Program-made: the position numbers and the translations under genes
Shown here: one piece after another, positions 1 to 64,000 of the stretch
Layout of the letters: every line of letters starts with the position of its first letter
Position numbering within the stretch: the first letter of the stretch is position 1
Assembly (NCBI GenBank): GCA_016928875.1
Contig: JAFGJY010000089.1
Location: 3,625 to 67,624, forward strand
From: Candidatus Omnitrophota bacterium
Lineage (GTDB): Bacteria > Omnitrophota > Omnitrophia > JAHJGZ01 > JAFGJY01
Reading direction: 5' to 3'
Length of the DNA stretch: 64,000 bases
Notes under the pieces: generated by a model
The model's database searches: none
Seen by the model: only the letters and a program-made list of their open reading frames with translations
Told to the model about the DNA's origin: nothing

Positions 1-72
1 TCCGGCTTCCAACCTAAACGCTTTACGCATCTCCTGCGGTATTGTGATTCGGAACTGAGATGAAACACGCAC
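1..72 (-). CDS. AbrB/MazE/SpoVT-type DNA-binding (antitoxin-like) protein, first 24 codons only; gene runs off the window start
   Basis: Reverse complement of 1..72 reads VRVSSQFRITIPQEMRKAFRLEAG, matching the SpoVT-AbrB motif (..Q.TIPKE.R..L.L..GD). GTG at 72 lies ~11 nt after GAGGGGG. Absent from the ORF track because it is truncated; start uncertain. Confidence 0.4.
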   Translation of the reverse strand, partial: MRVSSQFRITIPQEMRKAFRLEAG

Positions 73-281
73 TTTTTCATACGCCCCCTCATGTCAATCT
101 AATTGCCAAAATGTAATTTCCCCTTTAGCTTCTTATATTTTATATAGTTACACTTTGCATAAAAGATTAACCTAATTCCTCAGCAGGTGAAAATTATACG
201 ATCTATTCGCAAACAATATAAAAAAATATCTGACCTATTTATTTCCTGCAAATTTAATATCTTATATTAAATTTGAAGCTT

Positions 282-509
282 TTATCGATCGATGTTTACT
301 GTCCCCGACCAATCAAGTTCAACTATCTCATGCGGGTCACCAATAAGACACGCTCTTTTCTTGAGACGAGCAAGCTTACCGATTGTCTCCACTCGAACGA
401 CCTGCAACAACTTCCCTTGGTATTCGAAACAGAACGACTCGCCTGACGTTGCCACCTTGTCAAGCAAACTGTAAATATTCTTACGAAATTGCGTTATTGA
501 CATTACCAT
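282..509 (-). CDS. Phd/YefM-family type II antitoxin (75 aa)
   Basis: MVMSITQFRKNIYSLLDKVATSGESFCFEYQGKLLQVV is typical of the Phd/YefM N-terminus. AAGGAGG lies 5 nt upstream of ATG 509. The ORF-track start at 590 would overlap the upstream gene. No toxin ORF follows (73..281 has no ORF). Confidence 0.7.
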   Translation of the reverse strand: MVMSITQFRKNIYSLLDKVATSGESFCFEYQGKLLQVVRVETIGKLARLKKRACLIGDPHEIVELDWSGTVNIDR

Positions 510-519
510 GCGTGCCTCC

Positions 520-966
520 TTATTCCAATTCGGCGTTCCTGACATCTTTGGCATGAAAACCGATCTTCTTCTTTGGCTGTACGTCTTCATGCCTCATAGC
601 CTCGATTATCTTAAAGATCTGAATGATCGCATCACGGTTTTCCTTTACCATTTTCGTCAACTCTTCATTCGTTGCTAAGAACTCTCGCATCTTTACAAAC
701 GCGCGCATGATCTGAATATTTATCTGGATTGCTCTTTTACTGCGCAATACGCTGGAGAGCATCGCCACACCTTCTTGCGTAAATACATGCACAACCTTTG
801 AGAATTTGATCTCTGAGGATATCACAGATTGTGATATCCTCATGACTTCATCTCGCGTTAATTGAAATATAAAGTCCGCAGGGAATCGATCGACATTTCT
901 CCTTACTGCCTGATTTAAAATCCTTGTTTCAACACCGTACAAAGCTGCCAGATCGCGATCTAACAT
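520..966 (-). CDS. ORF6N-domain (KilA-N-like) DNA-binding protein, C-terminal 148 aa of a split gene
   Basis: Starts MLDRDLAALYGVETRILNQAVRRNVDRFPADFIFQLTRDE, the core ORF6N motif. The expected preceding ~27 aa are encoded at 1259..1339. Confidence 0.8.
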   Translation of the reverse strand: MLDRDLAALYGVETRILNQAVRRNVDRFPADFIFQLTRDEVMRISQSVISSEIKFSKVVHVFTQEGVAMLSSVLRSKRAIQINIQIMRAFVKMREFLATNEELTKMVKENRDAIIQIFKIIEAMRHEDVQPKKKIGFHAKDVRNAELE

Positions 967-1221
967 TCACCCTGTGAAATAAGATTTGAGCCGATTCCTG
1001 ATAAACATCTTTCCATAATATGTCTTCAAATATTTTTCCCGTTTTATTACATCTCGTTGGCAAAGACACGCTTCATAATAGATCAATCTCAATGGCAATC
1101 TATGGCTCGTAGAATCCACCTTCCCGGAAACATGTTGCTCAAATCTTAATTTCAAATTTTGGGTATATCCCACATACATATTTTTATCCTTAACACTATG
1201 TAACACATAGGTATAAAACAT
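967..1221 (-). CDS. GIY-YIG nuclease family protein (84 aa, URI domain only)
   Basis: FYTYVLHS..NMYVGYTQNLKLRFEQH...REKYLK shows GIY/YVG, Arg and Glu spacing typical of small COG2827-type GIY-YIG proteins. Its TGA (967..969) abuts ATG 966 of the ORF6N C-fragment. Confidence 0.85.
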   Translation of the reverse strand: MFYTYVLHSVKDKNMYVGYTQNLKLRFEQHVSGKVDSTSHRLPLRLIYYEACLCQRDVIKREKYLKTYYGKMFIRNRLKSYFTG

Positions 1222-1258
1222 GATAACATCTCAAAATTTGAAATTATTTCACAGGGTA
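967..1258. mobile_element. 292-bp GIY-YIG mini-element bounded by terminal inverted repeats, inserted into the ORF6N gene
   Basis: Perfect 14-bp inverted repeat accctgtgaaataa (969..982) / ttatttcacagggt (1244..1257), 15/16 if extended to 16 bp. Removing 967..1258 joins ..LLIRGKRV to MLDRDLAALYGV.. and restores a canonical ORF6N reading frame. Confidence 0.7.
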
Positions 1259-1339
1259 AACTCTTTTCCCACGAATAAGTAAGATCTTATTCCCCACGAT
1301 CTCTACGGGAACTATGTCGTTTGGCTGTTTTTTATTCAT
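1244..1339 (-). pseudogene. ORF6N N-terminal fragment (27 native codons plus 4 element-derived codons and a stop)
   Basis: ATG 1339 gives MNKKQPNDIVPVEIVGNKILLIRGKRV, then YPVK and TAA inside the element TIR. This is too short for the ORF track. Confidence 0.7.
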
Positions 1340-1455
1340 AGCCTCATAGGATTTAATTATTTAATTATTGCAATATATTATTGCTATTTTACCAATGTTA
1401 AAAAGCAATGCAAATGATTTATGCAATTACAATATCTCTTTTTATTGTATCCACC

Positions 1456-1567
1456 GTGCACTATGAACTATGAACAATGAACCATGCACTATTTATTCCT
1501 TACTTTTGCCTTTTAACTTTTTACTTGGCAATGGACCGTCGACCATGGACTATGAACCATGCACCAT
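1456..1567. repeat. CATG-word low-complexity blocks (direct 13-mer atgaaccatgcac at 1477..1489 and 1552..1564) flanking an AT-rich core
   Basis: gtgcactatgaactatgaacaatgaaccatgcactat and ggaccgtcgaccatggactatgaaccatgcaccat. The same word class occurs at 39989..40010, 61119..61148 and 61524..61552, followed by ttcgtaattactaattcgtaatt (CGTAA-word class). Confidence 0.7.
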
Positions 1568-1614
1568 TTCCGCCATTCGTAATTACTAATTCGTAATTTC
1601 TAATTGTCTTTCCC

Positions 1615-2964
1615 TCACCATTTCCTCCCGACCCCGGCCACGAGCTCGCACGCCTTCTCTGACGCCAGCCCGCGCACGAACGCCTGCCCTGCGCCATTGA
1701 ATAGCTCTCGCTTAAGCTCCACCTCGATCCCGAGGTCCTTGCCGCGAACTGTCTTGAGCCTTGCCGAACATTCCGTATGGTCTGTAAGCGTACACGTGGC
1801 GCCAAACATAATACTGTAGACCGCACCATCACGATAGGTTATCTCAAAGATAAGCCCGAGTTTTTTGCTCACCCGCCATTTCCCCTTAAGAATGACCGTT
1901 CTCAGTGAAGGTTTCATCCCGACGCCGAGCGTGTACACCAACGCGCGCTTTTTTGCATCATACCGGCCGTATTCGACACTGAACTCAAGCCTCGTCTCGT
2001 CATCACCCTCCACCATATAGGCGATCCTGTTTCTATCGAGCACATCCCAATGCCCCTTGAGCGTAAGTGAGCGTGTTTCTTTTCGCGGCCCTTGCACATA
2101 TTTGTAGATGATCTCGTGGTGCTTATTTATTTCCCATTTTCCCCGAAGCTCAAGTTTATCGGAACGCCCGGCCGTGCGTTTAACGTCAAATGAAAGTTTA
2201 TTATATTTATTTACCTTCAAAGTTCCCGAGAGTGAAAGTACGTAAATCGTCTCCTTGCCGCGTGAATTTTTTGTCGTAAGCGCAACGCCGATCTTCCCGC
2301 CCTCAAGTGTGATCATCTCACCCGAGAGCTTTATCGTCTCAAGCCCGGTTTTTGTCCGCGTCCCTTCAAGCCGGTAGATAAGATCATGCTGCTTATCCAT
2401 CGCCCACGTCCCCTTGATCCTGATCTTCTTAAGCCCCTTGCCATCACGAGGACTATTATATTTTTCTGCCATCCTGGCGCCTTTTATTTCACTGTCATCC
2501 TGAGCCGAACGAAGTGAGGCGAAGGATCCAGGATAACCGTTCACATTGTTCGCATAACCTAGATTCTTCGCTTCGCTCAGAATGACAGCTTTGTCGTCCC
2601 CGCGCACTCCCATGTCGTCCCCGCGCACTCCCATGTCGTCCCCGCGCCTTTTTACGTCGTCCCGGAAAGCCGAAGGCTTATCCGGGACCTCGGTTCCTAG
2701 ATCCCGGCTCTTTCTTCTCCGCTGAAGCTTCGAAGCAACAATTTCTACGAAGCCTTGGCGAAGTAGAACGGCCGGGACGACGTTCTGTTCACTAACAATC
2801 CCCGCCCCCGTCACCGTATACACCAGCTGATTTCTCTTATCCACCGAGAATGTCCCCTCAGCGACCGTCCTGAACCCCGCCATCTTCCTGCCAAGCCCGG
2901 GCATATTCATGACCAGCCTGTTCTCAGGATCGATCTCGTATTTTATTTTTGTCTTTGTTTTCAT
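1615..2964 (-). CDS. Hypothetical beta-repeat protein (5 copies of an L.GxW....h.L.Y motif) carrying an in-frame repeat insertion
   Basis: Start MKTKTKIKYEI at 2964 (the ORF-track start at 3057 lies in the palindrome cluster). Repeats: AEGTFSVDKRNQLVYTV, IKGTWAMDKQHDLIYRL, LRGKWEINKHHEIIYKY, LKGHWDVLDRNRIAYMV, LKGKWRVSKKLGLIFEI. No family recognised. Confidence 0.6.
   Translation of the reverse strand: MKTKTKIKYEIDPENRLVMNMPGLGRKMAGFRTVAEGTFSVDKRNQLVYTVTGAGIVSEQNVVPAVLLRQGFVEIVASKLQRRRKSRDLGTEVPDKPSAFRDDVKRRGDDMGVRGDDMGVRGDDKAVILSEAKNLGYANNVNGYPGSFASLRSAQDDSEIKGARMAEKYNSPRDGKGLKKIRIKGTWAMDKQHDLIYRLEGTRTKTGLETIKLSGEMITLEGGKIGVALTTKNSRGKETIYVLSLSGTLKVNKYNKLSFDVKRTAGRSDKLELRGKWEINKHHEIIYKYVQGPRKETRSLTLKGHWDVLDRNRIAYMVEGDDETRLEFSVEYGRYDAKKRALVYTLGVGMKPSLRTVILKGKWRVSKKLGLIFEITYRDGAVYSIMFGATCTLTDHTECSARLKTVRGKDLGIEVELKRELFNGAGQAFVRGLASEKACELVAGVGRKW
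2493..2589. repeat. Hairpin MITE family A, copy 1 (inside CDS 1615..2964, in frame)
   Basis: tgtcatcctgag...gaaggatccaggata...ctcagaatgacagc with terminal inverted repeats and an internal gaaggatc/gattcttc stem. Translated as AVILSEAKNLGYANNVNGYPGSFASLRSAQDDS. Confidence 0.85.
2593..2688. repeat. 21-bp half-palindrome stutter array ending in a full palindrome (family B-like)
   Basis: gtcgtccccgcgcactcccat starts at 2593, 2614 and 2635 (period 21), then gtcgtcccggaaagccgaaggcttatccgggac (2656..2688; gtcccgg/ccgggac stem). Translated in frame as RGDDMGVRGDDMGVRGDD. Confidence 0.8.
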
Positions 2965-2970
2965 TTTATT

Positions 2971-3012
2971 ATTGGTGTCAGACACCGGTGTCAGGCACCA
3001 GTGCCTGACACC
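2971..3012. repeat. Cluster of GGTGYCWGRCACC palindromes
   Basis: attggtgtcagacacc (2971..2986), then ggtgtcaggcac-ca-gtgcctgacacc (2987..3012, perfect 12-bp arms). Related copies lie at 4201..4219 and 60943..60960. Confidence 0.7.
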
Positions 3013-3022
3013 ACGTGTATCG

Positions 3023-4189
3023 TTACTCCGTATACACCCTCGCCAACCCCTGATCAAGCAGTTCCTGATTTAAAAACGCCCCTTCCCGTGCCACACGCGC
3101 CGCATCATCCGCACCCGGCATATAGAATACATCGGCAAGATACCGCCCGTACTTATCAGCCTTGAACGTCCGTATCACGATCACCCGTTGCTTAGAATCC
3201 GTCTCCCCTTTTAAGGCGTAAAGCCTCGTTGAGGCAACGCCTCTTTTCGAGGGGAGTGTCGCGGAGCGACGAGGGGTTTTACGTTCAGACGCTTGCCCCT
3301 TGACCCTTGCACCTTGGCCCTTCACACCAAGCGCTCTTTCCACGTATTCCTTGGCCCTACGCCCCAGGATCGATTCTTGTTCAGGAGCATCGATCCCGCG
3401 TAAGCGTACTTTCATCTCGATCCACGTATAAAAACCAAGGTCGATCCGTAGGACGAGCGTATCGCCGTCAATGACTCGCGCAACCTCCGCCTTATAAATG
3501 TAGAGGTCGGCAGATCTGTTCACATCAGTGCCGAATGAAAATACCGCGCCATCCTTACGCACATGCGCAATATTCGATGCATTCTTATATTTGTTCTTAC
3601 AATCGATCTCGCGGTCAATACCAAATCCAAGATCGATGATCGCCCGCCGTTTCTCTTTCATAAGCTGGGGATTAAACCGCACGCGATAATAATACAACGT
3701 ACCGCGCGTAAACGCGATAACCGGCCGTTCTCCTCCCGGCCCGATCAACTCGACCCGGCACTCTTTCTGCCGCCTCAGGTCGGACATCAACTGTTGGAAC
3801 TGCTTAGGCTTGATCTTCTCGCGCCTAATGCGCGCCTCGAGCCGGCCCCGTTCACGGCCATCATCGATCGCGATCAGCACCTTATAATGCGTCCAATGCA
3901 GGCCATCATCGGGACACACCGGATAGAGCCGCTGGAATTTCGCGATCGAATAAAAATACTTCGTGCTGCTCTGATCAAAATCGCGTGTAAGCAAACGGAT
4001 GGTCTTCGCCCTCTCTGCCGCAGTCAGATCTGCCTCCATAACATGCTCATTGAGAACCTTGCCGATCCGCCAATACATGGCCACAAGCTCCTTACGCGCC
4101 GCATCCTCAACATTGACCCGCGCCCGTTCGAACTCAGACCTGATCGAATTACGTATCGTCGTGTACCGTGATTTTTCGAGGGTTTTCAT
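3023..4189 (-). CDS. DUF1016_N-like domain fused to a thermonuclease (SNase) domain
   Basis: N-terminus KELVAMYWRIGKVLNEHV...FYSIAKFQRLYP resembles the YhcG/DUF1016 N-domain. C-terminus VIDGDTLVLRID...KVRLRGIDAPE...ADKYGRYLADVF...LLDQGLARVY carries the SNase Ca/catalytic motifs. ATG 4189 overlaps the TGA of the upstream gene (ATGA). Confidence 0.75.
   Translation of the reverse strand: MKTLEKSRYTTIRNSIRSEFERARVNVEDAARKELVAMYWRIGKVLNEHVMEADLTAAERAKTIRLLTRDFDQSSTKYFYSIAKFQRLYPVCPDDGLHWTHYKVLIAIDDGRERGRLEARIRREKIKPKQFQQLMSDLRRQKECRVELIGPGGERPVIAFTRGTLYYYRVRFNPQLMKEKRRAIIDLGFGIDREIDCKNKYKNASNIAHVRKDGAVFSFGTDVNRSADLYIYKAEVARVIDGDTLVLRIDLGFYTWIEMKVRLRGIDAPEQESILGRRAKEYVERALGVKGQGARVKGQASERKTPRRSATLPSKRGVASTRLYALKGETDSKQRVIVIRTFKADKYGRYLADVFYMPGADDAARVAREGAFLNQELLDQGLARVYTE
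3188..3328. repeat. ~141-bp structured insertion translated in frame within the SNase domain
   Basis: It encodes GVKGQGARVKGQASERKTPRRSATLPSKRGVASTRLYALKGETDSKQ between the conserved ..EYVERAL and VIVIRTFKADKYGR segments. It contains the nested palindrome ctcccctttt aaggcg..gcctcgttgaggc..cgcct cttttcgaggggag and a 7-bp-periodic block ccccttgacccttgcaccttggccc. Confidence 0.6.
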
Positions 4190-5835
4190 AGGATATTATC
4201 ATTGGTGTCAGGCACCAATTGCTTTTTCTTGTAAATCAATATCTCGGGCGGAGGAAATTCGAGCGGCACATTGACATGGATGTAAAATCTTTTGACAACT
4301 TCGTACGGACTATCCTTTTTCATAAATACATCGTCATAAAACATGAATATTTCTGGCGTCGGACATGAATAACGATACCATTCGTTGGCGTATTTATCAT
4401 CGAGAACATAGTCTTCGTTCACCTTGTTATCTTTGATCGATTCTGTGACTTTATCGATATCATCCTGCCGCATAATTATGATGTCAGGATATTCTAATAA
4501 ATTCTTCTCAATGTATCGGTTAAAATCGAACTTTGGCATCCGCCAGGCATGCGTTTTCCACGTGTATTGCTCTGACACTGACCCCACGCCTACTGTCGTC
4601 CCTGCTGGTATAGTTTCTTCAATGTATTGTGAAGCAGTGATACGAGTATCATGAAGGCGTAAATATATCCCCGATACACAAGAATATATTGAAGAGCATA
4701 TGGTCAGAAAAACAAAGCTCCATCCTGCTATTTTCATGAATACATGTTTAGAACCAATAAACTGACAACACGTATATGCCGCGATTAAACATAAGAACGG
4801 TGCTATGGTCGCTATGTACCTAGCGACCGTGAAATAGCGCCAGAACATATAATATGCAATTAAAAAAACTACGAGTAAAAAAGCGTGAGGCCTCGCACCT
4901 CTTATAGAATAAAATAACCCTATGAAGGCAAGTACCGTAACATAAAGCCCCACTGCGATTCTTGTTTCCTCATACCATTGACAGATAACGTTCACCCCCA
5001 AGGATCGATACCGGTCTACCCAATGGATCTTCTCTCTGGTATAGAATCCCACATAGCCCGAAATGTCGCGAAAAATATGGGGATGAAATAAAATAAATAC
5101 AATACCTCCGACCAACAAAGATATACAAATTAACTTTAGCTGTCGGAAAAAGACTATTTGGTTAAAACCATCCTTTCGAAAAGCGGGCAATAAAAAGAAT
5201 ATACACGCAGGCGCTACGAACATTCCACTTGTTATCTTGGTCCCCATCAAGAGACCGATACACATACCGAATATCAAACTGCTGCCGATCGATTTCTTAT
5301 TATATAGATGTATAAATGAAATGAACGTCAGCAATAAGAAAAACCCCATCGTAATATCAACGGTACACAATGGACTATTTAACACATGATAGAATGAGCA
5401 ACTCAAGAATGCAGCCGCAATGATGCCTGTCATTGGGCTGAATAGCTTCTTTCCTAAAATATACACCAAATAAAGTGACCCCGTGCCGAATATCACCGAC
5501 GCTAATCTTCCCATTATTATTGCGATCAATTTATAGTAATCTCGTGCTGATAATATTTTTACAACAATGAACTTTATGGGCAACATAACCATCCCAACGA
5601 TATATTGCATCGTAGTACCATACGCAGGAAATTGTGATGTCTCCAGATAGACCGACGGGAAATTAATTATGGTCGTATACAATTTCACCTCGTCTGGATG
5701 GAATCTTTTTGAATATAACCCGATCGGAACCCCCCACGAAATAGGGATTATTCGCAAACAAAAAGACAACACCATTAAAACAAATATTAAATTATTATCT
5801 TTTATAAAATCCTTCACGACGCGTAACGTATTCAC
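4186..5835 (-). CDS. Membrane GT-C glycosyltransferase (GT39/ArnT/PMT_2-like)
   Basis: 549 aa. The N-terminal two thirds is polytopic membrane, with an early FHPDEVKLY loop, followed by a soluble C-terminal domain. The tail ..QLVPDTNDNIL is encoded by the palindrome at 4201..4219. Confidence 0.6.
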   Translation of the reverse strand: MNTLRVVKDFIKDNNLIFVLMVLSFCLRIIPISWGVPIGLYSKRFHPDEVKLYTTIINFPSVYLETSQFPAYGTTMQYIVGMVMLPIKFIVVKILSARDYYKLIAIIMGRLASVIFGTGSLYLVYILGKKLFSPMTGIIAAAFLSCSFYHVLNSPLCTVDITMGFFLLLTFISFIHLYNKKSIGSSLIFGMCIGLLMGTKITSGMFVAPACIFFLLPAFRKDGFNQIVFFRQLKLICISLLVGGIVFILFHPHIFRDISGYVGFYTREKIHWVDRYRSLGVNVICQWYEETRIAVGLYVTVLAFIGLFYSIRGARPHAFLLVVFLIAYYMFWRYFTVARYIATIAPFLCLIAAYTCCQFIGSKHVFMKIAGWSFVFLTICSSIYSCVSGIYLRLHDTRITASQYIEETIPAGTTVGVGSVSEQYTWKTHAWRMPKFDFNRYIEKNLLEYPDIIIMRQDDIDKVTESIKDNKVNEDYVLDDKYANEWYRYSCPTPEIFMFYDDVFMKKDSPYEVVKRFYIHVNVPLEFPPPEILIYKKKQLVPDTNDNIL

Positions 5836-5903
5836 TCAGCTAATCTCCTTATCGCACATGTAAGCAACTGACAGTATCCATACATTTAAATCTTAAAGTA
5901 AGG

Positions 5904-6902
5904 TTATGTTTTATTCCTTAATTCGTCGATAACCTCAGCCATCCCTTGCTCAAACGATATCGGTGTAAATCCCAAATCATCCTGAATACATTTTGAACTA
6001 CACCTTTGATTGCCCAATAAACGCCGAAGGATATTCCGATTTAAAGGCAACGTAAAAGGCGCTATAGGCTGGATCAATTCACATATTTCTGCTAGCAATG
6101 TAGCGAACGGAACAGGAATGGAAAAAGGATACAGCGAAACACGGAAGTGCTGTGCGACAACGTGTGCGATCTCACGTAATGATTTACATTCCCCATCCGT
6201 AACGATATAAACATTCCCATCCGCACGCGGAGCGAGTGTCACGCACAGCGCGGCATTAATAACATTGCGTACATACACCACGCTTCGGACTGTGCGGCCC
6301 CTATCGATCAGGACAAAACGCTTCGTGCGCACAGCTTCAATAAGCTTCATCATATTGCCCTTATCACCAATCCCATATACAACAACCAAACGTAATATCG
6401 TAGTACGGATATTATATTTTTCATGATATTCACTCACTAATCGTTCGGCAGCAAGCTTACTTTCTCCGTATTCAGAATGAGGCTCGCAAATACTGCTTTC
6501 GTCGGCCATTTCCATAGTCCCTTTCATGACCGCAACACTACTGAAATAAATGAACTGCGGGACATTCTCTGCCACGCATGCATCGAGAACACATTGTGTC
6601 CCACGCGTATTAATGTCATACAATTCATCATCAACCACTTTCTTGGAAGCACGCATTTTCCCTGCTAAATGGTATACAACGTCGGCATTATGGAGCAATT
6701 TCTTAAGAGACAATACGTCTCGTATGTCCCCCTGTACATATTCGACAGGCAAAGCTTTTATGCCCGAAGGGATCGCATGAACATCCCGGACAAGGAGTCG
6801 AACATTGTTTCCCATAGAAACAAGCTCTGAGACCAAATACGAACCAATAAATCCTGTCCCGCCTGTAACGGCTATTGTTTTACCCGTAAATTCGTATTTC
6901 AT
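5904..6902 (-). CDS. NAD-dependent sugar epimerase/dehydratase (extended SDR)
   Basis: VTGGTGFIGSYLVSEL Rossmann motif and YGESK catalytic YxxxK. Confidence 0.85.
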   Translation of the reverse strand: MKYEFTGKTIAVTGGTGFIGSYLVSELVSMGNNVRLLVRDVHAIPSGIKALPVEYVQGDIRDVLSLKKLLHNADVVYHLAGKMRASKKVVDDELYDINTRGTQCVLDACVAENVPQFIYFSSVAVMKGTMEMADESSICEPHSEYGESKLAAERLVSEYHEKYNIRTTILRLVVVYGIGDKGNMMKLIEAVRTKRFVLIDRGRTVRSVVYVRNVINAALCVTLAPRADGNVYIVTDGECKSLREIAHVVAQHFRVSLYPFSIPVPFATLLAEICELIQPIAPFTLPLNRNILRRLLGNQRCSSKCIQDDLGFTPISFEQGMAEVIDELRNKT

Positions 6903-6938
6903 ATCTTTTCTTCATAAGAATACCAAATGCGGCTGGGT

Positions 6939-8462
6939 TCATTCTATACTTTCCTGCCGACTATTCGGTTCAGTTCTCCATATGTTCGACGATAGTAATT
7001 GACCGATCTTTTCTATGATCCTTATCTTCCTGTTGACATAATAAATAAGGGGCACAATATAAATAATAAAAAATATCGTCCTTACGACATCAGTAATGAT
7101 AATGCGTCCATCCATGGTAAAACGCATAATATAAAGAAGGCCGATCGCCACATATGCGACAGGTACATGGATCCTTAATAAAGCGAGGCCGAATAATTTC
7201 CAACTCTTCCCAAATGACCGAAGGACATATGCATTTGTGAGCAACGATGCCGCATAAAATATCACTGACGTCGCTGCAGCGACTCCTACGATGCCATATC
7301 CACACGATACCATTACAATATCAACGATCGTTCCAATGGCCAAAAGAACTATCATTACATACAACAACTTTGCCTGCTTATTAAAAGCGATCAAAATGTC
7401 CATAGGGACCTTCAACAAAGACGTGAAGAACAATCCGACGAGCAATATTCTAAGGACGGTCAGCGACGGTATATACTTAGGCAAACAATAAAAGATGATC
7501 GAATCGATGTTGATAAAAATAAGGCCGAATACAATAGGTAAGAAACCCGATAATAGCATGATCGGTTTCGTGAAATATTCCTCAATTGCCGTTGTTTCTC
7601 CCGTACGGCCTAATTTATGCATCATTCGCGGCATGAGAACTGTCGCAATGGCATACGGAATAAAATGTACGATCTGTGAAATAAACGCTGCAAGGCCGTA
7701 ATACCCGGTCATGGACTTCCCGAGCATAAAATAGATAACGAACTGGTCAATGTGGGCCATTAAAAAAAAAGCGACATAGAGCACCATAATTGGGAAGCCT
7801 ATGTTCATCAATCCTTTTATCATTGTAAAATCAAAATTAAGCGCTAATGAAAATTCCCCTCTTACGCGCATCCAGACCATGAGAATAACGTTCGTGATAA
7901 TAAGCGCGACCAATAACCCATTTATCTTATAACTAAATAGCAAAATCAACCCAAAAACAGTATTCATAATGGCATAGAGAATATTGAACCTGCTCATCTC
8001 CATGATCTTACGCTCGCTATTGAATTTGAACGGCATGAATATCTTGAATGCGTTCAGGAAAAAGGCGCATGCGGCTAATATAAATTCAATGCGCCTATCA
8101 GTGTCTCTACACAAAAATGATAAAACAAGTAAAATAACGGAAACAACCCCGCACGAAAGCACATTCCACGCAAACGTTGCTTGCTGCATCTTTTCTCTGG
8201 CAGCATGGTTTCCGCGTCCTTCTTCAAGGGGAACCTGCCGCACCATCGCACTCGTTGTCCCTAGGCTCAGAAAATGCGCACTGCTTAAAAATGTCCGGTA
8301 TATAGTCCAGATCCCATACAACGCGGGTCCGAGGACACTCGCAATAATAAATCCGCGTATCATAAGCAGCCCCTGAGCAAAATAATTGGCCCCAGAGAAT
8401 GCCGCGGTCTCCTTGATGATCCTCATTTCCTCTTTATTTCTCTCTTTATGCATGATTGTCAC
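6939..8462 (-). CDS. Wzx-type oligosaccharide flippase (MOP superfamily)
   Basis: 507 aa and highly hydrophobic, about 12-14 TM segments, with the typical polysaccharide-biosynthesis-protein layout. Confidence 0.7.
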   Translation of the reverse strand: MTIMHKERNKEEMRIIKETAAFSGANYFAQGLLMIRGFIIASVLGPALYGIWTIYRTFLSSAHFLSLGTTSAMVRQVPLEEGRGNHAAREKMQQATFAWNVLSCGVVSVILLVLSFLCRDTDRRIEFILAACAFFLNAFKIFMPFKFNSERKIMEMSRFNILYAIMNTVFGLILLFSYKINGLLVALIITNVILMVWMRVRGEFSLALNFDFTMIKGLMNIGFPIMVLYVAFFLMAHIDQFVIYFMLGKSMTGYYGLAAFISQIVHFIPYAIATVLMPRMMHKLGRTGETTAIEEYFTKPIMLLSGFLPIVFGLIFINIDSIIFYCLPKYIPSLTVLRILLVGLFFTSLLKVPMDILIAFNKQAKLLYVMIVLLAIGTIVDIVMVSCGYGIVGVAAATSVIFYAASLLTNAYVLRSFGKSWKLFGLALLRIHVPVAYVAIGLLYIMRFTMDGRIIITDVVRTIFFIIYIVPLIYYVNRKIRIIEKIGQLLSSNIWRTEPNSRQESIE

Positions 8463-8471
8463 GTGAAATGG

Positions 8472-9608
8472 TTACACTCTATTTATGCGCCTATATTTAT
8501 GGCTCATCCATCGAAAATGAAACGCAAACCATGAGCGTATCACTTTATTCTGAATTGCATCATATGGTTTGAAGAATATATAAGCGTCTTCGACCTTGCA
8601 CCCTCTGCGCATCTTCACGGGATACATCCCATTACCATAATAAAATCGTTTTGCTTTTCGAGTGATCGCTCCCGTAATAGGTTCATAATAGCCAATATTA
8701 AAATAGGTGAAATCTCCTTTTGAAAGAGAATAATCAACCCCGAGATACGGCGTCAACCCCTCAGAACCATGATACACGGCCAGTGAGACCGCAACGATCT
8801 CGCCCTTTTTTTTTGCAATATAGGCAACACAATCATCACCGAAGTTATCCTTCATCTTTAAAATATAATTTTTATTAAAAGGTAATTCAAACCTGTTATA
8901 TTTCGCGAAATTCAGAGCAAGTAATTCCATCAACCGCTCATTGCAAACGGCAATATCGGCACACTCGCTTATTTCTATCCCTACTCGTGCAATCCTGTTG
9001 ATCTCGCGGTTAAGATTACGTTTCATTGAAGAATCTCGATCACGTATACATTTCTTATACTGGTCGAATGTATTCCATTCTATATCCAAATAGGCCGTCG
9101 GCAATGTTATGGTTTTTGCGTATCCCCTCTTCTCCAGTAATCCAATAAGGATTTTTTCCTTCTTCATAACGTTATTAAAACATATTCCACGCTTCATCTC
9201 CCGCTGAATCTCTTCTAAAGCACTCAACATAAATTCAGCTACTTGTATCTGTTCAGTCTCGGGCAGATCTACCTTAAACAAGAAATGCGTTCCATACCCC
9301 ATGCCCGGCCCGCAAAATATGGCAGGCAAAAATGACACACCGAATGGCCGAACAATTCTTTTAAGGCGGCCTAATAAGATATCATCAAGGTCTAGCTCGT
9401 TTACCGGTTTATCTATATACCACGCTGTTGCGCCGCATAACGTATCAACCTTATACACTAAAACATATCGACAACCATTACATTTATATAAGGTCTCCTC
9501 GCATGTCTTCATCCACGCGTAACACATAAATATATTATTATGCGCCATCGCATCCCACTGGTCCCGCGAAACATCATTGATCGTGTTAATTTTTTTTACA
9601 GTATACAT
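8472..9608 (-). CDS. FemAB-like / DUF482-type GNAT acyltransferase
   Basis: 378 aa. N-terminus ..VSRDQWDAMAHNNIFMCYAWMKTCEE plus a C-terminal acetyltransferase-like fold (..VAVSLAVYHGSEGLTPYLG..). This resembles the COG3146/FemAB_like family found in EPS loci. Confidence 0.5.
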   Translation of the reverse strand: MYTVKKINTINDVSRDQWDAMAHNNIFMCYAWMKTCEETLYKCNGCRYVLVYKVDTLCGATAWYIDKPVNELDLDDILLGRLKRIVRPFGVSFLPAIFCGPGMGYGTHFLFKVDLPETEQIQVAEFMLSALEEIQREMKRGICFNNVMKKEKILIGLLEKRGYAKTITLPTAYLDIEWNTFDQYKKCIRDRDSSMKRNLNREINRIARVGIEISECADIAVCNERLMELLALNFAKYNRFELPFNKNYILKMKDNFGDDCVAYIAKKKGEIVAVSLAVYHGSEGLTPYLGVDYSLSKGDFTYFNIGYYEPITGAITRKAKRFYYGNGMYPVKMRRGCKVEDAYIFFKPYDAIQNKVIRSWFAFHFRWMSHKYRRINRV

Positions 9609-9710
9609 ATTGCTCTATTTCTATTATCAATATTTTGGTTGAACCCTCACTGTGCCCAGCACAACGACATGCCGGTTTCTAATAAAAGCAAATCAGGATC
9701 AGTATCATGC

Positions 9711-10364
9711 TCATGCACGAGCAGAACTGAATGTATCATCACCGAAATGATATTTCTTCATGTGGAATATGATATGCCTCTTGCCGAAAAAGAATATCCT
9801 CATCCATAATTCTAATTTCTTAGCATTCAATTTCCTCAATACTTTAAGTGCTGGCCCGTTAAACACATCAACAGCGCTATACAAGAATGTCCTTCCTTCC
9901 TGTACCAATCGCATATAACATTCATATCTCAGATAAGGAGCGAAACCATATCCCCTGTATTTTGCAAATGTATAAGAATCATATAAATATGCCTCATTAT
10001 CATTTAATTTAAAACCGCATCCGGAAAGGTAGCATTTTTTATAATCGATCCAAATGAACGACGCAATTTCGCCGTTACATCGAAGAGCAAGGCATTTTTG
10101 CCCCTCATGGAGCCGTTCGATCAATTTTTCGGTCTTTACTTTTCTGAACGGCAGATCAGCGATCATACGCATATCATCCATTGTTAAACAATCGATCGAT
10201 ACGTGCCCACTCTCATACGTATGCTGCAATGATGCTCCTTCTTGAAAACGCTCTTCTACAATATAGATCGGCGATATCGATACACCGATCTTAGAAATCA
10301 CGTCACGTACAAGCCGTAATAAAGGGCTGTATTTGAATTTATTCCATATATTCATTAGATACAT
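9711..10364 (-). CDS. GNAT-family N-acetyltransferase
   Basis: ..AYLYDSYTFAKYRGYGFAPYLRYECYMRLVQEGRTFLYSAV..N.PALKVLRKL matches the GNAT motif A region (R/Q-x-x-G-x-G/A). Confidence 0.5.
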   Translation of the reverse strand: MYLMNIWNKFKYSPLLRLVRDVISKIGVSISPIYIVEERFQEGASLQHTYESGHVSIDCLTMDDMRMIADLPFRKVKTEKLIERLHEGQKCLALRCNGEIASFIWIDYKKCYLSGCGFKLNDNEAYLYDSYTFAKYRGYGFAPYLRYECYMRLVQEGRTFLYSAVDVFNGPALKVLRKLNAKKLELWMRIFFFGKRHIIFHMKKYHFGDDTFSSARA

Positions 10365-10419
10365 ATCGTCCTCCCTTTTAATGTACTGCGTGTTTCCAAA
10401 AATGCACTTTCACACAGGC

Positions 10420-11685
10420 CTAATCGATAAGAGACATAATAAGTTTGTATTTACCCACTTCCGTCCTCATGATACTATCAACATAGATAATCTTAACGGA
10501 CGATAATCCTATCACCCTTTTCAGTTCGCTAGTAATGACTTTTTCTGAATCTTCCCTGTACTGCACATTTTTAACGATCCTCACTATCAATTCACCTCTT
10601 TTTTCCTGTATCGCTTGGAACTCCTTGATACCCTTATTCTTAACCAACACTCCTTCAATTTGAGCAATACCCGGTATCTCTCGACCGTCATCTAAATGAA
10701 TACCGTCACTCTTCCTCCCATCGATCCTTTCGAGCATCGAAAACTGACGGCCGCAATCGCACTCCTTTGTTGAATAGACACCTTTATCTGCCATGGCATA
10801 CCGAATTAAGGGCATCGCAGTATTATATAGTCCGGTAATAACGATCTCGCCGCTCTCATTGTGAACACCCCGACCATTTCTATCGACCGTCTCTAAATAA
10901 ATAAGGTCATCATTAACATGTAATCCTTTATGTCGATCGCATTCCCACGCGACCGTACCGAACTCCCAGCAGTCATAAATACTGATCGGACCCACTTTGA
11001 AGGCACGCGTAATATTCTCTCTTTGAAAATCAAAAAGGGACTCTGAGTTCGTGAATATGAGTCGCGGAGCAATACCCGGATCATTCCTCTCGATCATATG
11101 CACTGCCAAACTGTTCAATCGGCTAGGATATCCTTCTAATATAGTAGGCCTTATTTCCTTTAATAATGCTGCCTGTTCAGACACCGTGAAGTTATACGGT
11201 ATTTCAATCCGCCTGCAAATACCAAAGCGATCGATCATCCTCTTTGGTATCGGGTGAAATTGAAGGACGGCGATCGTGTCTTGCATACGATAACCATGCA
11301 TGCAATACGATCTGAATACATTAGCGACCCGGATATCTTCTGTCTTATTATCAGCGAAAACACTCAACGCTATCCCCGTAGAACCGCCCGTCCTGTGCTC
11401 TTTAAGTTTCTTAGTTTTGACTTTGCACGATAATCTTTCGCTATTGTCAACATCCTTAATATCATTTTTTCTCGTAATGGGTATTTTTGACAGATCGTCA
11501 AGCGTTCGAATATCGTCCGGTGTAATCCCTGCCTTTTTAAATACTTTATTATAATAGGGAACCGTGGTGTACGCCTGGTTAATGACGTTCTTCGCCCTCG
11601 TAAATTGGTGTTCTTTAATTACCTTCCGGCTCATATGTGAATTCTTGCACAATTGATTAAGATAAAAGGCCCGTCTTAGCAACAT
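10420..11685 (-). CDS. Phenylacetate-CoA ligase-like (PaaK/CapK/F390-synthetase family) adenylate-forming enzyme
   Basis: HRTGGSTGIALS P-loop-like ANL motif, about 420 aa; paralogue of 12768..14021, 14040..15278 and 52412..53779. Confidence 0.7.
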   Translation of the reverse strand: MLLRRAFYLNQLCKNSHMSRKVIKEHQFTRAKNVINQAYTTVPYYNKVFKKAGITPDDIRTLDDLSKIPITRKNDIKDVDNSERLSCKVKTKKLKEHRTGGSTGIALSVFADNKTEDIRVANVFRSYCMHGYRMQDTIAVLQFHPIPKRMIDRFGICRRIEIPYNFTVSEQAALLKEIRPTILEGYPSRLNSLAVHMIERNDPGIAPRLIFTNSESLFDFQRENITRAFKVGPISIYDCWEFGTVAWECDRHKGLHVNDDLIYLETVDRNGRGVHNESGEIVITGLYNTAMPLIRYAMADKGVYSTKECDCGRQFSMLERIDGRKSDGIHLDDGREIPGIAQIEGVLVKNKGIKEFQAIQEKRGELIVRIVKNVQYREDSEKVITSELKRVIGLSSVKIIYVDSIMRTEVGKYKLIMSLID

Positions 11686-11689
11686 ACAT

Positions 11690-12781
11690 CTACCTCTTCT
11701 TTCGCAATAGCATTTTCTGAACTATGAGTTTCATGACGACGAAAGACGGCGGTACGCACCGTTCGCAGATAGCGAATGAACGTATCCCTTTTCGAAACTC
11801 TTCCCGTACACGCCGATAGCGTTCACCGTTCCATATGCTTGCAAATGGTTTTTGCAGGCAATTCCCAAGCGACGGAGCGTCTTTATCCCACACAAATACG
11901 GGACATGGCTTTACATTTCCTTTAACATCGATAAAGGCAGAGACCCATGGGAAATGGCACGTGATCCTATTGGGTATAAATTCATCCCGAGCCAACATCT
12001 TGTTATGAAGAGATTTCATGTGACGCATCCAATTATCAATATTCGTCGCAATTCCGTACCAGTCGGCTTTTCTCTTTGTCTCCGTGAGAATATCGGTCAA
12101 TTCTTGAATGCCTATACCGCATAACTCTTTTTTCATATCTTCAACGCTAAAATAATTAAGGTCCTGCACGTATACCATTTTCACATCGAATTCCTTTGCC
12201 AGTTCAATAAAACACGGAAGCTCATAAACATTTTCCTTCTCGAGACAGAAATTGAACCGTATCTCCGGTTTTGTAATGGACCTCTCTTTTTTGAGAGTAT
12301 TAATCAGTTTGATATTATTAATAACAACGTTAAATCTATCACATTGACGCACTTTTTTATAAACATCGGATGATGCCGCATCAAACGATACCTTTATCTG
12401 ATCGATCTCGCTATCGACCAATTTTTCGATAGCGCTCGACGACACCACTAAATTAGTCGGAAAATTAACGACACTACCCCGTTCAACGCAATATCGGATC
12501 ATTGTAAATATATCCGGGTTCAGCAAGGGCTCCCCGAGACCGCTCAAATTTATATTACGTGGCCGTATCTGATCATAGATCTTAACAAAATCATCAAATT
12601 TCATATGTAACGGTGTTTGCACAATAGACCGCCTGCCGCACGCAAGACAATTGAGGTTACAATAAGTCGTCACCTCGACCTGAACATGTTCGGGCATCGC
12701 AAACGCATTTACCGATTTCACTATCGCTTGAAAATAATTAAGACCAGAACGAACAATGTGTTTCATATTACGTATATTCAT
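11690..12781 (-). CDS. Radical SAM enzyme with C-terminal SPASM/twitch-like Cys cluster
   Basis: TTYCNLNCLACG (CxxxCxxC). C-terminus CHFPWVSAFIDVKGNVKPCP...GNC...CERCVPP. Paralogue of 57535..58557. Confidence 0.8.
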   Translation of the reverse strand: MNIRNMKHIVRSGLNYFQAIVKSVNAFAMPEHVQVEVTTYCNLNCLACGRRSIVQTPLHMKFDDFVKIYDQIRPRNINLSGLGEPLLNPDIFTMIRYCVERGSVVNFPTNLVVSSSAIEKLVDSEIDQIKVSFDAASSDVYKKVRQCDRFNVVINNIKLINTLKKERSITKPEIRFNFCLEKENVYELPCFIELAKEFDVKMVYVQDLNYFSVEDMKKELCGIGIQELTDILTETKRKADWYGIATNIDNWMRHMKSLHNKMLARDEFIPNRITCHFPWVSAFIDVKGNVKPCPVFVWDKDAPSLGNCLQKPFASIWNGERYRRVREEFRKGIRSFAICERCVPPSFVVMKLIVQKMLLRKKR

Positions 12782-14021
12782 TTACCTGTTTCGCAACCCT
12801 TTGTACGTTACAAATAACAGCTTTAAATTTATTCAGATCATTCTTAGGTATAGCATTAACGGTCATTATCCTAAATGTTAGTCCCGGCAGCTTATCTCTA
12901 ATGCATTCTGTAAAGCTTTCGATACTAAATGGACTATGAACGACCATAAACAGATCCGCTTCACCTTTTGTATCTTGAACAACTCTAAACGCTTTTACAT
13001 TCTTTTCTAAAGTAATTACATTTATAATGGCACATGGCGAAACAAGATCATCGTTCTTCAATACTAAAAAATCATCTTTGCGCCCCTGAATGGAAATAAT
13101 ATGCCTGAACGGTTTATCGCGGCTGTCATCACCAATCTCAACGATGTCTCTCAAATTATATTTTATCAGCGGCATCGCGAATTGATCAAGCGTAGTAACG
13201 ATCAACTCATTATCGTTATTAACTTCGAAAAAATATGCATCCTCGTTAAGATATAGTTTTCCGTCTTTGCTGTCTTCAAAGGCAAGCCGCCCCACTTCTC
13301 TCGCGCCATAATGCTCTTTAACTTTGGTCAAGAACTTCTCTTCTATAAATCTCTTGGTCTCGGCATCCAACATCTCTCCTAGCGCAATGACTGTTTTAAC
13401 ATGCAATGAGTTACCATCGACGATCTTGGCTATCTCACGGATATTGCTGGGAAACCCTACCAAGACCGATGGTTTATATTCCATAATTTGCTTCAATACA
13501 TAATCCGGGCTACGTACGCCATCTACAGCTTTCTTTCTGAATACACATAACTTAGCAAGAAGATTACTGCGAGGCTCATAAACAGCATCGCAATTGAACA
13601 TCTTCAAGAATGGATTATATCCTGAACACAGTAAGCTGCGTAATCGTATCGTATTTTTTTTGATAAATTCTCTTCGTGTTAAATAACAATCGAAACGCTT
13701 ACCCGAAGATCCGGATGTTGATTCGGCCTTTAATTCCGAGAGGACATACTCTCTTGTTATTAGATCGCTAACATTTCTAGCTAAAAGGTCATCTTTGCTT
13801 GATACAGGGATCTTTGAGTATAGTTCTTGAACTTGGCTAAGGCTCAGATCCTTACCAACAAATAATCCTGCCTTTTTAAAGAGATCACGATAGTAAGGTA
13901 CGTGCTTAGCAGCATAACATATAACTTTATTAAGCTTCCTCAGCTGCAATACACGCAACTCCTTACGCGACAGGAATAGATTCCTTACCGATAACACGAA
14001 AGATAAAAGTTTATAGATCAT
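12768..14021 (-). CDS. Phenylacetate-CoA ligase-like adenylate-forming enzyme
   Basis: ESTSGSSGKRF motif; 417 aa; overlaps the downstream radical SAM gene by 14 nt. Confidence 0.7.
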   Translation of the reverse strand: MIYKLLSFVLSVRNLFLSRKELRVLQLRKLNKVICYAAKHVPYYRDLFKKAGLFVGKDLSLSQVQELYSKIPVSSKDDLLARNVSDLITREYVLSELKAESTSGSSGKRFDCYLTRREFIKKNTIRLRSLLCSGYNPFLKMFNCDAVYEPRSNLLAKLCVFRKKAVDGVRSPDYVLKQIMEYKPSVLVGFPSNIREIAKIVDGNSLHVKTVIALGEMLDAETKRFIEEKFLTKVKEHYGAREVGRLAFEDSKDGKLYLNEDAYFFEVNNDNELIVTTLDQFAMPLIKYNLRDIVEIGDDSRDKPFRHIISIQGRKDDFLVLKNDDLVSPCAIINVITLEKNVKAFRVVQDTKGEADLFMVVHSPFSIESFTECIRDKLPGLTFRIMTVNAIPKNDLNKFKAVICNVQRVAKQVNEYT

Positions 14022-14039
14022 GCGCGAGTAGTCACGTTA

Positions 14040-15278
14040 CTAAGATTTATCAATACTATTTTTAACGACCTTATACTTCCCGTTCTTCTCAAGCTCTATT
14101 GACTCGCATCGTTCTATATCAACCTGCATAGTATGATGCGTTGTATCCTCAATGATCTTACGAACCTCATCACCGGCAGTATCATTATCCGTGATCACCT
14201 TAATGAACAGCGCATCGTAAGAGGTTTGCACGATCTGATATTTTAAAAGTCCTGCGATATATTCGATCGAGGTTGTTAATCGAAATGCTTCTATTAATTC
14301 ACCTGTTGGCAAATAAATGTTATCTGATGCTCTCCCACCGTATATCTTAAGCAAAGCAAGTGTCCGCCCACATGAACACGGCGTATCGATGAGCATTCCC
14401 TTATCCTGTGTATTAAAGCGAATAAGCGGCATGGCTTTATTATTTAGGTCCGTAACAACAATATCACCGATCTCTCCTGTAGCTACTGGGACGCCATCCT
14501 TCACGATCTCGCAGATCACTTCATCTTCATTAATATGATATCCTTCATGCCGCTCACATTCCCAGGCGATCTCTTTAAATTCGGTCGATCCATATACATC
14601 AAACACCTCTGCACGGAACGTTTTCTCGATATATGATCGTACCGGTTTTTCCAGATATTCCGAACTCGTAAAGATCAAACGCACGCTATCTATAGGTATA
14701 CCGTCCCTCTCCATCTCTCTCGCCAGGCGGAAGAGATAATTAGGCATACTATATATGATAGTCGGTTTACGGGTTCTTATCTTTTGTATCGTTATGGATA
14801 GCGGATCGAATATCGAAAATGCTCTCAGGTTCAAAAAAGGAAAGAGCAAAGCGAATAAACGATTTTTTTTCTTTAGCGCCTGGTCGCCGTCAGTATCGAT
14901 TATAGACACACGATCGCCAAAACGCATACCACATGCCCGTCGTGCTCGATATTTAACCCAGTATTTTTTCATGAACCATGAACGTCTATCAAAATATGTA
15001 TAAAACGGTTCACCTGTCGAACCGCTGGAACGGCTTTTTAAGCATCTCCGCTTGTCATACAATGGATGCAAACATCTATCACGTACGACGGATTTGTCCA
15101 CTATCGGCAGAGACGTAAGATCCCTCATGGTATGTACAACATCAGCATTGATGCCGTGCCTGTCATATAGCTCTTTATAGAACGGCACTTCCTGCACACA
15201 AAGCAGAAATTGTGCCCTTAATTTCTTGTTGCGCAATTCATCTAATTCCTCACGGGACGTATAAATGATGTTGTTCAT
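14040..15278 (-). CDS. Phenylacetate-CoA ligase-like adenylate-forming enzyme
   Basis: SRSSGSTGEPF motif, ..YGSTE.. and ..RFNTQD.. core motifs; 412 aa. Confidence 0.75.
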   Translation of the reverse strand: MNNIIYTSREELDELRNKKLRAQFLLCVQEVPFYKELYDRHGINADVVHTMRDLTSLPIVDKSVVRDRCLHPLYDKRRCLKSRSSGSTGEPFYTYFDRRSWFMKKYWVKYRARRACGMRFGDRVSIIDTDGDQALKKKNRLFALLFPFLNLRAFSIFDPLSITIQKIRTRKPTIIYSMPNYLFRLAREMERDGIPIDSVRLIFTSSEYLEKPVRSYIEKTFRAEVFDVYGSTEFKEIAWECERHEGYHINEDEVICEIVKDGVPVATGEIGDIVVTDLNNKAMPLIRFNTQDKGMLIDTPCSCGRTLALLKIYGGRASDNIYLPTGELIEAFRLTTSIEYIAGLLKYQIVQTSYDALFIKVITDNDTAGDEVRKIIEDTTHHTMQVDIERCESIELEKNGKYKVVKNSIDKS

Positions 15279-15312
15279 AAATTGTTTTAATCTAGATCGT
15301 AAGCGGCATGTT

Positions 15313-16527
15313 TTAAACTTTTAGAATATTCTTGTAGCACTCTTCATATTTCCGGGCGATCATGCGCCATGAATAGTGCTCACGTATTTTATTTCTTGAA
15401 GCTATGCCCATTGCGCATCGCCTTTCCGGGTCATTCTTAAGTATTCTGATCGCTTGTGCCAACGCCTGATGGTCACCCGGTTCAACTAAAATCCCATTTT
15501 GTTCATCAACAAGGTCAGGAATACCGCCTTCGCGTGCACCGATTATCGGAAGCCCGCATGACATCGCCTCTGCGAACACGATACCAAAGGACTCCGCCAG
15601 AGAAGGTAACACGAATATATCGGCACTATTGTAGAGCGCCGGAAGGTATTTTCGCTCACAATATCCGTAAAACGTGACACGGTCTATGAGTCCTAACTTA
15701 CTGCATAATCTTCGGAGTTCGGCTTCATAATTCCCGAGGCCTGCTATGGTCAATCTAATATTGGGATCATTTAAAACAGATAGCGCACGTAATATGTGTT
15801 GTATCCCCTTTCGCTCAATGAGGCGAGCTACACTGATCAACTGCAGGCTCGAAGTATCCCTCCCCCCGGATGGTCGTGGAGCAAAATGCTCGGTATTGAT
15901 CCCATTCGGGATCACGTCCATTGCCTGTGACGGTGCTGTCTTATGGGCCGTCTCGCGCAAACTCTTACTCAATGCAACTACAGTATCAGCACGACGCCAT
16001 ACCATGCGCGTTATAGGCAGTAATAAGCAGTGCATGAATTGCAACATTTTATTATGGACATCATAGAGTGGGACATCTGACCCACGCAATGATACAACAT
16101 ACGGAACACGTCGATGAAGACCGGGCCATAACGCCAACAATCCTGTCGGAAAACTGAAGAAATAATGGATCACGTCATATTTATTGCTTGCGATCAAGCG
16201 TATAAAAACAAAAAAAGCAAAAAAGACATACGTGACCGCACCGCGAAACCCGCAGTCGTGTATCCCTTTTCGCAGGCTGAACACACGGTAGACGGTAAAA
16301 CCTTCAAGCGCCTCTATTCTCTTCTGCCCTTTTATCCGTGAGGTTATAACATCGACGACATGCCCCATAGCCGCAAGTTCTTTCGCAATATTATACGTTG
16401 CGACTCCCGCACCGCCGCCCACTGGAGGGAATTCATAGTTGAGCATCAGTATTTTCAATGCATTGCGGGGAGACTTGGAATTAAGCCTCTTTTCTAAACC
16501 CTCTATTTCACTCTTTAAATTTTTCAT
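15313..16527 (-). CDS. Glycosyltransferase family 4 (GT-B)
   Basis: N-terminus EFPPVGGGAGV. C-terminus LPSLAESFGIVFAEAMSCGLPIIG (E-x7-E region). Confidence 0.85.
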   Translation of the reverse strand: MKNLKSEIEGLEKRLNSKSPRNALKILMLNYEFPPVGGGAGVATYNIAKELAAMGHVVDVITSRIKGQKRIEALEGFTVYRVFSLRKGIHDCGFRGAVTYVFFAFFVFIRLIASNKYDVIHYFFSFPTGLLALWPGLHRRVPYVVSLRGSDVPLYDVHNKMLQFMHCLLLPITRMVWRRADTVVALSKSLRETAHKTAPSQAMDVIPNGINTEHFAPRPSGGRDTSSLQLISVARLIERKGIQHILRALSVLNDPNIRLTIAGLGNYEAELRRLCSKLGLIDRVTFYGYCERKYLPALYNSADIFVLPSLAESFGIVFAEAMSCGLPIIGAREGGIPDLVDEQNGILVEPGDHQALAQAIRILKNDPERRCAMGIASRNKIREHYSWRMIARKYEECYKNILKV

Positions 16528-16565
16528 TTTAATCTTATATTTGTTTTGGCTTGTAACCAGCTTCG

Positions 16566-18122
16566 CTACTCATTAACAACCATGAGTGAAGTTTGTGGAA
16601 TACCGTCCATATCATCAGGGATCTCTTCCCCCATTAAGTATAGCAAGGTCGGTGCAATATCCCATATGTACATCTGCCCATTTAAAGACGCCTGCCGCCT
16701 GATGCCCTTCCCTGCAATTAAAAAGAAACCCTGATCTGTATGCGCGCCGGAACGTTTGTCAGGCAAATGATCACGCTCGATAAGCCCAACACGATCGGAA
16801 CATATTTTAGTAATTGGAGACGTGCCGTTCCATTTTATCACGAGATCGGGAAAATCATGATCATGATCACCGCTATATTTTTCTCGTACTCGTATTACGT
16901 CACTGACCACACTATTACCGGTATCAGGGTCTTTAAGTTCGATGAATGCCTTTGCAATATCATCACTAACCGTGTTATATTCCGCGGGGTCTAGAAGCCC
17001 TGACGGCTCGCGTCCTTTCAGATTGAGTCTGATCGTTCCCGTATTATCTCCTGGGATGTCGAATGCGCGGCTTTTAGCCCAGGTTGAACCCATATTAAGA
17101 AACCGTCGCGTCAATCCATCCCATAATATTGTTGGGATCAATTTCTTTATAAACATAATTGTCTCAATTCTCACTAACTTTTCTATCGTCTCTAGCGAAT
17201 ACACGTCAGCAGCCGGCAAAAAACGCGGTTGCTTTTTTTTATCGTCATTCGAATAATAATATCCTAATTTCTTTAACACCGGCTGCACAAAATGTCTACC
17301 ACTATAATTCGGCCCCATGCCCGTATTCGACCATACCGCAAGAACAGCGTCCGGATCGATCGCGCGGAACTCTGCGATCGCTGCATCGAATAGTTTATAC
17401 ACGTCCAATATGGGATCGCCGACATAGCGAGCGATATCCGGATCATGGTCAGGATGGTTTGTGTCGTGGATATGCCAAAAAAAGTGCGCCGCTAAATGAG
17501 TCTCGGCGCACGAAAGTAAACTGAATTCATATTTCTTTCGCGAGAGGATATCTTTCCAAATGCTGATCCTTTTCTTTGCCCCCTCGATCACTTTCTCGGC
17601 AAGTGCTTTCCATTCTTCCTTGGTCGCACATTTTCGCTGATAGTAATTCTTAAGAGGATGAGCGCCATACTTCTTATTGATCTCTTTGATCAACCCTTTC
17701 GGTGTCGACGATGTCGGCCACGCCTCAAAATCAAGGCCCCAACAAACGATCTGTAGTCCCTTCATATCCTCACACTTCGTCTCAGGCACATCCATAATCG
17801 CAATTGACTTGCCATTGTGATCGAGCGCGACCCAAAATGGTGTTCGGCCTGCCTCGCCTGCTCCTTTCTTGCGCACCTCATAGGTGCCTGACTTTAATTG
17901 CCTATGGCAAAATGCCATGCCGTGCTTGCCCGGTTTAACGCCGCAACTGATCGAAGACCATGTCGTACTACATGCAAGTTCGGCCGAGTTTGTGATGCGC
18001 GTGTATGCCCCCTGCTGCATGAGTGAAGCAATGGTCGGCAGATGCCCTTCACGCGCCCATTGTTCAATAAGCGAAGGCTCAGCTGCCTCAAGCCCGATCG
18101 CCATTATCCGTTTTCTCGTCAT
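16566..18122 (-). CDS. Alkaline-phosphatase-superfamily protein (type I phosphodiesterase/nucleotide pyrophosphatase-like)
   Basis: N-terminus MAIGLEAAEPSLIEQW..GHLPTIASL, then ACSTTWSSISCGVKPGKHGM (T-nucleophile/..G..P..HG motif) and C-terminus GAHTDQGFF. There is no sulfatase C/S-x-P-x-R motif. Confidence 0.55.
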   Translation of the reverse strand: MTRKRIMAIGLEAAEPSLIEQWAREGHLPTIASLMQQGAYTRITNSAELACSTTWSSISCGVKPGKHGMAFCHRQLKSGTYEVRKKGAGEAGRTPFWVALDHNGKSIAIMDVPETKCEDMKGLQIVCWGLDFEAWPTSSTPKGLIKEINKKYGAHPLKNYYQRKCATKEEWKALAEKVIEGAKKRISIWKDILSRKKYEFSLLSCAETHLAAHFFWHIHDTNHPDHDPDIARYVGDPILDVYKLFDAAIAEFRAIDPDAVLAVWSNTGMGPNYSGRHFVQPVLKKLGYYYSNDDKKKQPRFLPAADVYSLETIEKLVRIETIMFIKKLIPTILWDGLTRRFLNMGSTWAKSRAFDIPGDNTGTIRLNLKGREPSGLLDPAEYNTVSDDIAKAFIELKDPDTGNSVVSDVIRVREKYSGDHDHDFPDLVIKWNGTSPITKICSDRVGLIERDHLPDKRSGAHTDQGFFLIAGKGIRRQASLNGQMYIWDIAPTLLYLMGEEIPDDMDGIPQTSLMVVNE

Positions 18123-18123
18123 T

Positions 18124-19017
18124 TTATCGTGTCCTCAATCCTTCAAAAAAACCACGACACTGCGCTGTAATAACACGTGCATGGCCAGTAAGCACCATTT
18201 CACCAATAATATAAAGCCCTTTTAACGGGACCCCTATACAACAACATAATTTTTGGACTATGTTCGTATGCCGTTTTAATAACAATAAATAATTCTTTAT
18301 CTTATTCCGTTCATACGCAGGTTTTGGGTCCCGCCCCATTTTCGTTCCTTTGTGGACAACTACCGCTGTGGGCATATAAAACGTTCTATACCCCATATCA
18401 CGCGCACGCAAGCAAAGATCTGCATCTTCCCATCCATACGGGCTATAACTTTCATCAAAACCGCCTGCTGATTCAAAAAGATCTCTCCGGATGGCTATTG
18501 CAAATCCACCGCACGCGTCTCTATAACATGGCGTATCATGATGCCCTTCATCTTTTTGCCCGCGCCCTATATCATATATTAGACCTGTATAAAAATTGAC
18601 GGATAATCCAACTGAACAAAATATTTTTGTATTCCAATCAACATACGCTTTCGCCGTAATGATGCCTATATCGGATCGGTCTTGAAATACACGCACTACA
18701 TTACTAAAGTATTCGGGAGCCACCTCTACGTCATCATCTAAAAATATCAGGATCTCAGAATCGAAATTTTCTTTTGCGTAACGCCAGCCCATGTTCCGCC
18801 CCTTCGCCACCCCAACATTTTGTTTATTGCGAATAAGTGGGGTGTTTGGATATGTACTCGCGATCGCATCGGCCGACCCATCTGATGAATTATTATCGAC
18901 CACAACGACAGATATATTCGAGCAGTCCGATGCGTATATCGATCTCAAACAAGATAAACAATCATCCTTCTTATTATAATTTAGGGTAACAACTGCGATC
19001 TTCTTATTATTTGTCAT
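18124..19017 (-). CDS. Glycosyltransferase family 2
   Basis: IAVVTLNYNKKDD..VVVDNNSSDGS..LDDDV (GT-A DxD); 4-nt overlap with the upstream gene. Confidence 0.85.
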   Translation of the reverse strand: MTNNKKIAVVTLNYNKKDDCLSCLRSIYASDCSNISVVVVDNNSSDGSADAIASTYPNTPLIRNKQNVGVAKGRNMGWRYAKENFDSEILIFLDDDVEVAPEYFSNVVRVFQDRSDIGIITAKAYVDWNTKIFCSVGLSVNFYTGLIYDIGRGQKDEGHHDTPCYRDACGGFAIAIRRDLFESAGGFDESYSPYGWEDADLCLRARDMGYRTFYMPTAVVVHKGTKMGRDPKPAYERNKIKNYLLLLKRHTNIVQKLCCCIGVPLKGLYIIGEMVLTGHARVITAQCRGFFEGLRTR

Positions 19018-19907
19018 TGTGCTTGCACTTTATTTTGAGATTGCCACGCTGCATACGCATCACGCCATGACGGTGAGAGCATTTCCCGCTCGTGGCCCTT
19101 ATTGACTGCAACACAAAAATGGCCGCATAATGCACATAACTTCTGCATCTCATCATGCATAGGATCATCTTTACCAGGGATCGTATCCCGAGCCAGCCCA
19201 AAGTTGAATATACGGTCTACATTCCCTGCGATCACGCAGTAATAATATCCCCGCGGCGTAAGCCCCATGCCAAGCCCCTGCATGATCCAACACCCATTGC
19301 GGAAATCGCTGTTCTTGTGATCAGGCTCGTCGACCGGCGCAACGCTAAAAACATCAAAATCGCGATCTGCATTAGAAGTCTTAGCGGTATTCTCAACAAG
19401 GACGGTATGCGGAAGGTTCTTTAGCATTTCCCGCGTATGTTCTGTATATCCGTTTGAAATAACTGTAATGCGCATATAAGGCAGATGTGTCTTTTTGTAT
19501 TCTCTTAGCATATCTATTATTTCGCGGAACTGGGGATGCAATGTCGGCTCGCCGCCCAATATCCGAATGCCACTCCATCTGTAGTTTGATCGCACACTTT
19601 CGTTTATTAACTGTTGTATCTGCTCCAGGGAAATGCGTTCATCTGACGGCGCTTTATCGATCGATCGATTACACCCCGCACATTTCAAAGTACACGTGTA
19701 ATTGAGATCGATCTCAAGCAATGTCCTACTACGTGAAAATCGCGGTCCCATGACTCGTGTTACACCATTTGAAACCCGCCACAATTCATATGCCCTAAAC
19801 AATCTGTCTGTATGATTACGCAGCCATACCGGTAGTATTCTGCGACGACGTTCATATCGCCACCACAACGGTGATCTAAAATAATAATACATTTTCGTAA
19901 GATCCAT
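19014..19907 (-). CDS. Radical SAM protein (no SPASM extension recognised)
   Basis: NYTCTLKCAGCN CxxxCxxC, GGEPTLHP glycine-rich SAM motif. Confidence 0.75.
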   Translation of the reverse strand: MDLTKMYYYFRSPLWWRYERRRRILPVWLRNHTDRLFRAYELWRVSNGVTRVMGPRFSRSRTLLEIDLNYTCTLKCAGCNRSIDKAPSDERISLEQIQQLINESVRSNYRWSGIRILGGEPTLHPQFREIIDMLREYKKTHLPYMRITVISNGYTEHTREMLKNLPHTVLVENTAKTSNADRDFDVFSVAPVDEPDHKNSDFRNGCWIMQGLGMGLTPRGYYYCVIAGNVDRIFNFGLARDTIPGKDDPMHDEMQKLCALCGHFCVAVNKGHEREMLSPSWRDAYAAWQSQNKVQAQ

Positions 19908-20101
19908 GGTAAATGGTAATGAACTAACTTTGTAACATCTTATAAATAAAAGACTTATGACTCTTTGTGAAATCCTGTCTGGCCTTGCATTACCCTACAT
20001 CATATGTTACCCTTTGGTATTACGTACGTTAACCATCAAAAAACATTTCACTTTAGCCGATAATATATCATTACCACAACACTCAAAGGAATAGTTTACC
20101 T

Positions 20102-21400
20102 ATGGAAGAATGGATCAAGAAAAATAAAGGCATTGTGATTGTAGTCAGTATTAAATTTCTCTGCGTAATAATAGCTGCCGCTGCGTATGTCTGTTTCGGT
20201 CATACGCTGATCAGAGCCATGTACGAAGAACATGCTGTTGGTTTCCTTAATAACCTCATTGAGCATGATGGCGCCCACCAATTGGCCTATTATTACGCAA
20301 AAGCTGACCATATATTCAAACTTGGTGTGATCACATTCATAGTGATCGGCCTATTAGTCATTTCAACGTACAAACTGGTTCTTGCACATGCTAAAACTAT
20401 GTTCAAACTCCTTGTGATCAATCTTAGTATCACTGTTGTCTTCTTTGAATGTCTGACGGGCCTGCTTTTCGCCGTACCCGCATTATCTAATAACCTGCTC
20501 CATGATTTTATGTGCAGCCTTTACAGAAATGGCAACATCGCCATGCCGCAATATGAAGATCAAATGGCCATCTATGATAATGAACTTTTATATACGCTTA
20601 AACCAAACACTGAATTTGTATTCTCTAACCCTGAATTTAAAACCGCGTATACAACTAATAGCTTAGGGCTTAGGGACGATGAAGCATCATTACATAAGCC
20701 AGAGATCATATGCCTCGGCGATTCATATACTATGGGATGGGGTGTAGAACAGGATGAAACGTTCGCTCAACGACTCGAACAAATGAGCAACAAAAAAGTC
20801 CTCAATGCGGGTATTTCATCGTATGGAACAGTGCGTGAGATGAAATTATTAAACCGGCTCGACACATCCAATCTCGAATATCTGATCATCCAATATGACG
20901 GTAATGATTACAATGAAAACAACACCTTCTACCAAATGAAAAACGTATTAAATATAATGAGTCTTAATAACTACAATTCCGTTAAGGATGAATATTCTGA
21001 ACGGCTTCGCTATTATCCGGGCAAATATTTCATATTTGCGCTTACATCGATCTTTGCGAGTATAACAAACATGTCCGGGGAAAAACCTGATCACTCCTTC
21101 GGTGTGCCGAATACAGCAAAAAAAGCCGATGAATCAAAAGTATTTATAAACGCGATCATGCATGCAACCGATGTCGATCCTTCCAATATAAAGATAATCA
21201 TGACCGGCCGTAAAAATTTCTTGGATGCAGCACAGAGCACGATAGCATCCGGTGACTATCCTCTCTATATTCAAAATATCGTTTTTGTTCCTTTCCCAGA
21301 TGCAAAAACTCAACGCGATCACTATTTCACGATCGATGGCCATCTTAACGCCCGCGGCCATAATGGATTGGCTTACAAGCTATCAAACACACTAAACTAA
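20102..21400 (+). CDS. Membrane-anchored SGNH/GDSL hydrolase or acyltransferase-like protein
   Basis: N-terminal TM segments, then ICLGDSYTMGWGV (block I Ser), GISSYGT, and DGHLNARGH (block V D-x-x-H). It is the only plus-strand gene. Confidence 0.7.
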   Translation: MEEWIKKNKGIVIVVSIKFLCVIIAAAAYVCFGHTLIRAMYEEHAVGFLNNLIEHDGAHQLAYYYAKADHIFKLGVITFIVIGLLVISTYKLVLAHAKTMFKLLVINLSITVVFFECLTGLLFAVPALSNNLLHDFMCSLYRNGNIAMPQYEDQMAIYDNELLYTLKPNTEFVFSNPEFKTAYTTNSLGLRDDEASLHKPEIICLGDSYTMGWGVEQDETFAQRLEQMSNKKVLNAGISSYGTVREMKLLNRLDTSNLEYLIIQYDGNDYNENNTFYQMKNVLNIMSLNNYNSVKDEYSERLRYYPGKYFIFALTSIFASITNMSGEKPDHSFGVPNTAKKADESKVFINAIMHATDVDPSNIKIIMTGRKNFLDAAQSTIASGDYPLYIQNIVFVPFPDAKTQRDHYFTIDGHLNARGHNGLAYKLSNTLN

Positions 21401-21473
21401 TTAACCTTCGCATAAATAAAACCATCTAAAATTAAATACGTGTTGGAACTCTAAACCGACACATCGCAACCTG

Positions 21474-22421
21474 TCATTCCAACCACTGCGAGAGATCCCG
21501 CCCAATGAGCGATTGCAATTTTATAATATCGTCATGAAATATATTTATAAGACGCTGACGCGTTCTTTGCGGAAACTCGATTTTTCTTTTTTTTGCCATA
21601 ACAAAGTATTTACTTATCGTATCACGCGTTTTTCTCGATAGGATCGGCCTCAAGAGATCTCTTAGGCCATGTGATTTTGTCCAAATCAATCGCAATAACG
21701 GATTTTCAATGACGCCCGACACATTAAACTTTTCTCTCATGTCAGGAACAAAAGATTCTTCTACATTGAGGAACCGAAAAATATCTCTTAATACCATCTC
21801 TGGCGTTGCAATAAAATCATCGAATAAGTGAATAGACAGCTGTTCTTTTTTAAAAAGACGTAAATACACTGCCAATTGCGCACCATAAAAAGCGCTATAT
21901 AAATACGTATTTAACATCCATCCTTCCTCTATGCGGCGCTTCTCATCGTCAAGTGCCTCCTCAAGGGTCCGGCACGGTTCGTAACCATCACGAATTGCCA
22001 TGCTAAATGAGGAAAATACCCGTTCTATAGGATTACGCAAAATACAAATGAGTTTTACGTCCGGAATGGTTTTCTGTATTCGTTCTGCCGTACCCGGAAC
22101 CCATAAATACGTCGGTGAATTCTCTCCTATAGCACGCTCATGAGATACACCCTCAAACAATGCATGATAGTCTGCTTCTTTCCAAATCACATCATTATTA
22201 AATAGTTCCGCCCGCGGTCCGTTAAATGCCGGCTTTTTTCCGCCAAACGTAAAATAGTGAGTTTCTTTCACCGGCGCCATATAAATGTCCGGATGTTGCG
22301 CGAGATAATGATACAAAGAAGTCGTGCCTGACTTTCCCGCGCCGATAATCAGAAATGTAGGTACTCGTTTTTTCACATTATTTCCCTTGATAGACAAGAG
22401 GGGCAGATCTGACGATAACAA
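21474..22421 (-). CDS. PAPS-dependent sulfotransferase
   Basis: FLIIGAGKSGTTSLYHYL (5'-PSB loop) and ILRNPIERVFSSF (3'-PB motif). An alternative GTG start at 22376 lies just after the upstream stop. Confidence 0.8.
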   Translation of the reverse strand: MLSSDLPLLSIKGNNVKKRVPTFLIIGAGKSGTTSLYHYLAQHPDIYMAPVKETHYFTFGGKKPAFNGPRAELFNNDVIWKEADYHALFEGVSHERAIGENSPTYLWVPGTAERIQKTIPDVKLICILRNPIERVFSSFSMAIRDGYEPCRTLEEALDDEKRRIEEGWMLNTYLYSAFYGAQLAVYLRLFKKEQLSIHLFDDFIATPEMVLRDIFRFLNVEESFVPDMREKFNVSGVIENPLLRLIWTKSHGLRDLLRPILSRKTRDTISKYFVMAKKRKIEFPQRTRQRLINIFHDDIIKLQSLIGRDLSQWLE

Positions 22422-23631
22422 CGCGTATTCTCCTTCTTCCTCGCCGTTTCATAAAATCACTGGCAAAATCATCCCAGGCCCGGATCACCGTAGCGTTCTT
22501 GAACGAGCGTTGCAGCTCCTCATCCCGCAAAACCGACGATATGACGCTGAATCGCACGCTGAATTTCCGCAGCATCTTTACTATGTTAAATACACGTTCG
22601 GGGAGACAGAGCATCTCCTTAGTCGAAAAATGAGCGAGCCGGCGCTTGAGACGCTGCATGAAGGGTTGTTTTGTAGAAAAGAGTTCATGCCCACCCATCC
22701 CGTCTCTGCATTCTGCCAAAACCACCTTTTCCGTAGCAGTACCATAATGGAAAAGCGGCCAAAAGGCACGGTCCATAGCAAGGTTCACAGTACGGTCGCA
22801 TGGGTAGGTATCGATGATAAGCAGATCAACTGCACGCGGCAACTTCACGCTATGATGAGACCGTACATATTTAACCGCCTCTTTGAAACTCGACTCTGGA
22901 TCACCGCAAAAAAGTTCTACGATCTCTCTTTTACTGTTTATGATGACGTTCGCTGATAGATCAAGCCCGACCATCCCCGCGATCTCGTTTATGGTCGCGC
23001 GAAATTCGGTTTCTATCTTTCCCGCGCGCTGCTTACACCCCCGGCATTCATCATGTAATGCCCGGATCGTTTCGTATCCGCACACGCCCGGAGCGACTAT
23101 CTTGTTCCCGCCCGAGAACCCCGCTGCCGGATGCGGTACAACACAGCTTACGCCGATCCTAAGATCAGCCTCATAGACATGTTTGTTGACGCTCACGGGT
23201 ATGCCGTTAGAAGAAATACCCAACTGAACGCAATCATTACGACAGTCATGCGGGATGACCTTAAAACGCTCATGCATCGCCTCCCCGATCTTACTGCGCA
23301 TCATCGTTTCGCTATCAGGCGCATGTGTTCCATGCGATACGACAAAAAAGATGTTCTCATCGCGTATCCCCGTATCATGCAAACACGTCACAATATGCGT
23401 CACGATCACATTGGCCGGCGTCGGACGACTGGAGTCATCCACGATGATGCACGCACTTTTTTTATTACACGCACTCGCCATAACCTTATCGCTGAGACGC
23501 ACGATAATATCTTCGGTCGCTAATCGCTGTTTCGTCAAATTCCCCACGACAGTAACATCCCACGTCTTAGGCAGATCAAGGATTGTAGCAATATCTTTAT
23601 CCGCATCAGAATAAACGTAATTATACTGCAC
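22378..23631 (-). CDS. LarA-like (nickel-pincer-dependent lactate racemase family, DUF2088) protein
   Basis: IIVDDSSRPTP, VVSHGTHAP, and VVPHPAAGFSGGNKIVAPG (conserved Lys in the GGxK context); 417 aa. Confidence 0.7.
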   Translation of the reverse strand: MQYNYVYSDADKDIATILDLPKTWDVTVVGNLTKQRLATEDIIVRLSDKVMASACNKKSACIIVDDSSRPTPANVIVTHIVTCLHDTGIRDENIFFVVSHGTHAPDSETMMRSKIGEAMHERFKVIPHDCRNDCVQLGISSNGIPVSVNKHVYEADLRIGVSCVVPHPAAGFSGGNKIVAPGVCGYETIRALHDECRGCKQRAGKIETEFRATINEIAGMVGLDLSANVIINSKREIVELFCGDPESSFKEAVKYVRSHHSVKLPRAVDLLIIDTYPCDRTVNLAMDRAFWPLFHYGTATEKVVLAECRDGMGGHELFSTKQPFMQRLKRRLAHFSTKEMLCLPERVFNIVKMLRKFSVRFSVISSVLRDEELQRSFKNATVIRAWDDFASDFMKRRGRRRIRVVIVRSAPLVYQGK

Positions 23632-24937
23632 GATTCCTCTCTCTCAATCTCCCATATAATGATGCATAATCTCTTCGCACTTTATTTGTCAATTCATTGG
23701 ACAGATCATGCAATAATGAACGCACCGTGGCTCTGTCAGAATACAACGCATCGATATGAGACATCAACATATCGTAATGGTCCGCGTCAAGACGGGGTAT
23801 CGGCTTTATTGGGTAGTCGAACGACGCAAACATACCATCGATCTTGATCGTTTGCGGTGATATCGGCACCACCGGAGTATGGGCAAGGATCGAAAAGATC
23901 GCTGCATGATACCTATCGGTGACAACCAGATCAAAGTATGCCATTAGATCTTTCATTTCCGGATAATCGTACATTCTCGACAATGTCTTAAAGCGGCATT
24001 TCCCGCTTAATCCCTGTGCTATGTTATTATCATGAGCAATACAAGTACTGAGGACCCAGATCTGTTTCGTATAGCGCTTCCCTACCTCCTCTACCGCGCG
24101 ACTCCATAATTCAAGGTCTTGCGCACGATCGCCACGAATTATGAAAGCAATGTCTCCTTTTTCAACCCCCTCTCGCTCAGCGATGACCGCAACATCTTCA
24201 TGGGGAATATACGGTGCCGCAAAGGCGGAATCGCACGATGCGATGACCTTTTCCTGTGAAATCCCAAGTTCGATAAGCCGCTCCGAAGACCACGGCTCTC
24301 TTGTAACATGCATATCGAATAATGAATACACCGCTTTTATGACATTACGCGCTACAGGATGGCTTACGTCAACCGTCTGATTCAGCGAAATAACAGGTTT
24401 CCCTATTCTCTTAGCCAGATAGCACTCGAAAAGGCCTGTGACCATGTAATGCCGTAATCGATCTGATAGTAGACCTGCACCATTGTAAACAGCAACATCG
24501 GCAGCTTTAACAGCCTCGATAAAACGGCGCGCAAAATGTGCACGAAATACGAGTGGTAAGATCGTCTCGAACAATCCGCGGCTGTATTTCTTGCGGAACA
24601 CGTTCTCAAACGCATTCATAATCGGACTATTAAGTACATATTTGGAATTTAATATTTTCACTATCGCTGTCTCAACTGCGATACGTACGTTACTATAATT
24701 TAGAATGCGATCCGCGAAACGATCAAAAGACTTTAGCACATCCTCGGGTGTCGCCTGTTTCGGCAATACACTGATATTGATGTATGGAAACACCTTCCAG
24801 CCTGCCGAACGGATTTCACCATGCATCTGCTCACGCAGGAGCACCAAAGTTCCTTCTGTGAGTGCGCGGTCGCCGAGATTTATCAGGCTCTGTCGCAATC
24901 CCGTACGATCGCTTAAAATAATATATTTCTTTTTCAT
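23621..24937 (-). CDS. Polysaccharide pyruvyl transferase family protein
   Basis: C-terminal VVTDRYHAAIFSILAHTPVVPI signature (R-x-H-x-x-I) and a Rossmann-like N-terminus. Confidence 0.7.
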   Translation of the reverse strand: MKKKYIILSDRTGLRQSLINLGDRALTEGTLVLLREQMHGEIRSAGWKVFPYINISVLPKQATPEDVLKSFDRFADRILNYSNVRIAVETAIVKILNSKYVLNSPIMNAFENVFRKKYSRGLFETILPLVFRAHFARRFIEAVKAADVAVYNGAGLLSDRLRHYMVTGLFECYLAKRIGKPVISLNQTVDVSHPVARNVIKAVYSLFDMHVTREPWSSERLIELGISQEKVIASCDSAFAAPYIPHEDVAVIAEREGVEKGDIAFIIRGDRAQDLELWSRAVEEVGKRYTKQIWVLSTCIAHDNNIAQGLSGKCRFKTLSRMYDYPEMKDLMAYFDLVVTDRYHAAIFSILAHTPVVPISPQTIKIDGMFASFDYPIKPIPRLDADHYDMLMSHIDALYSDRATVRSLLHDLSNELTNKVRRDYASLYGRLRERNRAV

Positions 24938-24985
24938 TGAATTGATAACGTTGTATGGACAGGCATGAACAAAATAAATATTTTT

Positions 24986-26071
24986 CTATTCGGCAAGCAA
25001 TTTCTGATAGATATCAATATGCGCGTTCAGAGCGGTATTCATCTCGAAGGTCTTGGCTATCTCTCTTTGTCCTTCATCGCCAAGCCCCCTCCATCTATCG
25101 TTCTCCAAAAGGTAGCGTAGGCCTGCATCAAAATCATCACCAACCGCCCTATACCCATACTTTGAGGCATATTCATTAGGATCAACATAACTCAATAATG
25201 CACATTTATGTGCCAATGCCTCAATAAAAGCATTTGGCAGACCCTCACGTACCGCTGTGTTTACTAGGATCCAACTCTGTGACAAAAGCTCTGAAACCTT
25301 GTCTGAATTAAATTGATCGATAAAACCCAATATTTCCAGGTTTTTTAAATATCTATATTTCCCCACTAAATACCTTTCCCATTTTTTATCCCGCGACGTA
25401 CCTGCCAATAGAAATCTAACATGCGGGAATTTCTCGGCCAATTGCAGAAAAAGCTCAGGTCTCTTCCGTCTATCAAGACGTGCAAGATAGCATACCGTGG
25501 GCGTATTCGCCTTTTTGATCATATTTGGCAATAAAACAGGTGTAGGTAAAAACACCGGGGCCTCTTTTAGTTTATATACACGCATGGATTTTTCGCATAA
25601 ACATTCAGCGGCACAATACAAGCCGTCAAACTTCTGTAACGAACGATCTATAATAAAGTTATTCTCGAATATGCGGTTCAAAAGCACCTGTACTTTGCTC
25701 AGCGAATGGTCTTTATATTCGATATACCAATCTTCACTATCACGGGGATCTCTGAATGTTACGATGTGTTTCTTGCGTGGCCTAGCAATATGCGCCAGAA
25801 CTGAGATTAACGATGGTTCTTCGGAATGATAAATATCAGCATCGATCGTCTTCGCGTATTTAATTACCGCGAGCAGATCGTACGGCTTGAATCCGGAGAC
25901 CTTAATACCATCGAGCTCTTCATATTCATTCTGCCCTACGCGTCGTGGTACGATCGCGTACACATCGATACCGCGCTGAACGAGTTCCCGCCCGATCGTA
26001 CGCGTCGCACGGCCGAATCCGCCATACTTCCCCCATGCAAATATCTCGGTACACAAAAAGCATATTTTCAT
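24986..26071 (-). CDS. Glycosyltransferase family 4; paralogue of 28474..29577
   Basis: MKICFLCTEIFAWGKYGGFGRATRTIGREL.. versus MKVCLICVEIFAWGKMGGFGSATRTIARSL..; C-terminus ..VNTAVREGLPNAFIEALAHKCALLS. Confidence 0.8.
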   Translation of the reverse strand: MKICFLCTEIFAWGKYGGFGRATRTIGRELVQRGIDVYAIVPRRVGQNEYEELDGIKVSGFKPYDLLAVIKYAKTIDADIYHSEEPSLISVLAHIARPRKKHIVTFRDPRDSEDWYIEYKDHSLSKVQVLLNRIFENNFIIDRSLQKFDGLYCAAECLCEKSMRVYKLKEAPVFLPTPVLLPNMIKKANTPTVCYLARLDRRKRPELFLQLAEKFPHVRFLLAGTSRDKKWERYLVGKYRYLKNLEILGFIDQFNSDKVSELLSQSWILVNTAVREGLPNAFIEALAHKCALLSYVDPNEYASKYGYRAVGDDFDAGLRYLLENDRWRGLGDEGQREIAKTFEMNTALNAHIDIYQKLLAE

Positions 26072-26086
26072 ATAGTAATGGTCTTC

Positions 26087-27241
26087 CTATGTAACATGAT
26101 ACTTAATGCGATCGATAAAATCGCTATGTTGTTTAAGAGCTTCGGCACATTTTTGCGCAACATGTGGGGCAGTGTCCCGCACCCATTGTTCCTGTATTTC
26201 TTCACACGTACGTTTAAATCCTGTTATATCAAACCCCTCCATGAGCGTATTCTGATAGCACTGCGTAACACCGAATTCCTTAAGCAAACTATATATTTTA
26301 CTTTGGTCAATGCTCTGCGGCATGAATGGCTCGGTAGCAACGAATGGAATATTGTTCTTAAGACACATGACAGAACAATGGAATCGATCCGTTATACAAA
26401 AACTCAGTTTCTTAAAGAATGCAGCCCATTCATAGGGATCAACGCTGTGCCCTATGTTATAATCAGCAAACCTATTAAACATGTTGAAATTAAGTATGAT
26501 ATACCCCTTATCTCTATAATGTGTTGCGATATTAGCTGAAAACATAGGCTGACCGTATAATAAAAGCCCTAATATTGGTCTATCACCTGCTATCCCATAT
26601 TTACGCAAGATATCATCATCGTATTCGGGATACTCATACATGAACGCCGGATCGGCTATTCTTGAGACAGGGACCTCTTTATCGACCTTCGCTTCAAGCA
26701 TCATTGTCATAGTGATATCATCGCGCACACTGATCAACTTATATGAGCTCAATATTCGTCGTACCTGATCTTTATATTTACGGAAAATAGTAAGGTCTGA
26801 ACGATGGCCTGATATTGCATAAGCGATCTTTATTGCACTAATATCGCTTGCTAACCAATAAATATTCGGAAAGCGAGGGACAAACCACTTTGTCGAAAAA
26901 TCCCACAGCACTTTTGCTACTATAAGGGCATCATATGCACGTGAATGCATCTCACGTATATGTGACTCATATGTGCCGGTTACCGGGAAATTATCGATCA
27001 ACAGATTGTCATACTCAAAGTCAATTATCTTCTTGTATCTTCTCAGATTATAGAACGGTATTTTCATATTAGGCTTCATTGCCCGCAGGATCTCATATCC
27101 ATACCGATGTATAGATAAATGCCTGATGAAACGGACATCATAGTCGGGGGAACATCTTGCAAGCATGCGATTCAAAGCATTATTGAATATGCTCGACCCA
27201 TGATTAGCATCAACGGTCGTAAGTACGCCTATTTTTTTCAT
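26087..27241 (-). CDS. Polysaccharide pyruvyl transferase family protein
   Basis: CITDRFHCSVMCLKNNIPFVA signature; 384 aa. Confidence 0.65.
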   Translation of the reverse strand: MKKIGVLTTVDANHGSSIFNNALNRMLARCSPDYDVRFIRHLSIHRYGYEILRAMKPNMKIPFYNLRRYKKIIDFEYDNLLIDNFPVTGTYESHIREMHSRAYDALIVAKVLWDFSTKWFVPRFPNIYWLASDISAIKIAYAISGHRSDLTIFRKYKDQVRRILSSYKLISVRDDITMTMMLEAKVDKEVPVSRIADPAFMYEYPEYDDDILRKYGIAGDRPILGLLLYGQPMFSANIATHYRDKGYIILNFNMFNRFADYNIGHSVDPYEWAAFFKKLSFCITDRFHCSVMCLKNNIPFVATEPFMPQSIDQSKIYSLLKEFGVTQCYQNTLMEGFDITGFKRTCEEIQEQWVRDTAPHVAQKCAEALKQHSDFIDRIKYHVT

Positions 27242-27258
27242 TACAGTTCTCGTAATAA

Positions 27259-28473
27259 TTATTTTTTAAATAACGACTTCCACAAAAGGCGTGAATATCG
27301 TGCATTGATCAGCCCGGCGGGGAGTTGTTCATAGGTACGCGCATCTGTGCCTGCGCGTGGCTGGAATTTATATATTTCGACAAAATCAAAAGGCATTCTC
27401 TCTATCAACGCCTCGGTAGCTTTAAAATCGGCATCTGTTTCACCGGGGAAACCCACCATTATCTGTGAACGTACCTTAAGATGCGGATACCGTTCCTTCA
27501 ACAGCAAAATAGCATCTACGTATTCTTTTACTCCATGACTTCTTCGCATGCGTGCTAAAACTGAATCGCTGCCTGCTTCGATCGCTGAACAGAGTGTCGT
27601 GATCTTTCCGCTCTTGAGAACATCCAGCAAACCCGGAAGCATCTCAATAAGATACTTTGGATGTAAATTACGCAGCATGATCTCATAATCACCCTCGCGG
27701 CGTATCATTTCACGTAACAGATCCACTAATGTATGCCCTTCGTCTCGCCCGTATGCTCCGACATCCGTCCCGATTAAAAATATCTTTTTGTACCCTTGGC
27801 GCAATCCGTTCTCAAACTCATTGATCACCTTATCGATCGGCTTACTCTGAAGGTGTTTGCGTGATAACTTGACCGCACAAAACGAGCAGCTGCTCATACA
27901 CCCGCTTGATACTTTGATCGGGAAAACTCCCTTTGTATAAACGCCCGTATCACGGTTACCTCTTTTCATGTCAAGTATCTTTTTTATCACTTTTGAAAAT
28001 GTGGTAAACTCCAGCATGAATTCGACAAGATACTCCATTTTTGCCATTATGTTTTTATACGGATCATCTTTATAGAGGTCTGATCTGTCATTTATCCGAT
28101 CGGAATAACGATTAGCAGTGACCCGCGTACAGACTTCCGTCTCTTGTAATAATTCTTTGACATTCGGCAGTAAATCACTTTGATCCGGCAAATATTTTCG
28201 TTCTATAAGCGAACTGTTGATCTTAGGCAAGCACCCCCAAACATAAATTTTTGCATCTTTTTTCTTCAATAAAGCCAGCTCCTTAATAATGCTCATCGAA
28301 TACCTTTCAGCCTCATTCGTAAGCCCGCACGCATTAAACAATATCAGATCAGCCGCCTGGGCATTAGATGCCAGTTCCCATCCTTGCGCATGCATCTGTT
28401 CCTCGACATACGCACAGTCTAAGCGGTTTTCGGGACAACCGTTCGTAAATATATACACTGATCTATTATTCAT
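27259..28473 (-). CDS. MiaB/RimO-like radical SAM protein (methylthiotransferase N-domain + radical SAM core, no TRAM domain)
   Basis: N-domain Cys triad (TNGC.., FNACG, VWGC) with MTTase-like spacing. SSGCMSSCSFCAV is the CxxxCxxC motif. The protein ends shortly after the radical SAM core. Confidence 0.7.
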   Translation of the reverse strand: MNNRSVYIFTNGCPENRLDCAYVEEQMHAQGWELASNAQAADLILFNACGLTNEAERYSMSIIKELALLKKKDAKIYVWGCLPKINSSLIERKYLPDQSDLLPNVKELLQETEVCTRVTANRYSDRINDRSDLYKDDPYKNIMAKMEYLVEFMLEFTTFSKVIKKILDMKRGNRDTGVYTKGVFPIKVSSGCMSSCSFCAVKLSRKHLQSKPIDKVINEFENGLRQGYKKIFLIGTDVGAYGRDEGHTLVDLLREMIRREGDYEIMLRNLHPKYLIEMLPGLLDVLKSGKITTLCSAIEAGSDSVLARMRRSHGVKEYVDAILLLKERYPHLKVRSQIMVGFPGETDADFKATEALIERMPFDFVEIYKFQPRAGTDARTYEQLPAGLINARYSRLLWKSLFKK

Positions 28474-29577
28474 TTAGCCCACCGTTCCAGTGTTCGATCC
28501 TAATAGGTTTTCATAAAGTGTAATATGTTGGGTAATAACTATATCCAAAGACACGTGCTTATTTACAAACTCATATCCGCGTTCTCCGCATACCCTCCAC
28601 CTATCATCGTCTAACAGATAACGTATTCCCGCAGAATAGTCTTCATTATCAACGACTTTTCCGAATCGCGATGTGAAGCCGTCGGGATCCACAGAACTTA
28701 CTATCGCGCACCTATGCGCGGCTGCTTCTTCAAATGAAATAGGTAACGCTTCCTTCGCCGATGTATTTACCATTATCCAACTTTTACTCAATATTTTCGT
28801 AAGCCTATCTGAAGTGAACTGATCGATAAAACCTGTCATTTCGAGATTCGGCACATGCTTGTATTTATTTCTTATCCGCGCATCTACTTCTTTATCCTGT
28901 GCACTGCCGGTAGCAATAAAATTAATATCTGGCATCTTTGCCGCAAGCTGCAGAAACAGTTCCGGCCGTTTGACGCGATCCCATCGTCCGATAAAGCACA
29001 CTGTTGGAGTAGCGGATTTCTGAACGAATTCCGGCACCTCAACCGGATTAGGCATGAATCGAGGCGCACGATCAAGTTTGTATTTTTTATGTGCTTTATT
29101 GATCACGAGATCTGCCGCCGCACACAGTGCGTCTGCCTTTTTTACACATCCGCGTACGATCGGATTGTCCTCAAAAAGTATGTTTGACAGCACCTGTAAT
29201 TTATTGCGTGATGGATGAGTAAGCTCGGTGAGCCAATCGCTCAACACTCTTGTGTCTTGAAATGTGACCACATGCTTTTTCTCAGGCATCGACCGCATCG
29301 CTAAATATGTCGCGAATGATGGCTCTTGCGAATGATATATATCTGCATCACACTCTTTAAAGATCGTACGCGCATAGAATGGATCGTGCCGCGGATAGCT
29401 ATACACCGTAAAATTATCGAGCACCTCGACTTCTTTTTGATCTCGTCGTCGAGGCACCACCACACAAACATCGAGTCCGCGCGTTTTCAGCGAGCGCGCT
29501 ATAGTACGTGTCGCGCTGCCAAAACCACCCATCTTGCCCCACGCGAATATTTCCACACAGATCAAACAAACTTTCAT
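28474..29577 (-). CDS. Glycosyltransferase family 4; paralogue of 24986..26071
   Basis: See the 24986..26071 entry; the two are collinear along their full length. Confidence 0.8.
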   Translation of the reverse strand: MKVCLICVEIFAWGKMGGFGSATRTIARSLKTRGLDVCVVVPRRRDQKEVEVLDNFTVYSYPRHDPFYARTIFKECDADIYHSQEPSFATYLAMRSMPEKKHVVTFQDTRVLSDWLTELTHPSRNKLQVLSNILFEDNPIVRGCVKKADALCAAADLVINKAHKKYKLDRAPRFMPNPVEVPEFVQKSATPTVCFIGRWDRVKRPELFLQLAAKMPDINFIATGSAQDKEVDARIRNKYKHVPNLEMTGFIDQFTSDRLTKILSKSWIMVNTSAKEALPISFEEAAAHRCAIVSSVDPDGFTSRFGKVVDNEDYSAGIRYLLDDDRWRVCGERGYEFVNKHVSLDIVITQHITLYENLLGSNTGTVG

Positions 29578-30545
29578 GGCTTTATCACTCTCTGCTTCGG
29601 TTTATCGATAAGTTCAAGAACTCCGCCAACTAGCGATAAGATCGCGTTTTTGAGTAATATTAAGAATGAGAATGACAGCGCCAATGCCGGCACAATACCG
29701 AACTGCTCCATCATCACCACAAGGCTCGCTTCGCGAACACCTAAATTGCCGATCGAGATAGGCAGCATACCCAAAACTATTACCACAGACCGAATCCATG
29801 CCATGTCACTATATGAAACAGATATTGAAACAGCATGCGCCATAATAAGGAGTACGCCAATGCCGAGAAACTGTCTAACGACCGAATTGCCCAGTATATG
29901 AAGATGCGTTCGCAGGGGCAATTCATGCAACCGGGTAACGATCGTAAAGAGCTTTTCGATCTTCACTCGAATAAAATGCGGCAGAAAGCCGATGTTTGCA
30001 ACAAGCAGCTTGGCAACCCCAAGCATCCTCTCGCTAAAAGCACTGCAATACAGGGCAATGAATATCACACTTATTCCGATCAGTATCCATACTGTGGTAT
30101 AAAGTGCATTGCTGAGCAAATACGGGATCATAAATATGGCCCCAACGATGAAAACACTGCCTAATTCTATAAATCGGTTAAGAACGATGCTGATAAACAA
30201 CTCTGCCGGTCGTTTTATATACTGTTGCATCTTGACCCACTTTACTGCGCCACCGGCTAAATAACCCGGTAAGAACGAGGAATAAAATGTCGTGATAAGA
30301 TTTATTTTCAGGATCGTGACTGTTGGCAAGTCTATGGCAAACGGAAGGTTCAACACCCTGAACTGAAGCGCTGCTAAGTAACAACAAATAAGGTGTAATA
30401 TGAACGCTATACTATAAAGAACAAGGTCAGTCGTTCGTAAGGTTAGCCAAATATCAGCAAAGGGAACTTTGGTGAAAAGATACCATAGCAACCCACCCGA
30501 TATCAGGATCTTGACCACATACGACAGTGCCTTTTTATATTTCAT
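29574..30545 (-). CDS. UPF0104 / lysyl-PG-synthase-TM-region-like 'flippase-like' membrane protein
   Basis: 323 aa, about 8 TM segments. N-terminus KK..VKILISGGLLWYLF..V.F..I; 4-nt overlaps with both flanking GT4 genes. Confidence 0.6.
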   Translation of the reverse strand: MKYKKALSYVVKILISGGLLWYLFTKVPFADIWLTLRTTDLVLYSIAFILHLICCYLAALQFRVLNLPFAIDLPTVTILKINLITTFYSSFLPGYLAGGAVKWVKMQQYIKRPAELFISIVLNRFIELGSVFIVGAIFMIPYLLSNALYTTVWILIGISVIFIALYCSAFSERMLGVAKLLVANIGFLPHFIRVKIEKLFTIVTRLHELPLRTHLHILGNSVVRQFLGIGVLLIMAHAVSISVSYSDMAWIRSVVIVLGMLPISIGNLGVREASLVVMMEQFGIVPALALSFSFLILLKNAILSLVGGVLELIDKPKQRVIKP

Positions 30546-31669
30546 GATTTTCCGTGCTTTTTAGCGCTGTGATAGACTCTTAAATATTTCTCACAAACAA
30601 TATCCCAGCTAAACATCTTCTCTAATCGTTCACGAGCTTTTTTGCCAAGGGCAGTCCGCAATGCATCATCCTCTATCAATTTCACTAAAGCTCTTCTAAT
30701 TTCATCACTGCTCAGCGGTTGGACAAGGAGTGCCGCATCGCCTACAACTTCGGCACAGCCTGTGCCGCGCGTCGTTATTATCGCCATCTCTGCTGACATT
30801 GCTTCCAGGAGAACGATCGGAAAGTTTTCCATTGATGATGTGAAAACAAATATGCTCGACGTTTCGTATAATTCCTTTAATGTGGGGCCCTTATTATCAA
30901 GATGCCCCCAAAACGTAACAGCAACACCGTGTTTTTGTGCAAGGGCTTTGAGATCCTCTAAATATGGTCCATCACCGACAATATTAACTGCATGATCGAT
31001 CGGAAGTGAAGAAAGCGCCCGTATCAAGAACTGCACCCCCTTGCGTTCGAACATTCTGGTAACGACAAGAATGCTTTTTTCTTTCTTCACCTGCGGTGAA
31101 TATTTGTCTATATATATGCCGTTATTAATAACTTCTGTTCTGGCTTTTTTATGATGTGACACTACGAGCGTACGCAATCCGTTACTCGGACACACGATCA
31201 GGTCTACAGAGCGCACTATTATCTGCCATAGCGGATATAAGATCATATGCAGGACCTTAAATCGGTCAGGATTATACCCCGGGACATCAGAACCATGAGT
31301 GGTCACGACAACCGGCACGCGTGTGAGCAACGTCAGCATAAACGATATTATTCCATCCGGATAGATAAAATGCGTGTTAATAATATCATATTTCTTTGTC
31401 TTCATAAGTTTCAGCGCGCATGGAATAGCACACAGCACATACGGTATCATCTCAAACGGCGAACACACCGCTATATTCTTACGTGCCACCATGATCCTAT
31501 GCAATCGCACACCATTGACCGTCTCTTCTTTTTTTAGGCCATGACATCCCATGGTGACTATATCAATACTATGCCCTCGTCGCGTCAATTCTGTTGATAG
31601 ATCGTGCACCACTTTTGCCCCGCCACCGCCTAATGGCGGGAATTCATAGCAAAGTATCAGTATATTCAC
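30542..31669 (-). CDS. Glycosyltransferase family 4
   Basis: MNILILCYEFPPLGGGGAKV; C-terminus ..FTSSMENFPIVLLEAMSAEMAIITT. Confidence 0.85.
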   Translation of the reverse strand: MNILILCYEFPPLGGGGAKVVHDLSTELTRRGHSIDIVTMGCHGLKKEETVNGVRLHRIMVARKNIAVCSPFEMIPYVLCAIPCALKLMKTKKYDIINTHFIYPDGIISFMLTLLTRVPVVVTTHGSDVPGYNPDRFKVLHMILYPLWQIIVRSVDLIVCPSNGLRTLVVSHHKKARTEVINNGIYIDKYSPQVKKEKSILVVTRMFERKGVQFLIRALSSLPIDHAVNIVGDGPYLEDLKALAQKHGVAVTFWGHLDNKGPTLKELYETSSIFVFTSSMENFPIVLLEAMSAEMAIITTRGTGCAEVVGDAALLVQPLSSDEIRRALVKLIEDDALRTALGKKARERLEKMFSWDIVCEKYLRVYHSAKKHGKS

Positions 31670-33189
31670 TATTTATCCCCTGTTTCTTTTTTTAAATGCA
31701 AGACAAGATCATCGTTACATGATGGAAACAGCAATGATATCTTTTGACCAACGACCTCTGTTTGAAACGGGATCGTGCTCCCATCTGAAGGGAAATACCA
31801 ACACGCATCGTAGCTCCCATCCATTAGCTCTTTAAACACAACTGACGCCTGTTGTGGCCCATACGAATACCCGGCTGCACCGTTGGGTGACTCTAAATAA
31901 ATGACCGCCTGATCACGTGATTCAAGCGCATAGGTATGAGTCGCCGGATGCCCAATGACTATGTTCTCTCGAAGCTGCAATGATCCGTAATCACGGATAG
32001 TATCTACAAATTTTTTAAAGTTATAAAAATATCGTTCGGTAATTGTATTGAATCTGTATACCGGGATCACCCATCCGAATATATTGTTTTCATGCCCGAT
32101 CTTTCTAAACCCCGCATCACCAAGACCAAAAATTGTATGTATGTCACGTATAGCAAGGGCATCTGCGTAAGCCCCCGCGCTTTGGACCCCCGCCATGAAC
32201 ATGCGCCACCAGTATTTACGGCCGCGCACCTGATATTCATGCTCTGACGTTATTTCCAAGTTTTTTTCACCCCAGAAATAACATCGCTCTTTTTTTTGAT
32301 AATTCCAATCTATGTTTCTAACAGAAATCGTGGGTTTTTTATACGCTCTGCTTGTATCGCTATGTTCATCGTACCGTCCGAGGTCTTTTACTATAAGATC
32401 GAGCTTATCATACGCCAATGTAAAGCCACCGAGTTTCTGCCCTCCTTCATCATTAAGCGTAAGGAGAACATCGATATTATGCTCTCCTTCCCATGCATTG
32501 ATCTCGTTTACGATCTCCTTGACCCATTCCTGATCAGCACCTGTACCATTCCCGAGTTCATTCATAATATCATAAAAAACATTCCCCAAATCTGCAGTCG
32601 CATCCAGTATCTTGCGCACATACGCCTTTTGATGGGATAATAATGTTGGATTTGACATGGTAACAAACTCCTGTGGCCCCGCATGAAGCGACAGTTCCGG
32701 ATTTACATTGTTGTGCGGATTATAGTAGCACCTATCCCAGTTCTTCTTCCACGTCACCGCTTGCCACATCTGCAAGTGAACGACAATACCATTCTCTTTC
32801 AATAGTAAGCACGCGAGCCGCAGCGCTTCAAAATAACGTTCGTTCATGCGATCAAGATCGAATTTGTCCGGCTGGGTTAGATCACTTTCAAATAAATTGA
32901 ACGCCGCTCCTTCCACGATAAAGTGTGGCGGATAGGAGCGCACATGAGACATACCGTACTTGCGGGCCCACGTGGCCCAGTCACAGACATCGTTCCCGTT
33001 CCCTCGCGGAAGATACGTTAAAATATTTTGGGGACTTGGCCCGTACGCGAAACAGGGCGCACCTTCATAATACAAAAGTGGCCTTCCGGCATCGTTATCT
33101 CTGATCTCGAGACTTTGAGAAAAACATATAGCACCGATCATACAATTAGAAATAAGAAAAGCAACGACCGTTCTACCTAAACGATTCAT
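31669..33189 (-). CDS. Secreted TIM-barrel glycoside-hydrolase-like protein (GH5-like), putative EPS-processing enzyme
   Basis: Start MNRLGRTVVAFLISNCMIGAICFS (signal peptide) at 33189, in an ATGA overlap with the upstream stop. FYDIMNELGNG resembles the GH-A clan NE acid/base motif. Family assignment is tentative. Confidence 0.4.
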   Translation of the reverse strand: MNRLGRTVVAFLISNCMIGAICFSQSLEIRDNDAGRPLLYYEGAPCFAYGPSPQNILTYLPRGNGNDVCDWATWARKYGMSHVRSYPPHFIVEGAAFNLFESDLTQPDKFDLDRMNERYFEALRLACLLLKENGIVVHLQMWQAVTWKKNWDRCYYNPHNNVNPELSLHAGPQEFVTMSNPTLLSHQKAYVRKILDATADLGNVFYDIMNELGNGTGADQEWVKEIVNEINAWEGEHNIDVLLTLNDEGGQKLGGFTLAYDKLDLIVKDLGRYDEHSDTSRAYKKPTISVRNIDWNYQKKERCYFWGEKNLEITSEHEYQVRGRKYWWRMFMAGVQSAGAYADALAIRDIHTIFGLGDAGFRKIGHENNIFGWVIPVYRFNTITERYFYNFKKFVDTIRDYGSLQLRENIVIGHPATHTYALESRDQAVIYLESPNGAAGYSYGPQQASVVFKELMDGSYDACWYFPSDGSTIPFQTEVVGQKISLLFPSCNDDLVLHLKKETGDK

Positions 33190-34346
33190 GACAACTCCTT
33201 TTCTATCGCACCATACAACAAGTGGACTGAGTCCCGAAGACATGCATAAACATGATGTTCTTCAATAAATGCAACGGCATTATGAGTGATGCGCCGTTGC
33301 AGTTCTTTATCCTCGATAAGCGCAAGCATGCCCCGCGAGAACTCTTCCGAACGCGGTTCTGCCAAATAGGCGATATCAGTGGTAACGACTTGTGTATGAG
33401 TGTAGAGATTGGTCGCTAATACCGGAATACCGGAATGAAGATATGTATAGATCTTCATCGGAGTATTGTCTCCATGCACCCTCGATGAGACCAAGATATC
33501 TGCCTGCTGCATATAGCCCTGTACTTGATCTGTCGGTTTGGGGCCCAAGAAAAAAACGCTCTCCTCACACCCCAATGACTGCGCGAGACTTCTGTACTTG
33601 GATATATCATCGGGACGTCCTCCTATGATGACGAGTGCAAGACATCGTTCCTTTCTCGCCAACGCAAAGCTCTGTATCAAGAGGTCTATCCCCTGATAAC
33701 TCTCAAGATTACCAATGTACATGATGATAGGAGCATTTATCGAATGAACGGTCCGTATATCCATCAGGCCGTCATGGGTATCATTATCATGTAAAAGCGA
33801 AATATCTTGCCATAGCGATATCCAACGCGCACCTAGCTTCCGTGCTTCCTGGCCTAAAGCCTTGCATACCGGTGCGACAGCTATCGCTTTTTTTATCGGG
33901 ATAGATTCCAGATAACGAAAGATCCCCTCAAAAGGCCGTAAATATTTATATTTATCTACCAACTGACGTGATAACAATGAATCCATATCATAAACAAATG
34001 GCACCCTGAATAAGGATCCTACGAGCAAAGCGATGAATGAAGCCTCTTCCATCGCGTGTATAATGTCGTATTCATTTCTGCGCATGAGCTTGATCGTCTT
34101 GTAACACAGCAGCATATCACATAAAACTTTTTTCCATGAGAACCCCGGCCTTATATTTGTCAAATATCGTGAATGAAATATCCTGTACAAACGTACATTG
34201 GGATATGACATGTCCAGGCCTTCATGGAATGCAAGCACATCTACAGAATCCCCGCGCTCGCTCATGGCCCTGATCGCCAGATGAGCATCGATGGGAGATC
34301 CTCGCTCCTGGTAAAACGGTTGTGGAAGCAAAAAAAGGATTTTCAT
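33186..34346 (-). CDS. Glycosyltransferase family 4/1 (GT-B)
   Basis: MKILFLLPQPFYQERGSPI..; C-terminus ..VSSRVHGDNTPMKIYTYLHSGIPVLAT. Confidence 0.75.
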   Translation of the reverse strand: MKILFLLPQPFYQERGSPIDAHLAIRAMSERGDSVDVLAFHEGLDMSYPNVRLYRIFHSRYLTNIRPGFSWKKVLCDMLLCYKTIKLMRRNEYDIIHAMEEASFIALLVGSLFRVPFVYDMDSLLSRQLVDKYKYLRPFEGIFRYLESIPIKKAIAVAPVCKALGQEARKLGARWISLWQDISLLHDNDTHDGLMDIRTVHSINAPIIMYIGNLESYQGIDLLIQSFALARKERCLALVIIGGRPDDISKYRSLAQSLGCEESVFFLGPKPTDQVQGYMQQADILVSSRVHGDNTPMKIYTYLHSGIPVLATNLYTHTQVVTTDIAYLAEPRSEEFSRGMLALIEDKELQRRITHNAVAFIEEHHVYACLRDSVHLLYGAIEKELS

Positions 34347-34361
34347 GTATCTCTCCTCGAT

Positions 34362-36224
34362 TTAGAAAAAACGTCTATGCCATACTGCAAGATTAATAAG
34401 TGCCCATAACACATGGTTATAATTGGCTCTCTTGGAAATGTGCTCGCTCATAATATGCTCAAGATAGTTCATATCGAGAACGCTTTTTAACAGTGGGGAA
34501 TTACGCAATGTTTCATACATATAGTCACGAAGGCCTTCACGCAGCCAATTCTTCGAAGGGAAACTATAGCCTTGTTTGCCGCGCCAGACTATCTTATCGG
34601 GCAAAAGCCCTTCCAATGCTTTTCTGAAAATATATTTTGTAGTAAAACCCTTGAGCTTCATATCCCCCGGTATCGATGCTGCACATTCAACAACGCGATG
34701 GTCAAGGAACGGTACGCGTACTTCTAGGGCATACGCCATGCTCATCTTATCAACTTTCATTAATATACTGTCGGTCATGGTAAATCGCACATCGATAAAC
34801 GACTCCTGTGCTGATCTATTTTCAGAGTTGCATCGTTCCGCAACCTTACGGACCAGATCGAGCCCGTCCATCACAACAGAATCTTTAATGGACTTATTGA
34901 ATAATGCGCGTTCCATACGCTCATTCATGAAATACTGCCATTTCATATGATAGCCATGGTCAGGCAGTTCAGCTCCTTCCATGAAGCGCTTCATAATGTT
35001 AACAAGGCCCTTCTTCTCAGGCCTGTCCGGTAATGCCCCGATAAGCGGCGCTATGAGTTTATGCCTGATAAACGACGGGATAAGGCAATAATAATTGTTA
35101 TAAAATTTGCTTGCTTTAAAACGGTCATAGCCAAGAAATATCTCATCCCCGCCTTCACCGCTAAGGCACACGGTGATATCCTGCCGAGCCCGTTTACTGA
35201 TCATACGATATGGTATGGTCGATAAGTCGGTCATCGGCTCATCGAGGGACCATAGAGTATCCTCGATATCGTTGGCCGTTATGTGTTCGATCATGAGAAC
35301 ATTGTGTTCCGCGCCGAAATGACGAGCGACAAGTTCTGCATAATCCAGCTCACTATAGGTCTTGTCCGGATAGCCGATAGAATATGTCCTGATCGGTGTA
35401 TTAATATGCTTTCTCATGAAGGCAAGTATGGTGCTGGAATCAAGGCCTCCCGAAAGGAACATCCCCAGCGGAACGTCACTTAAAAGCCGCAGCCGCACTG
35501 CCGATTCAATGACATCACGCAATTTTTCTACGTACGCATTTTCATCCTTTTCCCTTTTTTCTTCAAAAGAAAGTTCCCAATATTGATGTATCGTAAATGA
35601 CGCATCTTTAAAGATAAGATAATGACCTGGCTGTAACTTATAAATATTCTCGAACATAGTGCGCGGGCCGGGCACGAACTCATACCCCAAATAATAATAC
35701 AAAGATTGATGATCTACCTTCTTTTTAACGCGATCGCTCTTTAAGATCGATTTTATTTCTGACCCGAATACGAACGCCTTGCCATCCCAGTAATAATAAA
35801 GCGGCTTAATACCGATCCTATCCCGCGCTATAAAAAGCTCCTTGGTCTTAAGATCTAATAGTGCAAACGTGAACATGCCATTAAAATGATGTACGCAATC
35901 ATGTCCCCACTCTTCAAAAGCATGCATCAGCGCCTCTGTATCAGTTGTGCTGTAAAATGTATGCCCTTTTTGTTCCAGTTCTTTTTTGAGCGCCGGGTAA
36001 TTGTATATCTCCCCGTTATACACCACACACTTAGAGCGGTCTTCATTAAAGATCGGCTGATCGCCCTTTTCGGACAGGTCGAGAATACTAAGCCGTCTGT
36101 TGCCGATCGAAAATCCGTGGCCGATGTAACAACCGTCCGAATCAGGGCCGCGATGTGCGATCACATCGGTCATTTCCTTAATAAGACCCGGATCTTCATA
36201 GTTATAACCACATATCCCGCACAT
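34362..36224 (-). CDS. asnB: Asparagine synthase (glutamine-hydrolysing) family amidotransferase
   Basis: MCGICGY Cys2 nucleophile (Ntn GATase) and SGGLDSS PP-loop; 620 aa. Confidence 0.9.
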   Translation of the reverse strand: MCGICGYNYEDPGLIKEMTDVIAHRGPDSDGCYIGHGFSIGNRRLSILDLSEKGDQPIFNEDRSKCVVYNGEIYNYPALKKELEQKGHTFYSTTDTEALMHAFEEWGHDCVHHFNGMFTFALLDLKTKELFIARDRIGIKPLYYYWDGKAFVFGSEIKSILKSDRVKKKVDHQSLYYYLGYEFVPGPRTMFENIYKLQPGHYLIFKDASFTIHQYWELSFEEKREKDENAYVEKLRDVIESAVRLRLLSDVPLGMFLSGGLDSSTILAFMRKHINTPIRTYSIGYPDKTYSELDYAELVARHFGAEHNVLMIEHITANDIEDTLWSLDEPMTDLSTIPYRMISKRARQDITVCLSGEGGDEIFLGYDRFKASKFYNNYYCLIPSFIRHKLIAPLIGALPDRPEKKGLVNIMKRFMEGAELPDHGYHMKWQYFMNERMERALFNKSIKDSVVMDGLDLVRKVAERCNSENRSAQESFIDVRFTMTDSILMKVDKMSMAYALEVRVPFLDHRVVECAASIPGDMKLKGFTTKYIFRKALEGLLPDKIVWRGKQGYSFPSKNWLREGLRDYMYETLRNSPLLKSVLDMNYLEHIMSEHISKRANYNHVLWALINLAVWHRRFF

Positions 36225-37255
36225 TATGATGTCTCCCTCTCCAGCACATTATCTACCTCTGCCGCTAGACTCACTACCTCGTTCTTTGTGGCAGCGCTCA
36301 GGCCGCTCATGTACCATAGCATGATACTTGTAGCAACAATGACAACCTCTGATGCCCTGATAATAAGTGCCGTCGAAAGCGCCTCCGCAGCAGTTAAGCC
36401 GTGAGATGTAAATATGGCAACGTATAATCCCTCCCTGACACCGACCGATGAAAATGATATCGGCAATCTCTCTAATAGCGATATCAAGGGGACAACGCCA
36501 AGCACTGCTAAGTAAGAAAATTCATGCCCTATTGCCCGCAAAGAAAAGAACGCCGCCGTGCCATACAGCGTTTTTTCCGCGACCGAGGCAAGAAAATAAA
36601 TGAAGACGAGCCGTTTCGCCTGATGCACCTGGAAAAGGACTGTAAAAAAAGCTTTCACCTTATGTTTCAAGGACTCCGGAATGAATGGAATACGGACCTT
36701 TACAATTGCACTATATTTAACAAGATCAAGCGATAGCAGCACTAGTATGCACAAGGCGAGAAAGCACGTTAGGCCGGCACCCCACCAGTTCATATTATTT
36801 CCCGGGAATACAACAGGAATGCTAAATGGCAAAAGGAGAGAAATTATACCGAACGATGAAACCATACCTATGGTGCGCTCAACAATGATCGATGATAATA
36901 CGCTCGGAATATCACCCGCTTTGTGTTTGACCATAAAGTATGTTTTGTACGAATCGATCCCGATCGTCGAAGGTAAAAAAAAGCTAAACCCACGGCCGGT
37001 AAAATACGCGATCACCGGCATTCTTACCGGCACGCGGATCCCGAACGCATACAGCAGTATATTCCATTTACTCCCCATCACTGCCAGATCGAGAATACAC
37101 GTGAGAAGCACCAGGACCGCAAAGCCCCAAGAGACCCCAGAAAATACATCTACGAGTTCTCTGAAATCTACCAACCGGACAAGCAAGTAGATGAGCACAC
37201 ACAAAAATAGCGTGCGTACAATAAAACTCAAACGTTTCTTTTTATGTTTTTGCAT
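36224..37255 (-). CDS. UPF0104 'flippase-like' membrane protein (second copy)
   Basis: 343 aa, polytopic. N-terminus KKRLSFIVRTLFLCVLIYLLVRLVDF..; its start overlaps the asnB stop region. Confidence 0.6.
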   Translation of the reverse strand: MQKHKKKRLSFIVRTLFLCVLIYLLVRLVDFRELVDVFSGVSWGFAVLVLLTCILDLAVMGSKWNILLYAFGIRVPVRMPVIAYFTGRGFSFFLPSTIGIDSYKTYFMVKHKAGDIPSVLSSIIVERTIGMVSSFGIISLLLPFSIPVVFPGNNMNWWGAGLTCFLALCILVLLSLDLVKYSAIVKVRIPFIPESLKHKVKAFFTVLFQVHQAKRLVFIYFLASVAEKTLYGTAAFFSLRAIGHEFSYLAVLGVVPLISLLERLPISFSSVGVREGLYVAIFTSHGLTAAEALSTALIIRASEVVIVATSIMLWYMSGLSAATKNEVVSLAAEVDNVLERETS

Positions 37256-37263
37256 GATTTGAT

Positions 37264-37791
37264 CTAACGACGTGTAAAGATCACTTTTGCGGGATTACCC
37301 TGAACGATCGAATTATCAGGGATCGTTGATGAAACAACAGAATTAGGTGTAATAATAGAACCGGCACCAACAGACGCCCCGTCAAGGATCACCGCGCCGG
37401 CACCTATCCAAACATTGCCTCCAATAACAATACCTTTAGAGGTCTTTTCCTGCTCCAGTATCGGCATATCAATGCGATCATACCGATAATCTCCGGCCAC
37501 AATTGATACATTCGGACTTATCAAACATTTATCACCGATCTTCAGCCCCTTTTTGCCGCTCGAGATAAATGAAGAAACTCCGATCGATGTATTTTCTCCT
37601 ATTTCGATAGTGCCGTCAGTAGCTTTGATCTTAGTAAATGAACTGACAAACGTATTCTTCCCGATCATAAGATTCGAACTTAATTCGACTTCGGCACGAT
37701 GGCTGATAAAACATCTAAATTTCAAAAAATAAATAAGCGATGTCAACCACTGCGGGATCAAGAATCGTTGAGCGAACTTTTTTATGTTCAT
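37264..37791 (-). CDS. Left-handed beta-helix (hexapeptide) O-acetyltransferase
   Basis: Hexapeptide repeats ..IGGNVWIGAGAVILDGASVGAGSIITPNSVV.. . Confidence 0.8.
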   Translation of the reverse strand: MNIKKFAQRFLIPQWLTSLIYFLKFRCFISHRAEVELSSNLMIGKNTFVSSFTKIKATDGTIEIGENTSIGVSSFISSGKKGLKIGDKCLISPNVSIVAGDYRYDRIDMPILEQEKTSKGIVIGGNVWIGAGAVILDGASVGAGSIITPNSVVSSTIPDNSIVQGNPAKVIFTRR

Positions 37792-37814
37792 ATATCACCC
37801 TTTCTTACTATTGA

Positions 37815-38798
37815 TTACAAATACCCATTTGAAACATACCACTCATAGGTGCGTTTAAGTCCTTCTTCAATGCCGATACGTGGCGTATAGCCAAGATCCT
37901 GCGCAGCCTTTTTATTGGAAAAACCTCTGTTCTCCCAATACCACTCGGCACGCCGCTTAAAAAGGGGTGGCGTAATACCAAAGGGTTTACATACCCATTC
38001 ACAGGCGCATGAGACCCATAACAAAAGCCAATACGGTGCATATATGAATTTGAACTTCTTATTCATCACCTTGCCGACATATGTCACCAGATCGATCAAA
38101 GAATAATAATGTTCGTCCCCTATTAAATAGGCATTTCCAACGGCCGTTGCCGATACCATTGATTCCATGAACGCATCAACGAGATTATCTATATATACCG
38201 GATGATAGGTTATCTTCCCCGATCCAAACATCGGAAAATACCCCTTCTTGACCTGCTTGAAAATCATGAGAAAGCGTCCCGGATCACCCGGACCGTAAAT
38301 AGCGGTCGGCCTCAAAATAACAGTGGTAAGACCGTTTCCCTTAAATTCTTTGACGACTTTCTCCCCTTCATATTTTGAAAACTCATAATAATCCTTAGGG
38401 TTTATCGGTGCGTTTTCATCAGCCGGCGTTATATCAACTTTGCCATGAACACCTTCGGTACTACAATATATAAGACGCTTGACACCCGCATTCATCGCAG
38501 CATTACACACAATACGTGTGCCTTCGACATTAACTGACCAATAAACAGCTTTCGGCAGATCAACACCGCGAAAGGCAGCGGCTAAATGAAATACGATCTC
38601 ACATCCCTCCATTGCGCGCTCGACAGCATCTTTATCTGTAACGCTTCCATAGATGATCTCTACTCCAAGGCTTTTTAATTCTTTATCAAAAAGCCCCTCC
38701 TGATTATCAAGGCTCCTTACCTGATGCCCGTCATGCACCAATCGTCTTACCAAATGATGCCCCGTAAATCCCGTTCCGCCAGTGACTAGTATTTTCAT
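37815..38798 (-). CDS. NAD-dependent sugar epimerase/dehydratase (extended SDR)
   Basis: VTGGTGFTGHHLVRRL, YEFSKYEGEK (YxxxK). GGAGAG RBS before ATG 38798. Confidence 0.85.
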   Translation of the reverse strand: MKILVTGGTGFTGHHLVRRLVHDGHQVRSLDNQEGLFDKELKSLGVEIIYGSVTDKDAVERAMEGCEIVFHLAAAFRGVDLPKAVYWSVNVEGTRIVCNAAMNAGVKRLIYCSTEGVHGKVDITPADENAPINPKDYYEFSKYEGEKVVKEFKGNGLTTVILRPTAIYGPGDPGRFLMIFKQVKKGYFPMFGSGKITYHPVYIDNLVDAFMESMVSATAVGNAYLIGDEHYYSLIDLVTYVGKVMNKKFKFIYAPYWLLLWVSCACEWVCKPFGITPPLFKRRAEWYWENRGFSNKKAAQDLGYTPRIGIEEGLKRTYEWYVSNGYL

Positions 38799-38812
38799 AT
38801 ACTCTCCTGTAA

Positions 38813-39158
38813 TTTAGTTATTCGTAAATCGTAATTCGTAAAAAGTAATGCGTAAATCGTGGTTAGTATCTAGTGCCTCGTGTATCCTAATAATAAGCCA
38901 AATATCGGGACGTGCACTCCTTAAAATATATCTATTTTGAGGATAACGTCAAAACTTTAATCAGGGAAACATTTTTAGGATTTATATTTTGCGCACAGAT
39001 TAGTTGATGCGATAACTCTTTTATTTCAATTACGTTATGAACATACACCACGTTTTACGCCTTACGTTTTACGCATTACGCTTCACGCCTCACGTTTTAC
39101 GCATCGCGCCTCACAATTCACCAACCACAATCCACCAGCCACGATTCACCAACCACCT
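38813..39158. repeat. ORF-less inverted-repeat cassette: CGTAA-word arm (38813..38860), ~185-nt core, TTACG-word arm (39049..39113) plus CACCAACC-word block (39114..39158)
   Basis: The arms are mutually complementary word arrays. The 16-mer gtaattcgtaaaaagt (38831..38846) is identical to 39404..39419. The 22-mer gccttacgttttacgcattacg (39059..39080) is identical to 41863..41884. Confidence 0.75.
38925..38952 (-). promoter_or_regulatory. Candidate sigma70-type promoter inside the ORF-less cassette core
   Basis: The minus strand reads TTGACG (38952..38947) - 16 nt - TATATT (38930..38925), ~125 nt upstream of the epimerase ATG. The context is AT-rich, so a chance match is possible. Confidence 0.2.
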
Positions 39159-39382
39159 ACATTATTCCTGACCTTTTCTTTTATCGCCCTATACGTTGTC
39201 ATCTGTTGTATTTCAGCCATCGTGAATTTCATCGAAAACTCGTTTTCAAGCGCTGTGATCATACGTAAATGTGTCATCGAATCCCAATCACCATGAGACA
39301 CCTGGGAAAAATCGTCATTAATAGACTTTACATCAATATCAAAAAAATCCGCCAGAAATTCTTTTAATTGGTCTTCCATCAT
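39146..39382 (-). CDS. Acyl carrier protein
   Basis: 78 aa with GDWDSMTHLRMITALENEF (the DS phosphopantetheine-attachment Ser context). The last codons VGGW-stop are encoded by the CACCAACC-word block. Confidence 0.85.
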   Translation of the reverse strand: MMEDQLKEFLADFFDIDVKSINDDFSQVSHGDWDSMTHLRMITALENEFSMKFTMAEIQQMTTYRAIKEKVRNNVGGW

Positions 39383-39425
39383 ATACCTCGTAAGTCGTAA
39401 AATGTAATTCGTAAAAAGTTAATTG

Positions 39426-39785
39426 TTAGCGTTTCAACGAAAATATCAAACCATTTAACATCTTTTTTATGTCTGTTATTTCTTGTTCAATCTTAAAGGC
39501 ATCTTTAACATAACCCTGTTTTTGTGCTATCACAATATGTGTATCTAATTCTGCAAGAGAACCGAGAGCCACATACAAGAACTGCGCAAACTCCTTTTTT
39601 GATTGCCTGCCTGCACCCTCGGCTATATTGGCCGGGATCGATACAGCAGCACGACGCATTTGACTAATCATCCCAAACTTTTCATCATCAGGAAAAGCTT
39701 TCACTAATACATAGATGTCGCTTACAAGTTCTATGCTTCTTTTCCATACATCGAGATCTTTATGACTTTTGTAAGTACTCATCAC
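39426..39785 (-). CDS. Four-helix-bundle protein (23S rRNA intervening-sequence protein family), copy 1
   Basis: ..KDLDVWKRSIELV..FPDDEKFGMISQMRRAAVSIPANIAEGAGRQSKKEF.QFL.VALGSLAELDT.. is the hallmark of this family. Start is GTG 39785 or ATG 39782. Confidence 0.9.
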   Translation of the reverse strand: MMSTYKSHKDLDVWKRSIELVSDIYVLVKAFPDDEKFGMISQMRRAAVSIPANIAEGAGRQSKKEFAQFLYVALGSLAELDTHIVIAQKQGYVKDAFKIEQEITDIKKMLNGLIFSLKR

Positions 39786-39802
39786 GCCTCACGTTTTACG
39801 CC

Positions 39803-41668
39803 TTACGTCTTACGAATTACCTCGATCCACGGCGTCTCAGTAATGCTACCTTTAACATCAGTACACTCGTACTCTACCGTCCCGTCATCCAGCTTCATCA
39901 CGACCTCAAACCCATGTTCATCAAAAAACGTCTTACACGGCATATTCTTCTTCGTCGGCACATACTCCGCCTTTATCTTATCTATGCCCCATGCACCATG
40001 CACTATGCACTTTTTCAGCACTCCCATCGCCGCCGCCTCTATCCCTCGCCCGAGCGCTCGGCAACTTATTATAAAACTATCTATTACCGCTTCTTTATTT
40101 TCAATTTTTACGAGGTATGTCCCAATAATGCCCAAATTCCCGAACTTATCTTCTGCTTCAACTACATGAAGAATACAATTATTATCTTTATAAAAAATCT
40201 CAATATCGCCAATATCGTAGCGTTTTGTAGTTACATTAAACTGATTGGTTTTAATAAATAACTGGTGAACACGCGCAAGCTGGTCTGTGTTGGGTTTATA
40301 GACCCGCACGGATGTACCTAGCGAATGCAAATACTCATTAATGTCAGTAATAGCACTTTTCTCCTCTTCCCGCTTCCGTTGCTGTTTGTATTGGATTGAC
40401 TTGGTCGCATCTTCGGCCGTGATAGTCAAACGTTCAAAGCACGGCAACGAATAAATAAGAGGTGCATATTCAACGGGGTCATCAGATAACTGTATGGTCA
40501 TGACATCAGGCTGCGCTTCCCTCATAAGCTCGCATTCCGCCGGATTGTCATCTATAAAGACAATACTATCGAGCCCAATATTAAGCTGCCCCGCGATCTT
40601 TGCTATATTCACCGCTTTAGGCTCCCAATCGACCATGATCGCGGAAAAATCATCCAATGAAAGGGGCATCTCTGATGCACGCAGTTTAAAAAGCTCTTCA
40701 ACATCCGCCATATTGTTCTTACTGCAAATCGCTAACAGTATCCCTCTCGCCTTAAGTGACTTTATTGCATATTGGAACGCCCTAAAGGCTTCAGCCTGCG
40801 GATTACCCTGTCCTATCAACACACCCTGCGGCCCATCTTCACCTACTATACCGTCCCACAATGTATTGTCCAGATCAACAACTAAACACTTCATTGCGCA
40901 TCCCTTGATCACTTGAATATATCGAGCAATATCAGCAGCCATAAACCGCATGAAATCATCCGACCATTCGATCTTGGATAAATAATAAAAGGTATCGTCA
41001 CATGCACGTTCACTGCCAAACCGATTAACGGCACCCGCAAGATCATAAATAACAACGCGTGGATCCTTCTTAAATGCCGTACTCAACATAGTGTTAAGGT
41101 GAGCGTAAAATGCACTTTCACCAGCCTCACTTTTTGTATCAGCGATCCCATACGCTTTACGTGCCGGCATTGCAAAATTTGCCACCATGATCATCGACTT
41201 TGTGCTCTTAGAAACCATTTGAACCCACTGTTTACATTCATCGATGATACGGGCAGCCTCAGCTTTATGTTCTGCCGATGATAAAGAGCTATACTGATAA
41301 TAAATATCCGGAGACAATTCTCGCAGTGATAATTGGAAGAAAATGACGCTAGGCTTAGCGGCATATAGGCCAGATTGCGGATTAAGCGCCTCCTGTTGGT
41401 ACTGTCCATAGGGGGCTACATATTCAGAGATCGATATCCCTCTGCACAGCGCTGATGCAATAACATTACGTGAAATTACATCAAGGGTAGTATTTCCCAC
41501 AAATGAAACTTTAATATCCGTTTTATCAGCCTCTTTATTCTTTTTATAAATCAAATCAATGTCCTTTGAGGAAAGGTCTTCAGAAGCAACAGACACAAGT
41601 ATCTTCTTCAACGCAGAAATCGACTCACTATTTTTTATCGACTCTCTTAATTGCTTATTATCACTCAT
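39803..41668 (-). CDS. FkbH-like HAD-IIIC phosphatase/acyl-loading protein with C-terminal GNAT-like domain
   Basis: CLVVDLDNTLWDG (HAD DxDxT) and IFIDDNP. 621 aa. The last codons VIRKT-stop are encoded by the TTACG-word arm. Confidence 0.8.
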   Translation of the reverse strand: MSDNKQLRESIKNSESISALKKILVSVASEDLSSKDIDLIYKKNKEADKTDIKVSFVGNTTLDVISRNVIASALCRGISISEYVAPYGQYQQEALNPQSGLYAAKPSVIFFQLSLRELSPDIYYQYSSLSSAEHKAEAARIIDECKQWVQMVSKSTKSMIMVANFAMPARKAYGIADTKSEAGESAFYAHLNTMLSTAFKKDPRVVIYDLAGAVNRFGSERACDDTFYYLSKIEWSDDFMRFMAADIARYIQVIKGCAMKCLVVDLDNTLWDGIVGEDGPQGVLIGQGNPQAEAFRAFQYAIKSLKARGILLAICSKNNMADVEELFKLRASEMPLSLDDFSAIMVDWEPKAVNIAKIAGQLNIGLDSIVFIDDNPAECELMREAQPDVMTIQLSDDPVEYAPLIYSLPCFERLTITAEDATKSIQYKQQRKREEEKSAITDINEYLHSLGTSVRVYKPNTDQLARVHQLFIKTNQFNVTTKRYDIGDIEIFYKDNNCILHVVEAEDKFGNLGIIGTYLVKIENKEAVIDSFIISCRALGRGIEAAAMGVLKKCIVHGAWGIDKIKAEYVPTKKNMPCKTFFDEHGFEVVMKLDDGTVEYECTDVKGSITETPWIEVIRKT

Positions 41669-41703
41669 ATTTTGGAATATTAAAGGTAGGGTTTCTTATA
41701 TAT

Positions 41704-41833
41704 GTCGCGTCCCGGCTTGTTTTATGTCATTCCCGACTTACTTCACGTCATTTCCGACTTGCTTCACATCATTCCCGACTTGCTTCATGTCATTCCCGAC
41801 TTGCTTCATGTCATTCCCGCGAACGCGGGAATC
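41704..41833. repeat. 21-bp half-palindrome stutter array (about 6 units) ending in a full palindrome
   Basis: Units start at 41704, 41726, 41747, 41768 and 41789 (gtcattcccgacttgcttcat and variants). The terminal unit is gtcattcccgcgaacgcgggaatc (41810..41833). Confidence 0.85.
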
Positions 41834-41862
41834 TATATTGATGTTTCCGTTTAACTTCCCAT

Positions 41863-41949
41863 GCCTTACGTTTTACGCATTACGTCTTACTCCCCGCTAT
41901 CCACCAAGCACTAATCACCAACCACCAACCACTAACCACCATCCACCAA
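41863..41949. repeat. Second copy of the composite TTACG-word + CACCAACC-word block
   Basis: gccttacgttttacgcattacgtcttac, then atccaccaagcactaatcaccaaccaccaaccactaaccaccatccaccaat. It has the same order and orientation as 39049..39158. Confidence 0.8.
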
Positions 41950-44022
41950 TTACTCCACCGCATTCACAACTTTTTGAAGATCAATGCTATCCACTGTGCC
42001 GCTACTGTCAACATCACCGTCAGCAGTGGCCGGCGTTCTTTCGATCACTTGATCTTTTACAATAGTAACATCATCAGCATCGATATCACCGTCCTTGTCT
42101 ACATCTTCTACTAATAATGCTCCAAGATCAGTAATCACTACATCGTCAAAGCTTGCAGCGTCATTATAACTACCGAAACCCACTCTGCCTTGCGGAAGAG
42201 TAACTCCGGTAGCTTGCATAACAAGATTTGTATCAAAGTAAACAGATACGGTGCTACCTTGATAAATAACTCTGACAGGATGAAATGCATTATCCGTTAC
42301 AAGGGCAGCTGCTGTATAACTGGTCAATTCTGTCCTTGTACCATTTACAATCCTAAACAGCTGATTTGAAGCAGCATTAGCATTAAATATTGCATAATAA
42401 TAATTGCTCGCATCTGTATACCCAAACACAACAGCATAGTCTGCATATCCATTCGCCACTAAGTCTTCATCAGAACGAGCATCAAGTTCGATATCAAACG
42501 TATCAAATGATTGGCTATTGAATAATGTATACTCCCCCAACATATCACCGTCTTGGTTAAAATCGGTGGTATTTATCGAATATACGATATTGCCTCCCTC
42601 ATCAACAGTTTCCCATCTACTCCCTGTTTTAGGGGAATAATTTACGGCATTCCCCGCTGTCCCGGGAGCAAAGATAGCATTTGCCGGCGCAGATTCTATA
42701 GTGAACTGATAATTTACCTGCGGCATTACATTAGCCGGATCATGAAGGTCCTGAGCATTAACCTTAATGTCAACATTTTGACCATAACTAAACGGCTGAG
42801 CAGGAGTAAATGTCACTAAATAGTCATTTTGTGAACCTGATATTGTGGGATTAACAAGCTGATCATTTACATACAAACGGATCGATGATTGATCAACCCC
42901 TTCACCCGCATCTAACACATGAAAACTAATTGGAGTATTTGCAGAAACATTAGTACTATTAGCTGTAGGAATGTGCGACGAAATATACGGAGAAGAAAAA
43001 TCATCACCCCCTGATTGACCAATAGTAACTGGGAACCCTACGCTTGGATCTCCATTATTATCAATCACAAACAAATACACTTGATTACCACTCTGAAAAG
43101 TCCCTGTGTTTACTTCTACACTAATGGACGACGCATTCCACGATGTCGGGATTTGTAGCTCACGATGAGTGCAAGCGTTATAGCTCATATTGTTACCTAT
43201 GACAACGCGTGACCAGCTTGAATCTATATATGCATCATCCATTTGAAGCAATGAGCCATCTGTTATGTCACCATAATTGCTATGCCATCCGAACCTATAA
43301 AATCTCCAGGACCCAAGAGAAGTAGAACCACCTAACCACTGGAGATTATCAGATGGATCCAAGTTACAACCACTCTTTAACTCACCATCAACATACCATC
43401 GGGCATATCCATCAGTGGCTATATTTGACGATGGAACACGAATAATAAATTCAAATAAATGCCATTGGTGGAGAGACATATCCCTTGGCGTCCATCCATC
43501 AATCATACTATATGCCGGATTGGCGTTGTTTGGGGTTAAATATGCTGAGCCGCTGACTTCTGACCAACAAAATTCAGCACCAATATCACCACCATGAAAT
43601 CTCATCCACTTATATCCATTTCCCCAGCCTGCATCCGACCAATTCCAGTTGCCAGTACATTTATACCACACAGCAGCATAAAACTTTCCACCATAGGTCG
43701 GTGGCATTGAATTCTTATTATCAAGTGCGCGAGCCCAATTTGTACCCATATCACCCTGCGCAACACCGCCACGCTGCCCATCACTTACAGTTGTAAGCTG
43801 GTAAGGATTGCTCCACTCACTTATATCAATACCATCTTCAAAGTCATCAAAAACCTGAGGAGCTGCTGTTGTTTTAGTCCCAAAGGAACTTCCTCCAATT
43901 GTGACAATTGCCTCATCAGAAAATTCACCACTTACATTATTAATTATTGGAGCAGCACAAACAGAAGAACCACAAGCCACTAGAATTAAAGAAAGAAAAA
44001 GCATGATATATTTATTTTGCAT
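41950..44022 (-). CDS. Secreted multidomain protein: ConA-like/LamG-type jelly-roll domains, Ig-like domain, C-terminal type-I dockerin
   Basis: Start MQNKYIMLFLSLILVACGSSVCAAP (signal peptide; GGAG RBS) at 44022. C-terminus DVDKDGDIDADDVTIV...DGDVDSSGTVDSIDLQKVVNAV is a duplicated Ca-binding dockerin repeat. The middle ..ISFHVLDAGEGVD..IRLYVNDQLV.. is Ig-like. Confidence 0.6.
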   Translation of the reverse strand: MQNKYIMLFLSLILVACGSSVCAAPIINNVSGEFSDEAIVTIGGSSFGTKTTAAPQVFDDFEDGIDISEWSNPYQLTTVSDGQRGGVAQGDMGTNWARALDNKNSMPPTYGGKFYAAVWYKCTGNWNWSDAGWGNGYKWMRFHGGDIGAEFCWSEVSGSAYLTPNNANPAYSMIDGWTPRDMSLHQWHLFEFIIRVPSSNIATDGYARWYVDGELKSGCNLDPSDNLQWLGGSTSLGSWRFYRFGWHSNYGDITDGSLLQMDDAYIDSSWSRVVIGNNMSYNACTHRELQIPTSWNASSISVEVNTGTFQSGNQVYLFVIDNNGDPSVGFPVTIGQSGGDDFSSPYISSHIPTANSTNVSANTPISFHVLDAGEGVDQSSIRLYVNDQLVNPTISGSQNDYLVTFTPAQPFSYGQNVDIKVNAQDLHDPANVMPQVNYQFTIESAPANAIFAPGTAGNAVNYSPKTGSRWETVDEGGNIVYSINTTDFNQDGDMLGEYTLFNSQSFDTFDIELDARSDEDLVANGYADYAVVFGYTDASNYYYAIFNANAASNQLFRIVNGTRTELTSYTAAALVTDNAFHPVRVIYQGSTVSVYFDTNLVMQATGVTLPQGRVGFGSYNDAASFDDVVITDLGALLVEDVDKDGDIDADDVTIVKDQVIERTPATADGDVDSSGTVDSIDLQKVVNAVE

Positions 44023-44070
44023 AGAAAATCTCCTTTTTTTATGTTTTAAATGCAACATTTGTTCCATCAT

Positions 44071-45009
44071 TTATATTTTTATTGTATTACTTAATAATCG
44101 TTTATGTATCATATATAAAACATTCGGCCTTTGCTTATCAATCTTTTTTAAGATTAATTTTGTGTAATCATTCATAACCTCACGCTCTGAAATGACTTCC
44201 GAACATTGTCTGAGTGCGTCTAATATCCCTTTAAACCAATATCTTAGGTACCCATCTCTCAATGAATATACAAACATTGCACCTAAGCCAACGACGAGCA
44301 TTCTCACTGCGTAGAAAAATGAATAGTGTCGAATAACAAGCCAAATCAAGTTCCGCGTGTCATAATAATATCGCCTCCAGTCAGCTCTCGCAACACTTGT
44401 ATGCCAGTGCGTAACCTCAATAGTGGGTGAGTATATAATTGTATATCCCTTATTCATCAGCTGGATCGCAAGATCTGGCCCCTCATGACTTATAAAATAT
44501 CTTTTGGGATATAAATCCGTTTTTAGAAGTGCTTCTTTCCGAAAAGCAACTGCCCCTTCAGTGATCTCATTTGTAAGAAAAACCTTGTTAGCAAAATCCT
44601 CTACCTTGCAGTGATGACACCAATTTATATTCTTTTTTGTTTCAGGATGAAGAACCTTAAAACATATTCCTCCCAGTTGTTTATCTTGATCAAATAGATT
44701 AATTATTAAATTGATCTGCTCTTCATGAATACCTAGCACGTCATCATCAAGACAGATAATAATATCTCCCTTTGCTTGTCGTATCCCAACGTTTCTAGCT
44801 TCTACACCCACGTTTTGATCTTGTTTAAGATATGTGATGTTCTTGTTATTTAGATTTTGGAAAAGATGAGAATTATCGACCTCATTACTATTATCAACAA
44901 CTATCAATTCAACCCAAGGCAAACCAAGCCTCAAGTACTCCTGGAGACTTTTAGCAATATATTCTTTACGATTGAACGTGAGTTTAATTATCGATACTTT
45001 AATTCCCAT
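44071..45009 (-). CDS. Glycosyltransferase family 2
   Basis: VSIIKLTFNRKEY..VVDNSNE..CLDDDV (DxD). Confidence 0.85.
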   Translation of the reverse strand: MGIKVSIIKLTFNRKEYIAKSLQEYLRLGLPWVELIVVDNSNEVDNSHLFQNLNNKNITYLKQDQNVGVEARNVGIRQAKGDIIICLDDDVLGIHEEQINLIINLFDQDKQLGGICFKVLHPETKKNINWCHHCKVEDFANKVFLTNEITEGAVAFRKEALLKTDLYPKRYFISHEGPDLAIQLMNKGYTIIYSPTIEVTHWHTSVARADWRRYYYDTRNLIWLVIRHYSFFYAVRMLVVGLGAMFVYSLRDGYLRYWFKGILDALRQCSEVISEREVMNDYTKLILKKIDKQRPNVLYMIHKRLLSNTIKI

Positions 45010-45018
45010 TTACTCTCC

Positions 45019-45579
45019 TTAAAGTTCATCTCTCATCTTAATTACTCTGGCAGGATTCCCGGCAACAATTGCATTATCAGGAACATCTTTCGTAACAACC
45101 GACCCCGCACCTACAACAGCGTTATTGCCGACAGTTATTCCTTTTAGTAATATAACTCTTCCGCCGATCCAAACATGATCTTTTATGGTGACCGCCCCCA
45201 CACTATACCCATCGAATCCTTCTCTTGTGATCCTATGATCCTGCGTGTATATTACAACATCTTCACCCATCATAACATGATTTCCAATGATCAATTCGCC
45301 GTTACCTCTGACCCATGCATAATTACCTAAATTCGCACATTCACCCAATGAAATCAAATTGCCATTAAATCCAAAATCAACGCCTTTATTTACACTGAAT
45401 GTTTTTCCAGTTTTTTTGAATAATGGCTTACATAAAACCGCACGTATTCTGTTTGATATCGCCCCTACGACTCCCCATCTGTCGCCATAGGGCAAATGAA
45501 TGGCGATGAAATAATAAAGGGAGTAACATAATAATTGCAAAATACCAAGTTTATTCATTCGATCAATAATGTTTTTCAT
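45019..45579 (-). CDS. Hexapeptide-repeat (LbH) acyl/acetyltransferase, WcaF-like
   Basis: ..IGNHVMMGEDVVIYT..VWIGGRVILLKGITVGNNAVVGAGSVV.. . Confidence 0.8.
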   Translation of the reverse strand: MKNIIDRMNKLGILQLLCYSLYYFIAIHLPYGDRWGVVGAISNRIRAVLCKPLFKKTGKTFSVNKGVDFGFNGNLISLGECANLGNYAWVRGNGELIIGNHVMMGEDVVIYTQDHRITREGFDGYSVGAVTIKDHVWIGGRVILLKGITVGNNAVVGAGSVVTKDVPDNAIVAGNPARVIKMRDEL

Positions 45580-45595
45580 ATTTCACCACCTATGT

Positions 45596-46837
45596 CTATT
45601 CCGTTACTAGCCCTGTTCTTTCTTCAGAGTCTGCTGATTGTTTTTCCACGATTGAATAGCAGGCCATAACTATTCCGGAAATTAACCACCAATAATTTTC
45701 AAATAGATCATGGCCGAACATACCGACGGCTAAACGCATAATGATAAACATTTGGCAACCTATCAACACGTGCCAAGTAAAAGATTTATGCCTCCCGACC
45801 ATGATCAACCTATTTTTTGTGTAAACAATATATTGAAAAAGGGTCCTCAAGAGGTATAAAAATGCCACCATCCCGAAGATGCCAAGATTGGTAAGAATTT
45901 GCAAATATAAATTATGAGATTGTTGCCATCTGCCATAAATCTTCCCACGTAATTGATAGAAGCTATCTAACCCACATCCAACAATCGGATATTTAAGAAA
46001 AACACCCCAGGCGTCCTTAATGATTTGCCATCGAGTATACATTGAGTCGTTTATTTTCTCCCCCTCGACAACATCCACAGACTGTTTAATCGAAATAAAT
46101 CTATCCCGATATTGATCCGGCATAAATGAATAAATAATTATGCCTAAAACACTTACAATAATTAAATTTCTTATTCTATATTTGCCAAAGAAAATGGCCA
46201 ATAATGCGAGCACTAAAGCCCCAACATAGGCTGTCCTTGATCCTGTTAAAATTATTACTCGAATCCCAATCGCAGAAAATAGCAATAACAGTATCTTAAA
46301 TAGAATGTTTTTTGTAAATAGAAACCACTGGATCATAAATGAGAGATTTGATGCAGTAATACCGCCGAGGGAATTATAATGAGCAAATTGACCAACACCA
46401 AAAAGATGTGAAACCCCCTGCTTATATTCAAAATTCATGCCCTGCAATGATAACAAAAAAGGCTCAGTAAAAAGAATAAATATACAGCCCAGATAAACTA
46501 TCATAAATTTTTTAAGTTTTTTCTCACTATCTACAGTTGCTACAATCATAATGTAGATAGAAAAGAACTTAAGCATTCCTATAAACACTTCTATAGAGTG
46601 AGATGCCGTATGCGTCCACAAAGCTCCGCCCATCGACAAACAAACTGATACAAAGAATAAGGCTATGGCTTTATTAAGTTTTGTTTTTCTAAAAATCTTT
46701 GTGCCCCTTTGTGCAAATAATATCAATAGAAGTAATCCCCCTATCACTAATTCTATACGAAGAGTACCTAAGGAGCGGATACGACTGCCGGGTTGAATAT
46801 AAAATATTATGAGGTATAGTAATACAGCATTGAACAT
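45596..46837 (-). CDS. O-antigen polymerase/ligase family (Wzy-like) membrane protein
   Basis: 413 aa, about 10-12 TM segments, with a central ..LTGSRTAYVGALVLALL.. Wzy_C-type motif and a large loop after it. Confidence 0.65.
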   Translation of the reverse strand: MFNAVLLYLIIFYIQPGSRIRSLGTLRIELVIGGLLLLILFAQRGTKIFRKTKLNKAIALFFVSVCLSMGGALWTHTASHSIEVFIGMLKFFSIYIMIVATVDSEKKLKKFMIVYLGCIFILFTEPFLLSLQGMNFEYKQGVSHLFGVGQFAHYNSLGGITASNLSFMIQWFLFTKNILFKILLLLFSAIGIRVIILTGSRTAYVGALVLALLAIFFGKYRIRNLIIVSVLGIIIYSFMPDQYRDRFISIKQSVDVVEGEKINDSMYTRWQIIKDAWGVFLKYPIVGCGLDSFYQLRGKIYGRWQQSHNLYLQILTNLGIFGMVAFLYLLRTLFQYIVYTKNRLIMVGRHKSFTWHVLIGCQMFIIMRLAVGMFGHDLFENYWWLISGIVMACYSIVEKQSADSEERTGLVTE

Positions 46838-46852
46838 ATAACACTCTAGAGG

Positions 46853-48019
46853 TTAATTTGATAGTAAACTTTCATATAAAGATTGATACTTGTAAGCTAT
46901 GATATTAAAATCAAATACTTTCTTGGCCTTTTCCCTTGCAGACGTCCCAAATGCTTCCCTTGTTTCTTCTAAACGTAGCAACTCTAATATCCGCCTTTTC
47001 ATATCTGTTCTATTTTTCACAATATATCCATTATTCTTATCATCTATCGTATCATAAGCAACGCCATTCATCTCACTGACAACCGAAGGTAAACCACACG
47101 CCATAGCTTCAATAATAACATTACCAAAACCTTCTAAACGAGAAGGGAAAACGAAAATATCACTTAACTTCATATATTCTTCAACATTTTCAACACGACC
47201 AATAAGTCTAACATTTAAACGCTGCTTCTCGATTTTCTTTTTTATAGTTTCTATAAAATCTTGGTTGTCTTTAAAATCATAAGGACCTACTAAAAGTAAA
47301 CAAATTTTATGGTCTTTATCTTGAATATCTCTCCAAACATTAATTAGATCTCCTATCCCTTTTCTCTCGATAATAGCCCCAACAAATAAAATTACTTTTA
47401 CATCGGGATGAATCCCATATTGTTTTTTCAACTTCATTTTTTTATCTGTATTCACTACTGGACAAAATTTATTAGTATCAACCCCTTGTGGTATTTGTAT
47501 TACCACATTCTTACTAAATCCTGCGTCCAAGCATCGTTGAGTTAATGGGGATGATATTGTTATAAAAGAATCAAACAAGTTAAATAATTTTAAACGTAGA
47601 TTGGCAAATTTATAAGTCCGCATAAAATAAATGGGATCATCCGCATCCATCAATACCATTTGCATAATACACGGTTTATGCATCATTTTGCACACAAAAG
47701 CAATAATTCCATATTTATCGAAAAATCCATGTGCATGCACTATTGAGTAATATTTATTTTTGGTAAAAAGATAAAAAACGACATGAACACAGTACTCAAG
47801 AAATTTAAGATTTTTATTCCACCTTTGAGGAATACGAATAACCTCTAAATAATCGCTTCTTTTCTCCTTATCTAATTCCTTATTCGAGTGGTTTGGTGTA
47901 ACTATTGTAAAGTTATAGCCACTCTTAGACATATATGCTGCAAGTTTCTCAATATAAATACCATGTCCCGTGTAAAATGGGGCAAAATCCATAATTAACC
48001 ATACAACATTTTTTCTCAT
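46853..48019 (-). CDS. Glycosyltransferase family 4
   Basis: The start MRKNVVWLIMDFAPFYTGHG at 48019 forms an ATGA overlap with the upstream stop. C-terminus ..FPSRLEGFGNVIIEAMACGLPSVV. Confidence 0.85.
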   Translation of the reverse strand: MRKNVVWLIMDFAPFYTGHGIYIEKLAAYMSKSGYNFTIVTPNHSNKELDKEKRSDYLEVIRIPQRWNKNLKFLEYCVHVVFYLFTKNKYYSIVHAHGFFDKYGIIAFVCKMMHKPCIMQMVLMDADDPIYFMRTYKFANLRLKLFNLFDSFITISSPLTQRCLDAGFSKNVVIQIPQGVDTNKFCPVVNTDKKMKLKKQYGIHPDVKVILFVGAIIERKGIGDLINVWRDIQDKDHKICLLLVGPYDFKDNQDFIETIKKKIEKQRLNVRLIGRVENVEEYMKLSDIFVFPSRLEGFGNVIIEAMACGLPSVVSEMNGVAYDTIDDKNNGYIVKNRTDMKRRILELLRLEETREAFGTSAREKAKKVFDFNIIAYKYQSLYESLLSN

Positions 48020-48702
48020 TCGCTTTTTCCCACTAATTTCATTATTTGCGCTTGATATTCCTCGATATACCAACGTAGATTTGATTTAAACCAATATAAT
48101 TTTTTACTAAAATATTGTTTTTTTGTTAACATTAACGATTTCTTTTCTAGTCGCTGAAATACAACAATACTCCCAGCTTCTCGATCAGAAATTACTCGCC
48201 ATTCTCCCGGCTTAGATAGTACACATTTAAAGACGGCCGACCACACCTCATTAAAACCATGCTCAGCGCTAGGATAATCATGAAAAGCCATAAATCCACC
48301 GGGAATGACGTATTTGCTCCAATTACGAATATCAGAGATAACACCGTTTTTTCGATGATCACCATCAATCCACAACAATGCGATTGGTCTTTTCCATTCT
48401 ACAGCTACGAGAGAAGACCTTTTTAAAACTCGAGTCACATACATATCAACACCTGCTTTTTTTAAATTAGATCCAACATCAGGGTGCTCATAAATATCTA
48501 TCGTAATAATCGGATTTCCACCTCTTTCTTTTTGCGCGTATCCAAGAGCTATCGTAGATTTACCCGCGCAAGTTCCAATTTCTACTATCTCACCTTTTTC
48601 TGATGTTTTTTTTGCGAGTGAATATAAAAACTCTGGTTGAGGATGAGAACACATTGATTCTGGAATGGAATGAATAAAACTAAATAAACTATCTTTTTCC
48701 AT
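48016..48702 (-). CDS. Class I SAM-dependent methyltransferase (Methyltransf_24/O-MT-like)
   Basis: IVEIGTCAGKSTIALGY (motif I), LLWIDGDH. Confidence 0.7.
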   Translation of the reverse strand: MEKDSLFSFIHSIPESMCSHPQPEFLYSLAKKTSEKGEIVEIGTCAGKSTIALGYAQKERGGNPIITIDIYEHPDVGSNLKKAGVDMYVTRVLKRSSLVAVEWKRPIALLWIDGDHRKNGVISDIRNWSKYVIPGGFMAFHDYPSAEHGFNEVWSAVFKCVLSKPGEWRVISDREAGSIVVFQRLEKKSLMLTKKQYFSKKLYWFKSNLRWYIEEYQAQIMKLVGKSE

Positions 48703-48721
48703 ATTATCTCCTTCAAGTTTG

Positions 48722-49861
48722 CTATAGTGCTAAATTTTTAGTAATTATCTTAATAACTTCTTTAATTCTATTAGCCCACGAATTTTCAATCCCATACTGT
48801 TGCCTTATCCATACAAGATTTGAATCGTCACATGAAATGCGTCGAACTATAGCCTCACAAAAGTCTTCATAATTGTCACATATATCTACAATATCAAGGA
48901 ATTTGTCCGCACCAGCAGTGCGAGTAGTCACAATGGGCTTCCCTAAATAAAGATAATCATAAAATTTTATAGGGTCATTTCCGTCAGTATAAGAATTTAC
49001 GTTATTAGGAAGAATACATATATCAAACGAATTAATAACATTTGGAAGCTCTTCGAAAGGAACAGGCTTTTTGTAATATATATTTGTAGGAGCAGAACAT
49101 AAGCGTAATGGATCTTTTTCTACCTTCGGACCGACAAAAACAAAATCATATTCCGGCAATGTTTTCGCGCACATATGTATGAGCTCAACATCAAGTCTAT
49201 CTGGAACAAGCCACCCGGCGTATCCAATTACGGGCCGGCTATTCTTTTGTTTAGGCTGCATCCGCACATGAAACATAGCCAAGTTTGTACCATTACAAAT
49301 AGGATAACTGTTGGTATTAATTTTCAGCGCACGTTTAAGCAACTTTTCGTTAACCGTAAATACAATATCAACAGATTTTATGAAGTGATTGATTTTTTTT
49401 TGTACACGCTCTTTATCATCTTCATCACCAGCAAACTGTGCGAAATCATCCGACCAATCGTATATAGAAAGTACAGAATTAGAAGTAAGTTTATCCAAAT
49501 CAACACCTCTTGGCATAACTCCGTTAATTAGCAAAATATAAGGTGTGTTCGTATACGTAGCAAGCAAATGATTTATATATAATTCTGTCCATTTAGCACA
49601 TTTTGGAATGTATACAGGTGTATAGACTTTAATATTTGACCTAACTTTATGTGGAAAACATGCACGCCAATACGCCTTTCGTAAACTTGAAAATTCTTGA
49701 AGAGGGGCTCTGAGCGACTGCTCAAACCATATAGAGGGATTTACAAAAAAAACTTCCCCAATCCATGTCTCTTCGGATAAATAATAGACCATGGTCTGGT
49801 TCCGTTTCCAAAAATCGCTCCAAGGATTATACCCAAATACAATCAGATTATATTTCTCCAT
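48722..49861 (-). CDS. GT-B-fold glycosyltransferase (GT1-like, divergent)
   Basis: C-terminal half VIGYAGWLVPDRLD...FVFVGP...ILPNNVNSYTDGNDPIKFYDYLYLGKPIVTT resembles a GT-B donor-binding domain. Confidence 0.55.
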   Translation of the reverse strand: MEKYNLIVFGYNPWSDFWKRNQTMVYYLSEETWIGEVFFVNPSIWFEQSLRAPLQEFSSLRKAYWRACFPHKVRSNIKVYTPVYIPKCAKWTELYINHLLATYTNTPYILLINGVMPRGVDLDKLTSNSVLSIYDWSDDFAQFAGDEDDKERVQKKINHFIKSVDIVFTVNEKLLKRALKINTNSYPICNGTNLAMFHVRMQPKQKNSRPVIGYAGWLVPDRLDVELIHMCAKTLPEYDFVFVGPKVEKDPLRLCSAPTNIYYKKPVPFEELPNVINSFDICILPNNVNSYTDGNDPIKFYDYLYLGKPIVTTRTAGADKFLDIVDICDNYEDFCEAIVRRISCDDSNLVWIRQQYGIENSWANRIKEVIKIITKNLAL

Positions 49862-49865
49862 AACC

Positions 49866-51335
49866 TTATTTTTTCCTTATTGACTCAAGAACAATGTCTT
49901 TAACATCAATAAATATTTTATTATCTATCACTAAAAGGGTCGTTAGGTACGTTATTACTCCTGTTATAATTACAAGAAATAATTGAGAGTAATCGGATAC
50001 TATATATTTGCATAGGAAAAACTGGAAAAGGCATATTGCGATAATCATAGATAAAGTGCTAATCAGTGGAGAACGTATAAGTAATACCAAACTTGAAAAC
50101 TTAATATTTAATATTTTTATGCAGATTTCCTTATACGCATAAATCAATCCTATACCTTTCACAATACAAATGGCCAAACAAAATCCATTCAACCCCTTCA
50201 TTACACCTAACACTGGAAATATGGTAGCCATTAATAACAGAGTTATAACAGATAGCTTTAATTTGATTTGAAATTTACCAACAGCATCGCTTACCGGGCC
50301 AAACATCTGCCCTAACGAATCAAATAACATTGCAATTAGCATGACCCTAAGAGGAACAATTACCGGCAACCACTTTGCTCCTAATAGCACCCTCACAAAA
50401 TCCGGTGCTATTAAGTAAAAACCAACAAAAAAAGGCATAATAACTGGAATTGTATATTTTATTGTTTTTGTGAAAGCTAATGACATTCGCCCAATATTAT
50501 CTTGAATTTGTGCATATGTTGGAAAAAGAACCTGAGTTATATAAACAAATAAATTATCGAGAAAATAGCGGCCCCATTGTCGCGCGACAGCATAATACCC
50601 TAACACTACCATTCCGCTTATTTTACCAATCATCATAGTATCCAGTGACGAATTAAGATAAGTAACTATAGCCGTAACATAAATCACAATGCCAAATTTA
50701 AAGTATTGCTTAACAATTGATTTTACTAAATACAGCCTTGCCTCGAGTTTTGAATAATATAGATACACTATGCTCTGGGTAAACTTTCCAACAAGTGTCC
50801 CAATAATAATACTCCAAAATGACAAACCAAGAAAAGCACAACCCACGGTTATGATGGTACTTAGCAAACTGGTAAAAAAAGTCACTGATTCCACTATTTT
50901 AAATTGTAATGATTTTTGTAACATAACACGAGGAATAAAACCAAGTATCTGAAGAAGCAATTCAATGCCCAATAATCTAATAACTAGGATCAAGTCGGCA
51001 TTGCCATAAAACCTAGCGACAAATGGAGCCCCTAAATACATGATTCCATAAAATAACACATTTTGAATACAGTTTAATGTAAACGCAGTATTAAGCTCAT
51101 CTGACGACAAAGTTTTCTTATGTATTAAGACCTTGCTAAATCCAAACGTAAACATTTGCTCTATTAAGTAAATGAATGAATAAGCAAGCGCAATAATCGC
51201 GAAATCCTCGGGAAATAGAAGTCTCGCAATAATTATACTCCTTACAAAATTAATCCCCATCCATAATACTTTAAATGAGTAAACGACGAATAAGTTTCTA
51301 ATTGTCTTTGATCTTAAATTCTCAGCGTCAATCAT
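49866..51335 (-). CDS. Wzx-type flippase (MOP superfamily), second copy
   Basis: 489 aa and polytopic. The N-terminus ..NLFVVYSFKVLWMGINFVRSIIIARLL is typical of Wzx. Confidence 0.7.
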   Translation of the reverse strand: MIDAENLRSKTIRNLFVVYSFKVLWMGINFVRSIIIARLLFPEDFAIIALAYSFIYLIEQMFTFGFSKVLIHKKTLSSDELNTAFTLNCIQNVLFYGIMYLGAPFVARFYGNADLILVIRLLGIELLLQILGFIPRVMLQKSLQFKIVESVTFFTSLLSTIITVGCAFLGLSFWSIIIGTLVGKFTQSIVYLYYSKLEARLYLVKSIVKQYFKFGIVIYVTAIVTYLNSSLDTMMIGKISGMVVLGYYAVARQWGRYFLDNLFVYITQVLFPTYAQIQDNIGRMSLAFTKTIKYTIPVIMPFFVGFYLIAPDFVRVLLGAKWLPVIVPLRVMLIAMLFDSLGQMFGPVSDAVGKFQIKLKLSVITLLLMATIFPVLGVMKGLNGFCLAICIVKGIGLIYAYKEICIKILNIKFSSLVLLIRSPLISTLSMIIAICLFQFFLCKYIVSDYSQLFLVIITGVITYLTTLLVIDNKIFIDVKDIVLESIRKK

Positions 51336-52377
51336 TTCTATAAACCTCTATAGTCTTGAGAGCGATTCTTTTCCAGCTATTAATAGCAATTCTGCGAAGA
51401 TTATTCTGCCCAAGATTATCACTAGTATTCTGGTAAAGCTGGAGTAAGGCTTTACACAAAGAGCCAATATCATCATGCTCATAAAGTATGCCTCCATCTT
51501 CATGTAAATAATCTCGGATACAACCTAAATTTGGCGCAATTACCGGTCTTCCATACGACATCGCCAATATAACGCTCCCTGATGTAAAAATACCGTTATA
51601 TGAGCAAACGACCGCATCACTTGCATTCATATAATATTGAATCTCATCATTATCTATATATTTCAAAAAGTAATATATGCTGTTAAGCTTTGATAAACTA
51701 AGAACTTTTTCCATAAATGAATCATTCAACGGTTTCCCCGCAATTACAAGAGCTATATCATCATTCTTGATTAATTCAAACGCTTTAATTAACACATCCA
51801 ACCCTTTATATGGTCGAACTGCTCCAAAAAATAAATAAATAAACTTACTTTTAGGCAATCCTAACATTTCTCTTGATTCATCTTTTGTAACATTATTTTT
51901 ATATGCGCCAATATAATGGCCATGCGGCACAACGACCACCTTGTCCTCAATCTTTCCTTTGAAATATTTGTTTTCAACTATAGTCTTCCCGGTTTTTGAA
52001 TGCACAATAATTGCATGAGACAAAGAAACAAGAACTATATTAATTATATCATTCATAAACGGATTTTTTGTATCATGCTCTCTTAGATTATGAACCGTCC
52101 ATATAATTCTTATGCCAATAATTCTCAAAAGATAAAGTTTAATTGTTGATTGTAATAGCTTAAAACTCTTGAAAAAGATATTATTGACCTTTGACGAAAG
52201 GAGAGGCTTAATCCAGTGAATATGTAGTACATGTGTGCCATTTCTATTTAATAAAAGATGTTTGATTGGTATGTCATGAGAAAAACCAACAACAACCGAT
52301 TCACTACGTAATTCGTTTGCCAACAAAGATTGATATAGATTTGATCCTCTGTAATCTGGTACAAATAAAACTTTCAT
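51328..52377 (-). CDS. Glycosyltransferase family 4
   Basis: The preferred start MKVLFVPDY at 52377 matches other GT4 N-termini (ATG 52410 is also possible). C-terminus ..CSYNGIFTSGSVILAMSYGRPVIAP. Confidence 0.75.
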   Translation of the reverse strand: MKVLFVPDYRGSNLYQSLLANELRSESVVVGFSHDIPIKHLLLNRNGTHVLHIHWIKPLLSSKVNNIFFKSFKLLQSTIKLYLLRIIGIRIIWTVHNLREHDTKNPFMNDIINIVLVSLSHAIIVHSKTGKTIVENKYFKGKIEDKVVVVPHGHYIGAYKNNVTKDESREMLGLPKSKFIYLFFGAVRPYKGLDVLIKAFELIKNDDIALVIAGKPLNDSFMEKVLSLSKLNSIYYFLKYIDNDEIQYYMNASDAVVCSYNGIFTSGSVILAMSYGRPVIAPNLGCIRDYLHEDGGILYEHDDIGSLCKALLQLYQNTSDNLGQNNLRRIAINSWKRIALKTIEVYRND

Positions 52378-52411
52378 ATTTAATATCTTCTTAACCCAAT
52401 CTTGAGACATA

Positions 52412-53779
52412 TTATAGATTACATACAGCAAACCGATATTTACCATTCTTATCTTGATCGATTTTCTCAACAGTCAAAATATCAATCTTAACACCTTGGA
52501 ACACAGCAGCTAACTCGTCAATAAGACGCTGATTGGTTATTGATGAATATGCGTCGCCATGAACAATTTTCACAATCAAGCAATCTATCTTGTCTTGAAT
52601 TATTTGCATCTGCTTTATCCCAACTACCTTCGTCAAAGTTCTTTCAATAAGTGAAATGCCAGCAACTTTAGTTCCATCCTTTTTGATCAAGAAGTCAGCT
52701 ACTCTCCCAACAACCTTCTCAAGCAATGGCAATGTTCGCCCACAAGAACATTTCTTTACTGCCATTACTCCATAATCACCTACTTCATAACGAATAAAAG
52801 GCATCCCGTAATTAATAAGGTCAGTAACAATTATACGCCCCATTTCGCCATGTTGCGCTTTTATGCCATCATCTTTAATTATTTCTACAAAAACGTGATC
52901 AGTATTAACATGCAAACCATCGTAACAACTACATTCTGAGGCGATTAAACTTACTTCTTCACATCCGTAGCGGTTTTGGACTTTGCATTGAAAAGCATCT
53001 TCGATAATGCGTCTTTCATTATCAATGAGCATCATTGATGTTGCAACGATTGATTCCATCACCAAAGAAATTTTATGAAACAAACAATAATCAGCAAATA
53101 AGAATAGTGAATGTGAATGTCCAAACAAGTGCTTAATTGCCTTCGCCTGAAGTGTATTAGCAAAAGCACTCAAAGTTGCGTCATTCATAGTTATGGTATC
53201 TAATACTTCAACTCGTTGAATACACATACTATATAATCTTTTTTTAAGAGTGTCCGGCTTCGTCGGATTCCCCCATAAAGCTCCCCTCATAGCCCCCAAT
53301 CTCCATCCTGCCCACATATCACTACGTATAGCCGCCGCATTTCTCCTTTCTACGCATTCCTTATCAGCCCATACCTCAAGAGAGGTGCCAGTCGAACCTC
53401 CTGTCTTTGATTTAAGCAATACACTTTTACCATATGCGAGAGATATAAGATTTTCGGTTCTATTTCTAATATCGTCTTTTCTAAGGATAGGAATGGATTC
53501 AATTTCTCTTGGTAATTCTAATTTGTCGATATCAATACCTAGTTTATCAAATAACTCCTTGTAATATCGTGTTGTCTCATATGCATGTTTAATTATTGCC
53601 GTGAGCTTTCGAGATATCATTACACTTCGTTTTTCAAGAGGCATCCATTGCGCCTTATTAAGCTCTTTCAAAGATCTTAAACGAACACTGCGATCTTTAA
53701 TATCCCATAAAGGATAAAATAAATGCTTCGACAGCGCCTCACCTATAAACTGTGACATTTTTTCATATACTCTCAGCAT
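52412..53779 (-). CDS. Phenylacetate-CoA ligase-like adenylate-forming enzyme (fourth paralogue)
   Basis: SKTGGSTGTSL motif, ..YGCEE.. and ..RYEVGD..; 455 aa. Confidence 0.75.
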   Translation of the reverse strand: MLRVYEKMSQFIGEALSKHLFYPLWDIKDRSVRLRSLKELNKAQWMPLEKRSVMISRKLTAIIKHAYETTRYYKELFDKLGIDIDKLELPREIESIPILRKDDIRNRTENLISLAYGKSVLLKSKTGGSTGTSLEVWADKECVERRNAAAIRSDMWAGWRLGAMRGALWGNPTKPDTLKKRLYSMCIQRVEVLDTITMNDATLSAFANTLQAKAIKHLFGHSHSLFLFADYCLFHKISLVMESIVATSMMLIDNERRIIEDAFQCKVQNRYGCEEVSLIASECSCYDGLHVNTDHVFVEIIKDDGIKAQHGEMGRIIVTDLINYGMPFIRYEVGDYGVMAVKKCSCGRTLPLLEKVVGRVADFLIKKDGTKVAGISLIERTLTKVVGIKQMQIIQDKIDCLIVKIVHGDAYSSITNQRLIDELAAVFQGVKIDILTVEKIDQDKNGKYRFAVCNL

Positions 53780-53983
53780 CAGGATTACATGCTTTAATTA
53801 GCTTCGTAGGCCACCCTCTAAAATGCAGCCGCCGCTGGATCTTTCGTTAACACACCCTTATAGAAGTCATTCCTCCTGCCTTGGCAAACACCGTCTTATG
53901 TGCGCCGACACATGGCATCTTAATGTTAGACCATAATCGGGGATAATATTGTTTTAATACAATGTTGTACTAGTAATCGTATG

Positions 53984-55102
53984 CTATGCTTCTTTCAAGA
54001 AGCGCTCATAGTAAATTTCGTGTTTTGAAACCATTGCATCTAATAAAAACTCCTTCTTTACATAATTAAAAGCTTTGTCTGTTAAATCTGTCCTTAATTT
54101 TTCATCATCTAATAATGAAATTATCGCATCTGCTATAGAATCGGCATTCCCTCGCTCGGCGAGCAATCCATTCTCTCTATCTTTAATGATTTCCATATTC
54201 CCAGGATTATTAGTCACAATCACAGCACACTTGCATGCCATATACTCAAGCACAGCATTAGACAATCCTTCAGTATCAGACGTATTAACCGCTATATCAA
54301 ATACACACATGACAGGTAAAACATCATCAACTAATCCAAGAAATTGCATTTTATCTCCAAATTTTCCTTCTCTCGCCATTTCTTGCAAACATTCTCTTTG
54401 ATATCCATCACCAACGACAAGAAATACTAAGTCCCTCTTTAGTTCATAAACTCGTTTTGCAGCTTGTATGAATAGGTCTACTCGCTTAACCACTCTATTG
54501 AAATTCGAAACTATACCTACTACAGGAATGCCTTCAGCTATCTTTAAGTTATGTCGAATACGCTGATTATTAATACATATATCCTTTATATTGAGGGCCG
54601 CATCTAAACCATTATGTATTACAGAGATGAAATCAGTCGTTATTTTTTCGTTTTTAATAACACTCTGCTTAACTGCTTCAGAATTAGCTAACACACCATG
54701 AGACAACATATTGGCTAACTTCATCAGAAACTTTGTCTTTGTATTATACCAAAACCCCAAGTCACGTCGTGATGAAATCCGGACAGGAACTCCTGATAAA
54801 TATGCGCATAATATCCCGACGACTGTTGCATCAATAAAATATGTATGAACAACATCTGGTTTGATTCTTTTTAAGTACTGAACAATGCGAACAATACGTC
54901 TTATTGTCTTGAAAGACATCAATTTATCTATCTTAAATAAATTAACCGTGAAATCAAGTTCTCCTTGGTTTTTCCCCGGTTGATCTTTAAGGCAACAAAG
55001 CTCAACCTCGTGCCCTCGTTCAATTAACTTTCTAACCAAAAGAATTAGCTGCCTTTCAGTTCCTCCACAACCTAAAGAATCGATAAAATAAATGATTTTC
55101 AT
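53984..55102 (-). CDS. Glycosyltransferase family 4
   Basis: MKIIYFIDSLGCGGTERQL; C-terminus ..NTSDTEGLSNAVLEYMACKCAVIVT. Confidence 0.85.
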   Translation of the reverse strand: MKIIYFIDSLGCGGTERQLILLVRKLIERGHEVELCCLKDQPGKNQGELDFTVNLFKIDKLMSFKTIRRIVRIVQYLKRIKPDVVHTYFIDATVVGILCAYLSGVPVRISSRRDLGFWYNTKTKFLMKLANMLSHGVLANSEAVKQSVIKNEKITTDFISVIHNGLDAALNIKDICINNQRIRHNLKIAEGIPVVGIVSNFNRVVKRVDLFIQAAKRVYELKRDLVFLVVGDGYQRECLQEMAREGKFGDKMQFLGLVDDVLPVMCVFDIAVNTSDTEGLSNAVLEYMACKCAVIVTNNPGNMEIIKDRENGLLAERGNADSIADAIISLLDDEKLRTDLTDKAFNYVKKEFLLDAMVSKHEIYYERFLKEA

Positions 55103-56640
55103 TGTCCAATACTCTCGTAAATATTGATATCAAGTTTTCTATCGAAATGAAGTTGCTTAAAGTTCTCTTCTAAGAATTTCTTAACCTCAGGTTTAAAATA
55201 CCTCTTATCATCAAGATCATCAAATCTTGATACAAAATAAACTTTTTTATGGGCTAAGACTTTTCTTATTATATTTAAATCCTCAATTCTTTTTGGGTTT
55301 CTGACTGATTCATCAAGTGACTCCATAAAACTCCATAGATAATCAGGTTCTTTACCAAAATAATAACAAAAATGTTCCCATTCTGTTGATACAAATACAG
55401 CATCCCTATCGATCTTATCTTTTATTGATTCATAGAAAGCCTTATAATCCCCCCAAGTACATTTAATTGCTCTATCGATAGCGGGAAGTGCAATAGGAAC
55501 AGTAATTATAAATATGAATACAAGTATAAAAAGACTCAAACCCGCCTTGATGGCCATTGCCTTTTCTTTCATGCTTTTCATCGCTCTATTAATGATAACT
55601 GACGCAAAAACAGCAGGAATAAGCAAATAAAATGAAATCCCATAAAAGAAATATCTCTCTTGTTTGACTCGAAACAAAAATGAATGCAATAGCACTAACG
55701 TTAAGAAAACAATACTGAAATACAAACCGCGACGTTTATACTTTTGGATCATACAAACTATGCCAAAAGGGAGAAAATATATCATAACCCCATAATAATC
55801 GGTTAATATCCATCGATAATAATGAGGAGAGAACGTCATATATTTGTCCCACCCTAATCCATAACGCGCTATTGTGTAGAACTCGATCATGTATTCTTTC
55901 TTCACAAAATAGCAGATCATAAATAATAAAGGAATTCCTACTAAAGTAAGTAAATATTTATACCACACCCCGGAAAACCGCTCCTCTCTGTCATAGGTAA
56001 CAATTACGAAGCGAATAATGGCATAAAAGAATAGAACAAAAGAAAAGTTTGCTGCCAACGGCTGAAGAATGAACGCAACTCCAAAGGCAAGACATGATAA
56101 AAAAAGCATTGTCGGTGATATCTGCATTTTATTTATGATTGGAATTCCCTTGATAATATGTTTGTCTCGATTTTGTTCATAGCCTTCGAAGAAGAACCAA
56201 ACCCCCGTAAAAAAGAATAGGTTAAAAAGAGCATACATCCGGCAACCGCGAGCGAAGTGAATGTTCAATGGGCTAAGTGCCAAGAATAACATAAATATAA
56301 ATGCCACATTAAGCCCAAAAACACTTCTCACCAAAAGAAATCCTATAATTATAAAAGCGATATCGAATATTACCGAAGGGAACCGAGCAGACCATTCATC
56401 CCTTCCAAAAAGTTTAAACGAAGCAGCAACACTATATGTGAATGGCAGAGCTCGCGTATAAAGTCGTTCTGGTGGAATTATGGGTTGACCCGTCTCAATA
56501 ATACCCTTGGCGGCCAACACATGAAAAAACTCATCTTGCCAAAAGCCGAACTTCCCAAGGTCCCACAATCTCAAACAAAGAGCTACACCGATAATCAAAA
56601 TGAACAAAGCAACATAAATAGTTTTATTATGTATTTTCAT
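55099..56640 (-). CDS. Membrane GT-C glycosyltransferase (ArnT/GT39/GT83-like), second copy
   Basis: The start MKIHNKTIYVALFILIIGVALCLRLWDLGKFGFWQDEFFH at 56640 forms an ATGA overlap and follows a GGGAGG RBS. The D-E loop after TM1 is typical of GT-C. The protein is polytopic with a soluble C-terminus. Confidence 0.65.
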   Translation of the reverse strand: MKIHNKTIYVALFILIIGVALCLRLWDLGKFGFWQDEFFHVLAAKGIIETGQPIIPPERLYTRALPFTYSVAASFKLFGRDEWSARFPSVIFDIAFIIIGFLLVRSVFGLNVAFIFMLFLALSPLNIHFARGCRMYALFNLFFFTGVWFFFEGYEQNRDKHIIKGIPIINKMQISPTMLFLSCLAFGVAFILQPLAANFSFVLFFYAIIRFVIVTYDREERFSGVWYKYLLTLVGIPLLFMICYFVKKEYMIEFYTIARYGLGWDKYMTFSPHYYRWILTDYYGVMIYFLPFGIVCMIQKYKRRGLYFSIVFLTLVLLHSFLFRVKQERYFFYGISFYLLIPAVFASVIINRAMKSMKEKAMAIKAGLSLFILVFIFIITVPIALPAIDRAIKCTWGDYKAFYESIKDKIDRDAVFVSTEWEHFCYYFGKEPDYLWSFMESLDESVRNPKRIEDLNIIRKVLAHKKVYFVSRFDDLDDKRYFKPEVKKFLEENFKQLHFDRKLDINIYESIGQ

Positions 56641-57551
56641 ACCTCCCACCGCTTCATTTTTACTATCAATTTGTGGCCTGATAAAAAGAATATCAAATGA
56701 TCGAATTGCGCGAAGAGCCAAAATAACGGATATGTCAGTGAATACGCCATAAATAGTTTCTTGTATTTATTCATGTCATGTGAAGTCACGACGTTGCCTT
56801 TGGATGGTTCTGTGTTCTGGGTTGCACGCTCGGATAAGTTCTGAGTTCCGAGTTCTGAGTTCTGGGTAGCGACATTGGATGAGTTCGGGGTTCGGGGTTC
56901 GGGGTTCTGAGATGTACACTCTGAACTCTGAACTCTGAACTCAGAACCTTTTAACAATCCCATCCCAAAACAAATAATGATGTCTATCAATTCCGAAAAG
57001 AAACGTGAATAGGCCCGGGATGTGGCTACATCAAAGCTATCGAAGAGCTCTGCAAGCTCTTTTTTTGTATACCCGGGGCGTACATGCCCGTGCTTTTCGT
57101 CTGTTAACCCTAGCATATATTGTAAAGGCCGTATGAGTGACCACGATACTTTATGCGGCGCAAGTACTATTAATTCACCTTCCGGCTTCAATATGCGTTT
57201 AATTTCCAGCGCAAAAGCGTGATCGTCCTCTACGTGTTCTAGCATATCAACGATAACGATAACGTCAAAAGCATGATCAGCAAATGGCAGATGAGGCGGA
57301 TTGTCGATATGCACGACATTAGTTTTAACCAATGACTCGATCGAGTTAACCGTTTCCATACTGAGATCCGCACTCGTCCATTGACCACCTTGCTGTCGCA
57401 ATAAATAACTGATAACACCATTATCAGAACCCAGATCAAGACAGGCCTTGTTATCTAGGTTAGGTAGTAAACGATTAATCTGGTGCCATTTTTCTTTCTT
57501 GAGCACTGATTTTGAGAATAATTTTAAATGCCAATTATCCATTGCGTTCAC
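56637..57551 (-). CDS. Class I SAM-dependent methyltransferase (type 11) with an in-frame repeat insertion near the C-terminus
   Basis: CLDLGSDNGVISYLL (motif I), FDVIVIVDMLEHVEDD. The segment SEFRVQSSECTSQNPEPRTPNSSNVATQNSELGTQNLSERATQNTEP is encoded by the repeat at 56807..56948. Confidence 0.8.
   Translation of the reverse strand: MNAMDNWHLKLFSKSVLKKEKWHQINRLLPNLDNKACLDLGSDNGVISYLLRQQGGQWTSADLSMETVNSIESLVKTNVVHIDNPPHLPFADHAFDVIVIVDMLEHVEDDHAFALEIKRILKPEGELIVLAPHKVSWSLIRPLQYMLGLTDEKHGHVRPGYTKKELAELFDSFDVATSRAYSRFFSELIDIIICFGMGLLKGSEFRVQSSECTSQNPEPRTPNSSNVATQNSELGTQNLSERATQNTEPSKGNVVTSHDMNKYKKLFMAYSLTYPLFWLFAQFDHLIFFLSGHKLIVKMKRWEV
56807..56948. repeat. ORF-less GTTCTGAG-word palindromic element inside the methyltransferase CDS
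   Basis: The left arm gttctgagttccgagttctgagttctggg (56838..56866) matches the reverse complement of the right arm ctctgaactctgaactctgaactcagaacc (56919..56948) at about 25/29 positions. The centre holds a gttcggg x3 tandem (56883..56905). Confidence 0.8.
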
Positions 57552-58557
57552 TCGTCCCTACTAATTTACGTAATGCCCCATACCCCAAATACTGATCGGC
57601 CAAAAATGTTATTGCATATTGAAACGGAATCCCGCCGATCTGCTTACGGCACAGGCGGTCGCATTTCTTACAAAGTGAAAGCTCGTTAACGTTCCCTGCT
57701 AAATTACGCCGGAGCGTTGTATACGCCGCGCCGTTCCATATTTCTTTAATAGAACTCTTGCTGACGTTCCCGAGGTTCATACACGCCATAAAGTCCTGAG
57801 GACAAGGCGTTACGGTTCCATCCCAACATATGACCATTGCGTACCATGGGAACGTGCATACATTACCGTTCAGGATCTCGCCGCCTTTATTCGATTCAAC
57901 GGCCCAGTCATATTCCTGCTTAGTAATGATCTCATTTACCCCAAGGTCACGGAATTCCTGCTCAAGCGCGCGCGTCTCAGCCGTGTCAACGTTCATGCTC
58001 TCATCTTTAAAATGAATACGTTCGATAACAATGTACGGGAGTGCCTCCCTCAACTGTTTCTTGCGTTTGAGGAGTTCTTTTATGTTCGCCACCGTTGTCT
58101 CAAAATTCCCGCCGCGACGGACCTTTTCGTATACATCCTTGGTAAAACCGTCAAAAGAAATAGATACTAAATTCGGGGCGGCTTCGATAAGGAGTTCTGA
58201 CTTATCAAGCGAAAGCAACCCGGCATTGGTGTGAAAACGCACTGCAATCCCTCTATTCTTTGCATATATGATCATTTTAAAGAGGTCTTTGTTCGTAAGC
58301 GGTTCCCCGCGATGATGCAAATAGACATCATTCACAAAATCTTTAGCCTCATCAATGATCTTTTTAAAGAGTTCAAAACTCATCTTCCCTTTCTTCTCTG
58401 CGGCCAAATCTTTGTTTGGGCACATCACACATTTGAGGTTACAGATCAGGCTTGACTCGATCCACAGCTTGATGGGCATGGTATCGAGCGTGGTCTTACG
58501 GCGCTTAAAGTTCGCGAGTATTTTGGCGAGGGTGTAGGTCTTATGTATAAAGTTCAT
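57535..58557 (-). CDS. Radical SAM enzyme with SPASM/twitch-like C-terminal Cys cluster
   Basis: SSLICNLKCVMCP (CxxxCxxC). C-terminus CTFPWYAMVICWDGTVTPCPQDF..C...CKKCDRLC. Paralogue of 11690..12781. Confidence 0.8.
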   Translation of the reverse strand: MNFIHKTYTLAKILANFKRRKTTLDTMPIKLWIESSLICNLKCVMCPNKDLAAEKKGKMSFELFKKIIDEAKDFVNDVYLHHRGEPLTNKDLFKMIIYAKNRGIAVRFHTNAGLLSLDKSELLIEAAPNLVSISFDGFTKDVYEKVRRGGNFETTVANIKELLKRKKQLREALPYIVIERIHFKDESMNVDTAETRALEQEFRDLGVNEIITKQEYDWAVESNKGGEILNGNVCTFPWYAMVICWDGTVTPCPQDFMACMNLGNVSKSSIKEIWNGAAYTTLRRNLAGNVNELSLCKKCDRLCRKQIGGIPFQYAITFLADQYLGYGALRKLVGTSERNG

Positions 58558-58580
58558 AGTTCTGGGTTCTGGGTTCTGGG

Positions 58581-58943
58581 TTATTTTAATTTTTGTGAAA
58601 AAGTAAATATCATTCGTGATAATATGTCTAATTCTTCTAATAGAGCCTTTTGTTTATCATCAGTAATATATCCTTGGTTCGCGGAAATAAACACTTGCGT
58701 TTCAAGTTCTGCGATAGAGCCACGTGCTACTGCTAAAAATTGTTTAAATTCCTTCGCATGATTTCTTCTGAATCCCTCAGCAATATTTGATGGGACCGAA
58801 ACTGAAGCCCGTCTCATTTGAGATATCATCCCAAACTTCTCGTCTTCTGGATATTTTTTCGTGATCTCATATATAGCATTGACGATATCCATCCCTTTCT
58901 GCCATATTTTTAAATCTTTATAGTGCTTTATTCCTTCTGTCAT
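58581..58943 (-). CDS. Four-helix-bundle protein (23S rRNA IVS protein family), copy 2
   Basis: ..YKDLKIWQKGMDIV..YPEDEKFGMISQMRRASVSVPSNIAEGFRRNHAKEFKQFLAVARGSIAELET.. . Confidence 0.9.
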   Translation of the reverse strand: MTEGIKHYKDLKIWQKGMDIVNAIYEITKKYPEDEKFGMISQMRRASVSVPSNIAEGFRRNHAKEFKQFLAVARGSIAELETQVFISANQGYITDDKQKALLEELDILSRMIFTFSQKLK

Positions 58944-58966
58944 AGTTAATTATAACTTTCTACTAA

Positions 58967-59100
58967 GTCCTGGGTTCAGCGTTCTGTGTCCTGAGTTAAT
59001 TCAACTTCTTTGCGAATGTTAATATCAAATGCTTTTTTCTTCTCTTATTCTAATATCCTAGCGTTCAACCCAGAACCCAGAACGCTGTACTCTGAACTCA
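58967..59100. repeat. GTTCTGGG-word arms upstream of 4HB copy 2 (an inverted pair around an AT-rich ~65-nt loop)
   Basis: gtcctgggttcagcgttctgtgtcctgagtt (58967..58997) pairs with gttcaacccagaacccagaacgctgtactctgaactca (59063..59100). There is a perfect 10-mer pair at 58977..58986 / 59078..59087. A third arm, gttctgggttctgggttctgggtt, lies at 58559..58582. Confidence 0.8.
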
Positions 59101-60036
59101 TTCAATGATCTCCGCGATGTGATATTCTTTGATATTCCGCGCGTGTGTAAAAATGATCAATTCCCCGAGCAACCCCAGGGAGGAAACCTGTACACCAAGG
59201 ACCATGAGGAGCATTCCCAACAATACCATGGGACGGTCAGCCAATGCCTCGTTCAGAAAAAGTCTCGCGTAGCCTAAATATGCCGTAATGAGCGTCCCCA
59301 TTACAAACACGGTGCTTCCTATCAATCCAAAAAATCTCAAGGGTTTGCGGGTGAATTTGATGATAAAAAAGAGTGAAATGATATCGATCATCCGCCGTAC
59401 ATATACTCCAATGCCATAAAACCTTAGTTTTTTATCTTCTTCGCGTTGCTGTGCCGGCAGCTCGCTGATCTTGTATCCCTGCTGGAACGCAAGGATCGGT
59501 ATAAAACGATGCATGTCCCCCGTCAGATTAAGGCCTTTCGCAACCTCAGCCCGCATGCACCTGAGACCGCAGGAAATATCTTTAAATGAAAAGTTCGTGA
59601 AATTCTTAATGAGCCCATGGAACACCGCGGCTTGTACCCTATTAATGATATTGTCCTGGCGCGGTTCGCGACGCGTTATAACGAGGTCATAACCGTGCTC
59701 AAGTTCATCGAGCATAGTGTTCATGACGTCCGGTACGACCTGAAAGTAGGCTGACAGCGTGAAGATTATATCTCCGCGGGCGTGTTCGAAGCCTACCATA
59801 AGGGCAACCGCTTCAAAGAAGTTTCGTGCGAATTTGATGATACGTATCTCGGGGAATTCCTGGCGTAATCCTTTGAGTGCCTGGAATGCGTCATTATGCA
59901 CGCCATCAACGACGAAAATGAATTCGAACGTCAAACCGCGTGCTTTTAAGGGTTGTGAGTATTCGGTGAAGAGTTTACGCAAATCGTGATAGCGTTCGAT
60001 CACAGGAACCACTACGGAAATCTTTGGATTATTCAT
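59098..60036 (-). CDS. GT2 polyprenol-phosphate glycosyltransferase-like (DPM1/GtrB/ArnC-type, C-terminal TM helices)
   Basis: ISVVVPVIERYHD...FIFVVDGVHND..; two C-terminal TM helices (..FFGLIGSTVFVMGTLITAYL.., ..VLLGMLLMVLGVQVSSLGLLGELII); GAGGAG RBS. Confidence 0.7.
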   Translation of the reverse strand: MNNPKISVVVPVIERYHDLRKLFTEYSQPLKARGLTFEFIFVVDGVHNDAFQALKGLRQEFPEIRIIKFARNFFEAVALMVGFEHARGDIIFTLSAYFQVVPDVMNTMLDELEHGYDLVITRREPRQDNIINRVQAAVFHGLIKNFTNFSFKDISCGLRCMRAEVAKGLNLTGDMHRFIPILAFQQGYKISELPAQQREEDKKLRFYGIGVYVRRMIDIISLFFIIKFTRKPLRFFGLIGSTVFVMGTLITAYLGYARLFLNEALADRPMVLLGMLLMVLGVQVSSLGLLGELIIFTHARNIKEYHIAEIIE

Positions 60037-60082
60037 TTATGTTCTCCTCTTGTAATTATAATTGGTGCGGGTTGTTTTTTAT

Positions 60083-60185
60083 TGTCATCCTGAGACGAGC
60101 GAAGCGAGGCGAAGGATCCAGGATAAGCATTCACGTGGTACTTGTAGCCTAGATCCTTCGCCCCTCCGGGGCTCAGGATGACAGC
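60083..60185. repeat. Hairpin MITE family A, copy 2 (intergenic, abutting the stop of 60187..61146)
   Basis: tgtcatcctgagacgagcgaagcgaggcgaaggatccaggataagc...cctagatccttcgcccctccggggctcaggatgacagc. The minus-strand frame AVILSPGGAKDLGYKYHVNAYPGSFASLRSSQDD is open. Confidence 0.85.
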
Positions 60186-60186
60186 A

Positions 60187-61146
60187 TTATTTAATTATTT
60201 CAGCTGTAACTGTACTTAATTTTTCCGCTTTGTATTTTCCTTGCCGTAAAATGATCACGCTTAATAACGCTAAAAAAATAAAATGCGTCACCAGCATGAG
60301 CATCAGCAATGTCGCTCCGGGAAAGACGATGCCCGGCGTATGCGCAAAGATATAATGTTCTATGGTCGCGATGAGACAGAGCACGCTTAATGCCAGGAAC
60401 GGTAATGTCCAGAACGCGAAGAATAATGCCGGCTTTGTTGAGAAACGAGTTAAAAGCACCATAGTAAATAGATCCGCAAACACCTTGAACGTCCGTGAAA
60501 GCCCGTATTTTGATTTCCCATACACCCTCGCATAATGGTTCACCGGCATCTCCGCGGTACGAGCACCGGTGATCGAAGCCACTGCCGGGAAAAAGCGATG
60601 CATCTCAGCGTATGCCTGCACTTCCCTGATACATTCCCGTTTGTATGCCTTGAGCGAACAACCGTAATCGTGCAAATGAACGCCGGTGAGGATCGATATG
60701 AGCTTATTGGCACACATTGAGGGTAACTTGCGCGTTAAGAATTTATCCTGGCGTTTGTACCGCCACCCGCTCACGACCTCATAGCCTTCGTCCATCTTAT
60801 CAAGCAACTTTTTCATATCAGCCGGATCGTTCTGCAGATCGCCGTCCATGGTAATAATGATATCGCCGCGTGCGTGATCGAAACCCGCGACCATGGCCGG
60901 CGTCTGGCCGTAATTCTTTCTGAAGCGGATAACGCGCAGGTCATTGGTGCCTGACACCAACTGTTTCAATATCTCAGGTGTCTTGTCACTCGAGCCATCA
61001 TCGATCAATATGATCTCATACGAACGCCCAAGCTTTACCGCTTCATCGTGGACACGCTCATAGAGCTTCTTAACGCATTCTTGTTCGTTGTAAATAGGAA
61101 TTACGATCGACAGATCAGGGTTCATGGTGCATAGTTCATGGTTCAT
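60187..61146 (-). CDS. GT2 polyprenol-phosphate glycosyltransferase (ArnC/GtrB-like)
   Basis: LSIVIPIYNEQE..ILIDDGSSDKT..ITMDGDLQNDP plus C-terminal TM helices. ATG 61146 forms ATGA with the 4HB stop. The first 7 codons (MNHELCT) lie in the repeat arm; an alternative start is ATG 61125 (MNPDLSIVIP). Confidence 0.85.
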   Translation of the reverse strand: MNHELCTMNPDLSIVIPIYNEQECVKKLYERVHDEAVKLGRSYEIILIDDGSSDKTPEILKQLVSGTNDLRVIRFRKNYGQTPAMVAGFDHARGDIIITMDGDLQNDPADMKKLLDKMDEGYEVVSGWRYKRQDKFLTRKLPSMCANKLISILTGVHLHDYGCSLKAYKRECIREVQAYAEMHRFFPAVASITGARTAEMPVNHYARVYGKSKYGLSRTFKVFADLFTMVLLTRFSTKPALFFAFWTLPFLALSVLCLIATIEHYIFAHTPGIVFPGATLLMLMLVTHFIFLALLSVIILRQGKYKAEKLSTVTAEIIK

Positions 61147-61508
61147 GGTACGATACTCTTCATTAATGCTGTAATTTTACGGCCTAATTGAGACAGCAAG
61201 CTCAATAATCGTTCTTTAATTTCATTATTTAAAAATCCCAAATTATATGAAAGCATTACTTGCGTTTCTAATTCAGCTAACGACCCTCGCGCGATACTCA
61301 AAAACTGCTTAAACTCTTTCTTGTGTGAACGTCGAAACCCTTCTGCAATATTCGAAGGAATTGAAACCGCAGCTCTTTTCATTTGTATAACAATTCCATA
61401 TTTTTCTTCATCGGGATAATTGCTACAGACCTCGTAGACAAATTTAGCCAAGACCATCCCCTCTTGCCACACGATCAAATCTTGATATGTCTGTATCTTT
61501 TTATTCAT
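61143..61508 (-). CDS. Four-helix-bundle protein (23S rRNA IVS protein family), copy 3
   Basis: MNKKIQTYQDLIVWQEGM..YPDEEKYGIVIQMKRAAVSIPSNIAEGFRRSHKKEFKQFLSIARGSLAELET.. . The start at 61508 was chosen by alignment with copies 1 and 2; the ORF-track GTG at 61535 lies in the repeat arm. Confidence 0.9.
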   Translation of the reverse strand: MNKKIQTYQDLIVWQEGMVLAKFVYEVCSNYPDEEKYGIVIQMKRAAVSIPSNIAEGFRRSHKKEFKQFLSIARGSLAELETQVMLSYNLGFLNNEIKERLLSLLSQLGRKITALMKSIVP

Positions 61509-61552
61509 ATTCTTTATTGCTTTACCATGCACCACGCACTATGCACCATGCA

Positions 61553-62386
61553 CTATACTTTCAGGGAATCCCCATACTCCGCGATGGTCATGAATTCATT
61601 GCCCGACATGATCGCACGCAATTTTGATTCTGTTTTATCAAGGTTTATATAATGTCGGAATGCTGCTAACGCGTTCGTCGTTATGCGCGGCTGTTCCGGA
61701 TCGAATTCCCACGGATGAAAGTACATATTCACAACCTGCTCTGCGGCATTGACCTGTTGCATACATTTTTTTATTACCCATAAAGGCAACATTCTAAAGT
61801 AACCGCCGCCGGCAAAGGGTATCCTCTTACCTAATACTTCTGCGGTTGATATTGGTATCTCCTGCAACTGCCCTTTTTGCGTTTTTATGACATACGGATA
61901 ACGCTCTTTACTCGGCAAGCCATAATGATCATGATGCATCGGGAACAATGATGAGTCGAACTCAATCCCAAGTTCTTTTATAACATCATATGCCCACATG
62001 GTCTTCCGTGATATTGAAAAGCATGGCGCTCGATAGGACCTTATCTTCTTCTGCGCCAAGGTGCCTAATATCTGCAGAGACCTTTCTACATCTTTCTTAT
62101 ATTCTTCTTGAGTTTGTTTGTATACGAGTTCATGCCCATAGCCATGAGAGGCGATCTCATGGCCACGTTCGGCAATGTGTCTTATCACATCAGGACGTTT
62201 TTCTGCCACACACCCAAGCACAAAAAAGGTCGCCTTGGCATTATGATCATCGAGGATACGCAATATTCTCATGAGGCCTACGGTAAGACGTGAGTCGAAG
62301 TTCTTCCACTCGTCCTGACGTATGACAGACTTGAAGTTCTCCACTTGGTAATATTCTTCGACGTCGAAGGTGAGTATGATCTTCAC
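61553..62386 (-). CDS. Polysaccharide deacetylase (NodB-type; resembles the DUF3473/PEP-CTERM-locus subfamily)
   Basis: VKIILTFDVEEYYQVENF.., ..IASHGYGHE.., C-terminal ..YFHPWEFDPEQP. GTG 62386 is preceded by AAGGAG at 6-nt spacing. The ORF-track ATG 62440 lies in a repeat (IRYTIY words). Confidence 0.8.
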   Translation of the reverse strand: MKIILTFDVEEYYQVENFKSVIRQDEWKNFDSRLTVGLMRILRILDDHNAKATFFVLGCVAEKRPDVIRHIAERGHEIASHGYGHELVYKQTQEEYKKDVERSLQILGTLAQKKIRSYRAPCFSISRKTMWAYDVIKELGIEFDSSLFPMHHDHYGLPSKERYPYVIKTQKGQLQEIPISTAEVLGKRIPFAGGGYFRMLPLWVIKKCMQQVNAAEQVVNMYFHPWEFDPEQPRITTNALAAFRHYINLDKTESKLRAIMSGNEFMTIAEYGDSLKV

Positions 62387-62444
62387 TTGGTGCTCCTTGT
62401 ATATCGTATAGCGTATTGCGTCGTGCGTATTGCGTTGCACCCCT

Positions 62445-62555
62445 CGTCATCATTACGAAAGAGTGCAGGGCCCTTGCTTCCGTCGTCATTGCGAAAGAGT
62501 GCAGGGCCCTTACTTCCGTCGTCATTGCGAGTGAACACAGCGCTCTTACTCTTCA
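62445..62555. repeat. 36-bp half-element stutter array (about 3 units) leading into MITE A copy 3
   Basis: Units cgtcatcattacgaaagagtgcagggcccttgcttc (62445..62480), cgtcgtcattgcgaaagagtgcagggcccttacttc (62481..62516), and a degenerate third unit. Confidence 0.8.
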
Positions 62556-62664
62556 TGTCATCCTGAGACGAGCGCAGCGAGGCGAAGGATCCAGGATATT
62601 TGTTCACTAGGTTCGCATAACCTGGGTCCTTCGTCACGCCTTTGGCGTGACTCAGGATGACAGC
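62556..62664. repeat. Hairpin MITE family A, copy 3 (intergenic)
   Basis: tgtcatcctgagacgagcgcagcgaggcgaaggatccaggatatttg...cctgggtccttcgtcacgcctttggcgtgactcaggatgacagc. The frame VILSHAKGVTKDPGYANLVNKYPGSFASLRSSQDD is open. Confidence 0.85.
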
Positions 62665-62687
62665 GGTATCATTATGCATTACTTGAA

Positions 62688-62789
62688 TCATGTCCTCGGG
62701 CTCCAGGTAACCAGTTTTTTGCCTCTAAGCCACTCAACCCCGGCGACCATGGAGGCGTAGTTGACGAGGCAAAGATAATAACATAAACG
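62688..62789 (-). pseudogene. Detached second copy of the last 33 codons + stop of the GT2 gene at 62932..64000
   Basis: It encodes RLCYYLCLVNYASMVAGVEWLRGKKLVTWSPRT-stop, against RLCYYLCLVNYASMVAGIQWLRGKKLVTWNPRT-stop at 62932..63033. That is 3 aa changes despite many nucleotide (mostly synonymous) differences. No upstream coding continuation exists. Confidence 0.75.
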
Positions 62790-62801
62790 TACAATCTTCC
62801 T

Positions 62802-62905
62802 TGTCGTCCTCAGCCTCTTCCCTTTGTCGTCCCGGAATTCTTCTGTCGTCCCCGCGGAAGCGGGGATCTCGGTACTTAGGTCCCCGCTTTCGCGGGGACG
62901 ACATG
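62802..62905. repeat. Family B palindromic element, copy 1, preceded by about 21-bp tgtcgtcc stutter units
   Basis: tgtcgtcc starts at 62802, 62824 and 62844, then gtccccgcggaagcggggat-ctcggtacttag-gtccccgctttcgcggggac (62844..62905). Confidence 0.8.
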
Positions 62906-62931
62906 AAGATGAAATGGGACGACGTGCTACG

Positions 62932-64000
62932 TTATGTTCTCGGATTCCACGTAACTAATTTCTTCCCCCTCAGCCACTGGATGCCGGCGACCATAGAGGC
63001 GTAGTTGACAAGGCACAAATAGTAACAGAGACGGATAACTGAGTATATCGTATTTCGTATATCGTATTTCGTCGCACCATTGTCGTCATTGCGTCTCTTG
63101 CTGTCATCCTGAGGAGTTTCGCCTTCAGGCGGAACGACGAAGGATCCAGGATATTCGTTCACTTGATTCAAGTAACCTGGGTCCTTCGCCCCTTCGGGGC
63201 TCAGGATGACAGCGGCTGCGCCGGAACGAACATATCCATACACCGCCAATGCATAAAATACCAACTGCAGCGTAAACAGCACGTGATACAACGTACCGGC
63301 CGGGATGAGAAAATAATTGGTTATAAAGACGACGAGCTGCATCCAGCCTATATCATAACGGAATCCCTTGTGTGAGATGATCTGCCAGCTTACAAGGCCA
63401 TTATTAAAAACGTTAAACGATAAGTCCTTAAATTTCATGAGCGCATGAATGCTGCGGAGCGCCACGCGCACACGCATCGAAAATTCTTCTTCATGGGTCT
63501 CATTTGCATCTTCAACGATCACCGCTTCGGGCTCATAGACAACGCGGTAATTTTTCTGCATAACTGTTAAAGGCAATACGAAATCCGGTAGGTCTTCAGC
63601 GTCCATATCTTCATAAAGCTCTAGACGACAGGCGTCTATACCGCCGTCAACGCCGATCACAGAGCCGACCTTGGTCTCGAGTTTGCGCAATGTGTTCTCA
63701 TAGGCCATGTAGGCGCCGCAGCCTTCACTGACACCGCTGTCTGTCTTTGTCTGATAGACCATTTTACCCGTTACGTAGCCGACGGTCGGGTCTGCGAAAT
63801 TACGGATAAGGGCTTTTATAGCTCCTGGTTTATATATAGAATTAGCATCGCTGAAGATAAGAATAACATCACCGTTATCACCTATTGTCGTCCCCGCGGA
63901 AGCGGGGATCTCGGTACTTAGGTCCCGGCTCTGCGGCCGGGATGACATGGCTAGGTCCCCGCTTTCGCGGGGACGACATGAATCGGTGCCGGGACGACCT
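62932..64000 (-). CDS. GT2 glycosyltransferase with C-terminal TM helices, partial (N-terminus beyond window end), carrying two in-frame repeat insertions
   Basis: ..DVILIFSDANSIYKPGAIKALIRNFADPTVGYVTG.. (GT-A D-x-D/DAN region), ..EDLPDF.., and C-terminal TM segments. The frame stays open upstream of ATG 63948 to position 64000, so the true start lies outside the window. Confidence 0.7.
   Translation of the reverse strand, partial: GRPGTDSCRPRESGDLAMSSRPQSRDLSTEIPASAGTTIGDNGDVILIFSDANSIYKPGAIKALIRNFADPTVGYVTGKMVYQTKTDSGVSEGCGAYMAYENTLRKLETKVGSVIGVDGGIDACRLELYEDMDAEDLPDFVLPLTVMQKNYRVVYEPEAVIVEDANETHEEEFSMRVRVALRSIHALMKFKDLSFNVFNNGLVSWQIISHKGFRYDIGWMQLVVFITNYFLIPAGTLYHVLFTLQLVFYALAVYGYVRSGAAAVILSPEGAKDPGYLNQVNEYPGSFVVPPEGETPQDDSKRRNDDNGATKYDIRNTIYSVIRLCYYLCLVNYASMVAGIQWLRGKKLVTWNPRT
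63102..63213. repeat. Hairpin MITE family A, copy 4 (inside the GT2 CDS, in frame)
   Basis: tgtcatcctgaggagtttcgccttcaggcggaacgacgaaggatccaggatattcg...cctgggtccttcgccccttcggggctcaggatgacagc. Translated as AVILSPEGAKDPGYLNQVNEYPGSFVVPPEGETPQDDS. Confidence 0.85.
63886..63980. repeat. Family B palindromic element, copy 2 (inside the GT2 CDS, in frame)
   Basis: Same as 62844..62905 but with an extra internal palindrome, gtcccggctctgcggccgggat. Translated as ..RESGDLAMSSRPQSRDLSTEIPASAGTT.. . Confidence 0.8.

Follow-up and report, generated by a model that had tools for sequence, protein, structure and literature searches.

The proteins of the PF05635/TIGR02436 family were first found within intervening sequences (IVSs) of 23S rRNA. 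IVSs that carry an ORF of this family, known as S23p, are found in Leptospira and Brucella as well as in Coxiella, and their sites are helix 25 or helix 45 of the rRNA. Experiments with the Coxiella IVS showed that RNase III cuts its terminal stem of 28 bp; within this IVS lies an S23p ORF with tandem heptameric repeats upstream of it, and the copy number of these repeats varies between strains (PMC4990558). Arrays of heptamers are also known from intergenic regions of cyanobacteria (STRR), Beggiatoaceae (TAACTGA) and Bacteroidetes, where they are numerous and differ among related genomes, and where translation or rearrangement has been put forward as their role (PMC4679880). We found no description in the searchable literature of heptamer arms around four-helix-bundle (4HB) genes of the S23p family outside rRNA.

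Here we analyse such a locus, cassette 2 (c2), in a 64,000-nt stretch of DNA from a Candidatus Omnitrophota MAG (the window, to which all positions refer). Cassette 2 resembles the 23S rRNA IVSs in its same-family ORF (PF05635), its inverted-repeat stem of ~28 bp and the heptamers beside the ORF, and like them it is dispensable and decaying. An enclosing stem and an S23p ORF with adjacent heptamers are thus present, but the location in 23S rRNA is not: cassette 2 lies between a family-2 glycosyltransferase (GT2) gene and a radical SAM (rSAM) gene and not in helix 25 or 45. It also differs from the IVSs in that its arms abut a stop and a start codon, that it has a third arm, and that its processing is suggested here by analogy. 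With the STRR and TAACTGA-type arrays it shares short tandem arrays of 7 nt between genes, often ending a few nucleotides from a start codon. Those arrays, however, are mostly direct repeats of one genome-wide heptamer and have no associated gene, whereas the arms described here form inverted pairs around a 4HB gene and belong to several heptamer families per genome.

RESULTS

Anatomy of cassette 2

Cassette 2 is part of a polysaccharide/glycosylation operon in which its gene neighbours were identified with Pfam as GT2, rSAM, MT (methyltransferase), PMT_2 and deacetylase. The features of the locus and of the related elements in the window are as follows.

59098..60036, minus strand: GT2 gene, upstream of the cassette (Pfam PF00535, E = 1e-14)
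59067..59098, minus strand: arm A, the 5' arm, G/T-rich, with heptamer units GTTCAGA/GTTCTGG (inverted repeats with both A' arms; TRF period 7)
58998..59066, minus strand: 'loop' of the proximal hairpin (the terminal ~31 nt of the 4HB ORF, present twice in tandem in degenerate form)
58966..58997, minus strand: third arm, proximal A', rich in C and A, copied from the distal arm and diverged (78% complementary to A; direct repeat with the distal arm)
58944..58965, minus strand: short leader of 22 nt from the proximal arm to the 4HB start codon (from the sequence)
58581..58943, minus strand: 4HB gene (PF05635/TIGR02436, S23p family), intact, 120 aa (Pfam E = 8e-39)
58551..58582, minus strand: distal A', the 3' arm of the canonical pair, (CCCAGAA)x3 that merges into native sequence at the rSAM start, ACTATGAAC (88% complementary to A)
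57535..58557, minus strand: radical SAM/SPASM protein gene (rSAM), downstream of the cassette, 340 aa (Pfam PF04055 and PF13186)
56806..56949, minus strand: insert in the MT gene, of the c2 heptamer family and without a 4HB gene, with one arm of the A type and three of the A' type (inserted in frame)
61115..61556, minus strand: cassette 1 (c1), with two arms, 61524-61556 and 61115-61151, of a different heptamer family (4HB ORF 61143-61508, annotated to 61535)
39390..39820, minus strand: cassette 3 (c3), with arms 39784-39820 and 39390-39424 of the CGTAAAA family (4HB ORF 39426-39785)

The GT2 stop codon (TGA, 59100-59098) touches arm A, the 4HB ORF extends from its ATG at 58943 to a TAA at 58583-58581, and rSAM translation starts with the ATG at 58557. 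With the cassette in place the spacer between GT2 and rSAM is 540 nt. The rSAM start is backed by a full-length orthologue alignment in which homologues cover 100% of the query; at E <= 1e-60, 598 rSAM homologues were obtained. All positions of the GT2 stop, the ORF, the rSAM start and the arms that had been given in the original prediction, which was made from the sequence, held when they were re-checked. One boundary required revision: a second A' arm had been described as ending 1 nt before the rSAM start, and the arm is present, but its complementarity to A continues through the start codon to 58551, such that the distal A' arm covers the rSAM ATG.

A repeat search returned arm A as one member of two 32-nt inverted pairs, 58551-58582/59067-59098 (88% complementary) and 58966-58997/59067-59098 (78% complementary). 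Exact reverse complements exist, as had been predicted, for the 10-mer at 59078-59087 (at 58977-58986) and for the 17-mer at 59067-59083 (within 58559-58582). Such matches are beyond chance, as none of 3000 random 35-mers of the window had a reverse-complement match of at least 17 nt within 600 nt. Arm A and the proximal arm have in common a private 10-mer, CAGAACGCTG. With up to 2 mismatches, the 15-mer CCCAGAACCCAGAAC occurs 8 times in the window compared to 0.02 expected occurrences. A Logan contig of SRR13394437 was 100% identical to the locus over 6363 nt; because this assembly is independent, the locus is not an assembly accident of one pipeline. Exact look-ups of the rSAM protein and of P0001 gave no match.

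A promoter scan called no promoter-like site in the 22-nt leader (58944..58965), and over the locus as a whole it returned chance-level matches only. We had also considered the 'loop' as a promoter of the 4HB gene, with TATAAT 6 nt before the ATG. This candidate was rejected, as it was not called by the scan and is missing from c1 and c3.

The 4HB protein

The c2 ORF encodes a member of the PF05635/TIGR02436 (23S-rRNA-IVS/S23p) family. Its product scored 132.5 bits with Pfam PF05635 (cutoff 33.8; E = 8e-39) and 121 bits with TIGR02436 (cutoff 24), and a relative with a solved structure is XCC0516 (PDB 2gsc, E = 3e-25). The same protein is present in NCBI from a Candidatus Omnitrophica MAG. Two further 4HB genes are located in the window (61143-61535 and 39426-39785), and a PADLOC search for defence systems gave no match for any of the three proteins.

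The Avd proteins of DGRs share a homologous four-helix-bundle fold, and weak matches to their models were obtained, 29.8 bits with the Avd model NF033474 (cutoff 80) and 28 bits with the bAvd model (cutoff 40). Both c2 scores lie under the cutoffs, and unlike in DGRs the neighbours of cassette 2 contain neither a reverse transcriptase nor a template/variable repeat pair. A DGR/Avd role was rejected on these grounds.

Alternative pairings of arm A

According to the original prediction, arm A can pair with either A' arm. This was borne out by the energies of the isolated duplexes, which were -43.1 kcal/mol for A with the proximal arm and -43.2 kcal/mol for A with the distal arm. The 156-nt local hairpin that contains the proximal pairing had a folding energy of -45.2 kcal/mol (z = -5.5). 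Folding of the 591-nt transcript gave -125.3 kcal/mol with the long-range stem and -121.2 kcal/mol when the distal arm was blocked. For the full transcript the distal stem, which has 28 pairs in the MFE structure, is therefore predicted to be more favourable by about 4 kcal/mol. As predicted, this stem encloses the ORF and buries the rSAM start codon. The comparison of free energies that had been proposed as a check did not strongly favour a single fold, and the two folds are real alternatives.

Two structures that are close in energy, one of which hides the rSAM ATG, are what a two-state RNA switch would need. In such a switch, the proximal hairpin would allow translation of both 4HB and rSAM, the stem of A with the distal A' arm would occlude the rSAM start, and the choice between the two would depend on some signal or on the translation of GT2 or 4HB. 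Apart from the isoenergetic duplexes and the position of the distal arm over the ATG, this idea draws on the behaviour of growing transcripts. At lengths of 161-566 nt arm A was always in the proximal hairpin in the MFE structure, and it changed partner only when the distal arm was complete. The GT2 stop codon also abuts arm A, from which one would expect terminating ribosomes to open A. A direct-path search, however, placed the refolding barrier at 40 kcal/mol or more, a value to be read as a heuristic upper bound, given that the interior rearranges as well. A barrier of this size speaks for a trap and not for a reversible switch, and we consider a kinetic trap the more likely outcome of the modelled folding.

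The two-state leader RNAs that are well described, attenuators and riboswitch platforms, are similar to cassette 2 in having mutually exclusive pairings of which one covers a start codon. They differ from it in that cassette 2 is without a conserved alternative pairing, terminator, aptamer or leader peptide, and in that 415 nt, including a whole gene, separate its partners. A terminator scan of the locus found none. An Rfam search over 56500-61800 identified no rRNA or other relevant family, and gave two chance-level matches at E <= 1. Alternative pairings were not conserved in homologous loci, and no sensor or terminator read-out was found at the locus itself, which argues against a switch.

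The same folding results bear on a further possibility, that the spare arm is a selected decoy. Co-transcriptional capture of arm A would then permanently block the enclosing stem and relieve the occlusion of the rSAM start, as a constitutive fix and not as a switch. The proximal hairpin being the MFE structure at all nascent lengths between 161 and 566 nt, the high refolding barrier and the inclusion of the rSAM ATG in the distal arm are all in agreement with this proposal, but the harm that the enclosing stem would do is a supposition.

Arm A also pairs with the second A' arm of the MT insert (-41.2 kcal/mol). The cognate duplex of c1 had an energy of -43.4 kcal/mol, and for c3 a non-cognate pairing (-37.3 kcal/mol) was stronger than the cognate one (-26.6 kcal/mol). 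Pairs across different heptamer families in this window were weak (-7 to -26 kcal/mol). Alternative partners are thus generic wherever one heptamer family recurs.

The GT2-rSAM junction in relatives of the operon

The closest relative that we found, L115, has 72-74% nucleotide identity to the window in both flanking genes, and the C-terminal 22 residues of its GT2 are those of the window GT2. Its GT2-rSAM junction has no 4HB gene and no arm A, and the spacer of 165-182 nt carries a different inverted-repeat element (GTCGTCATTGCGA...). Before the ATG, L115 has AACCCAGAACTCGGAACC with two CCAGAAC-like units, and from window position 58575, which lies within the distal arm, the two sequences are homologous again. 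Where the window has whole genes, L115 shows a relic of the MT start and another repeat element, bracketed by arms of the same family. A second relative, L110, is a syntenic Omnitrophota operon with a deacetylase-GT2 fusion, GT2, rSAM, MT and PMT-like genes at 48-58% amino acid identity (GT2 50%; rSAM 58% over residues 1-340). There were no 4HB genes in L110; its GT2-rSAM spacer is 101 nt long and contains small GC-rich hairpins, with no heptamers and no arm A. The cassette is therefore polymorphic for presence and absence at a conserved GT2-rSAM site, 540 nt separating the two genes in the window versus the short spacers of L115 and L110.

A cassette is present in L114, a locus from another metagenome, in which a 4HB gene with 57% identity to that of c2 lies directly upstream of an rSAM orthologue (61%). 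This cassette has no more than two arms, one at 4534-4567 that begins right after the upstream stop codon and one at 4954-4987 that ends 13 nt before the ATG. Upstream of the L114 4HB gene are other genes, and the L114 GT2 is 67% identical to the window GT2. The orthology of the c2 and L114 cassettes is suggested by position only; it is not shown by identity because c2 is equally similar to the paralogous c3. Matches from a metagenome scan with the rSAM protein had at most 38% identity and no synteny. The contigs of other MT or rSAM homologues (L111-L113, L116 and L117) were not syntenic, and a local tblastn search of MT against the earlier loci was uninformative.

The rSAM gene is thus found without a cassette, with a two-arm cassette and, in the window, with three arms. 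The proposed coupling of 4HB and rSAM expression by a switch did not withstand this comparison, as c1 and L114 have two arms and L115 and L110 have no cassette. A finding of two arms only in homologous cassettes had been named beforehand as one that would speak against the switch, and L114 provides it. The absence of a decoy from the same gene in L114 likewise counts against a selected decoy.

Origin of the third arm

What had been described as an AT-rich loop of ~65 nt in the proximal hairpin is AT-rich, but it is 69 nt long and is not anonymous sequence. The 3' end of the 4HB ORF recurs in it in degenerate form at 59037-59057 and 59006-59026, and the direct repeat D2 marks a degenerate copy just after arm A. 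The proximal and distal arms are linked by a 63-nt direct repeat (71%) that spans the last ~32 nt of the ORF, the stop codon and the arm. Alignment of the two repeat units puts a TAA at the end of the loop against the TAA of the 4HB ORF. In the part outside the arm, 21-23 of 32 nt match in register (p < 5e-5 by shuffling), and only 2 of 63968 32-mers of the window reach 23 matches, one of them being the end of the 4HB ORF. Translation of the loop relic in this frame ends in ..HLILTFAKKLN, compared to ..RMIFTFSQKLK for c2 and ..RMITTLKGKLN for L114, each followed by a stop codon. A family HMM of 76 4HB ORFs gave 0.2 bits for the relic, no better than shuffled sequences, and since the HMM misses the relic, we identify it from its similarity, at the nucleotide level only, to the 3' end of c2 itself.

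As the ~32 nt upstream of the proximal arm repeat the 3' end of the ORF in register, we conclude that the third arm is a duplicated 3' junction. On the simplest reading of the repeats, the ORF end together with its A' arm was duplicated and the upstream copy decayed. Alternatively, the whole unit of ORF and A' arm may have been duplicated, with the upstream ORF copy since reduced to its last bases. Since the third arm is a decayed duplicate of the 3' junction, the three-arm layout is a by-product of the repeat dynamics of the arms and not a conserved design, which is a further argument against the switch. Two observations count against regarding the third arm as debris of a duplication: the family HMM does not detect the relic, and both A' partners of A look well kept, with isoenergetic pairings, a private 10-mer in the proximal arm and the 17-mer in the distal arm.

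Cassettes in other phyla

An alignment of the three window 4HB proteins was used to scan genomes, one for each species, and 80 loci from many phyla were obtained. Arms were then sought in the flanks of each 4HB ORF, 160 nt to each side, and complementarity was expressed as a z score. Complementary flanking arms were detected at z > 4 in 52 of the 80 loci and at z > 6 in 43. The arms are mostly heptamer-periodic, and the heptamer sequence differs from locus to locus with complementarity being kept. Upstream of the ORF the arms contain 67% G+T and downstream 67% C+A, and in 43 of 44 loci G outnumbers C in the 5' arm. The 4HB gene has the same orientation as both of its neighbours in 50 of 73 loci. 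The median distance is 1 nt from the upstream stop codon to the 5' arm, and 17 nt from the 3' arm to the next ATG. Judging from these sequences, the layout of the rRNA IVSs, a heptamer-repeat stem with an S23p ORF, also surrounds PF05635 genes in ordinary operons of many phyla.

Two loci besides c2 (L043 and L074) have the topology A-loop-A'-ORF-A', which could be taken to support a switch. The topology is restricted to these three of about 43-44 cassettes, however, leaving about 40 of 43 without it, and the extra arm of L043 is an insertion of ~90 nt that is absent from the orthologous loci L045 and L047. The mirrored topology, A-ORF-A-A', was observed in L050 and L068. Recurrence of the three-arm and mirrored layouts could indicate a recurrent selected variant. 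Taking these data together with the lack of conservation in L114, L115 and L110, the origin of the third arm as a duplicated ORF end, the absence of a terminator, sensor or Rfam family from the locus and the large heuristic barrier, we consider a two-state switch to be very unlikely. The original prediction is partly supported: its physical part is right, but the inference of a functional switch fails the comparative test. As to a decoy, about 5 of 44 cassettes combine a local hairpin with a third arm, but most cassettes do with two arms that are equally near the next start codon, and this proposal appears to us to be very improbable as well.

Heptamer arrays in the window and a possible role in DNA

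Several heptamer families coexist in the window. The heptamers of c1 are GTGCATG/CATGAAC and those of c3 are CGTAAAA/TTTTACG; both differ from those of c2. Further arms of the c3 family are present at 39050-39114 and 38817-38865, and heptamer arrays without a 4HB gene are also found in the window. Arrays occur at module boundaries throughout the window, and A' arms in tandem have a period of 45 nt. The site of c1 corresponds to the inter-domain linker position of a fused gene in a relative. The insert in the MT gene, which lies 1.6 kb downstream of cassette 2 and adds 41-45 aa, is absent from seven homologues and from the MT of L110.

These arrays raise the possibility that the arms act in DNA, as slipped-strand, hairpin or recombination substrates that shuffle the modules of polysaccharide loci. 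On this view recombination would have left the third arm as a scar, and any pairing in RNA would have no relevance. Mismatches in 44 stems showed no excess of G:U over A:C (56 versus 44, p = 0.27), and 120 were of the transversion type; because G:U pairs are not in excess, there is no positive signature of arms selected as RNA. This mismatch spectrum, the in-frame insertion of arms lacking a 4HB gene in MT, and the rearrangement in L115, where arms of the same family bracket the MT-start relic and the other repeat element, make a role at the DNA level a serious rival explanation. The differences in cassette presence among related genomes, the tandem A' arms with their 45-nt period and the arrays at module boundaries are also consistent with it.

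What this explanation does not by itself explain is the transcription-linked polarity. The G-rich arm is upstream in 43 of 44 loci despite unrelated heptamers, following the direction of transcription, and the arms abut stop and start codons. In addition, the best-studied relatives, the rRNA IVSs, act as RNA stems that are cut by RNase III, and no transposase or recombinase was detected in the nine neighbouring ORFs that were scanned. We therefore regard a role in DNA as unlikely, if serious. MITE and REP elements offer a similar comparison. Like the cassettes, they have inverted termini, occur several times per genome, in part without a gene, vary in presence between relatives and insert at gene junctions, but the termini of the cassettes are tandem heptamers that differ from copy to copy. 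We identified neither a terminal sequence common to the cassettes nor, in the neighbouring ORFs scanned, a cognate transposase; a target-site duplication was likewise not identified, but it would be obscured by the gradual transition of the distal arm into native sequence.

DISCUSSION

The reading that we favour, with some reservation, is that cassette 2 is an IVS-like module placed exactly between the GT2 stop and the rSAM start, that its third arm and loop are a decayed duplicate of the 3' junction, a by-product and not a regulatory design, and that its stem may be processed by analogy with the IVSs. On this reading, arm A and the distal A' arm would be the canonical pair. In the polycistronic RNA the arms would form a duplex of ~28 pairs and bring the upstream stop and the downstream start together, and the duplex could serve as an RNase III substrate, as in the 23S rRNA IVSs. 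In cassette 2 the proximal hairpin would form first during transcription and would probably be kinetically trapped. On balance, the spare arm would be likely to occupy arm A and to leave the distal arm, and the rSAM start with it, unpaired. Pairing in vivo, cleavage by RNase III and an effect on rSAM translation are thus suggested by the IVS analogy, and a derived, lineage-specific regulatory effect of the c2 layout is possible.

A broader proposal would make the PF05635 cassettes pan-bacterial IVS-like mRNA modules at stop/start junctions, with 5'-G-rich arms that bridge the interruption, either through excision by RNase III or through juxtaposition of the stop and restart sites, so that the insertion is nearly harmless; the extra arm of c2 would then provide a kinetically controlled two-state leader for the rSAM start. 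We consider this combination quite unlikely.

Three regularities of the cassettes are of interest: the G-rich 5' arm in 43 of 44 loci, the arms that abut stop and start codons, and the freedom of the heptamer sequence with complementarity kept. We see the main interest of the locus in this general architecture and not in the third arm. For the claim of a 'switch' the result is negative, the three-arm layout being most simply a duplicated cassette end. The function of the 23S rRNA IVSs and of the S23p/four-helix-bundle ORFs is a question that has been open since the 1990s. If the arms of the cassettes work as DNA, they would constitute a repeat-driven engine of module shuffling in polysaccharide loci. 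If they work as RNA, the cassettes would represent a bacterial insertion that is neutralised at the transcript level in mRNAs.

Polarity of the arms and the site of cassette 1

The cassettes consist of a four-helix-bundle (4HB) ORF flanked by inverted heptamer-repeat arms. Across the compared 4HB loci (L002-L081) and the window, the arm 5' of the 4HB ORF was G-rich, with G exceeding C in 43 of 44 stems, and the 3' arm was C-rich. This polarity is seen despite unrelated heptamer sequences between loci. We also observed canonical G-quadruplex motifs or telomere-like repeats in the 5' arms at L018:36-145, L040, L064, L058 and L025, examples being (GGGTAAC)n, (AGGGGCT)n and TTAGGG(G) units.

Cassette 1 was compared with L110, a syntenic Omnitrophota operon lacking cassettes.

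61115-61556, minus strand: cassette 1, compared with L110:2011-3822

In the window this cassette has a polysaccharide deacetylase/DUF3473 gene on one side and a GT2 gene on the other, whereas in L110 the two are a single fused ORF of 603 aa. The cassette site matches the linker of the fusion (residues 262-287), and the arms supply a stop codon (TAG, 61555-61553) as well as in-arm ATGs for restart.

Arms within and beside other genes

Heptamer arms were also identified inside a coding sequence.

56806-56949, minus strand: heptamer-arm insert in a class I methyltransferase, within ORF 56637-57551

The insert adds 41-45 residues in frame and consists of heptamer arms throughout, one A-type (the 5' arm family of cassette 2) and three A'-type (its 3' arm family), with a 45-nt period. 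It was absent from seven homologues (47-55% identity) and from the syntenic L110 gene.

Two regions of the closest relative, L115, were examined around the radical SAM gene.

L115:311-492 and L115:1512-1830: regions examined

L115 is without the cassette, yet two CCAGAAC-like units lie immediately 5' of the radical SAM ATG. On the 3' side of the radical SAM stop codon, an A-type arm is succeeded by ATGGATAATTG, which is a remnant of the start of the methyltransferase gene. Next are an inverted-repeat element of the GTCGTCATTGCGA type, in nested position, then extended arrays of A' arms together with heptamers of sequence CCACCAA. An epimerase gene comes after these repeats, and therefore the methyltransferase and PMT-like genes are missing there.

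Arrays without a 4HB gene

Several further arrays were found in the window.

38817-39157, minus strand: gene-less hairpin of the CGTAAAA family (cassette 3 arms)
41710-41949, minus strand: composite repeat region
62397-63093, minus strand: repeat-bounded intergenic region, ~600 nt
1452-1605 (minus strand) and 39982-40014: GTGCATG/GTTCATA-family arrays

The gene-less hairpin (arms 39050-39114 and 38817-38865, 185-nt AT-rich spacer) lies just 5' of an epimerase gene (37815-38798) and is preceded by a GGTGGTT array; the short ORF at 39146-39379, PP-binding (ACP-like), terminates within that array. A Big_5-domain gene of 706 aa has a composite GGTGGTT and CGTAAAA array (41865-41949) immediately 3' of its stop codon. 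Beyond the array, a 21-nt repeat is present five times (41710-41819), and there is also a small GC hairpin (tcccgcgttcgcggga). The intergenic region has CGATATA/CGCAATA-family arrays at both ends (62397-62435 and 63042-63073), which are direct rather than inverted. Within it are repeats of 36 nt (62445-62550) that carry the GTCGTCATTGCGA motif common to L115, together with GC-rich hairpins (gtcgtccccgcgaaagcggggac). The GTGCATG/GTTCATA arrays belong to the family of the cassette 1 arms; one is at the window's far end and the other within the 3' part of an FkbH-like gene (39803-41668).

Cassettes at related operons

L114, a relative with a two-arm cassette before the radical SAM orthologue, has a second, divergent 4HB gene (L114:2-367; 26-32% identical to those of cassettes 1-3). 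As this gene is directly 5' of the orthologue of the window GT2 gene (67% identity), 4HB cassettes recur at differing junctions of related operons.

Follow-up and report, generated by a model that had tools for sequence, protein, structure and literature searches.

When a small gene flanked by inverted repeats settles exactly where the stop codon of one cistron meets the start codon of the next, how can the downstream cistron still be translated, and does its start codon belong to the host or to the insert? This question is raised by a 434-nt cassette, here called cassette 3 (61120-61553, minus strand), in a polysaccharide locus of an uncultured Candidatus Omnitrophota bacterium; positions are those of the whole 64-kb stretch of DNA that was analysed, which is called the window below. 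The cassette lies between a gene for an XrtA-system polysaccharide deacetylase (61553..62386; 277 aa from a GTG at 62386; TIGR03006, 331 bits against a cutoff of 276) and one for a family-2 glycosyltransferase, GT2 (60187..61146), and carries a gene for a four-helix-bundle (4HB) protein of 121 aa (61143..61508, with its ATG at 61508). All the genes in this part of the window are on the minus strand, so that the order on mRNA is the deacetylase gene, a 31-nt arm, a 14-nt spacer, the 4HB gene, another 31-nt arm, and the GT2 gene. The deacetylase, the 4HB protein and GT2 are identical to NCBI proteins from a Candidatus Omnitrophica MAG.

The original prediction placed the two arms at 61119-61148 and 61524-61552, with about 23/28 matches between them. 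Both are found there, all the coordinates given being correct, and the repeat proves to be slightly longer (61120-61150 and 61523-61553) and even better: according to a repeat search, the arms are 31 nt long, 372 nt apart and 87% complementary, with 27/31 Watson-Crick pairs, or 28/31 if one G-U on the minus (transcribed) strand is counted. The exact inverted 13-mer claimed within them is also present, since CATGGTGCATAG is unique at 61123 and its reverse complement is unique at 61539. Each arm consists of four tandem 7-nt words (TRF gives period 7 for both). In the sense of mRNA, the 5′ arm (61523..61553) reads GUGCAUG, GUGCAUA, GUGCGUG and GUGCAUG followed by GUA, and the 3′ arm (61120..61150) reads UAC followed by CAUGAAC, CAUGAAC, UAUGCAC and CAUGAAC. 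Direct reading of the two also reveals a compensated double change, GTGCATA/TATGCAC versus the consensus GTGCATG/CATGCAC. At the upstream end, the stop codon TAG of the deacetylase gene occupies 61555-61553, and its G (61553) doubles as the first base of the 5′ arm, much as had been predicted. At the downstream end, the 3′ arm starts within the last 4HB codons and includes the 4HB stop; the plus strand reads tcat at 61143-61146, that is, ATGA on the minus strand, where the TGA of the 4HB gene overlaps an ATG. Four ATGs lie in the 3′ arm at 7-nt spacing on direct reading, and the first and the fourth of them share the GT2 frame. The distal one (61144..61146) opens MNHELCT-MNPDLS and is the start annotated by NCBI, and the proximal one (61123..61125), within the outermost arm word, opens MNPDLSIVIP. 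Both the ATGA overlap and the location of the two in-frame ATGs in the arm had been pointed out before, and both can be read directly.

Is such a repeat exceptional? Across the window, all inverted pairs of 31-mers separated by 300-520 nt were scored, and 24/31 or more was found at only four places, namely cassette 3 (27), cassette 2 (27), cassette 1 (24), and an array beside cassette 1 (25). All four are located at the three 4HB genes of the window, and the background tail stops near 23. Cassette 2 (58551..59098, minus strand) has its 4HB gene at 58581-58943 and its arms, made of AGTTCAG/GGTTCTG words, at 59067-59098 and 58551-58582; the stop of an upstream GT2 gene abuts the 5′ arm, and the ATG (58557) of a downstream radical-SAM gene is inside the 3′ arm. 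Cassette 1 (39390..39820, minus strand) has its 4HB gene at 39426-39785 and arms of GTAANNC words at 39791-39820 and 39390-39419, and its 5′ arm holds the last five codons and the stop of an upstream FkbH-like gene. Since cassette 3 uses GTGCATG, the arm words differ among all three, and what is conserved across them is complementarity, not sequence. The three 4HB ORFs are intact and full-length, with strong matches to family models. The window also has word arrays without cargo, for example at 56810-56955.

To which family does the 4HB protein belong? That of cassette 3 matches PF05635 over profile positions 1-105 of 106 (E 5.9e-37; 126.6 bits, cutoff 33.8) and TIGR02436 with 118 bits (cutoff 24), both above the curated cutoff and at full length, and it also matches PDB 2GSC (E 3.6e-26). 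PF05635 is the 23S rRNA intervening-sequence (IVS) protein family, S23p. It is a very large family named for a rare location in 23S rRNA, and E values of 1e-20 or lower were obtained for 5244 of the 8000 4HB-family candidates scored. We know of no accepted function for the PF05635 protein, whatever activity it may have, or for rRNA intervening sequences. The closest homolog of the 4HB protein of cassette 3 is only 59% identical; thus, recent mobility of this copy finds no support, and no target-site duplication is definable.

Are these cassettes a peculiarity of one genome? We collected 80 4HB loci from GTDB genomes by a locus search seeded with an alignment of three sequences. They come from Omnitrophota, Planctomycetota, Bacteroidota, Patescibacteria, Verrucomicrobiota, Acidobacteriota, Spirochaetota, Cyanobacteriota and others, and for 53 of the 80 the score is higher, by more than 2, than that of any shuffle of the locus's own flanks. 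As a control that keeps local composition, same-size intervals were moved 800 or 1300 nt within the same loci; a flanking inverted-repeat score of at least 13 was obtained for 51 of 77 4HB loci versus 2 of 287 shifted intervals. The median arm is 30 nt and the median span 475 nt, and 22 loci have arms of period 7 and 15 of period 8, with no clear period in another 15. The 5′ arms are purine-rich and strand-asymmetric, with AGT in 23 of 52 consensus words versus about 6 expected for random words. The neighbouring gene is co-oriented in 43 of 47 loci upstream and in 41 of 45 downstream; upstream, the distance from the stop to the 5′ arm is usually about 15 nt or less, and downstream the start often follows the 3′ arm by 0-30 nt. 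The very tight integration that had been stressed for cassette 3 is therefore real, although it is the rule for the class rather than something special to this copy. Even in a cultured organism, on a plasmid of Calothrix brevissima, GGGTGTA arms run from 2 nt past an integrase stop into the start of the next ORF; the two copies on Calothrix plasmids sit inside a larger duplicated block and are uninformative on cassette ends. No Rfam match was found anywhere in the window, and at 17 related loci without a clear upstream ORF tRNAs were the only Rfam matches, so that none of those loci is an rRNA IVS. A search of the literature brought up no 4HB cassette with inverted heptamer arms outside rRNA, which is not proof of its absence there. 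Cassette 3 is a real, non-random feature: it is an IVS-type 4HB cassette insertion, has two fellows in the window, and belongs to a class that is widespread.

Are the arms a part of the cassette, or are they supplied by its target? The relative L002 has an intact cassette and a remnant of one, and the two are paralogs that share arm words at different sites. Homology between them sets in just outside the 5′ arm, is interrupted by a deletion of about 260 nt, resumes for the ORF's last third and the 3′ arm, and breaks off just beyond the latter. Loci with a common arm word type, whose groups include different phyla, have 4HB proteins 64-84% identical, versus about 49% to others, for five of six word types; within and outside the group, the identities are 68% and 50% for AAGGCACA, 64% and 48% for CGTATTG, and 71% and 52% for TTAGCTTT. 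Judging from these sequence relationships, the arms belong to the cassette and are co-inherited with its ORF. Formation of the arms anew from each target site was considered and rejected, because the two L002 cassettes at different sites share words and because the word type tracks the 4HB lineage.

What did the junction between the deacetylase and GT2 genes look like before cassette 3 arrived? In L004 (GT2 64% identical), there is no cassette, and the deacetylase stop overlaps the GT2 start as ATGA (...GAGGTGTGTTCATGAATTC). L086 and L087 (deacetylase 66% identical) also have an ATGA overlap, with the next glycosyltransferase gene, and no cassette, and L088 has a natural in-frame fusion of deacetylase and GT2. 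The closest relative, L001 (GT2 85% identical), has no 4HB gene but an 82-nt palindromic element, with both ORFs fused in frame, and its junction minus this element reads ACAAAATAGAGAACCC. In L002 and L003 (68% identical and syntenic), the junction is occupied by a 4HB cassette that has suffered an internal deletion and has different arm words, and an intact 4HB cassette lies one gene further on. Thus, the junction is by nature very tight and has repeatedly been invaded, and the copy in the window is one such insertion. As a tentative reconstruction of the empty site, AAAGTAT may be joined to GAACCCTGAT; this would bring back LKV-stop and MNPD, overlapping as ATGA. These comparisons show that cassette 3 is an insertion, made at a junction which, in relatives without a cassette, is very tight.

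The original prediction held that the arms now provide the translation signals of GT2. As for tight insertion and the distal ATG, this stands: the ATG at 61146 and the MNHELCT extension are clearly made by the arm. The proximal ATG is more likely the host's own, probably an ancestral start that has been absorbed into the arm. It might be possible that the cassette brought its CATG words along and that these are now the only start codons of GT2, and we regard this as a serious minority reading. Both in-frame ATGs are within the inverted repeat, the distal ATG and its extension consist of arm words, and in the closest relative, L001, the homologous position lacks an ATG, GAG preceding AACCCTGAT there. 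Moreover, no relative has an array of CATG words at its GT2 start, as had been proposed to be checked. Nevertheless, four points argue for an ancestral start at 61125. Firstly, the homology of L001 to the window restarts at AACCCTGATCT, so that the second GT2 codon, AAC, is host sequence. Secondly, the GT2 ortholog of L004 begins with Met-Asn, written ATGAAT, at the ATGA overlap. Thirdly, the ATGAA(T/C) start inside the arm of cassette 2 is also that of the ortholog in L002, but there it is separated by 30 nt from L002's own arm; on this comparison, the start codon inside the arm of cassette 2 is clearly the host's. Fourthly, three of the four words of the 3′ arm of cassette 3 read CATGAAC with a host-type A, while the 5′ arm is complementary to CATGCAC, and all three G-A mismatches of the arms fall at the same word position. 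This contrast fits a word of the host junction that has spread into the array; the simplest reading is that the outermost word of the 3′ arm is an arm-host chimera, later spread inward by slippage. Also against start codons supplied by the arm, none of the 51 other tabulated consensus arm words reads GTGCATG. GTGCATG is the word of the 5′ arm, and its complement puts CATG into the 3′ arm. Whichever start is used, start and stop codons adjoining such cassettes, here MNHELCT versus MNPDLS, should not be trusted in annotation without data.

Can the arms pair in RNA? When a 476-nt minus-strand RNA was folded, the arms were closed in both the minimum-free-energy and centroid folds, and the arm duplex of cassette 3 alone gave -41.9 kcal/mol. 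The partition function gives the in-register arm pairs an average probability of 0.85; in it, the two GT2 AUGs are nearly 0 unpaired, and the AUG of the 4HB gene is 0.7-0.8 unpaired. Cassette 2 folds likewise. The fold of the whole cassette 3 has a modest z-score of -1.64, and support for pairing thus comes from the arm duplex. The prediction that a stem would sequester both GT2 starts is borne out in these models, in which the arms do pair: the stem would bury both in-frame starts and leave the 4HB start open. How, then, might the buried AUG be released? A ribosome that stops at the end of the deacetylase gene was mimicked in silico by requiring the deacetylase stop and the 13 nt after it to stay single-stranded. 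This mimic did not free AUG 61125 (0.03-0.06 unpaired), since the tandem words pair again in another register, and cassette 2 showed a modest gain only. Coupling to the upstream ribosome was therefore dropped as the main mechanism. On the sense strand, G-U is not in excess among the arm mismatches of the 77 loci (76 G-U versus 102 A-C, p = 0.06), so that these mismatches do not demonstrate selection for pairing of the sense RNA.

How can the operon live with such an insertion? Our preferred reading, to which we give a probability of roughly 0.6, is that cassette 3 is a copy of a widespread, discrete 4HB element whose arms close an RNA stem that is tolerated via RNase III, and that GT2 is translated either by reinitiation or from AUG 61125. 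The element is a 4HB (S23p/PF05635) gene of about 120 codons that is enclosed by two arrays of short tandem words, inverted to each other, and it has entered the stop/start junction of the deacetylase and GT2 genes in the orientation of the operon. A scan of 58-63 kb revealed no promoter or terminator above shuffled expectation, and cassette 3, with no such signals of its own, is probably co-transcribed with the operon. Pairing of the arms in the transcript is predicted to give a 31-bp stem that loops out the 4HB cistron. As the anatomy matches that of the ORF-bearing IVS of Coxiella, we infer by analogy that this stem would be a substrate of RNase III, which would let the host transcript tolerate the insertion, and that GT2 may be translated by one of two routes. 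In one, ribosomes that terminate on the 4HB cistron would reinitiate at its AUGA overlap (AUG 61146); in the other, initiation would be from AUG 61125 after the stem is cut or melted. It is to be noted, against the RNase III model, that a cut midway along the stem would leave GT2 with a very short leader without a Shine-Dalgarno sequence.

Could the arms act in DNA rather than in RNA? They might form a hairpin or cruciform that is recognised in trans by a recombinase or transposase, resembling attC sites, REP/RAYT systems or the ends of IS200/IS605, and the effect on GT2 translation would then be incidental. We think this unlikely, and it stays a live rival because there is no sense G-U excess and because the ribosome-stop mimic did not free AUG 61125. 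Word arrays exist without cargo, as mentioned above, the cassette acts as a duplicating, transferable unit, and the composition of the arms is strand-asymmetric and enriched in AGT, all of which would suit an element that works in DNA. The mismatches even lean slightly to antisense-strand G-T (102 versus 76), although this bias is not significant (p = 0.06). On the other hand, no recombinase was identified with the cassettes, and an equal architecture in 23S rRNA is demonstrably processed as RNA (PMC4990558). Furthermore, the strong co-orientation with the operon is needed for a role in RNA but not for a DNA hairpin, even if it would also serve expression of the ORF.

Less likely still, the cassette may be a decaying relic without a present role, in which case the stem would be just a leftover of old terminal repeats, with GT2 expressed despite it. 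Remnant cassettes do exist, as in L002, no close copies of the 4HB gene of cassette 3 were found (best 59% identical), and the authors of the Coxiella work argue that S23p is dispensable (PMC4990558). What speaks against a relic is the state of the cassettes themselves: all three ORFs in the window are intact and full-length with strong family matches, the arms are still complementary in 51 of 77 loci despite complete turnover of the words, and cassette 3 has a compensated change inside it. That the inverted repeat is just a chance outcome of two low-complexity tandem arrays is refuted, common as tandem heptamer arrays are in the window (TRF), by the window-wide 31-mer scoring, in which 24/31 was reached at only four places, all at the three 4HB genes, and by the shifted controls from 77 other loci, just 2 of 287 of which scored at least 13.

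If the stem closed by the arms of cassette 3 is indeed such a tolerance device, acting through excision by RNase III or through a looping-out that preserves translational coupling, what does it mean for the family as a whole? As the loci above show, the PF05635 gene normally travels with covarying hairpin arms, sits in operons between a stop and a start with the same orientation as its neighbours, and has all the structural hallmarks of the rRNA element. What was a curiosity of a family name thus becomes a defined element that can be put to the test: RNase III ends should lie in the arms, the downstream gene should depend on pairing of the arms, and there should be coupling at the AUGA overlap. 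Tentatively, and with the odds somewhat against it, we may go further and propose that S23p cassettes with word-repeat hairpin arms form one widespread, transferable intercistronic class, that the IVSs of rRNA are copies which landed in rRNA, that the arms make the insertion tolerable, and that tandem heptamer arrays are such arms or their footprints. If so, the cyanobacterial STRR, the GGGAATC pairs of Xanthomonas and the cargo-free arrays in the window would be cassette arms or footprints, and inverted heptamer arrays would have a candidate explanation. To our knowledge, such arrays have been called functionless or unexplained since 1990, the year in which Mazel and coworkers reportedly described the STRR heptamers of cyanobacteria.

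How does cassette 3 compare with known systems? An integron gene cassette was rejected, since the repeats are on both sides of the ORF, 372 nt apart, in place of a single 3′ attC, and since 4HB cassettes are scattered singly between housekeeping operon genes and not arrayed. A MITE/REP-type repeat was rejected as well on account of the intact ORF, the three window copies with different arm words and the closest homolog of 59%; a target-site duplication, which would mark such a repeat, is not definable for cassette 3. The 4HB protein shares its fold superfamily with Avd, the accessory protein of diversity-generating retroelements, with weak matches to NF033474 and PF22296, but the scores are far below the curated cutoffs (26.7 versus 80 and 26.8 versus 40, respectively), and no reverse transcriptase and no template or variable repeats are adjacent to cassette 3, whose neighbours are the deacetylase and GT2 genes. 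In RNA, long-distance pairing gates a downstream start codon in the 'Min Jou' interaction between the coat and replicase genes of MS2, and translational coupling at ATGA is an established mechanism. Cassette 3 resembles both in that the buried start would pair with a distant upstream segment and in that AUGA links the 4HB cistron to GT2, the likeness to Min Jou being a functional analogy only, as the ribosome-stop mimic left AUG 61125 paired.

Intergenic arrays of tandem heptamers are found in Xanthomonas (GGGAATC) and Nostoc (GGGGA(C/T)T), and 70-75 pairs of those in Xanthomonas are convergent (inverted) and may form stem-loops (PMC4692102). The authors propose G-quadruplexes and give no functional explanation, and 4HB genes are not mentioned, 'S23' having zero occurrences in the paper (PMC4692102). 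The arrays in the window are like them in having tandem 7-nt words in intergenic spacers, with copy number differing between strains, and unlike them in bracketing a gene and in having words that vary from locus to locus.

The closest relative in anatomy is found in rRNA. ORF-bearing intervening sequences of 23S rRNA are known from Coxiella burnetii and also from Leptospira and Brucella (PMC4990558). That of Coxiella is 428-444 nt long, with a 28-bp terminal stem and an S23p ORF, carries GACAGAT heptamers in tandem, three or four according to the strain, in the 5′ stem region, and is cut midway along the stem by RNase III, while its authors found no evidence for production of S23p in vivo (PMC4990558). 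Cassette 3 is similar in its protein family (S23p/PF05635), in its orientation with the host transcript, in its size (434 nt), in the location of the ORF in the loop of a terminal inverted-repeat stem (31 bp), and in the heptamers of that stem (GTGCATG, four times). Thus, a terminal stem of the 28-bp type, a size of about 430 nt and tandem heptamers in the stem are all present. The insertion is not in helix 9, 25 or 45 of 23S rRNA, both flanks being protein-coding and the window having no Rfam match, and processing by RNase III, established for the rRNA elements, would apply to cassette 3 by analogy. Unlike the Coxiella IVS in helix 45, cassette 3 sits between two protein-coding cistrons, and, unlike the elements of rRNA, it has arms that extend over a stop codon and over start codons and in this way touches translation.

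Four AUGs at 7-nt spacing are carried by the 3′ arm (61120-61150) of cassette 3, in which a four-helix-bundle (4HB) gene is set between inverted arms of tandem words at the junction of the XrtA deacetylase and the family-2 glycosyltransferase (GT2). The first and the fourth of these AUGs are in the GT2 frame, and the second and the third start five-codon ORFs, MNYAP and MHHEP, respectively. A word identical to that of these arms also occurs about 21 kb away, as an array of ATGCACC repeated 3.9 times (39984-40010) within the coding sequence of an FkbH-like ORF (39803-41668).

The two other 4HB cassettes in the window have the same architecture with different arm words, and their arms are likewise shared with neighboring genes: the radical-SAM gene downstream of the one at 58551-59098 has its start codon within an arm, and the FkbH-like gene upstream of the one at 39390-39820 ends within an arm, which holds its stop and its final five codons.

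Word-repeat arms exist also without cargo, because an intergenic block composed only of heptamers (56810-56955, minus strand; AGTTCAG four times, CCCGAAC three times, and TCAGAAC-type words) folds as a hairpin with no gene within it. Further heptamer arrays, with the words TCGTAAA/ACGTTTT and CACCAAC/TGGTGGT, are located at 38820-38860, 39050-39157 and 41865-41949, and one array pair (39050-39080 and 39389-39419, complementary at 25 of 31 positions) encloses an acyl-carrier-protein gene (PF00550). In the polysaccharide locus L086 of a relative, inverted arms built of ACGAATAAA-type words flank a small PDDEXK_3 ORF (PF13366; 1625-2110); here the same hairpin-arm architecture carries cargo of a second family. 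AATACG-type heptamer arrays at 63043-63072 and 62399-62437 are direct, not inverted. The window also has tandem repeat families of 21-nt and 36-nt units (41710-41819, 2592-2647 and 62445-62550; for example, TCCCGACTTGCTTCACGTCAT five times).

How is the deacetylase-GT2 junction arranged in relatives? In locus L001, the two ORFs are joined in frame by an 82-nt palindromic element, cgtcattgcgagg...cctcgcaatgacg (241-322). The window has related repeats ('gtcatcctgag...' and 'cgtcattgcga...') at 60090-60186, at 62445-62660 and within the glycosyltransferase ORF 62932-63948. A second copy of the final ~35 codons of this ORF (62700-62800 versus 62935-63035) lies downstream of an inserted repeat block. 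In another relative (L088, 1180-1400), deacetylase and GT2 are naturally fused in frame as one protein of 425 aa, with neither stop nor start at the junction. Finally, in Nostoc edaphicum pNe_5 (L091), nrdA and nrdB are separated by a 4HB gene (1195-1563) in antisense orientation, which is an exception to the rule that 4HB cassettes are usually co-oriented with their neighbor genes.

Follow-up and report, generated by a model that had tools for sequence, protein, structure and literature searches.

In-frame palindromic repeats in two loops of a predicted membrane GT2 glycosyltransferase gene from Candidatus Omnitrophota

Results

A GT2 gene at the end of the window

The stretch of DNA analysed here (the window, 64,000 nt of a contig from a Candidatus Omnitrophota MAG) ends within a gene, of which it includes the 3' two-thirds and which continues past its right-hand edge (Table 1). 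On the minus strand, 355 codons without a stop extend from position 63999 to a TAA at 62932-62934, which bears out the preliminary description of a frame open from 64000 down to 62932. The 355 aa encoded in the window match residues 139-493 of a GenBank protein from a Candidatus Omnitrophota MAG (MBN1493562.1, 493 aa, hereafter P0001) at 100% identity and 100% coverage. Because the window frame corresponds to residues 139-493 of this 493-aa protein, the N-terminus is present and conserved; codons 1-138 lie beyond the window end and are known from the public protein record alone, their DNA being unread. The ATG at 63948, where the ORF-calling program had placed the start, was rejected as the true start, as it lies within a nested repeat hairpin and the conserved N-terminal half is encoded upstream. 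An upstream stop or frameshift that would make 63948 the beginning of a truncated protein had been considered earlier and is absent, the frame running on to a complete, conserved N-terminal half. The whole analysis rests on a single MAG contig.

Full-length P0001 matched PF00535 (69.5 bits, cut-off 23.3) and PF13641 (42 bits, cut-off 27) in Pfam. No significant Pfam match was obtained for the window fragment alone, and the PF00535 alignment on P0001 ends at residue 125, the start of insert 1. No NCBIfam equivalog scored above its cut-off for P0001, the top model being PgaC_IcaA (66 bits; cut-off 422). Across 113 homologues, 47 columns are invariant, and P0001 retains 47/47 of them. It keeps D80/S82/D84, G110-K111, D189-A190-N191, D256-G257-G258, P276-D277 and M313-R314-x-R316-V317 in columns that are invariant or nearly so in the same 113 homologues. 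As in GT2 enzymes generally, these motifs probably have catalytic and metal-binding roles. Judged by sequence and structure model, the gene product is a GT2 protein of the membrane-embedded, synthase-like subgroup, with a predicted enzyme activity. The surrounding locus is of the XrtA/PEP-CTERM exopolysaccharide type and holds two more GT2 genes, and a deacetylase gene lies next to the downstream spacer of the GT2 gene.

Table 1. Features of the GT2 gene, its inserts and the downstream spacer
Feature	Position	Strand	Description
GT2 membrane glycosyltransferase gene, 3' part	62932..64000	-	Residues 139-493 plus stop; open frame, P0001 match
Insert 1, in-window part	63871..64000	-	+58 residues overall, ~residues 123-181 of the protein
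Family B copy 2	63886..63978		93 nt, 31 codons; two inverted CGTC-tagged REP hairpins, C-GTCCCCGC-GAAA-GCGGGGAC; translation CRPRESGDLAMSSRPQSRDLSTEIPASAGTT
Nested third hairpin	63919..63951		33 nt, 11 codons; TCCCGGC-CGCAGA-GCCGGGA; within the loop of family B copy 2
MITE A copy 4	63100..63215		116-nt hairpin; perfect 14-nt terminal inverted repeats GCTGTCATCCTGAG / CTCAGGATGACAGC; translation AAVILSPEGAKDPGYLNQVNEYPGSFVVPPEGETPQDDS
Spacer with GACGACA word, part of insert 2	63073..63099	-	Between MITE A and the heptamer array
7-nt tandem array ("IRNT" block)	63043..63072		Coding-strand unit ATACGAW, 4.3 copies (TRF)
C1, last 35 codons of the GT2 gene	62935..63039	-	Final transmembrane helix and conserved W-x-P-R tail; stop at 62932-62934
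Family B copy 1	62826..62923		REP dimer, core 62845-62905, outer GTCGTCCC arms; directly 3' of the GT2 stop
C2, second copy of the last 35 codons plus stop	62688..62794	-	IVRLCYYLCLVNYASMVAGVEWLRGKKLVTWSPRT followed by a stop; without start codon; +1 frame relative to the gene
MITE A copy 3, intergenic	62551..62666		Translation deposited publicly as a spurious 102-aa protein (P0121)
36-nt tandem repeat	62445-62550		Units start CGTCGTCAT (TRF)
7-nt arrays	62399-62435		With the 36-nt repeat fill 62399..62550, the rest of the spacer before the deacetylase gene (TRF)
Junction peptides expected of translated inserts			DLSTEIPASAGTTIGDNGDVILIFSDANSIYKPGAIK, DPGYLNQVNEYPGSFVVPPEGETPQDDSK, ESGDLAMSSRPQSR; predicted

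Insert 1 contains a dimer of CGTC-tagged repeats

Insert 1 is located between the helix that follows the GKTxALN motif and, immediately after the insert, the beta-strand DVILIFSDAN, which carries the DAN (DxD-type) motif. The linker at this position (site 1) measures exactly 7 aa in 108 of the 113 homologues and 65 aa in P0001. About 17 residues of the insert lie past the window end, and an extra GTCGTCCC word occurs at 63991-63998; repeat-derived DNA therefore reaches the window edge and continues beyond it. The preliminary description had correctly placed family B copy 2 ahead of the DVILIFSDAN segment in the protein, but its bounds of 63886..63980 were replaced by those of the hairpin itself (Table 1). 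The third hairpin nested in this copy is flanked on both sides by the direct repeat GACCTA and holds the ATG at 63948.

Each family B unit consists of an 8-bp stem with a 4-5-nt loop (GTCCCCGC-GAAA-GCGGGGAC), and CGTC starts every unit listed from the window and from the Omnitrophota orthologue L003. The strict REP motif CGTCCCCGCGNNNGCGGGGAC was matched 8 times in the 64-kb window (4 units, with both strands counted) against 0.01 expected by chance, and 13 kb of L003 contain at least 7 units. Both copies in the window are inverted dimers, one of which abuts the stop codon, as in L003, and their 61-nt cores are identical at 61/61 positions. The hairpins of copy 2 and copy 1 have folding energies of -64.1 kcal/mol (z = -6.5 against shuffles) and -69.5 kcal/mol (z = -10.2), respectively. 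Compared with the B copies of L003, the window cores are 83-85% identical, the host genes being 68% identical with saturated synonymous sites. Two compensatory pairs were found in the REP stems between genomes; the 100% pairing seen in the covariation test is circular, and the test partly so, because the units were picked as perfect hairpins. Four of the six frames of family B are open. No terminator-like site coincided with a B copy, and no transposase (and no RAYT) was identified among the 15 window ORFs scanned with Pfam. On the basis of stem-loop size, tag and inverted pairing, we classify family B by sequence as a CGTC-tagged REP dimer.

Insert 2 combines a MITE-like hairpin with a heptamer array

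Insert 2 adds 54 residues between predicted helices H374-404 and H452-481, the last two of the protein, at a site (site 2) that spans 13-16 aa in 108 of the 113 homologues and 69 aa in P0001. The extra residues in the protein thus total 112 (58 + 54) instead of the roughly 90 estimated initially. The placement of MITE A copy 4 and the IRNT block between C-terminal helices held up, but their joint bounds of 63040..63213 had to be redrawn as two separate intervals (Table 1). Judged by eye, words in the spacer between the two seem to resemble words upstream of the C2 copy described below.

MITE A is present in 4 copies in 64 kb, which measure 108-116 nt and share 72% mean column identity. A single frame of six is open in 4/4 copies, and this is the frame used by the GT2 gene. 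Copy 1 is read in the same frame by ORF 1615-3057, an unrelated gene; of the three other in-frame cases that had been cited for the 64 kb, this one was verified. The hairpin of copy 4 has a folding energy of -62.9 kcal/mol (z = -8.2 against shuffles), and z-scores across the four MITE A copies and two B dimers of the window range from -4.3 to -10.2. No direct repeat indicative of a target-site duplication flanks any of the 4 MITE A copies, which would fit a tyrosine-transposase mode (IS200/IS605 or REP-like). No parent element with MITE A ends was found among the scanned window ORFs. The MITE A ends (TGTCATCC) are similar to the tag region of the family B REP (TGTCGTCC).

Protein and metagenome searches did not recover a full MITE A outside its lineage. 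Metagenome scans with a 27-base MITE A pattern and with a C1/C2 pattern gave zero matches, and neither the MITE A peptide profile nor the C2/B peptide had any match in word-index protein searches, which also missed P0001 with its 17-residue identical stretch. An exhaustive profile search with the MITE A peptide yielded the window's own spurious ORF and half-motif matches (VILSEAKD, LRSAQDD) in other repeat-derived ORFs. No Rfam family reached its gathering score on the elements, for which only weak miRNA-precursor matches were obtained that reflect the long hairpins, and no Pfam or NCBIfam match fell inside the inserts.

The inserts are modelled as disordered loops on a GT-A core

AlphaFold 2 (AF2) was used to model P0001, giving a mean pLDDT of 85, a pTM of 0.83 and 354 residues at or above 90, the host fold being modelled above 90. 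The model comprises an alternating strand/helix core (GT-A fold) and helices at residues 2-29, 352-404 and 452-481. Foldseek matched it to 6yv7 (PcManGT, E = 2e-15), hyaluronan synthase and BcsA (structures 6yv7, 7sp7 and 4p00). Stretches with pLDDT below 50 are confined to residues 141-178, 408-436 and 442-447, all of which belong to the inserts; low AF2 confidence here denotes the lack of a predicted fold and is not proof of harmlessness. This confinement of low confidence to the inserts and the short loops at the same sites in homologues both place the inserts in loops. Within insert 2, the 7-nt array is modelled as an N-terminal extension of the last helix (residues 451-460, pLDDT 88). Both inserts are net acidic, with P+G+S accounting for 21/59 and 15/55 residues in inserts 1 and 2, and insert 2 probably lies on the cytoplasmic side of the membrane.

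Repeats at the two sites differ among related lineages

In L003, a B dimer occupies the same site 1 in the same frame, and a second B copy lies right after the stop codon, as in the window. Two further loci (L004 and L005) have heptamer-word arrays at site 1, and site 2 is likewise lengthened in two orthologous proteins (P0002 and P0003). The site 1 loop is lengthened (15-65 aa) in all four or five closest orthologues, compared with exactly 7 aa in 108 more distant homologues. The insert sequences are wholly different among orthologues, consisting of a REP dimer, CACGAAT words or AGACCAY words. The four or five closest orthologues thus differ in their repeats but not in where these lie, which marks both loops as recurrent permissive sites. 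Orthologues from independent assemblies keep comparable inserts within full-length ORFs, and the pseudogenisation that had been named as a possible counter-indication was not seen in them.

Constraint is reported as pN/pS and dN branch lengths instead of dN/dS. The core of the gene gave pN values of 0.11-0.15 and pS values of 0.70-0.87 against L003 and L004. As synonymous sites are saturated, omega is merely bounded (pN/pS ~0.16-0.19), with low power on the terminal branch. Three-point dN branch lengths were 0.068 (window), 0.097 and 0.056, indicating no acceleration in the window lineage.

A second copy of the gene end lies downstream

The last 35 codons of the gene (C1) recur 244 nt downstream as C2, with a REP dimer between the two copies. 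C1 and C2 share 78% nucleotide identity; over the stretch from RLCYY to the stop, where they share 34 codons, 14 differences are synonymous and 3 non-synonymous, and when three flanking codons are included there are 6 non-synonymous differences in 37 codons. Read backward, the C2 frame meets no stop across family B copy 1, which it reads in the frame used by the gene for its B copy at site 1. C2 is a new feature. Some elements insert at the end of a gene and replace that end with one of their own, as does prophage e14 in E. coli icd. C1 and C2 resemble that arrangement in having a displaced copy of the codons, with mainly synonymous differences, downstream of a functional gene end, but they differ from it in their 244-nt separation, in the REP dimer between them and in having neither an integrase nor an element body.

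An assembly artefact has to be weighed for C2 alone. The contig comes from a MAG and could be a chimera joined at the family B repeat, one population having B after the stop and the other B in the site 2 loop. The differences between C1 and C2 are nearly all synonymous (pS 0.71, pN 0.086), as expected of two functional alleles, and the C2 frame is open through B copy 1 as noted above. However, with 22% nucleotide divergence the two populations would be different species, and a join would require REP copies that match perfectly over the assembler's k-mer length; L003 has the same gene order across the junction; and a real recombination that left a gene-end remnant fits the same data. On balance, a chimera seems doubtful.

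Discussion

Relationship to known repeat systems

Rickettsia RPEs are palindromic, are inserted in frame in functional genes and are translated as fold-compatible extra peptides, according to Ogata et al. 2000 as summarised in PMC10969869 and PMC3733652. Like RPEs, the repeats described here are hairpin-forming, measure ~100-150 nt and lie in frame in unrelated genes, with several genes per region, and family B ends in CGTC, as do the RPEs of R. conorii. Unlike RPEs, which belong to Alphaproteobacteria, they occur in Omnitrophota (PVC group), and a single GT2 gene combines two element types with 7-nt arrays and a nested hairpin. By analogy, family B and MITE A may work like RPEs; neither is claimed as a member of any of the RPE families (RPE-1 to RPE-10), and a sequence relationship is not expected. 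Di Nocera et al. 2013 placed the Rickettsia RPEs in the CGTC-tagged REP superfamily (PMC3733652). The comparison with RPEs drawn in the preliminary description was therefore apt as to the kind of element, family B being by its sequence features a dimer of this superfamily.

The same survey reports intragenic REP dimers that encode 20-30 aa and clusters that encode 43-82 aa, including double insertions in one gene and a PVC member, Opitutus terrae (PMC3733652). Its CGTC-tagged REPs share with family B the ~21-nt stem-loops, the CGTC at one end, the inverted pairs and the frequent position just 3' of stop codons; Omnitrophota are outside its coverage, and CGTC REPs have no known dedicated transposase. 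REPINs (Bertels and Rainey 2011, PMC3116915; PMC3337134) also consist of two inverted REPs with a short spacer that form one long hairpin, with near-identical copies in the genome, but they have a GTAG tag and a RAYT gene and are nearly always extragenic, whereas family B is CGTC-tagged. MITE A recalls QMITE1/2 of Coxiella (PMC5896051; review PMC10969869), which are small, present in several copies both between genes and in ORFs, and contain an open frame that fuses with the host ORF. In contrast to MITEs, MITE A has no target-site duplication at any of its 4 copies and no known parent IS.

Tolerance of translated repeats and alternative explanations

The reading that we consider probable is that of a functional 493-codon GT2 enzyme that tolerates in-frame, translated, selfish palindromic repeats at two loops that are normally short. 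REP-type and MITE-like elements would spread in the genome by transposition and/or gene conversion, and selection would retain only those insertions that fall in permissive loops, have a length that is a multiple of three and keep the frame open. Through such a filter, the same two loops would have gathered different repeats in related Omnitrophota lineages. Once translated, the inserts would form disordered loops, hydrophilic and acidic in character, at a distance from the catalytic face, and the enzyme could tolerate them. In line with these properties, both composite inserts are stop-free and have a length that is a multiple of three. We infer function, translation and enzyme activity of the GT2 protein, and likewise the mode of element mobility.

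Some considerations speak against tolerance. The mRNA hairpins of -63 to -64 kcal/mol could hinder translation, and a 58-aa loop positioned two residues from the strand with the metal-binding motif could disturb catalysis. A very recent loss of function would leave no trace in the sequence.

Whether the gene is functional or decaying had been left as alternatives at the outset. Recent inactivation by the insertions or by the mRNA hairpins would leave the frame open as long as the elements are mostly stop-free and decay time has been short. Read-through alone is a weak sign of selection because family B is open in 4/6 frames, the identity of the B copies within the genome indicates recent B insertion or conversion, and the two other GT2 genes of the locus might compensate for a loss. 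Against this stand the open frame of 493 codons, the retention of 47/47 invariant residues, the lack of a dN excess on the branch, the use of MITE A in its single consistently open frame of six, the multiple-of-three lengths of both composite inserts and the full-length ORFs of independently assembled orthologues with comparable inserts at the same sites. Together with the Pfam thresholds and the limitation of AF2 disorder to the inserts, this evidence favours tolerance in loops and makes inactivation quite unlikely.

Conversely, the inserts might have been domesticated, the loops or RNA hairpins having become functional (as a cytoplasmic interaction or regulatory loop, or in translational pausing or mRNA processing) and hence been kept in related lineages. 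The extended site 1 loops in all four or five closest orthologues, the compensatory changes in REP stems between genomes and the B copies that the window and L003 share at two positions are consistent with this scenario. However, the complete sequence difference of the orthologues' inserts argues for tolerance over a conserved function, the same elements also occur between genes and within an unrelated ORF, and the covariation test is partly circular, its units having been chosen for perfect pairing. We therefore regard domestication as improbable.

A bolder proposal, to which we give little credence, is that the two loops are recurrent landing pads to which elements and heptamer arrays were targeted, or between which they were gene-converted, across Omnitrophota, and that REP recombination may have swapped the 3' module of the gene. 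If true, it would explain the intact-looking spare last transmembrane helix (C2) and its frame open through the REP dimer, and selfish repeats within the gene would serve as joints for recombination, making a membrane enzyme modular. In its boldest form, a +1 frameshift in the last seven codons would reach C2 and produce an alternative, extended C-terminus. Removal of the inserts before the mature protein, by an intron-like, intein-like or translational-bypass route, has the strong secondary structure of both elements as its sole support and is extremely unlikely, as no Rfam family, introns included, reached threshold, no Pfam or NCBIfam match was found in the inserts, removal would not need the in-frame, stop-free inserts that both are, and the elements are ordinary dispersed repeats also present between genes. 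Inteins, introns and translational bypass were accordingly rejected, with no supporting signal and with the inserts in frame.

Implications

For annotation, the inserts disrupt HMM alignments, as seen in the fragment without a Pfam match and in the PF00535 alignment halted at the insert, and they supply a false internal ATG (63948) as well as spurious database proteins such as P0121. The gene also represents a natural tolerance experiment, in which a membrane fold of the GT2 synthase-like type accommodates more than 50 disordered residues in two defined loops. Translated selfish DNA in genes is known from RPEs and intragenic REPs, and the present case extends this kind to Omnitrophota, for which no mention of repeats was found in the searchable literature. 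Omnitrophota are mostly ultra-small bacteria with host-dependent traits (PMC10066038), and the resemblance to Rickettsia would be in keeping with a tolerance of such insertions by genomes that are reduced and prone to drift.

A GT2 gene that reads through two repeat insertions

The preliminary description had the ORF open from 64000 down to 62932, and the minus-strand frame is indeed open throughout. Its 355 residues correspond to residues 139-493 of P0001 (MBN1493562.1, 493 aa; 100% identity, full coverage), named 'glycosyltransferase [Candidatus Omnitrophota bacterium]' and derived from a 68,678-bp MAG contig. An upstream stop or frameshift, raised previously as a possible sign of truncation, is absent, as P0001 has the preceding 138 residues, and in the alignment these cover the conserved N-terminal transmembrane helix plus the GT-A domain's first half. 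The ATG at 63948, taken from a mechanical ORF listing, was rejected as the true start since it sits within a repeat hairpin. The window fragment by itself gave no significant match in Pfam or NCBIfam; full-length P0001 passes PF00535 (69.5 bits) and PF13641 (42 bits), with the PF00535 alignment ending at residue 125, the beginning of insert 1. An AlphaFold2 model (113 homologues; mean pLDDT 85, pTM 0.83) matched membrane-embedded GT2 enzymes in Foldseek (PcManGT 6yv7, hyaluronan synthase, BcsA and chitin synthase).

The gene belongs to an exopolysaccharide locus. Directly downstream lies an XrtA-system polysaccharide deacetylase (TIGR03006, 331 bits), followed by two further GT2 genes, a radical-SAM/SPASM gene and a methyltransferase, in the same order as in the independent Omnitrophota assembly GCA_042576765.1 (contig L003). 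A 23S-rRNA-intervening-sequence-protein gene (PF05635, 126 bits; 61143-61535, minus strand) is located between the XrtA-type deacetylase and the next GT2 gene; because these two form one fused 603-aa ORF in L003, it appears to be an insertion splitting or separating them.

Features of the GT2 gene, its inserts and the associated repeats
Feature	Position	Strand	Description
GT2 gene frame	63999 to TAA 62932-62934	minus	open, 355 codons
Insert 1	63871-64000 and beyond		holds family B copy 2
Family B copy 2	63886-63978		two inverted stem-loops, C-GTCCCCGC-GAAA-GCGGGGAC
Third hairpin, 33 nt	63919-63951		nested in the loop of family B copy 2; direct repeat GACCTA on its flanks
Insert 2	63040-63215		in order: MITE A copy 4, short spacer with GACGACA word, 7-nt tandem array
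MITE A copy 4	63100-63215		116 nt; perfect 14-nt terminal inverted repeats
7-nt tandem array	63043-63072		end of insert 2
Remaining MITE A copies	2488-2595, 60078-60185, 62551-62666
C2 (repeat D6)	62688-62794	minus	duplicate of the last 35 codons (C1) and stop; 244 nt downstream of C1

Site 1, the stretch from LNxA to the strand ILVFSDAN, is exactly 7 aa long in 108 of 113 homologues, and site 2, the loop preceding the last helix, is 13-16 aa long in 108/113. The two sites measure 65 and 69 aa in P0001, and 59 and 20, 49 and 32, 35 and 15, and 15 and 15 aa in the homologues P0003, P0002, P0004 and P0006, respectively. P0001 has therefore gained 58 and 54 residues net, 112 in all, which accounts for its 493 aa versus about 381. 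The earlier estimate of about 90 extra residues was too low, partly because ~17 residues of insert 1 fall outside the window. Both stretches are true insertions.

Composition of the inserts and distribution of their repeats

The strict family B motif occurs eight times (four units, both strands counted) against 0.01 expected, and insert 1 has an extra GTCGTCCC word 21 nt further out. Each unit starts with CGTC, the tag that defines one of two REP superfamilies, where R. conorii RPEs were also placed (Di Nocera et al., PMC3733652). Rfam contains no family matching family B or MITE A. The lengths of the B copy (93 nt), the nested unit (33 nt) and all of insert 2 (174 nt) are multiples of three. 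As family B is stop-free in four of six frames, the fact that it is read through is by itself only a weak sign of selection.

MITE A copy 4 folds at -62.9 kcal/mol (z = -8.2). All four MITE A copies share one orientation, no target-site duplication is visible at any of them, and a single frame of six is stop-free in every copy (AVILS..GY..VN.YPGSF..QDD), which is the frame used by the GT2 gene. ORF 1615-3057, the beta-repeat protein cited previously as another read-through case, does read MITE A copy 1 in this same frame, together with three 21-nt units (RGDDMGV) and a family-B-like segment (KSRDLGTEVP...AFRDD). The product of this minus-strand ORF (480 codons, repeats at 2488-2782) is repetitive and beta-strand-like, and it has no match in Pfam.

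When 1.84 billion representative proteins were searched exhaustively with a profile of the MITE A peptide, six matches were returned. The top one was P0121, a spurious 102-aa ORF of the window itself that covers copy 3, and the others, repeat-derived ORFs as well, shared nothing beyond the terminal half-motifs VILSEAKD and LRSAQDD; two metagenome DNA scans gave no match. On these results the full MITE A looks lineage-restricted and its terminal palindrome looks to be of a more widespread class. P0121, a public cluster representative, translates copy 3 plus a 36-nt tandem repeat (62383-62691, minus strand). MITE A copy 2 fills the entire 150 nt that separate the two downstream GT2 genes (60037-60186), and the equivalent L003 spacer (9193-9249) holds CGTC hairpins.

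Elsewhere in the window, the two large intergenic gaps (38799-39802 and 41669-41949) hold 7-nt word arrays (of the TTACGCA and CACCAAC types, with a scored period of 14) together with a tandem repeat of 21 nt (TCCCGACTTGCTTCATGTCAT), at 39045-39163, 39776-39821, 41710-41819 and 41849-41953. Arrays of heptamers look like a general class of repeat in these genomes, each of which has its own word. An SNase-domain ORF (3023-4189, minus strand; 78 profile positions matched over 128 residues) contains a low-complexity stretch (GVKGQGARVKGQASERKTPRRSATLPSKRG...), and a methyltransferase ORF (56637-57551, minus strand), 304 aa long versus 256 aa in L003, contains QNPEPRTPNSSNVATQNSELGTQNLSERATQNTEPS. 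Both seem to be additional cases of in-frame repeat insertion, in agreement with the preliminary description.

Repeats at the same loops in related lineages

Orthologues on three related Omnitrophota contigs also carry repeats at site 1. In L003 it holds a family B dimer in the same reading frame (SCRPCESRDLSVEIPAQGRDD) followed by ATTCGTG words, and a second B copy lies directly 3' of the stop codon, exactly matching the window arrangement. Site 1 is occupied by CACGAAT/ATTCGTG words in L004 and by an AGACCAY heptamer array in L005, which is also present elsewhere on that contig. At least seven CGTC hairpins were found in 13 kb of L003, with compensatory stem variants (CGC/GCG, TGC/GCA, TGG/CCA, GGC/GCC), of which only double changes carry weight as units were chosen as perfect hairpins. 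The two B cores within the window are identical (61/61) and share 83-85% identity with L003, compared to 68% for the host genes, whose synonymous sites are randomised; this excludes simple neutral divergence from one ancestral insertion. The likeness may instead reflect gene conversion or element constraint, or independent insertion of each genome's variant at permissive sites.

An L003 epimerase gene (4737-5819) contains a CGTC REP dimer (4932-4986), so intragenic REPs are not confined to the window's genome. In L004, inverted CACGAAT/ATTCGTG arrays (1627-1672 and 2068-2105), with the words found in site 1 of its GT2 gene, flank a PDDEXK_3 gene that fills the GT2-deacetylase spacer, resembling a small cassette.

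State of the host gene

Every one of the 47 columns invariant among the 113 homologues is kept in P0001, including D80/S82/D84, GK110-111, D189-A-N191, DGG256-258, PD276-277 and MRVRV313-317. Compared with the L003 and L004 orthologues, the core has pN 0.11-0.15 and pS 0.70-0.87, giving pN/pS of 0.16-0.17 (0.16-0.19 with C-terminal codons), values that are not omega because pS is saturated. Three-point dN branch lengths (window 0.068, L003 0.097, L004 0.056) indicate that the window lineage is not accelerated. Within the model, 354 residues have pLDDT >= 90, and values below 50 are confined to the inserts (residues 141-178, 408-436 and 442-447). Both inserts have a hydrophilic, net acidic composition, and P+G+S make up 21/59 and 15/55 of their residues. 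Insert 1 is located where a helix leads into the DAN strand, at that strand's N-terminal end, a face that lies opposite the substrate-binding face in Rossmann-like GT-A folds. Insert 2 comes after the TM2-TM3 hairpin, in a loop that is probably cytoplasmic since it is K/R-rich in insertion-free homologues (2.0 per about 8 residues) while the TM2-TM3 turn is uncharged. Overall, the evidence favours a functional, tolerant enzyme, whose activity we infer, over a decaying gene, and the original reading of a GT2 gene traversing two different repeats was real and rightly interpreted.

A spare gene end downstream

B copy 1 is located between C1 and C2, which share 78% DNA identity. Their 34 shared codons (RLCYY to stop) differ by 14 synonymous and 3 non-synonymous codon changes, the latter rising to 6 over 37 codons when three flanking codons are included (pS 0.71 and pN 0.086 over 35 codons). 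As the differences are mainly synonymous, both ends evolved as protein-coding DNA during most of the time since they diverged. C2 lacks a start codon and, relative to the GT2 gene, is in the +1 frame; this frame is open backwards through B copy 1 (REP dimer at 62845-62905), which is read in the same frame as B at site 1 (...SSCRPRESGDLSTEIPASAGTTEEFRDDKGKRLRTTRKIVRLCYY...). The main rival explanation, a chimeric assembly joined at B, seems unlikely, and our preferred reading is that C2 would be a relic, left by recombination at B, of another allele or a paralogue with B in its site 2 loop.

Relation to known intragenic repeats

Rickettsia RPEs are characterised by palindromic repeats that sit in frame within functional genes (PMC10969869), and in-frame MITE insertions are likewise known in Coxiella (PMC5896051). 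Intragenic GTAG/CGTC REPs occur in several phyla, with hosts including the PVC member Opitutus terrae; dimers encode 20-30 aa, clusters 43-82 aa, and a double insertion in one gene is known (PMC3733652). The literature searched yielded no link between Omnitrophota and REPs or MITEs, and a large Omnitrophota genome survey makes no mention of repeats. In mechanism the finding is ordinary for such elements; for Omnitrophota it is new. C2, a new feature, merits follow-up, as does the repeated occupation of these two loops by differing repeats.
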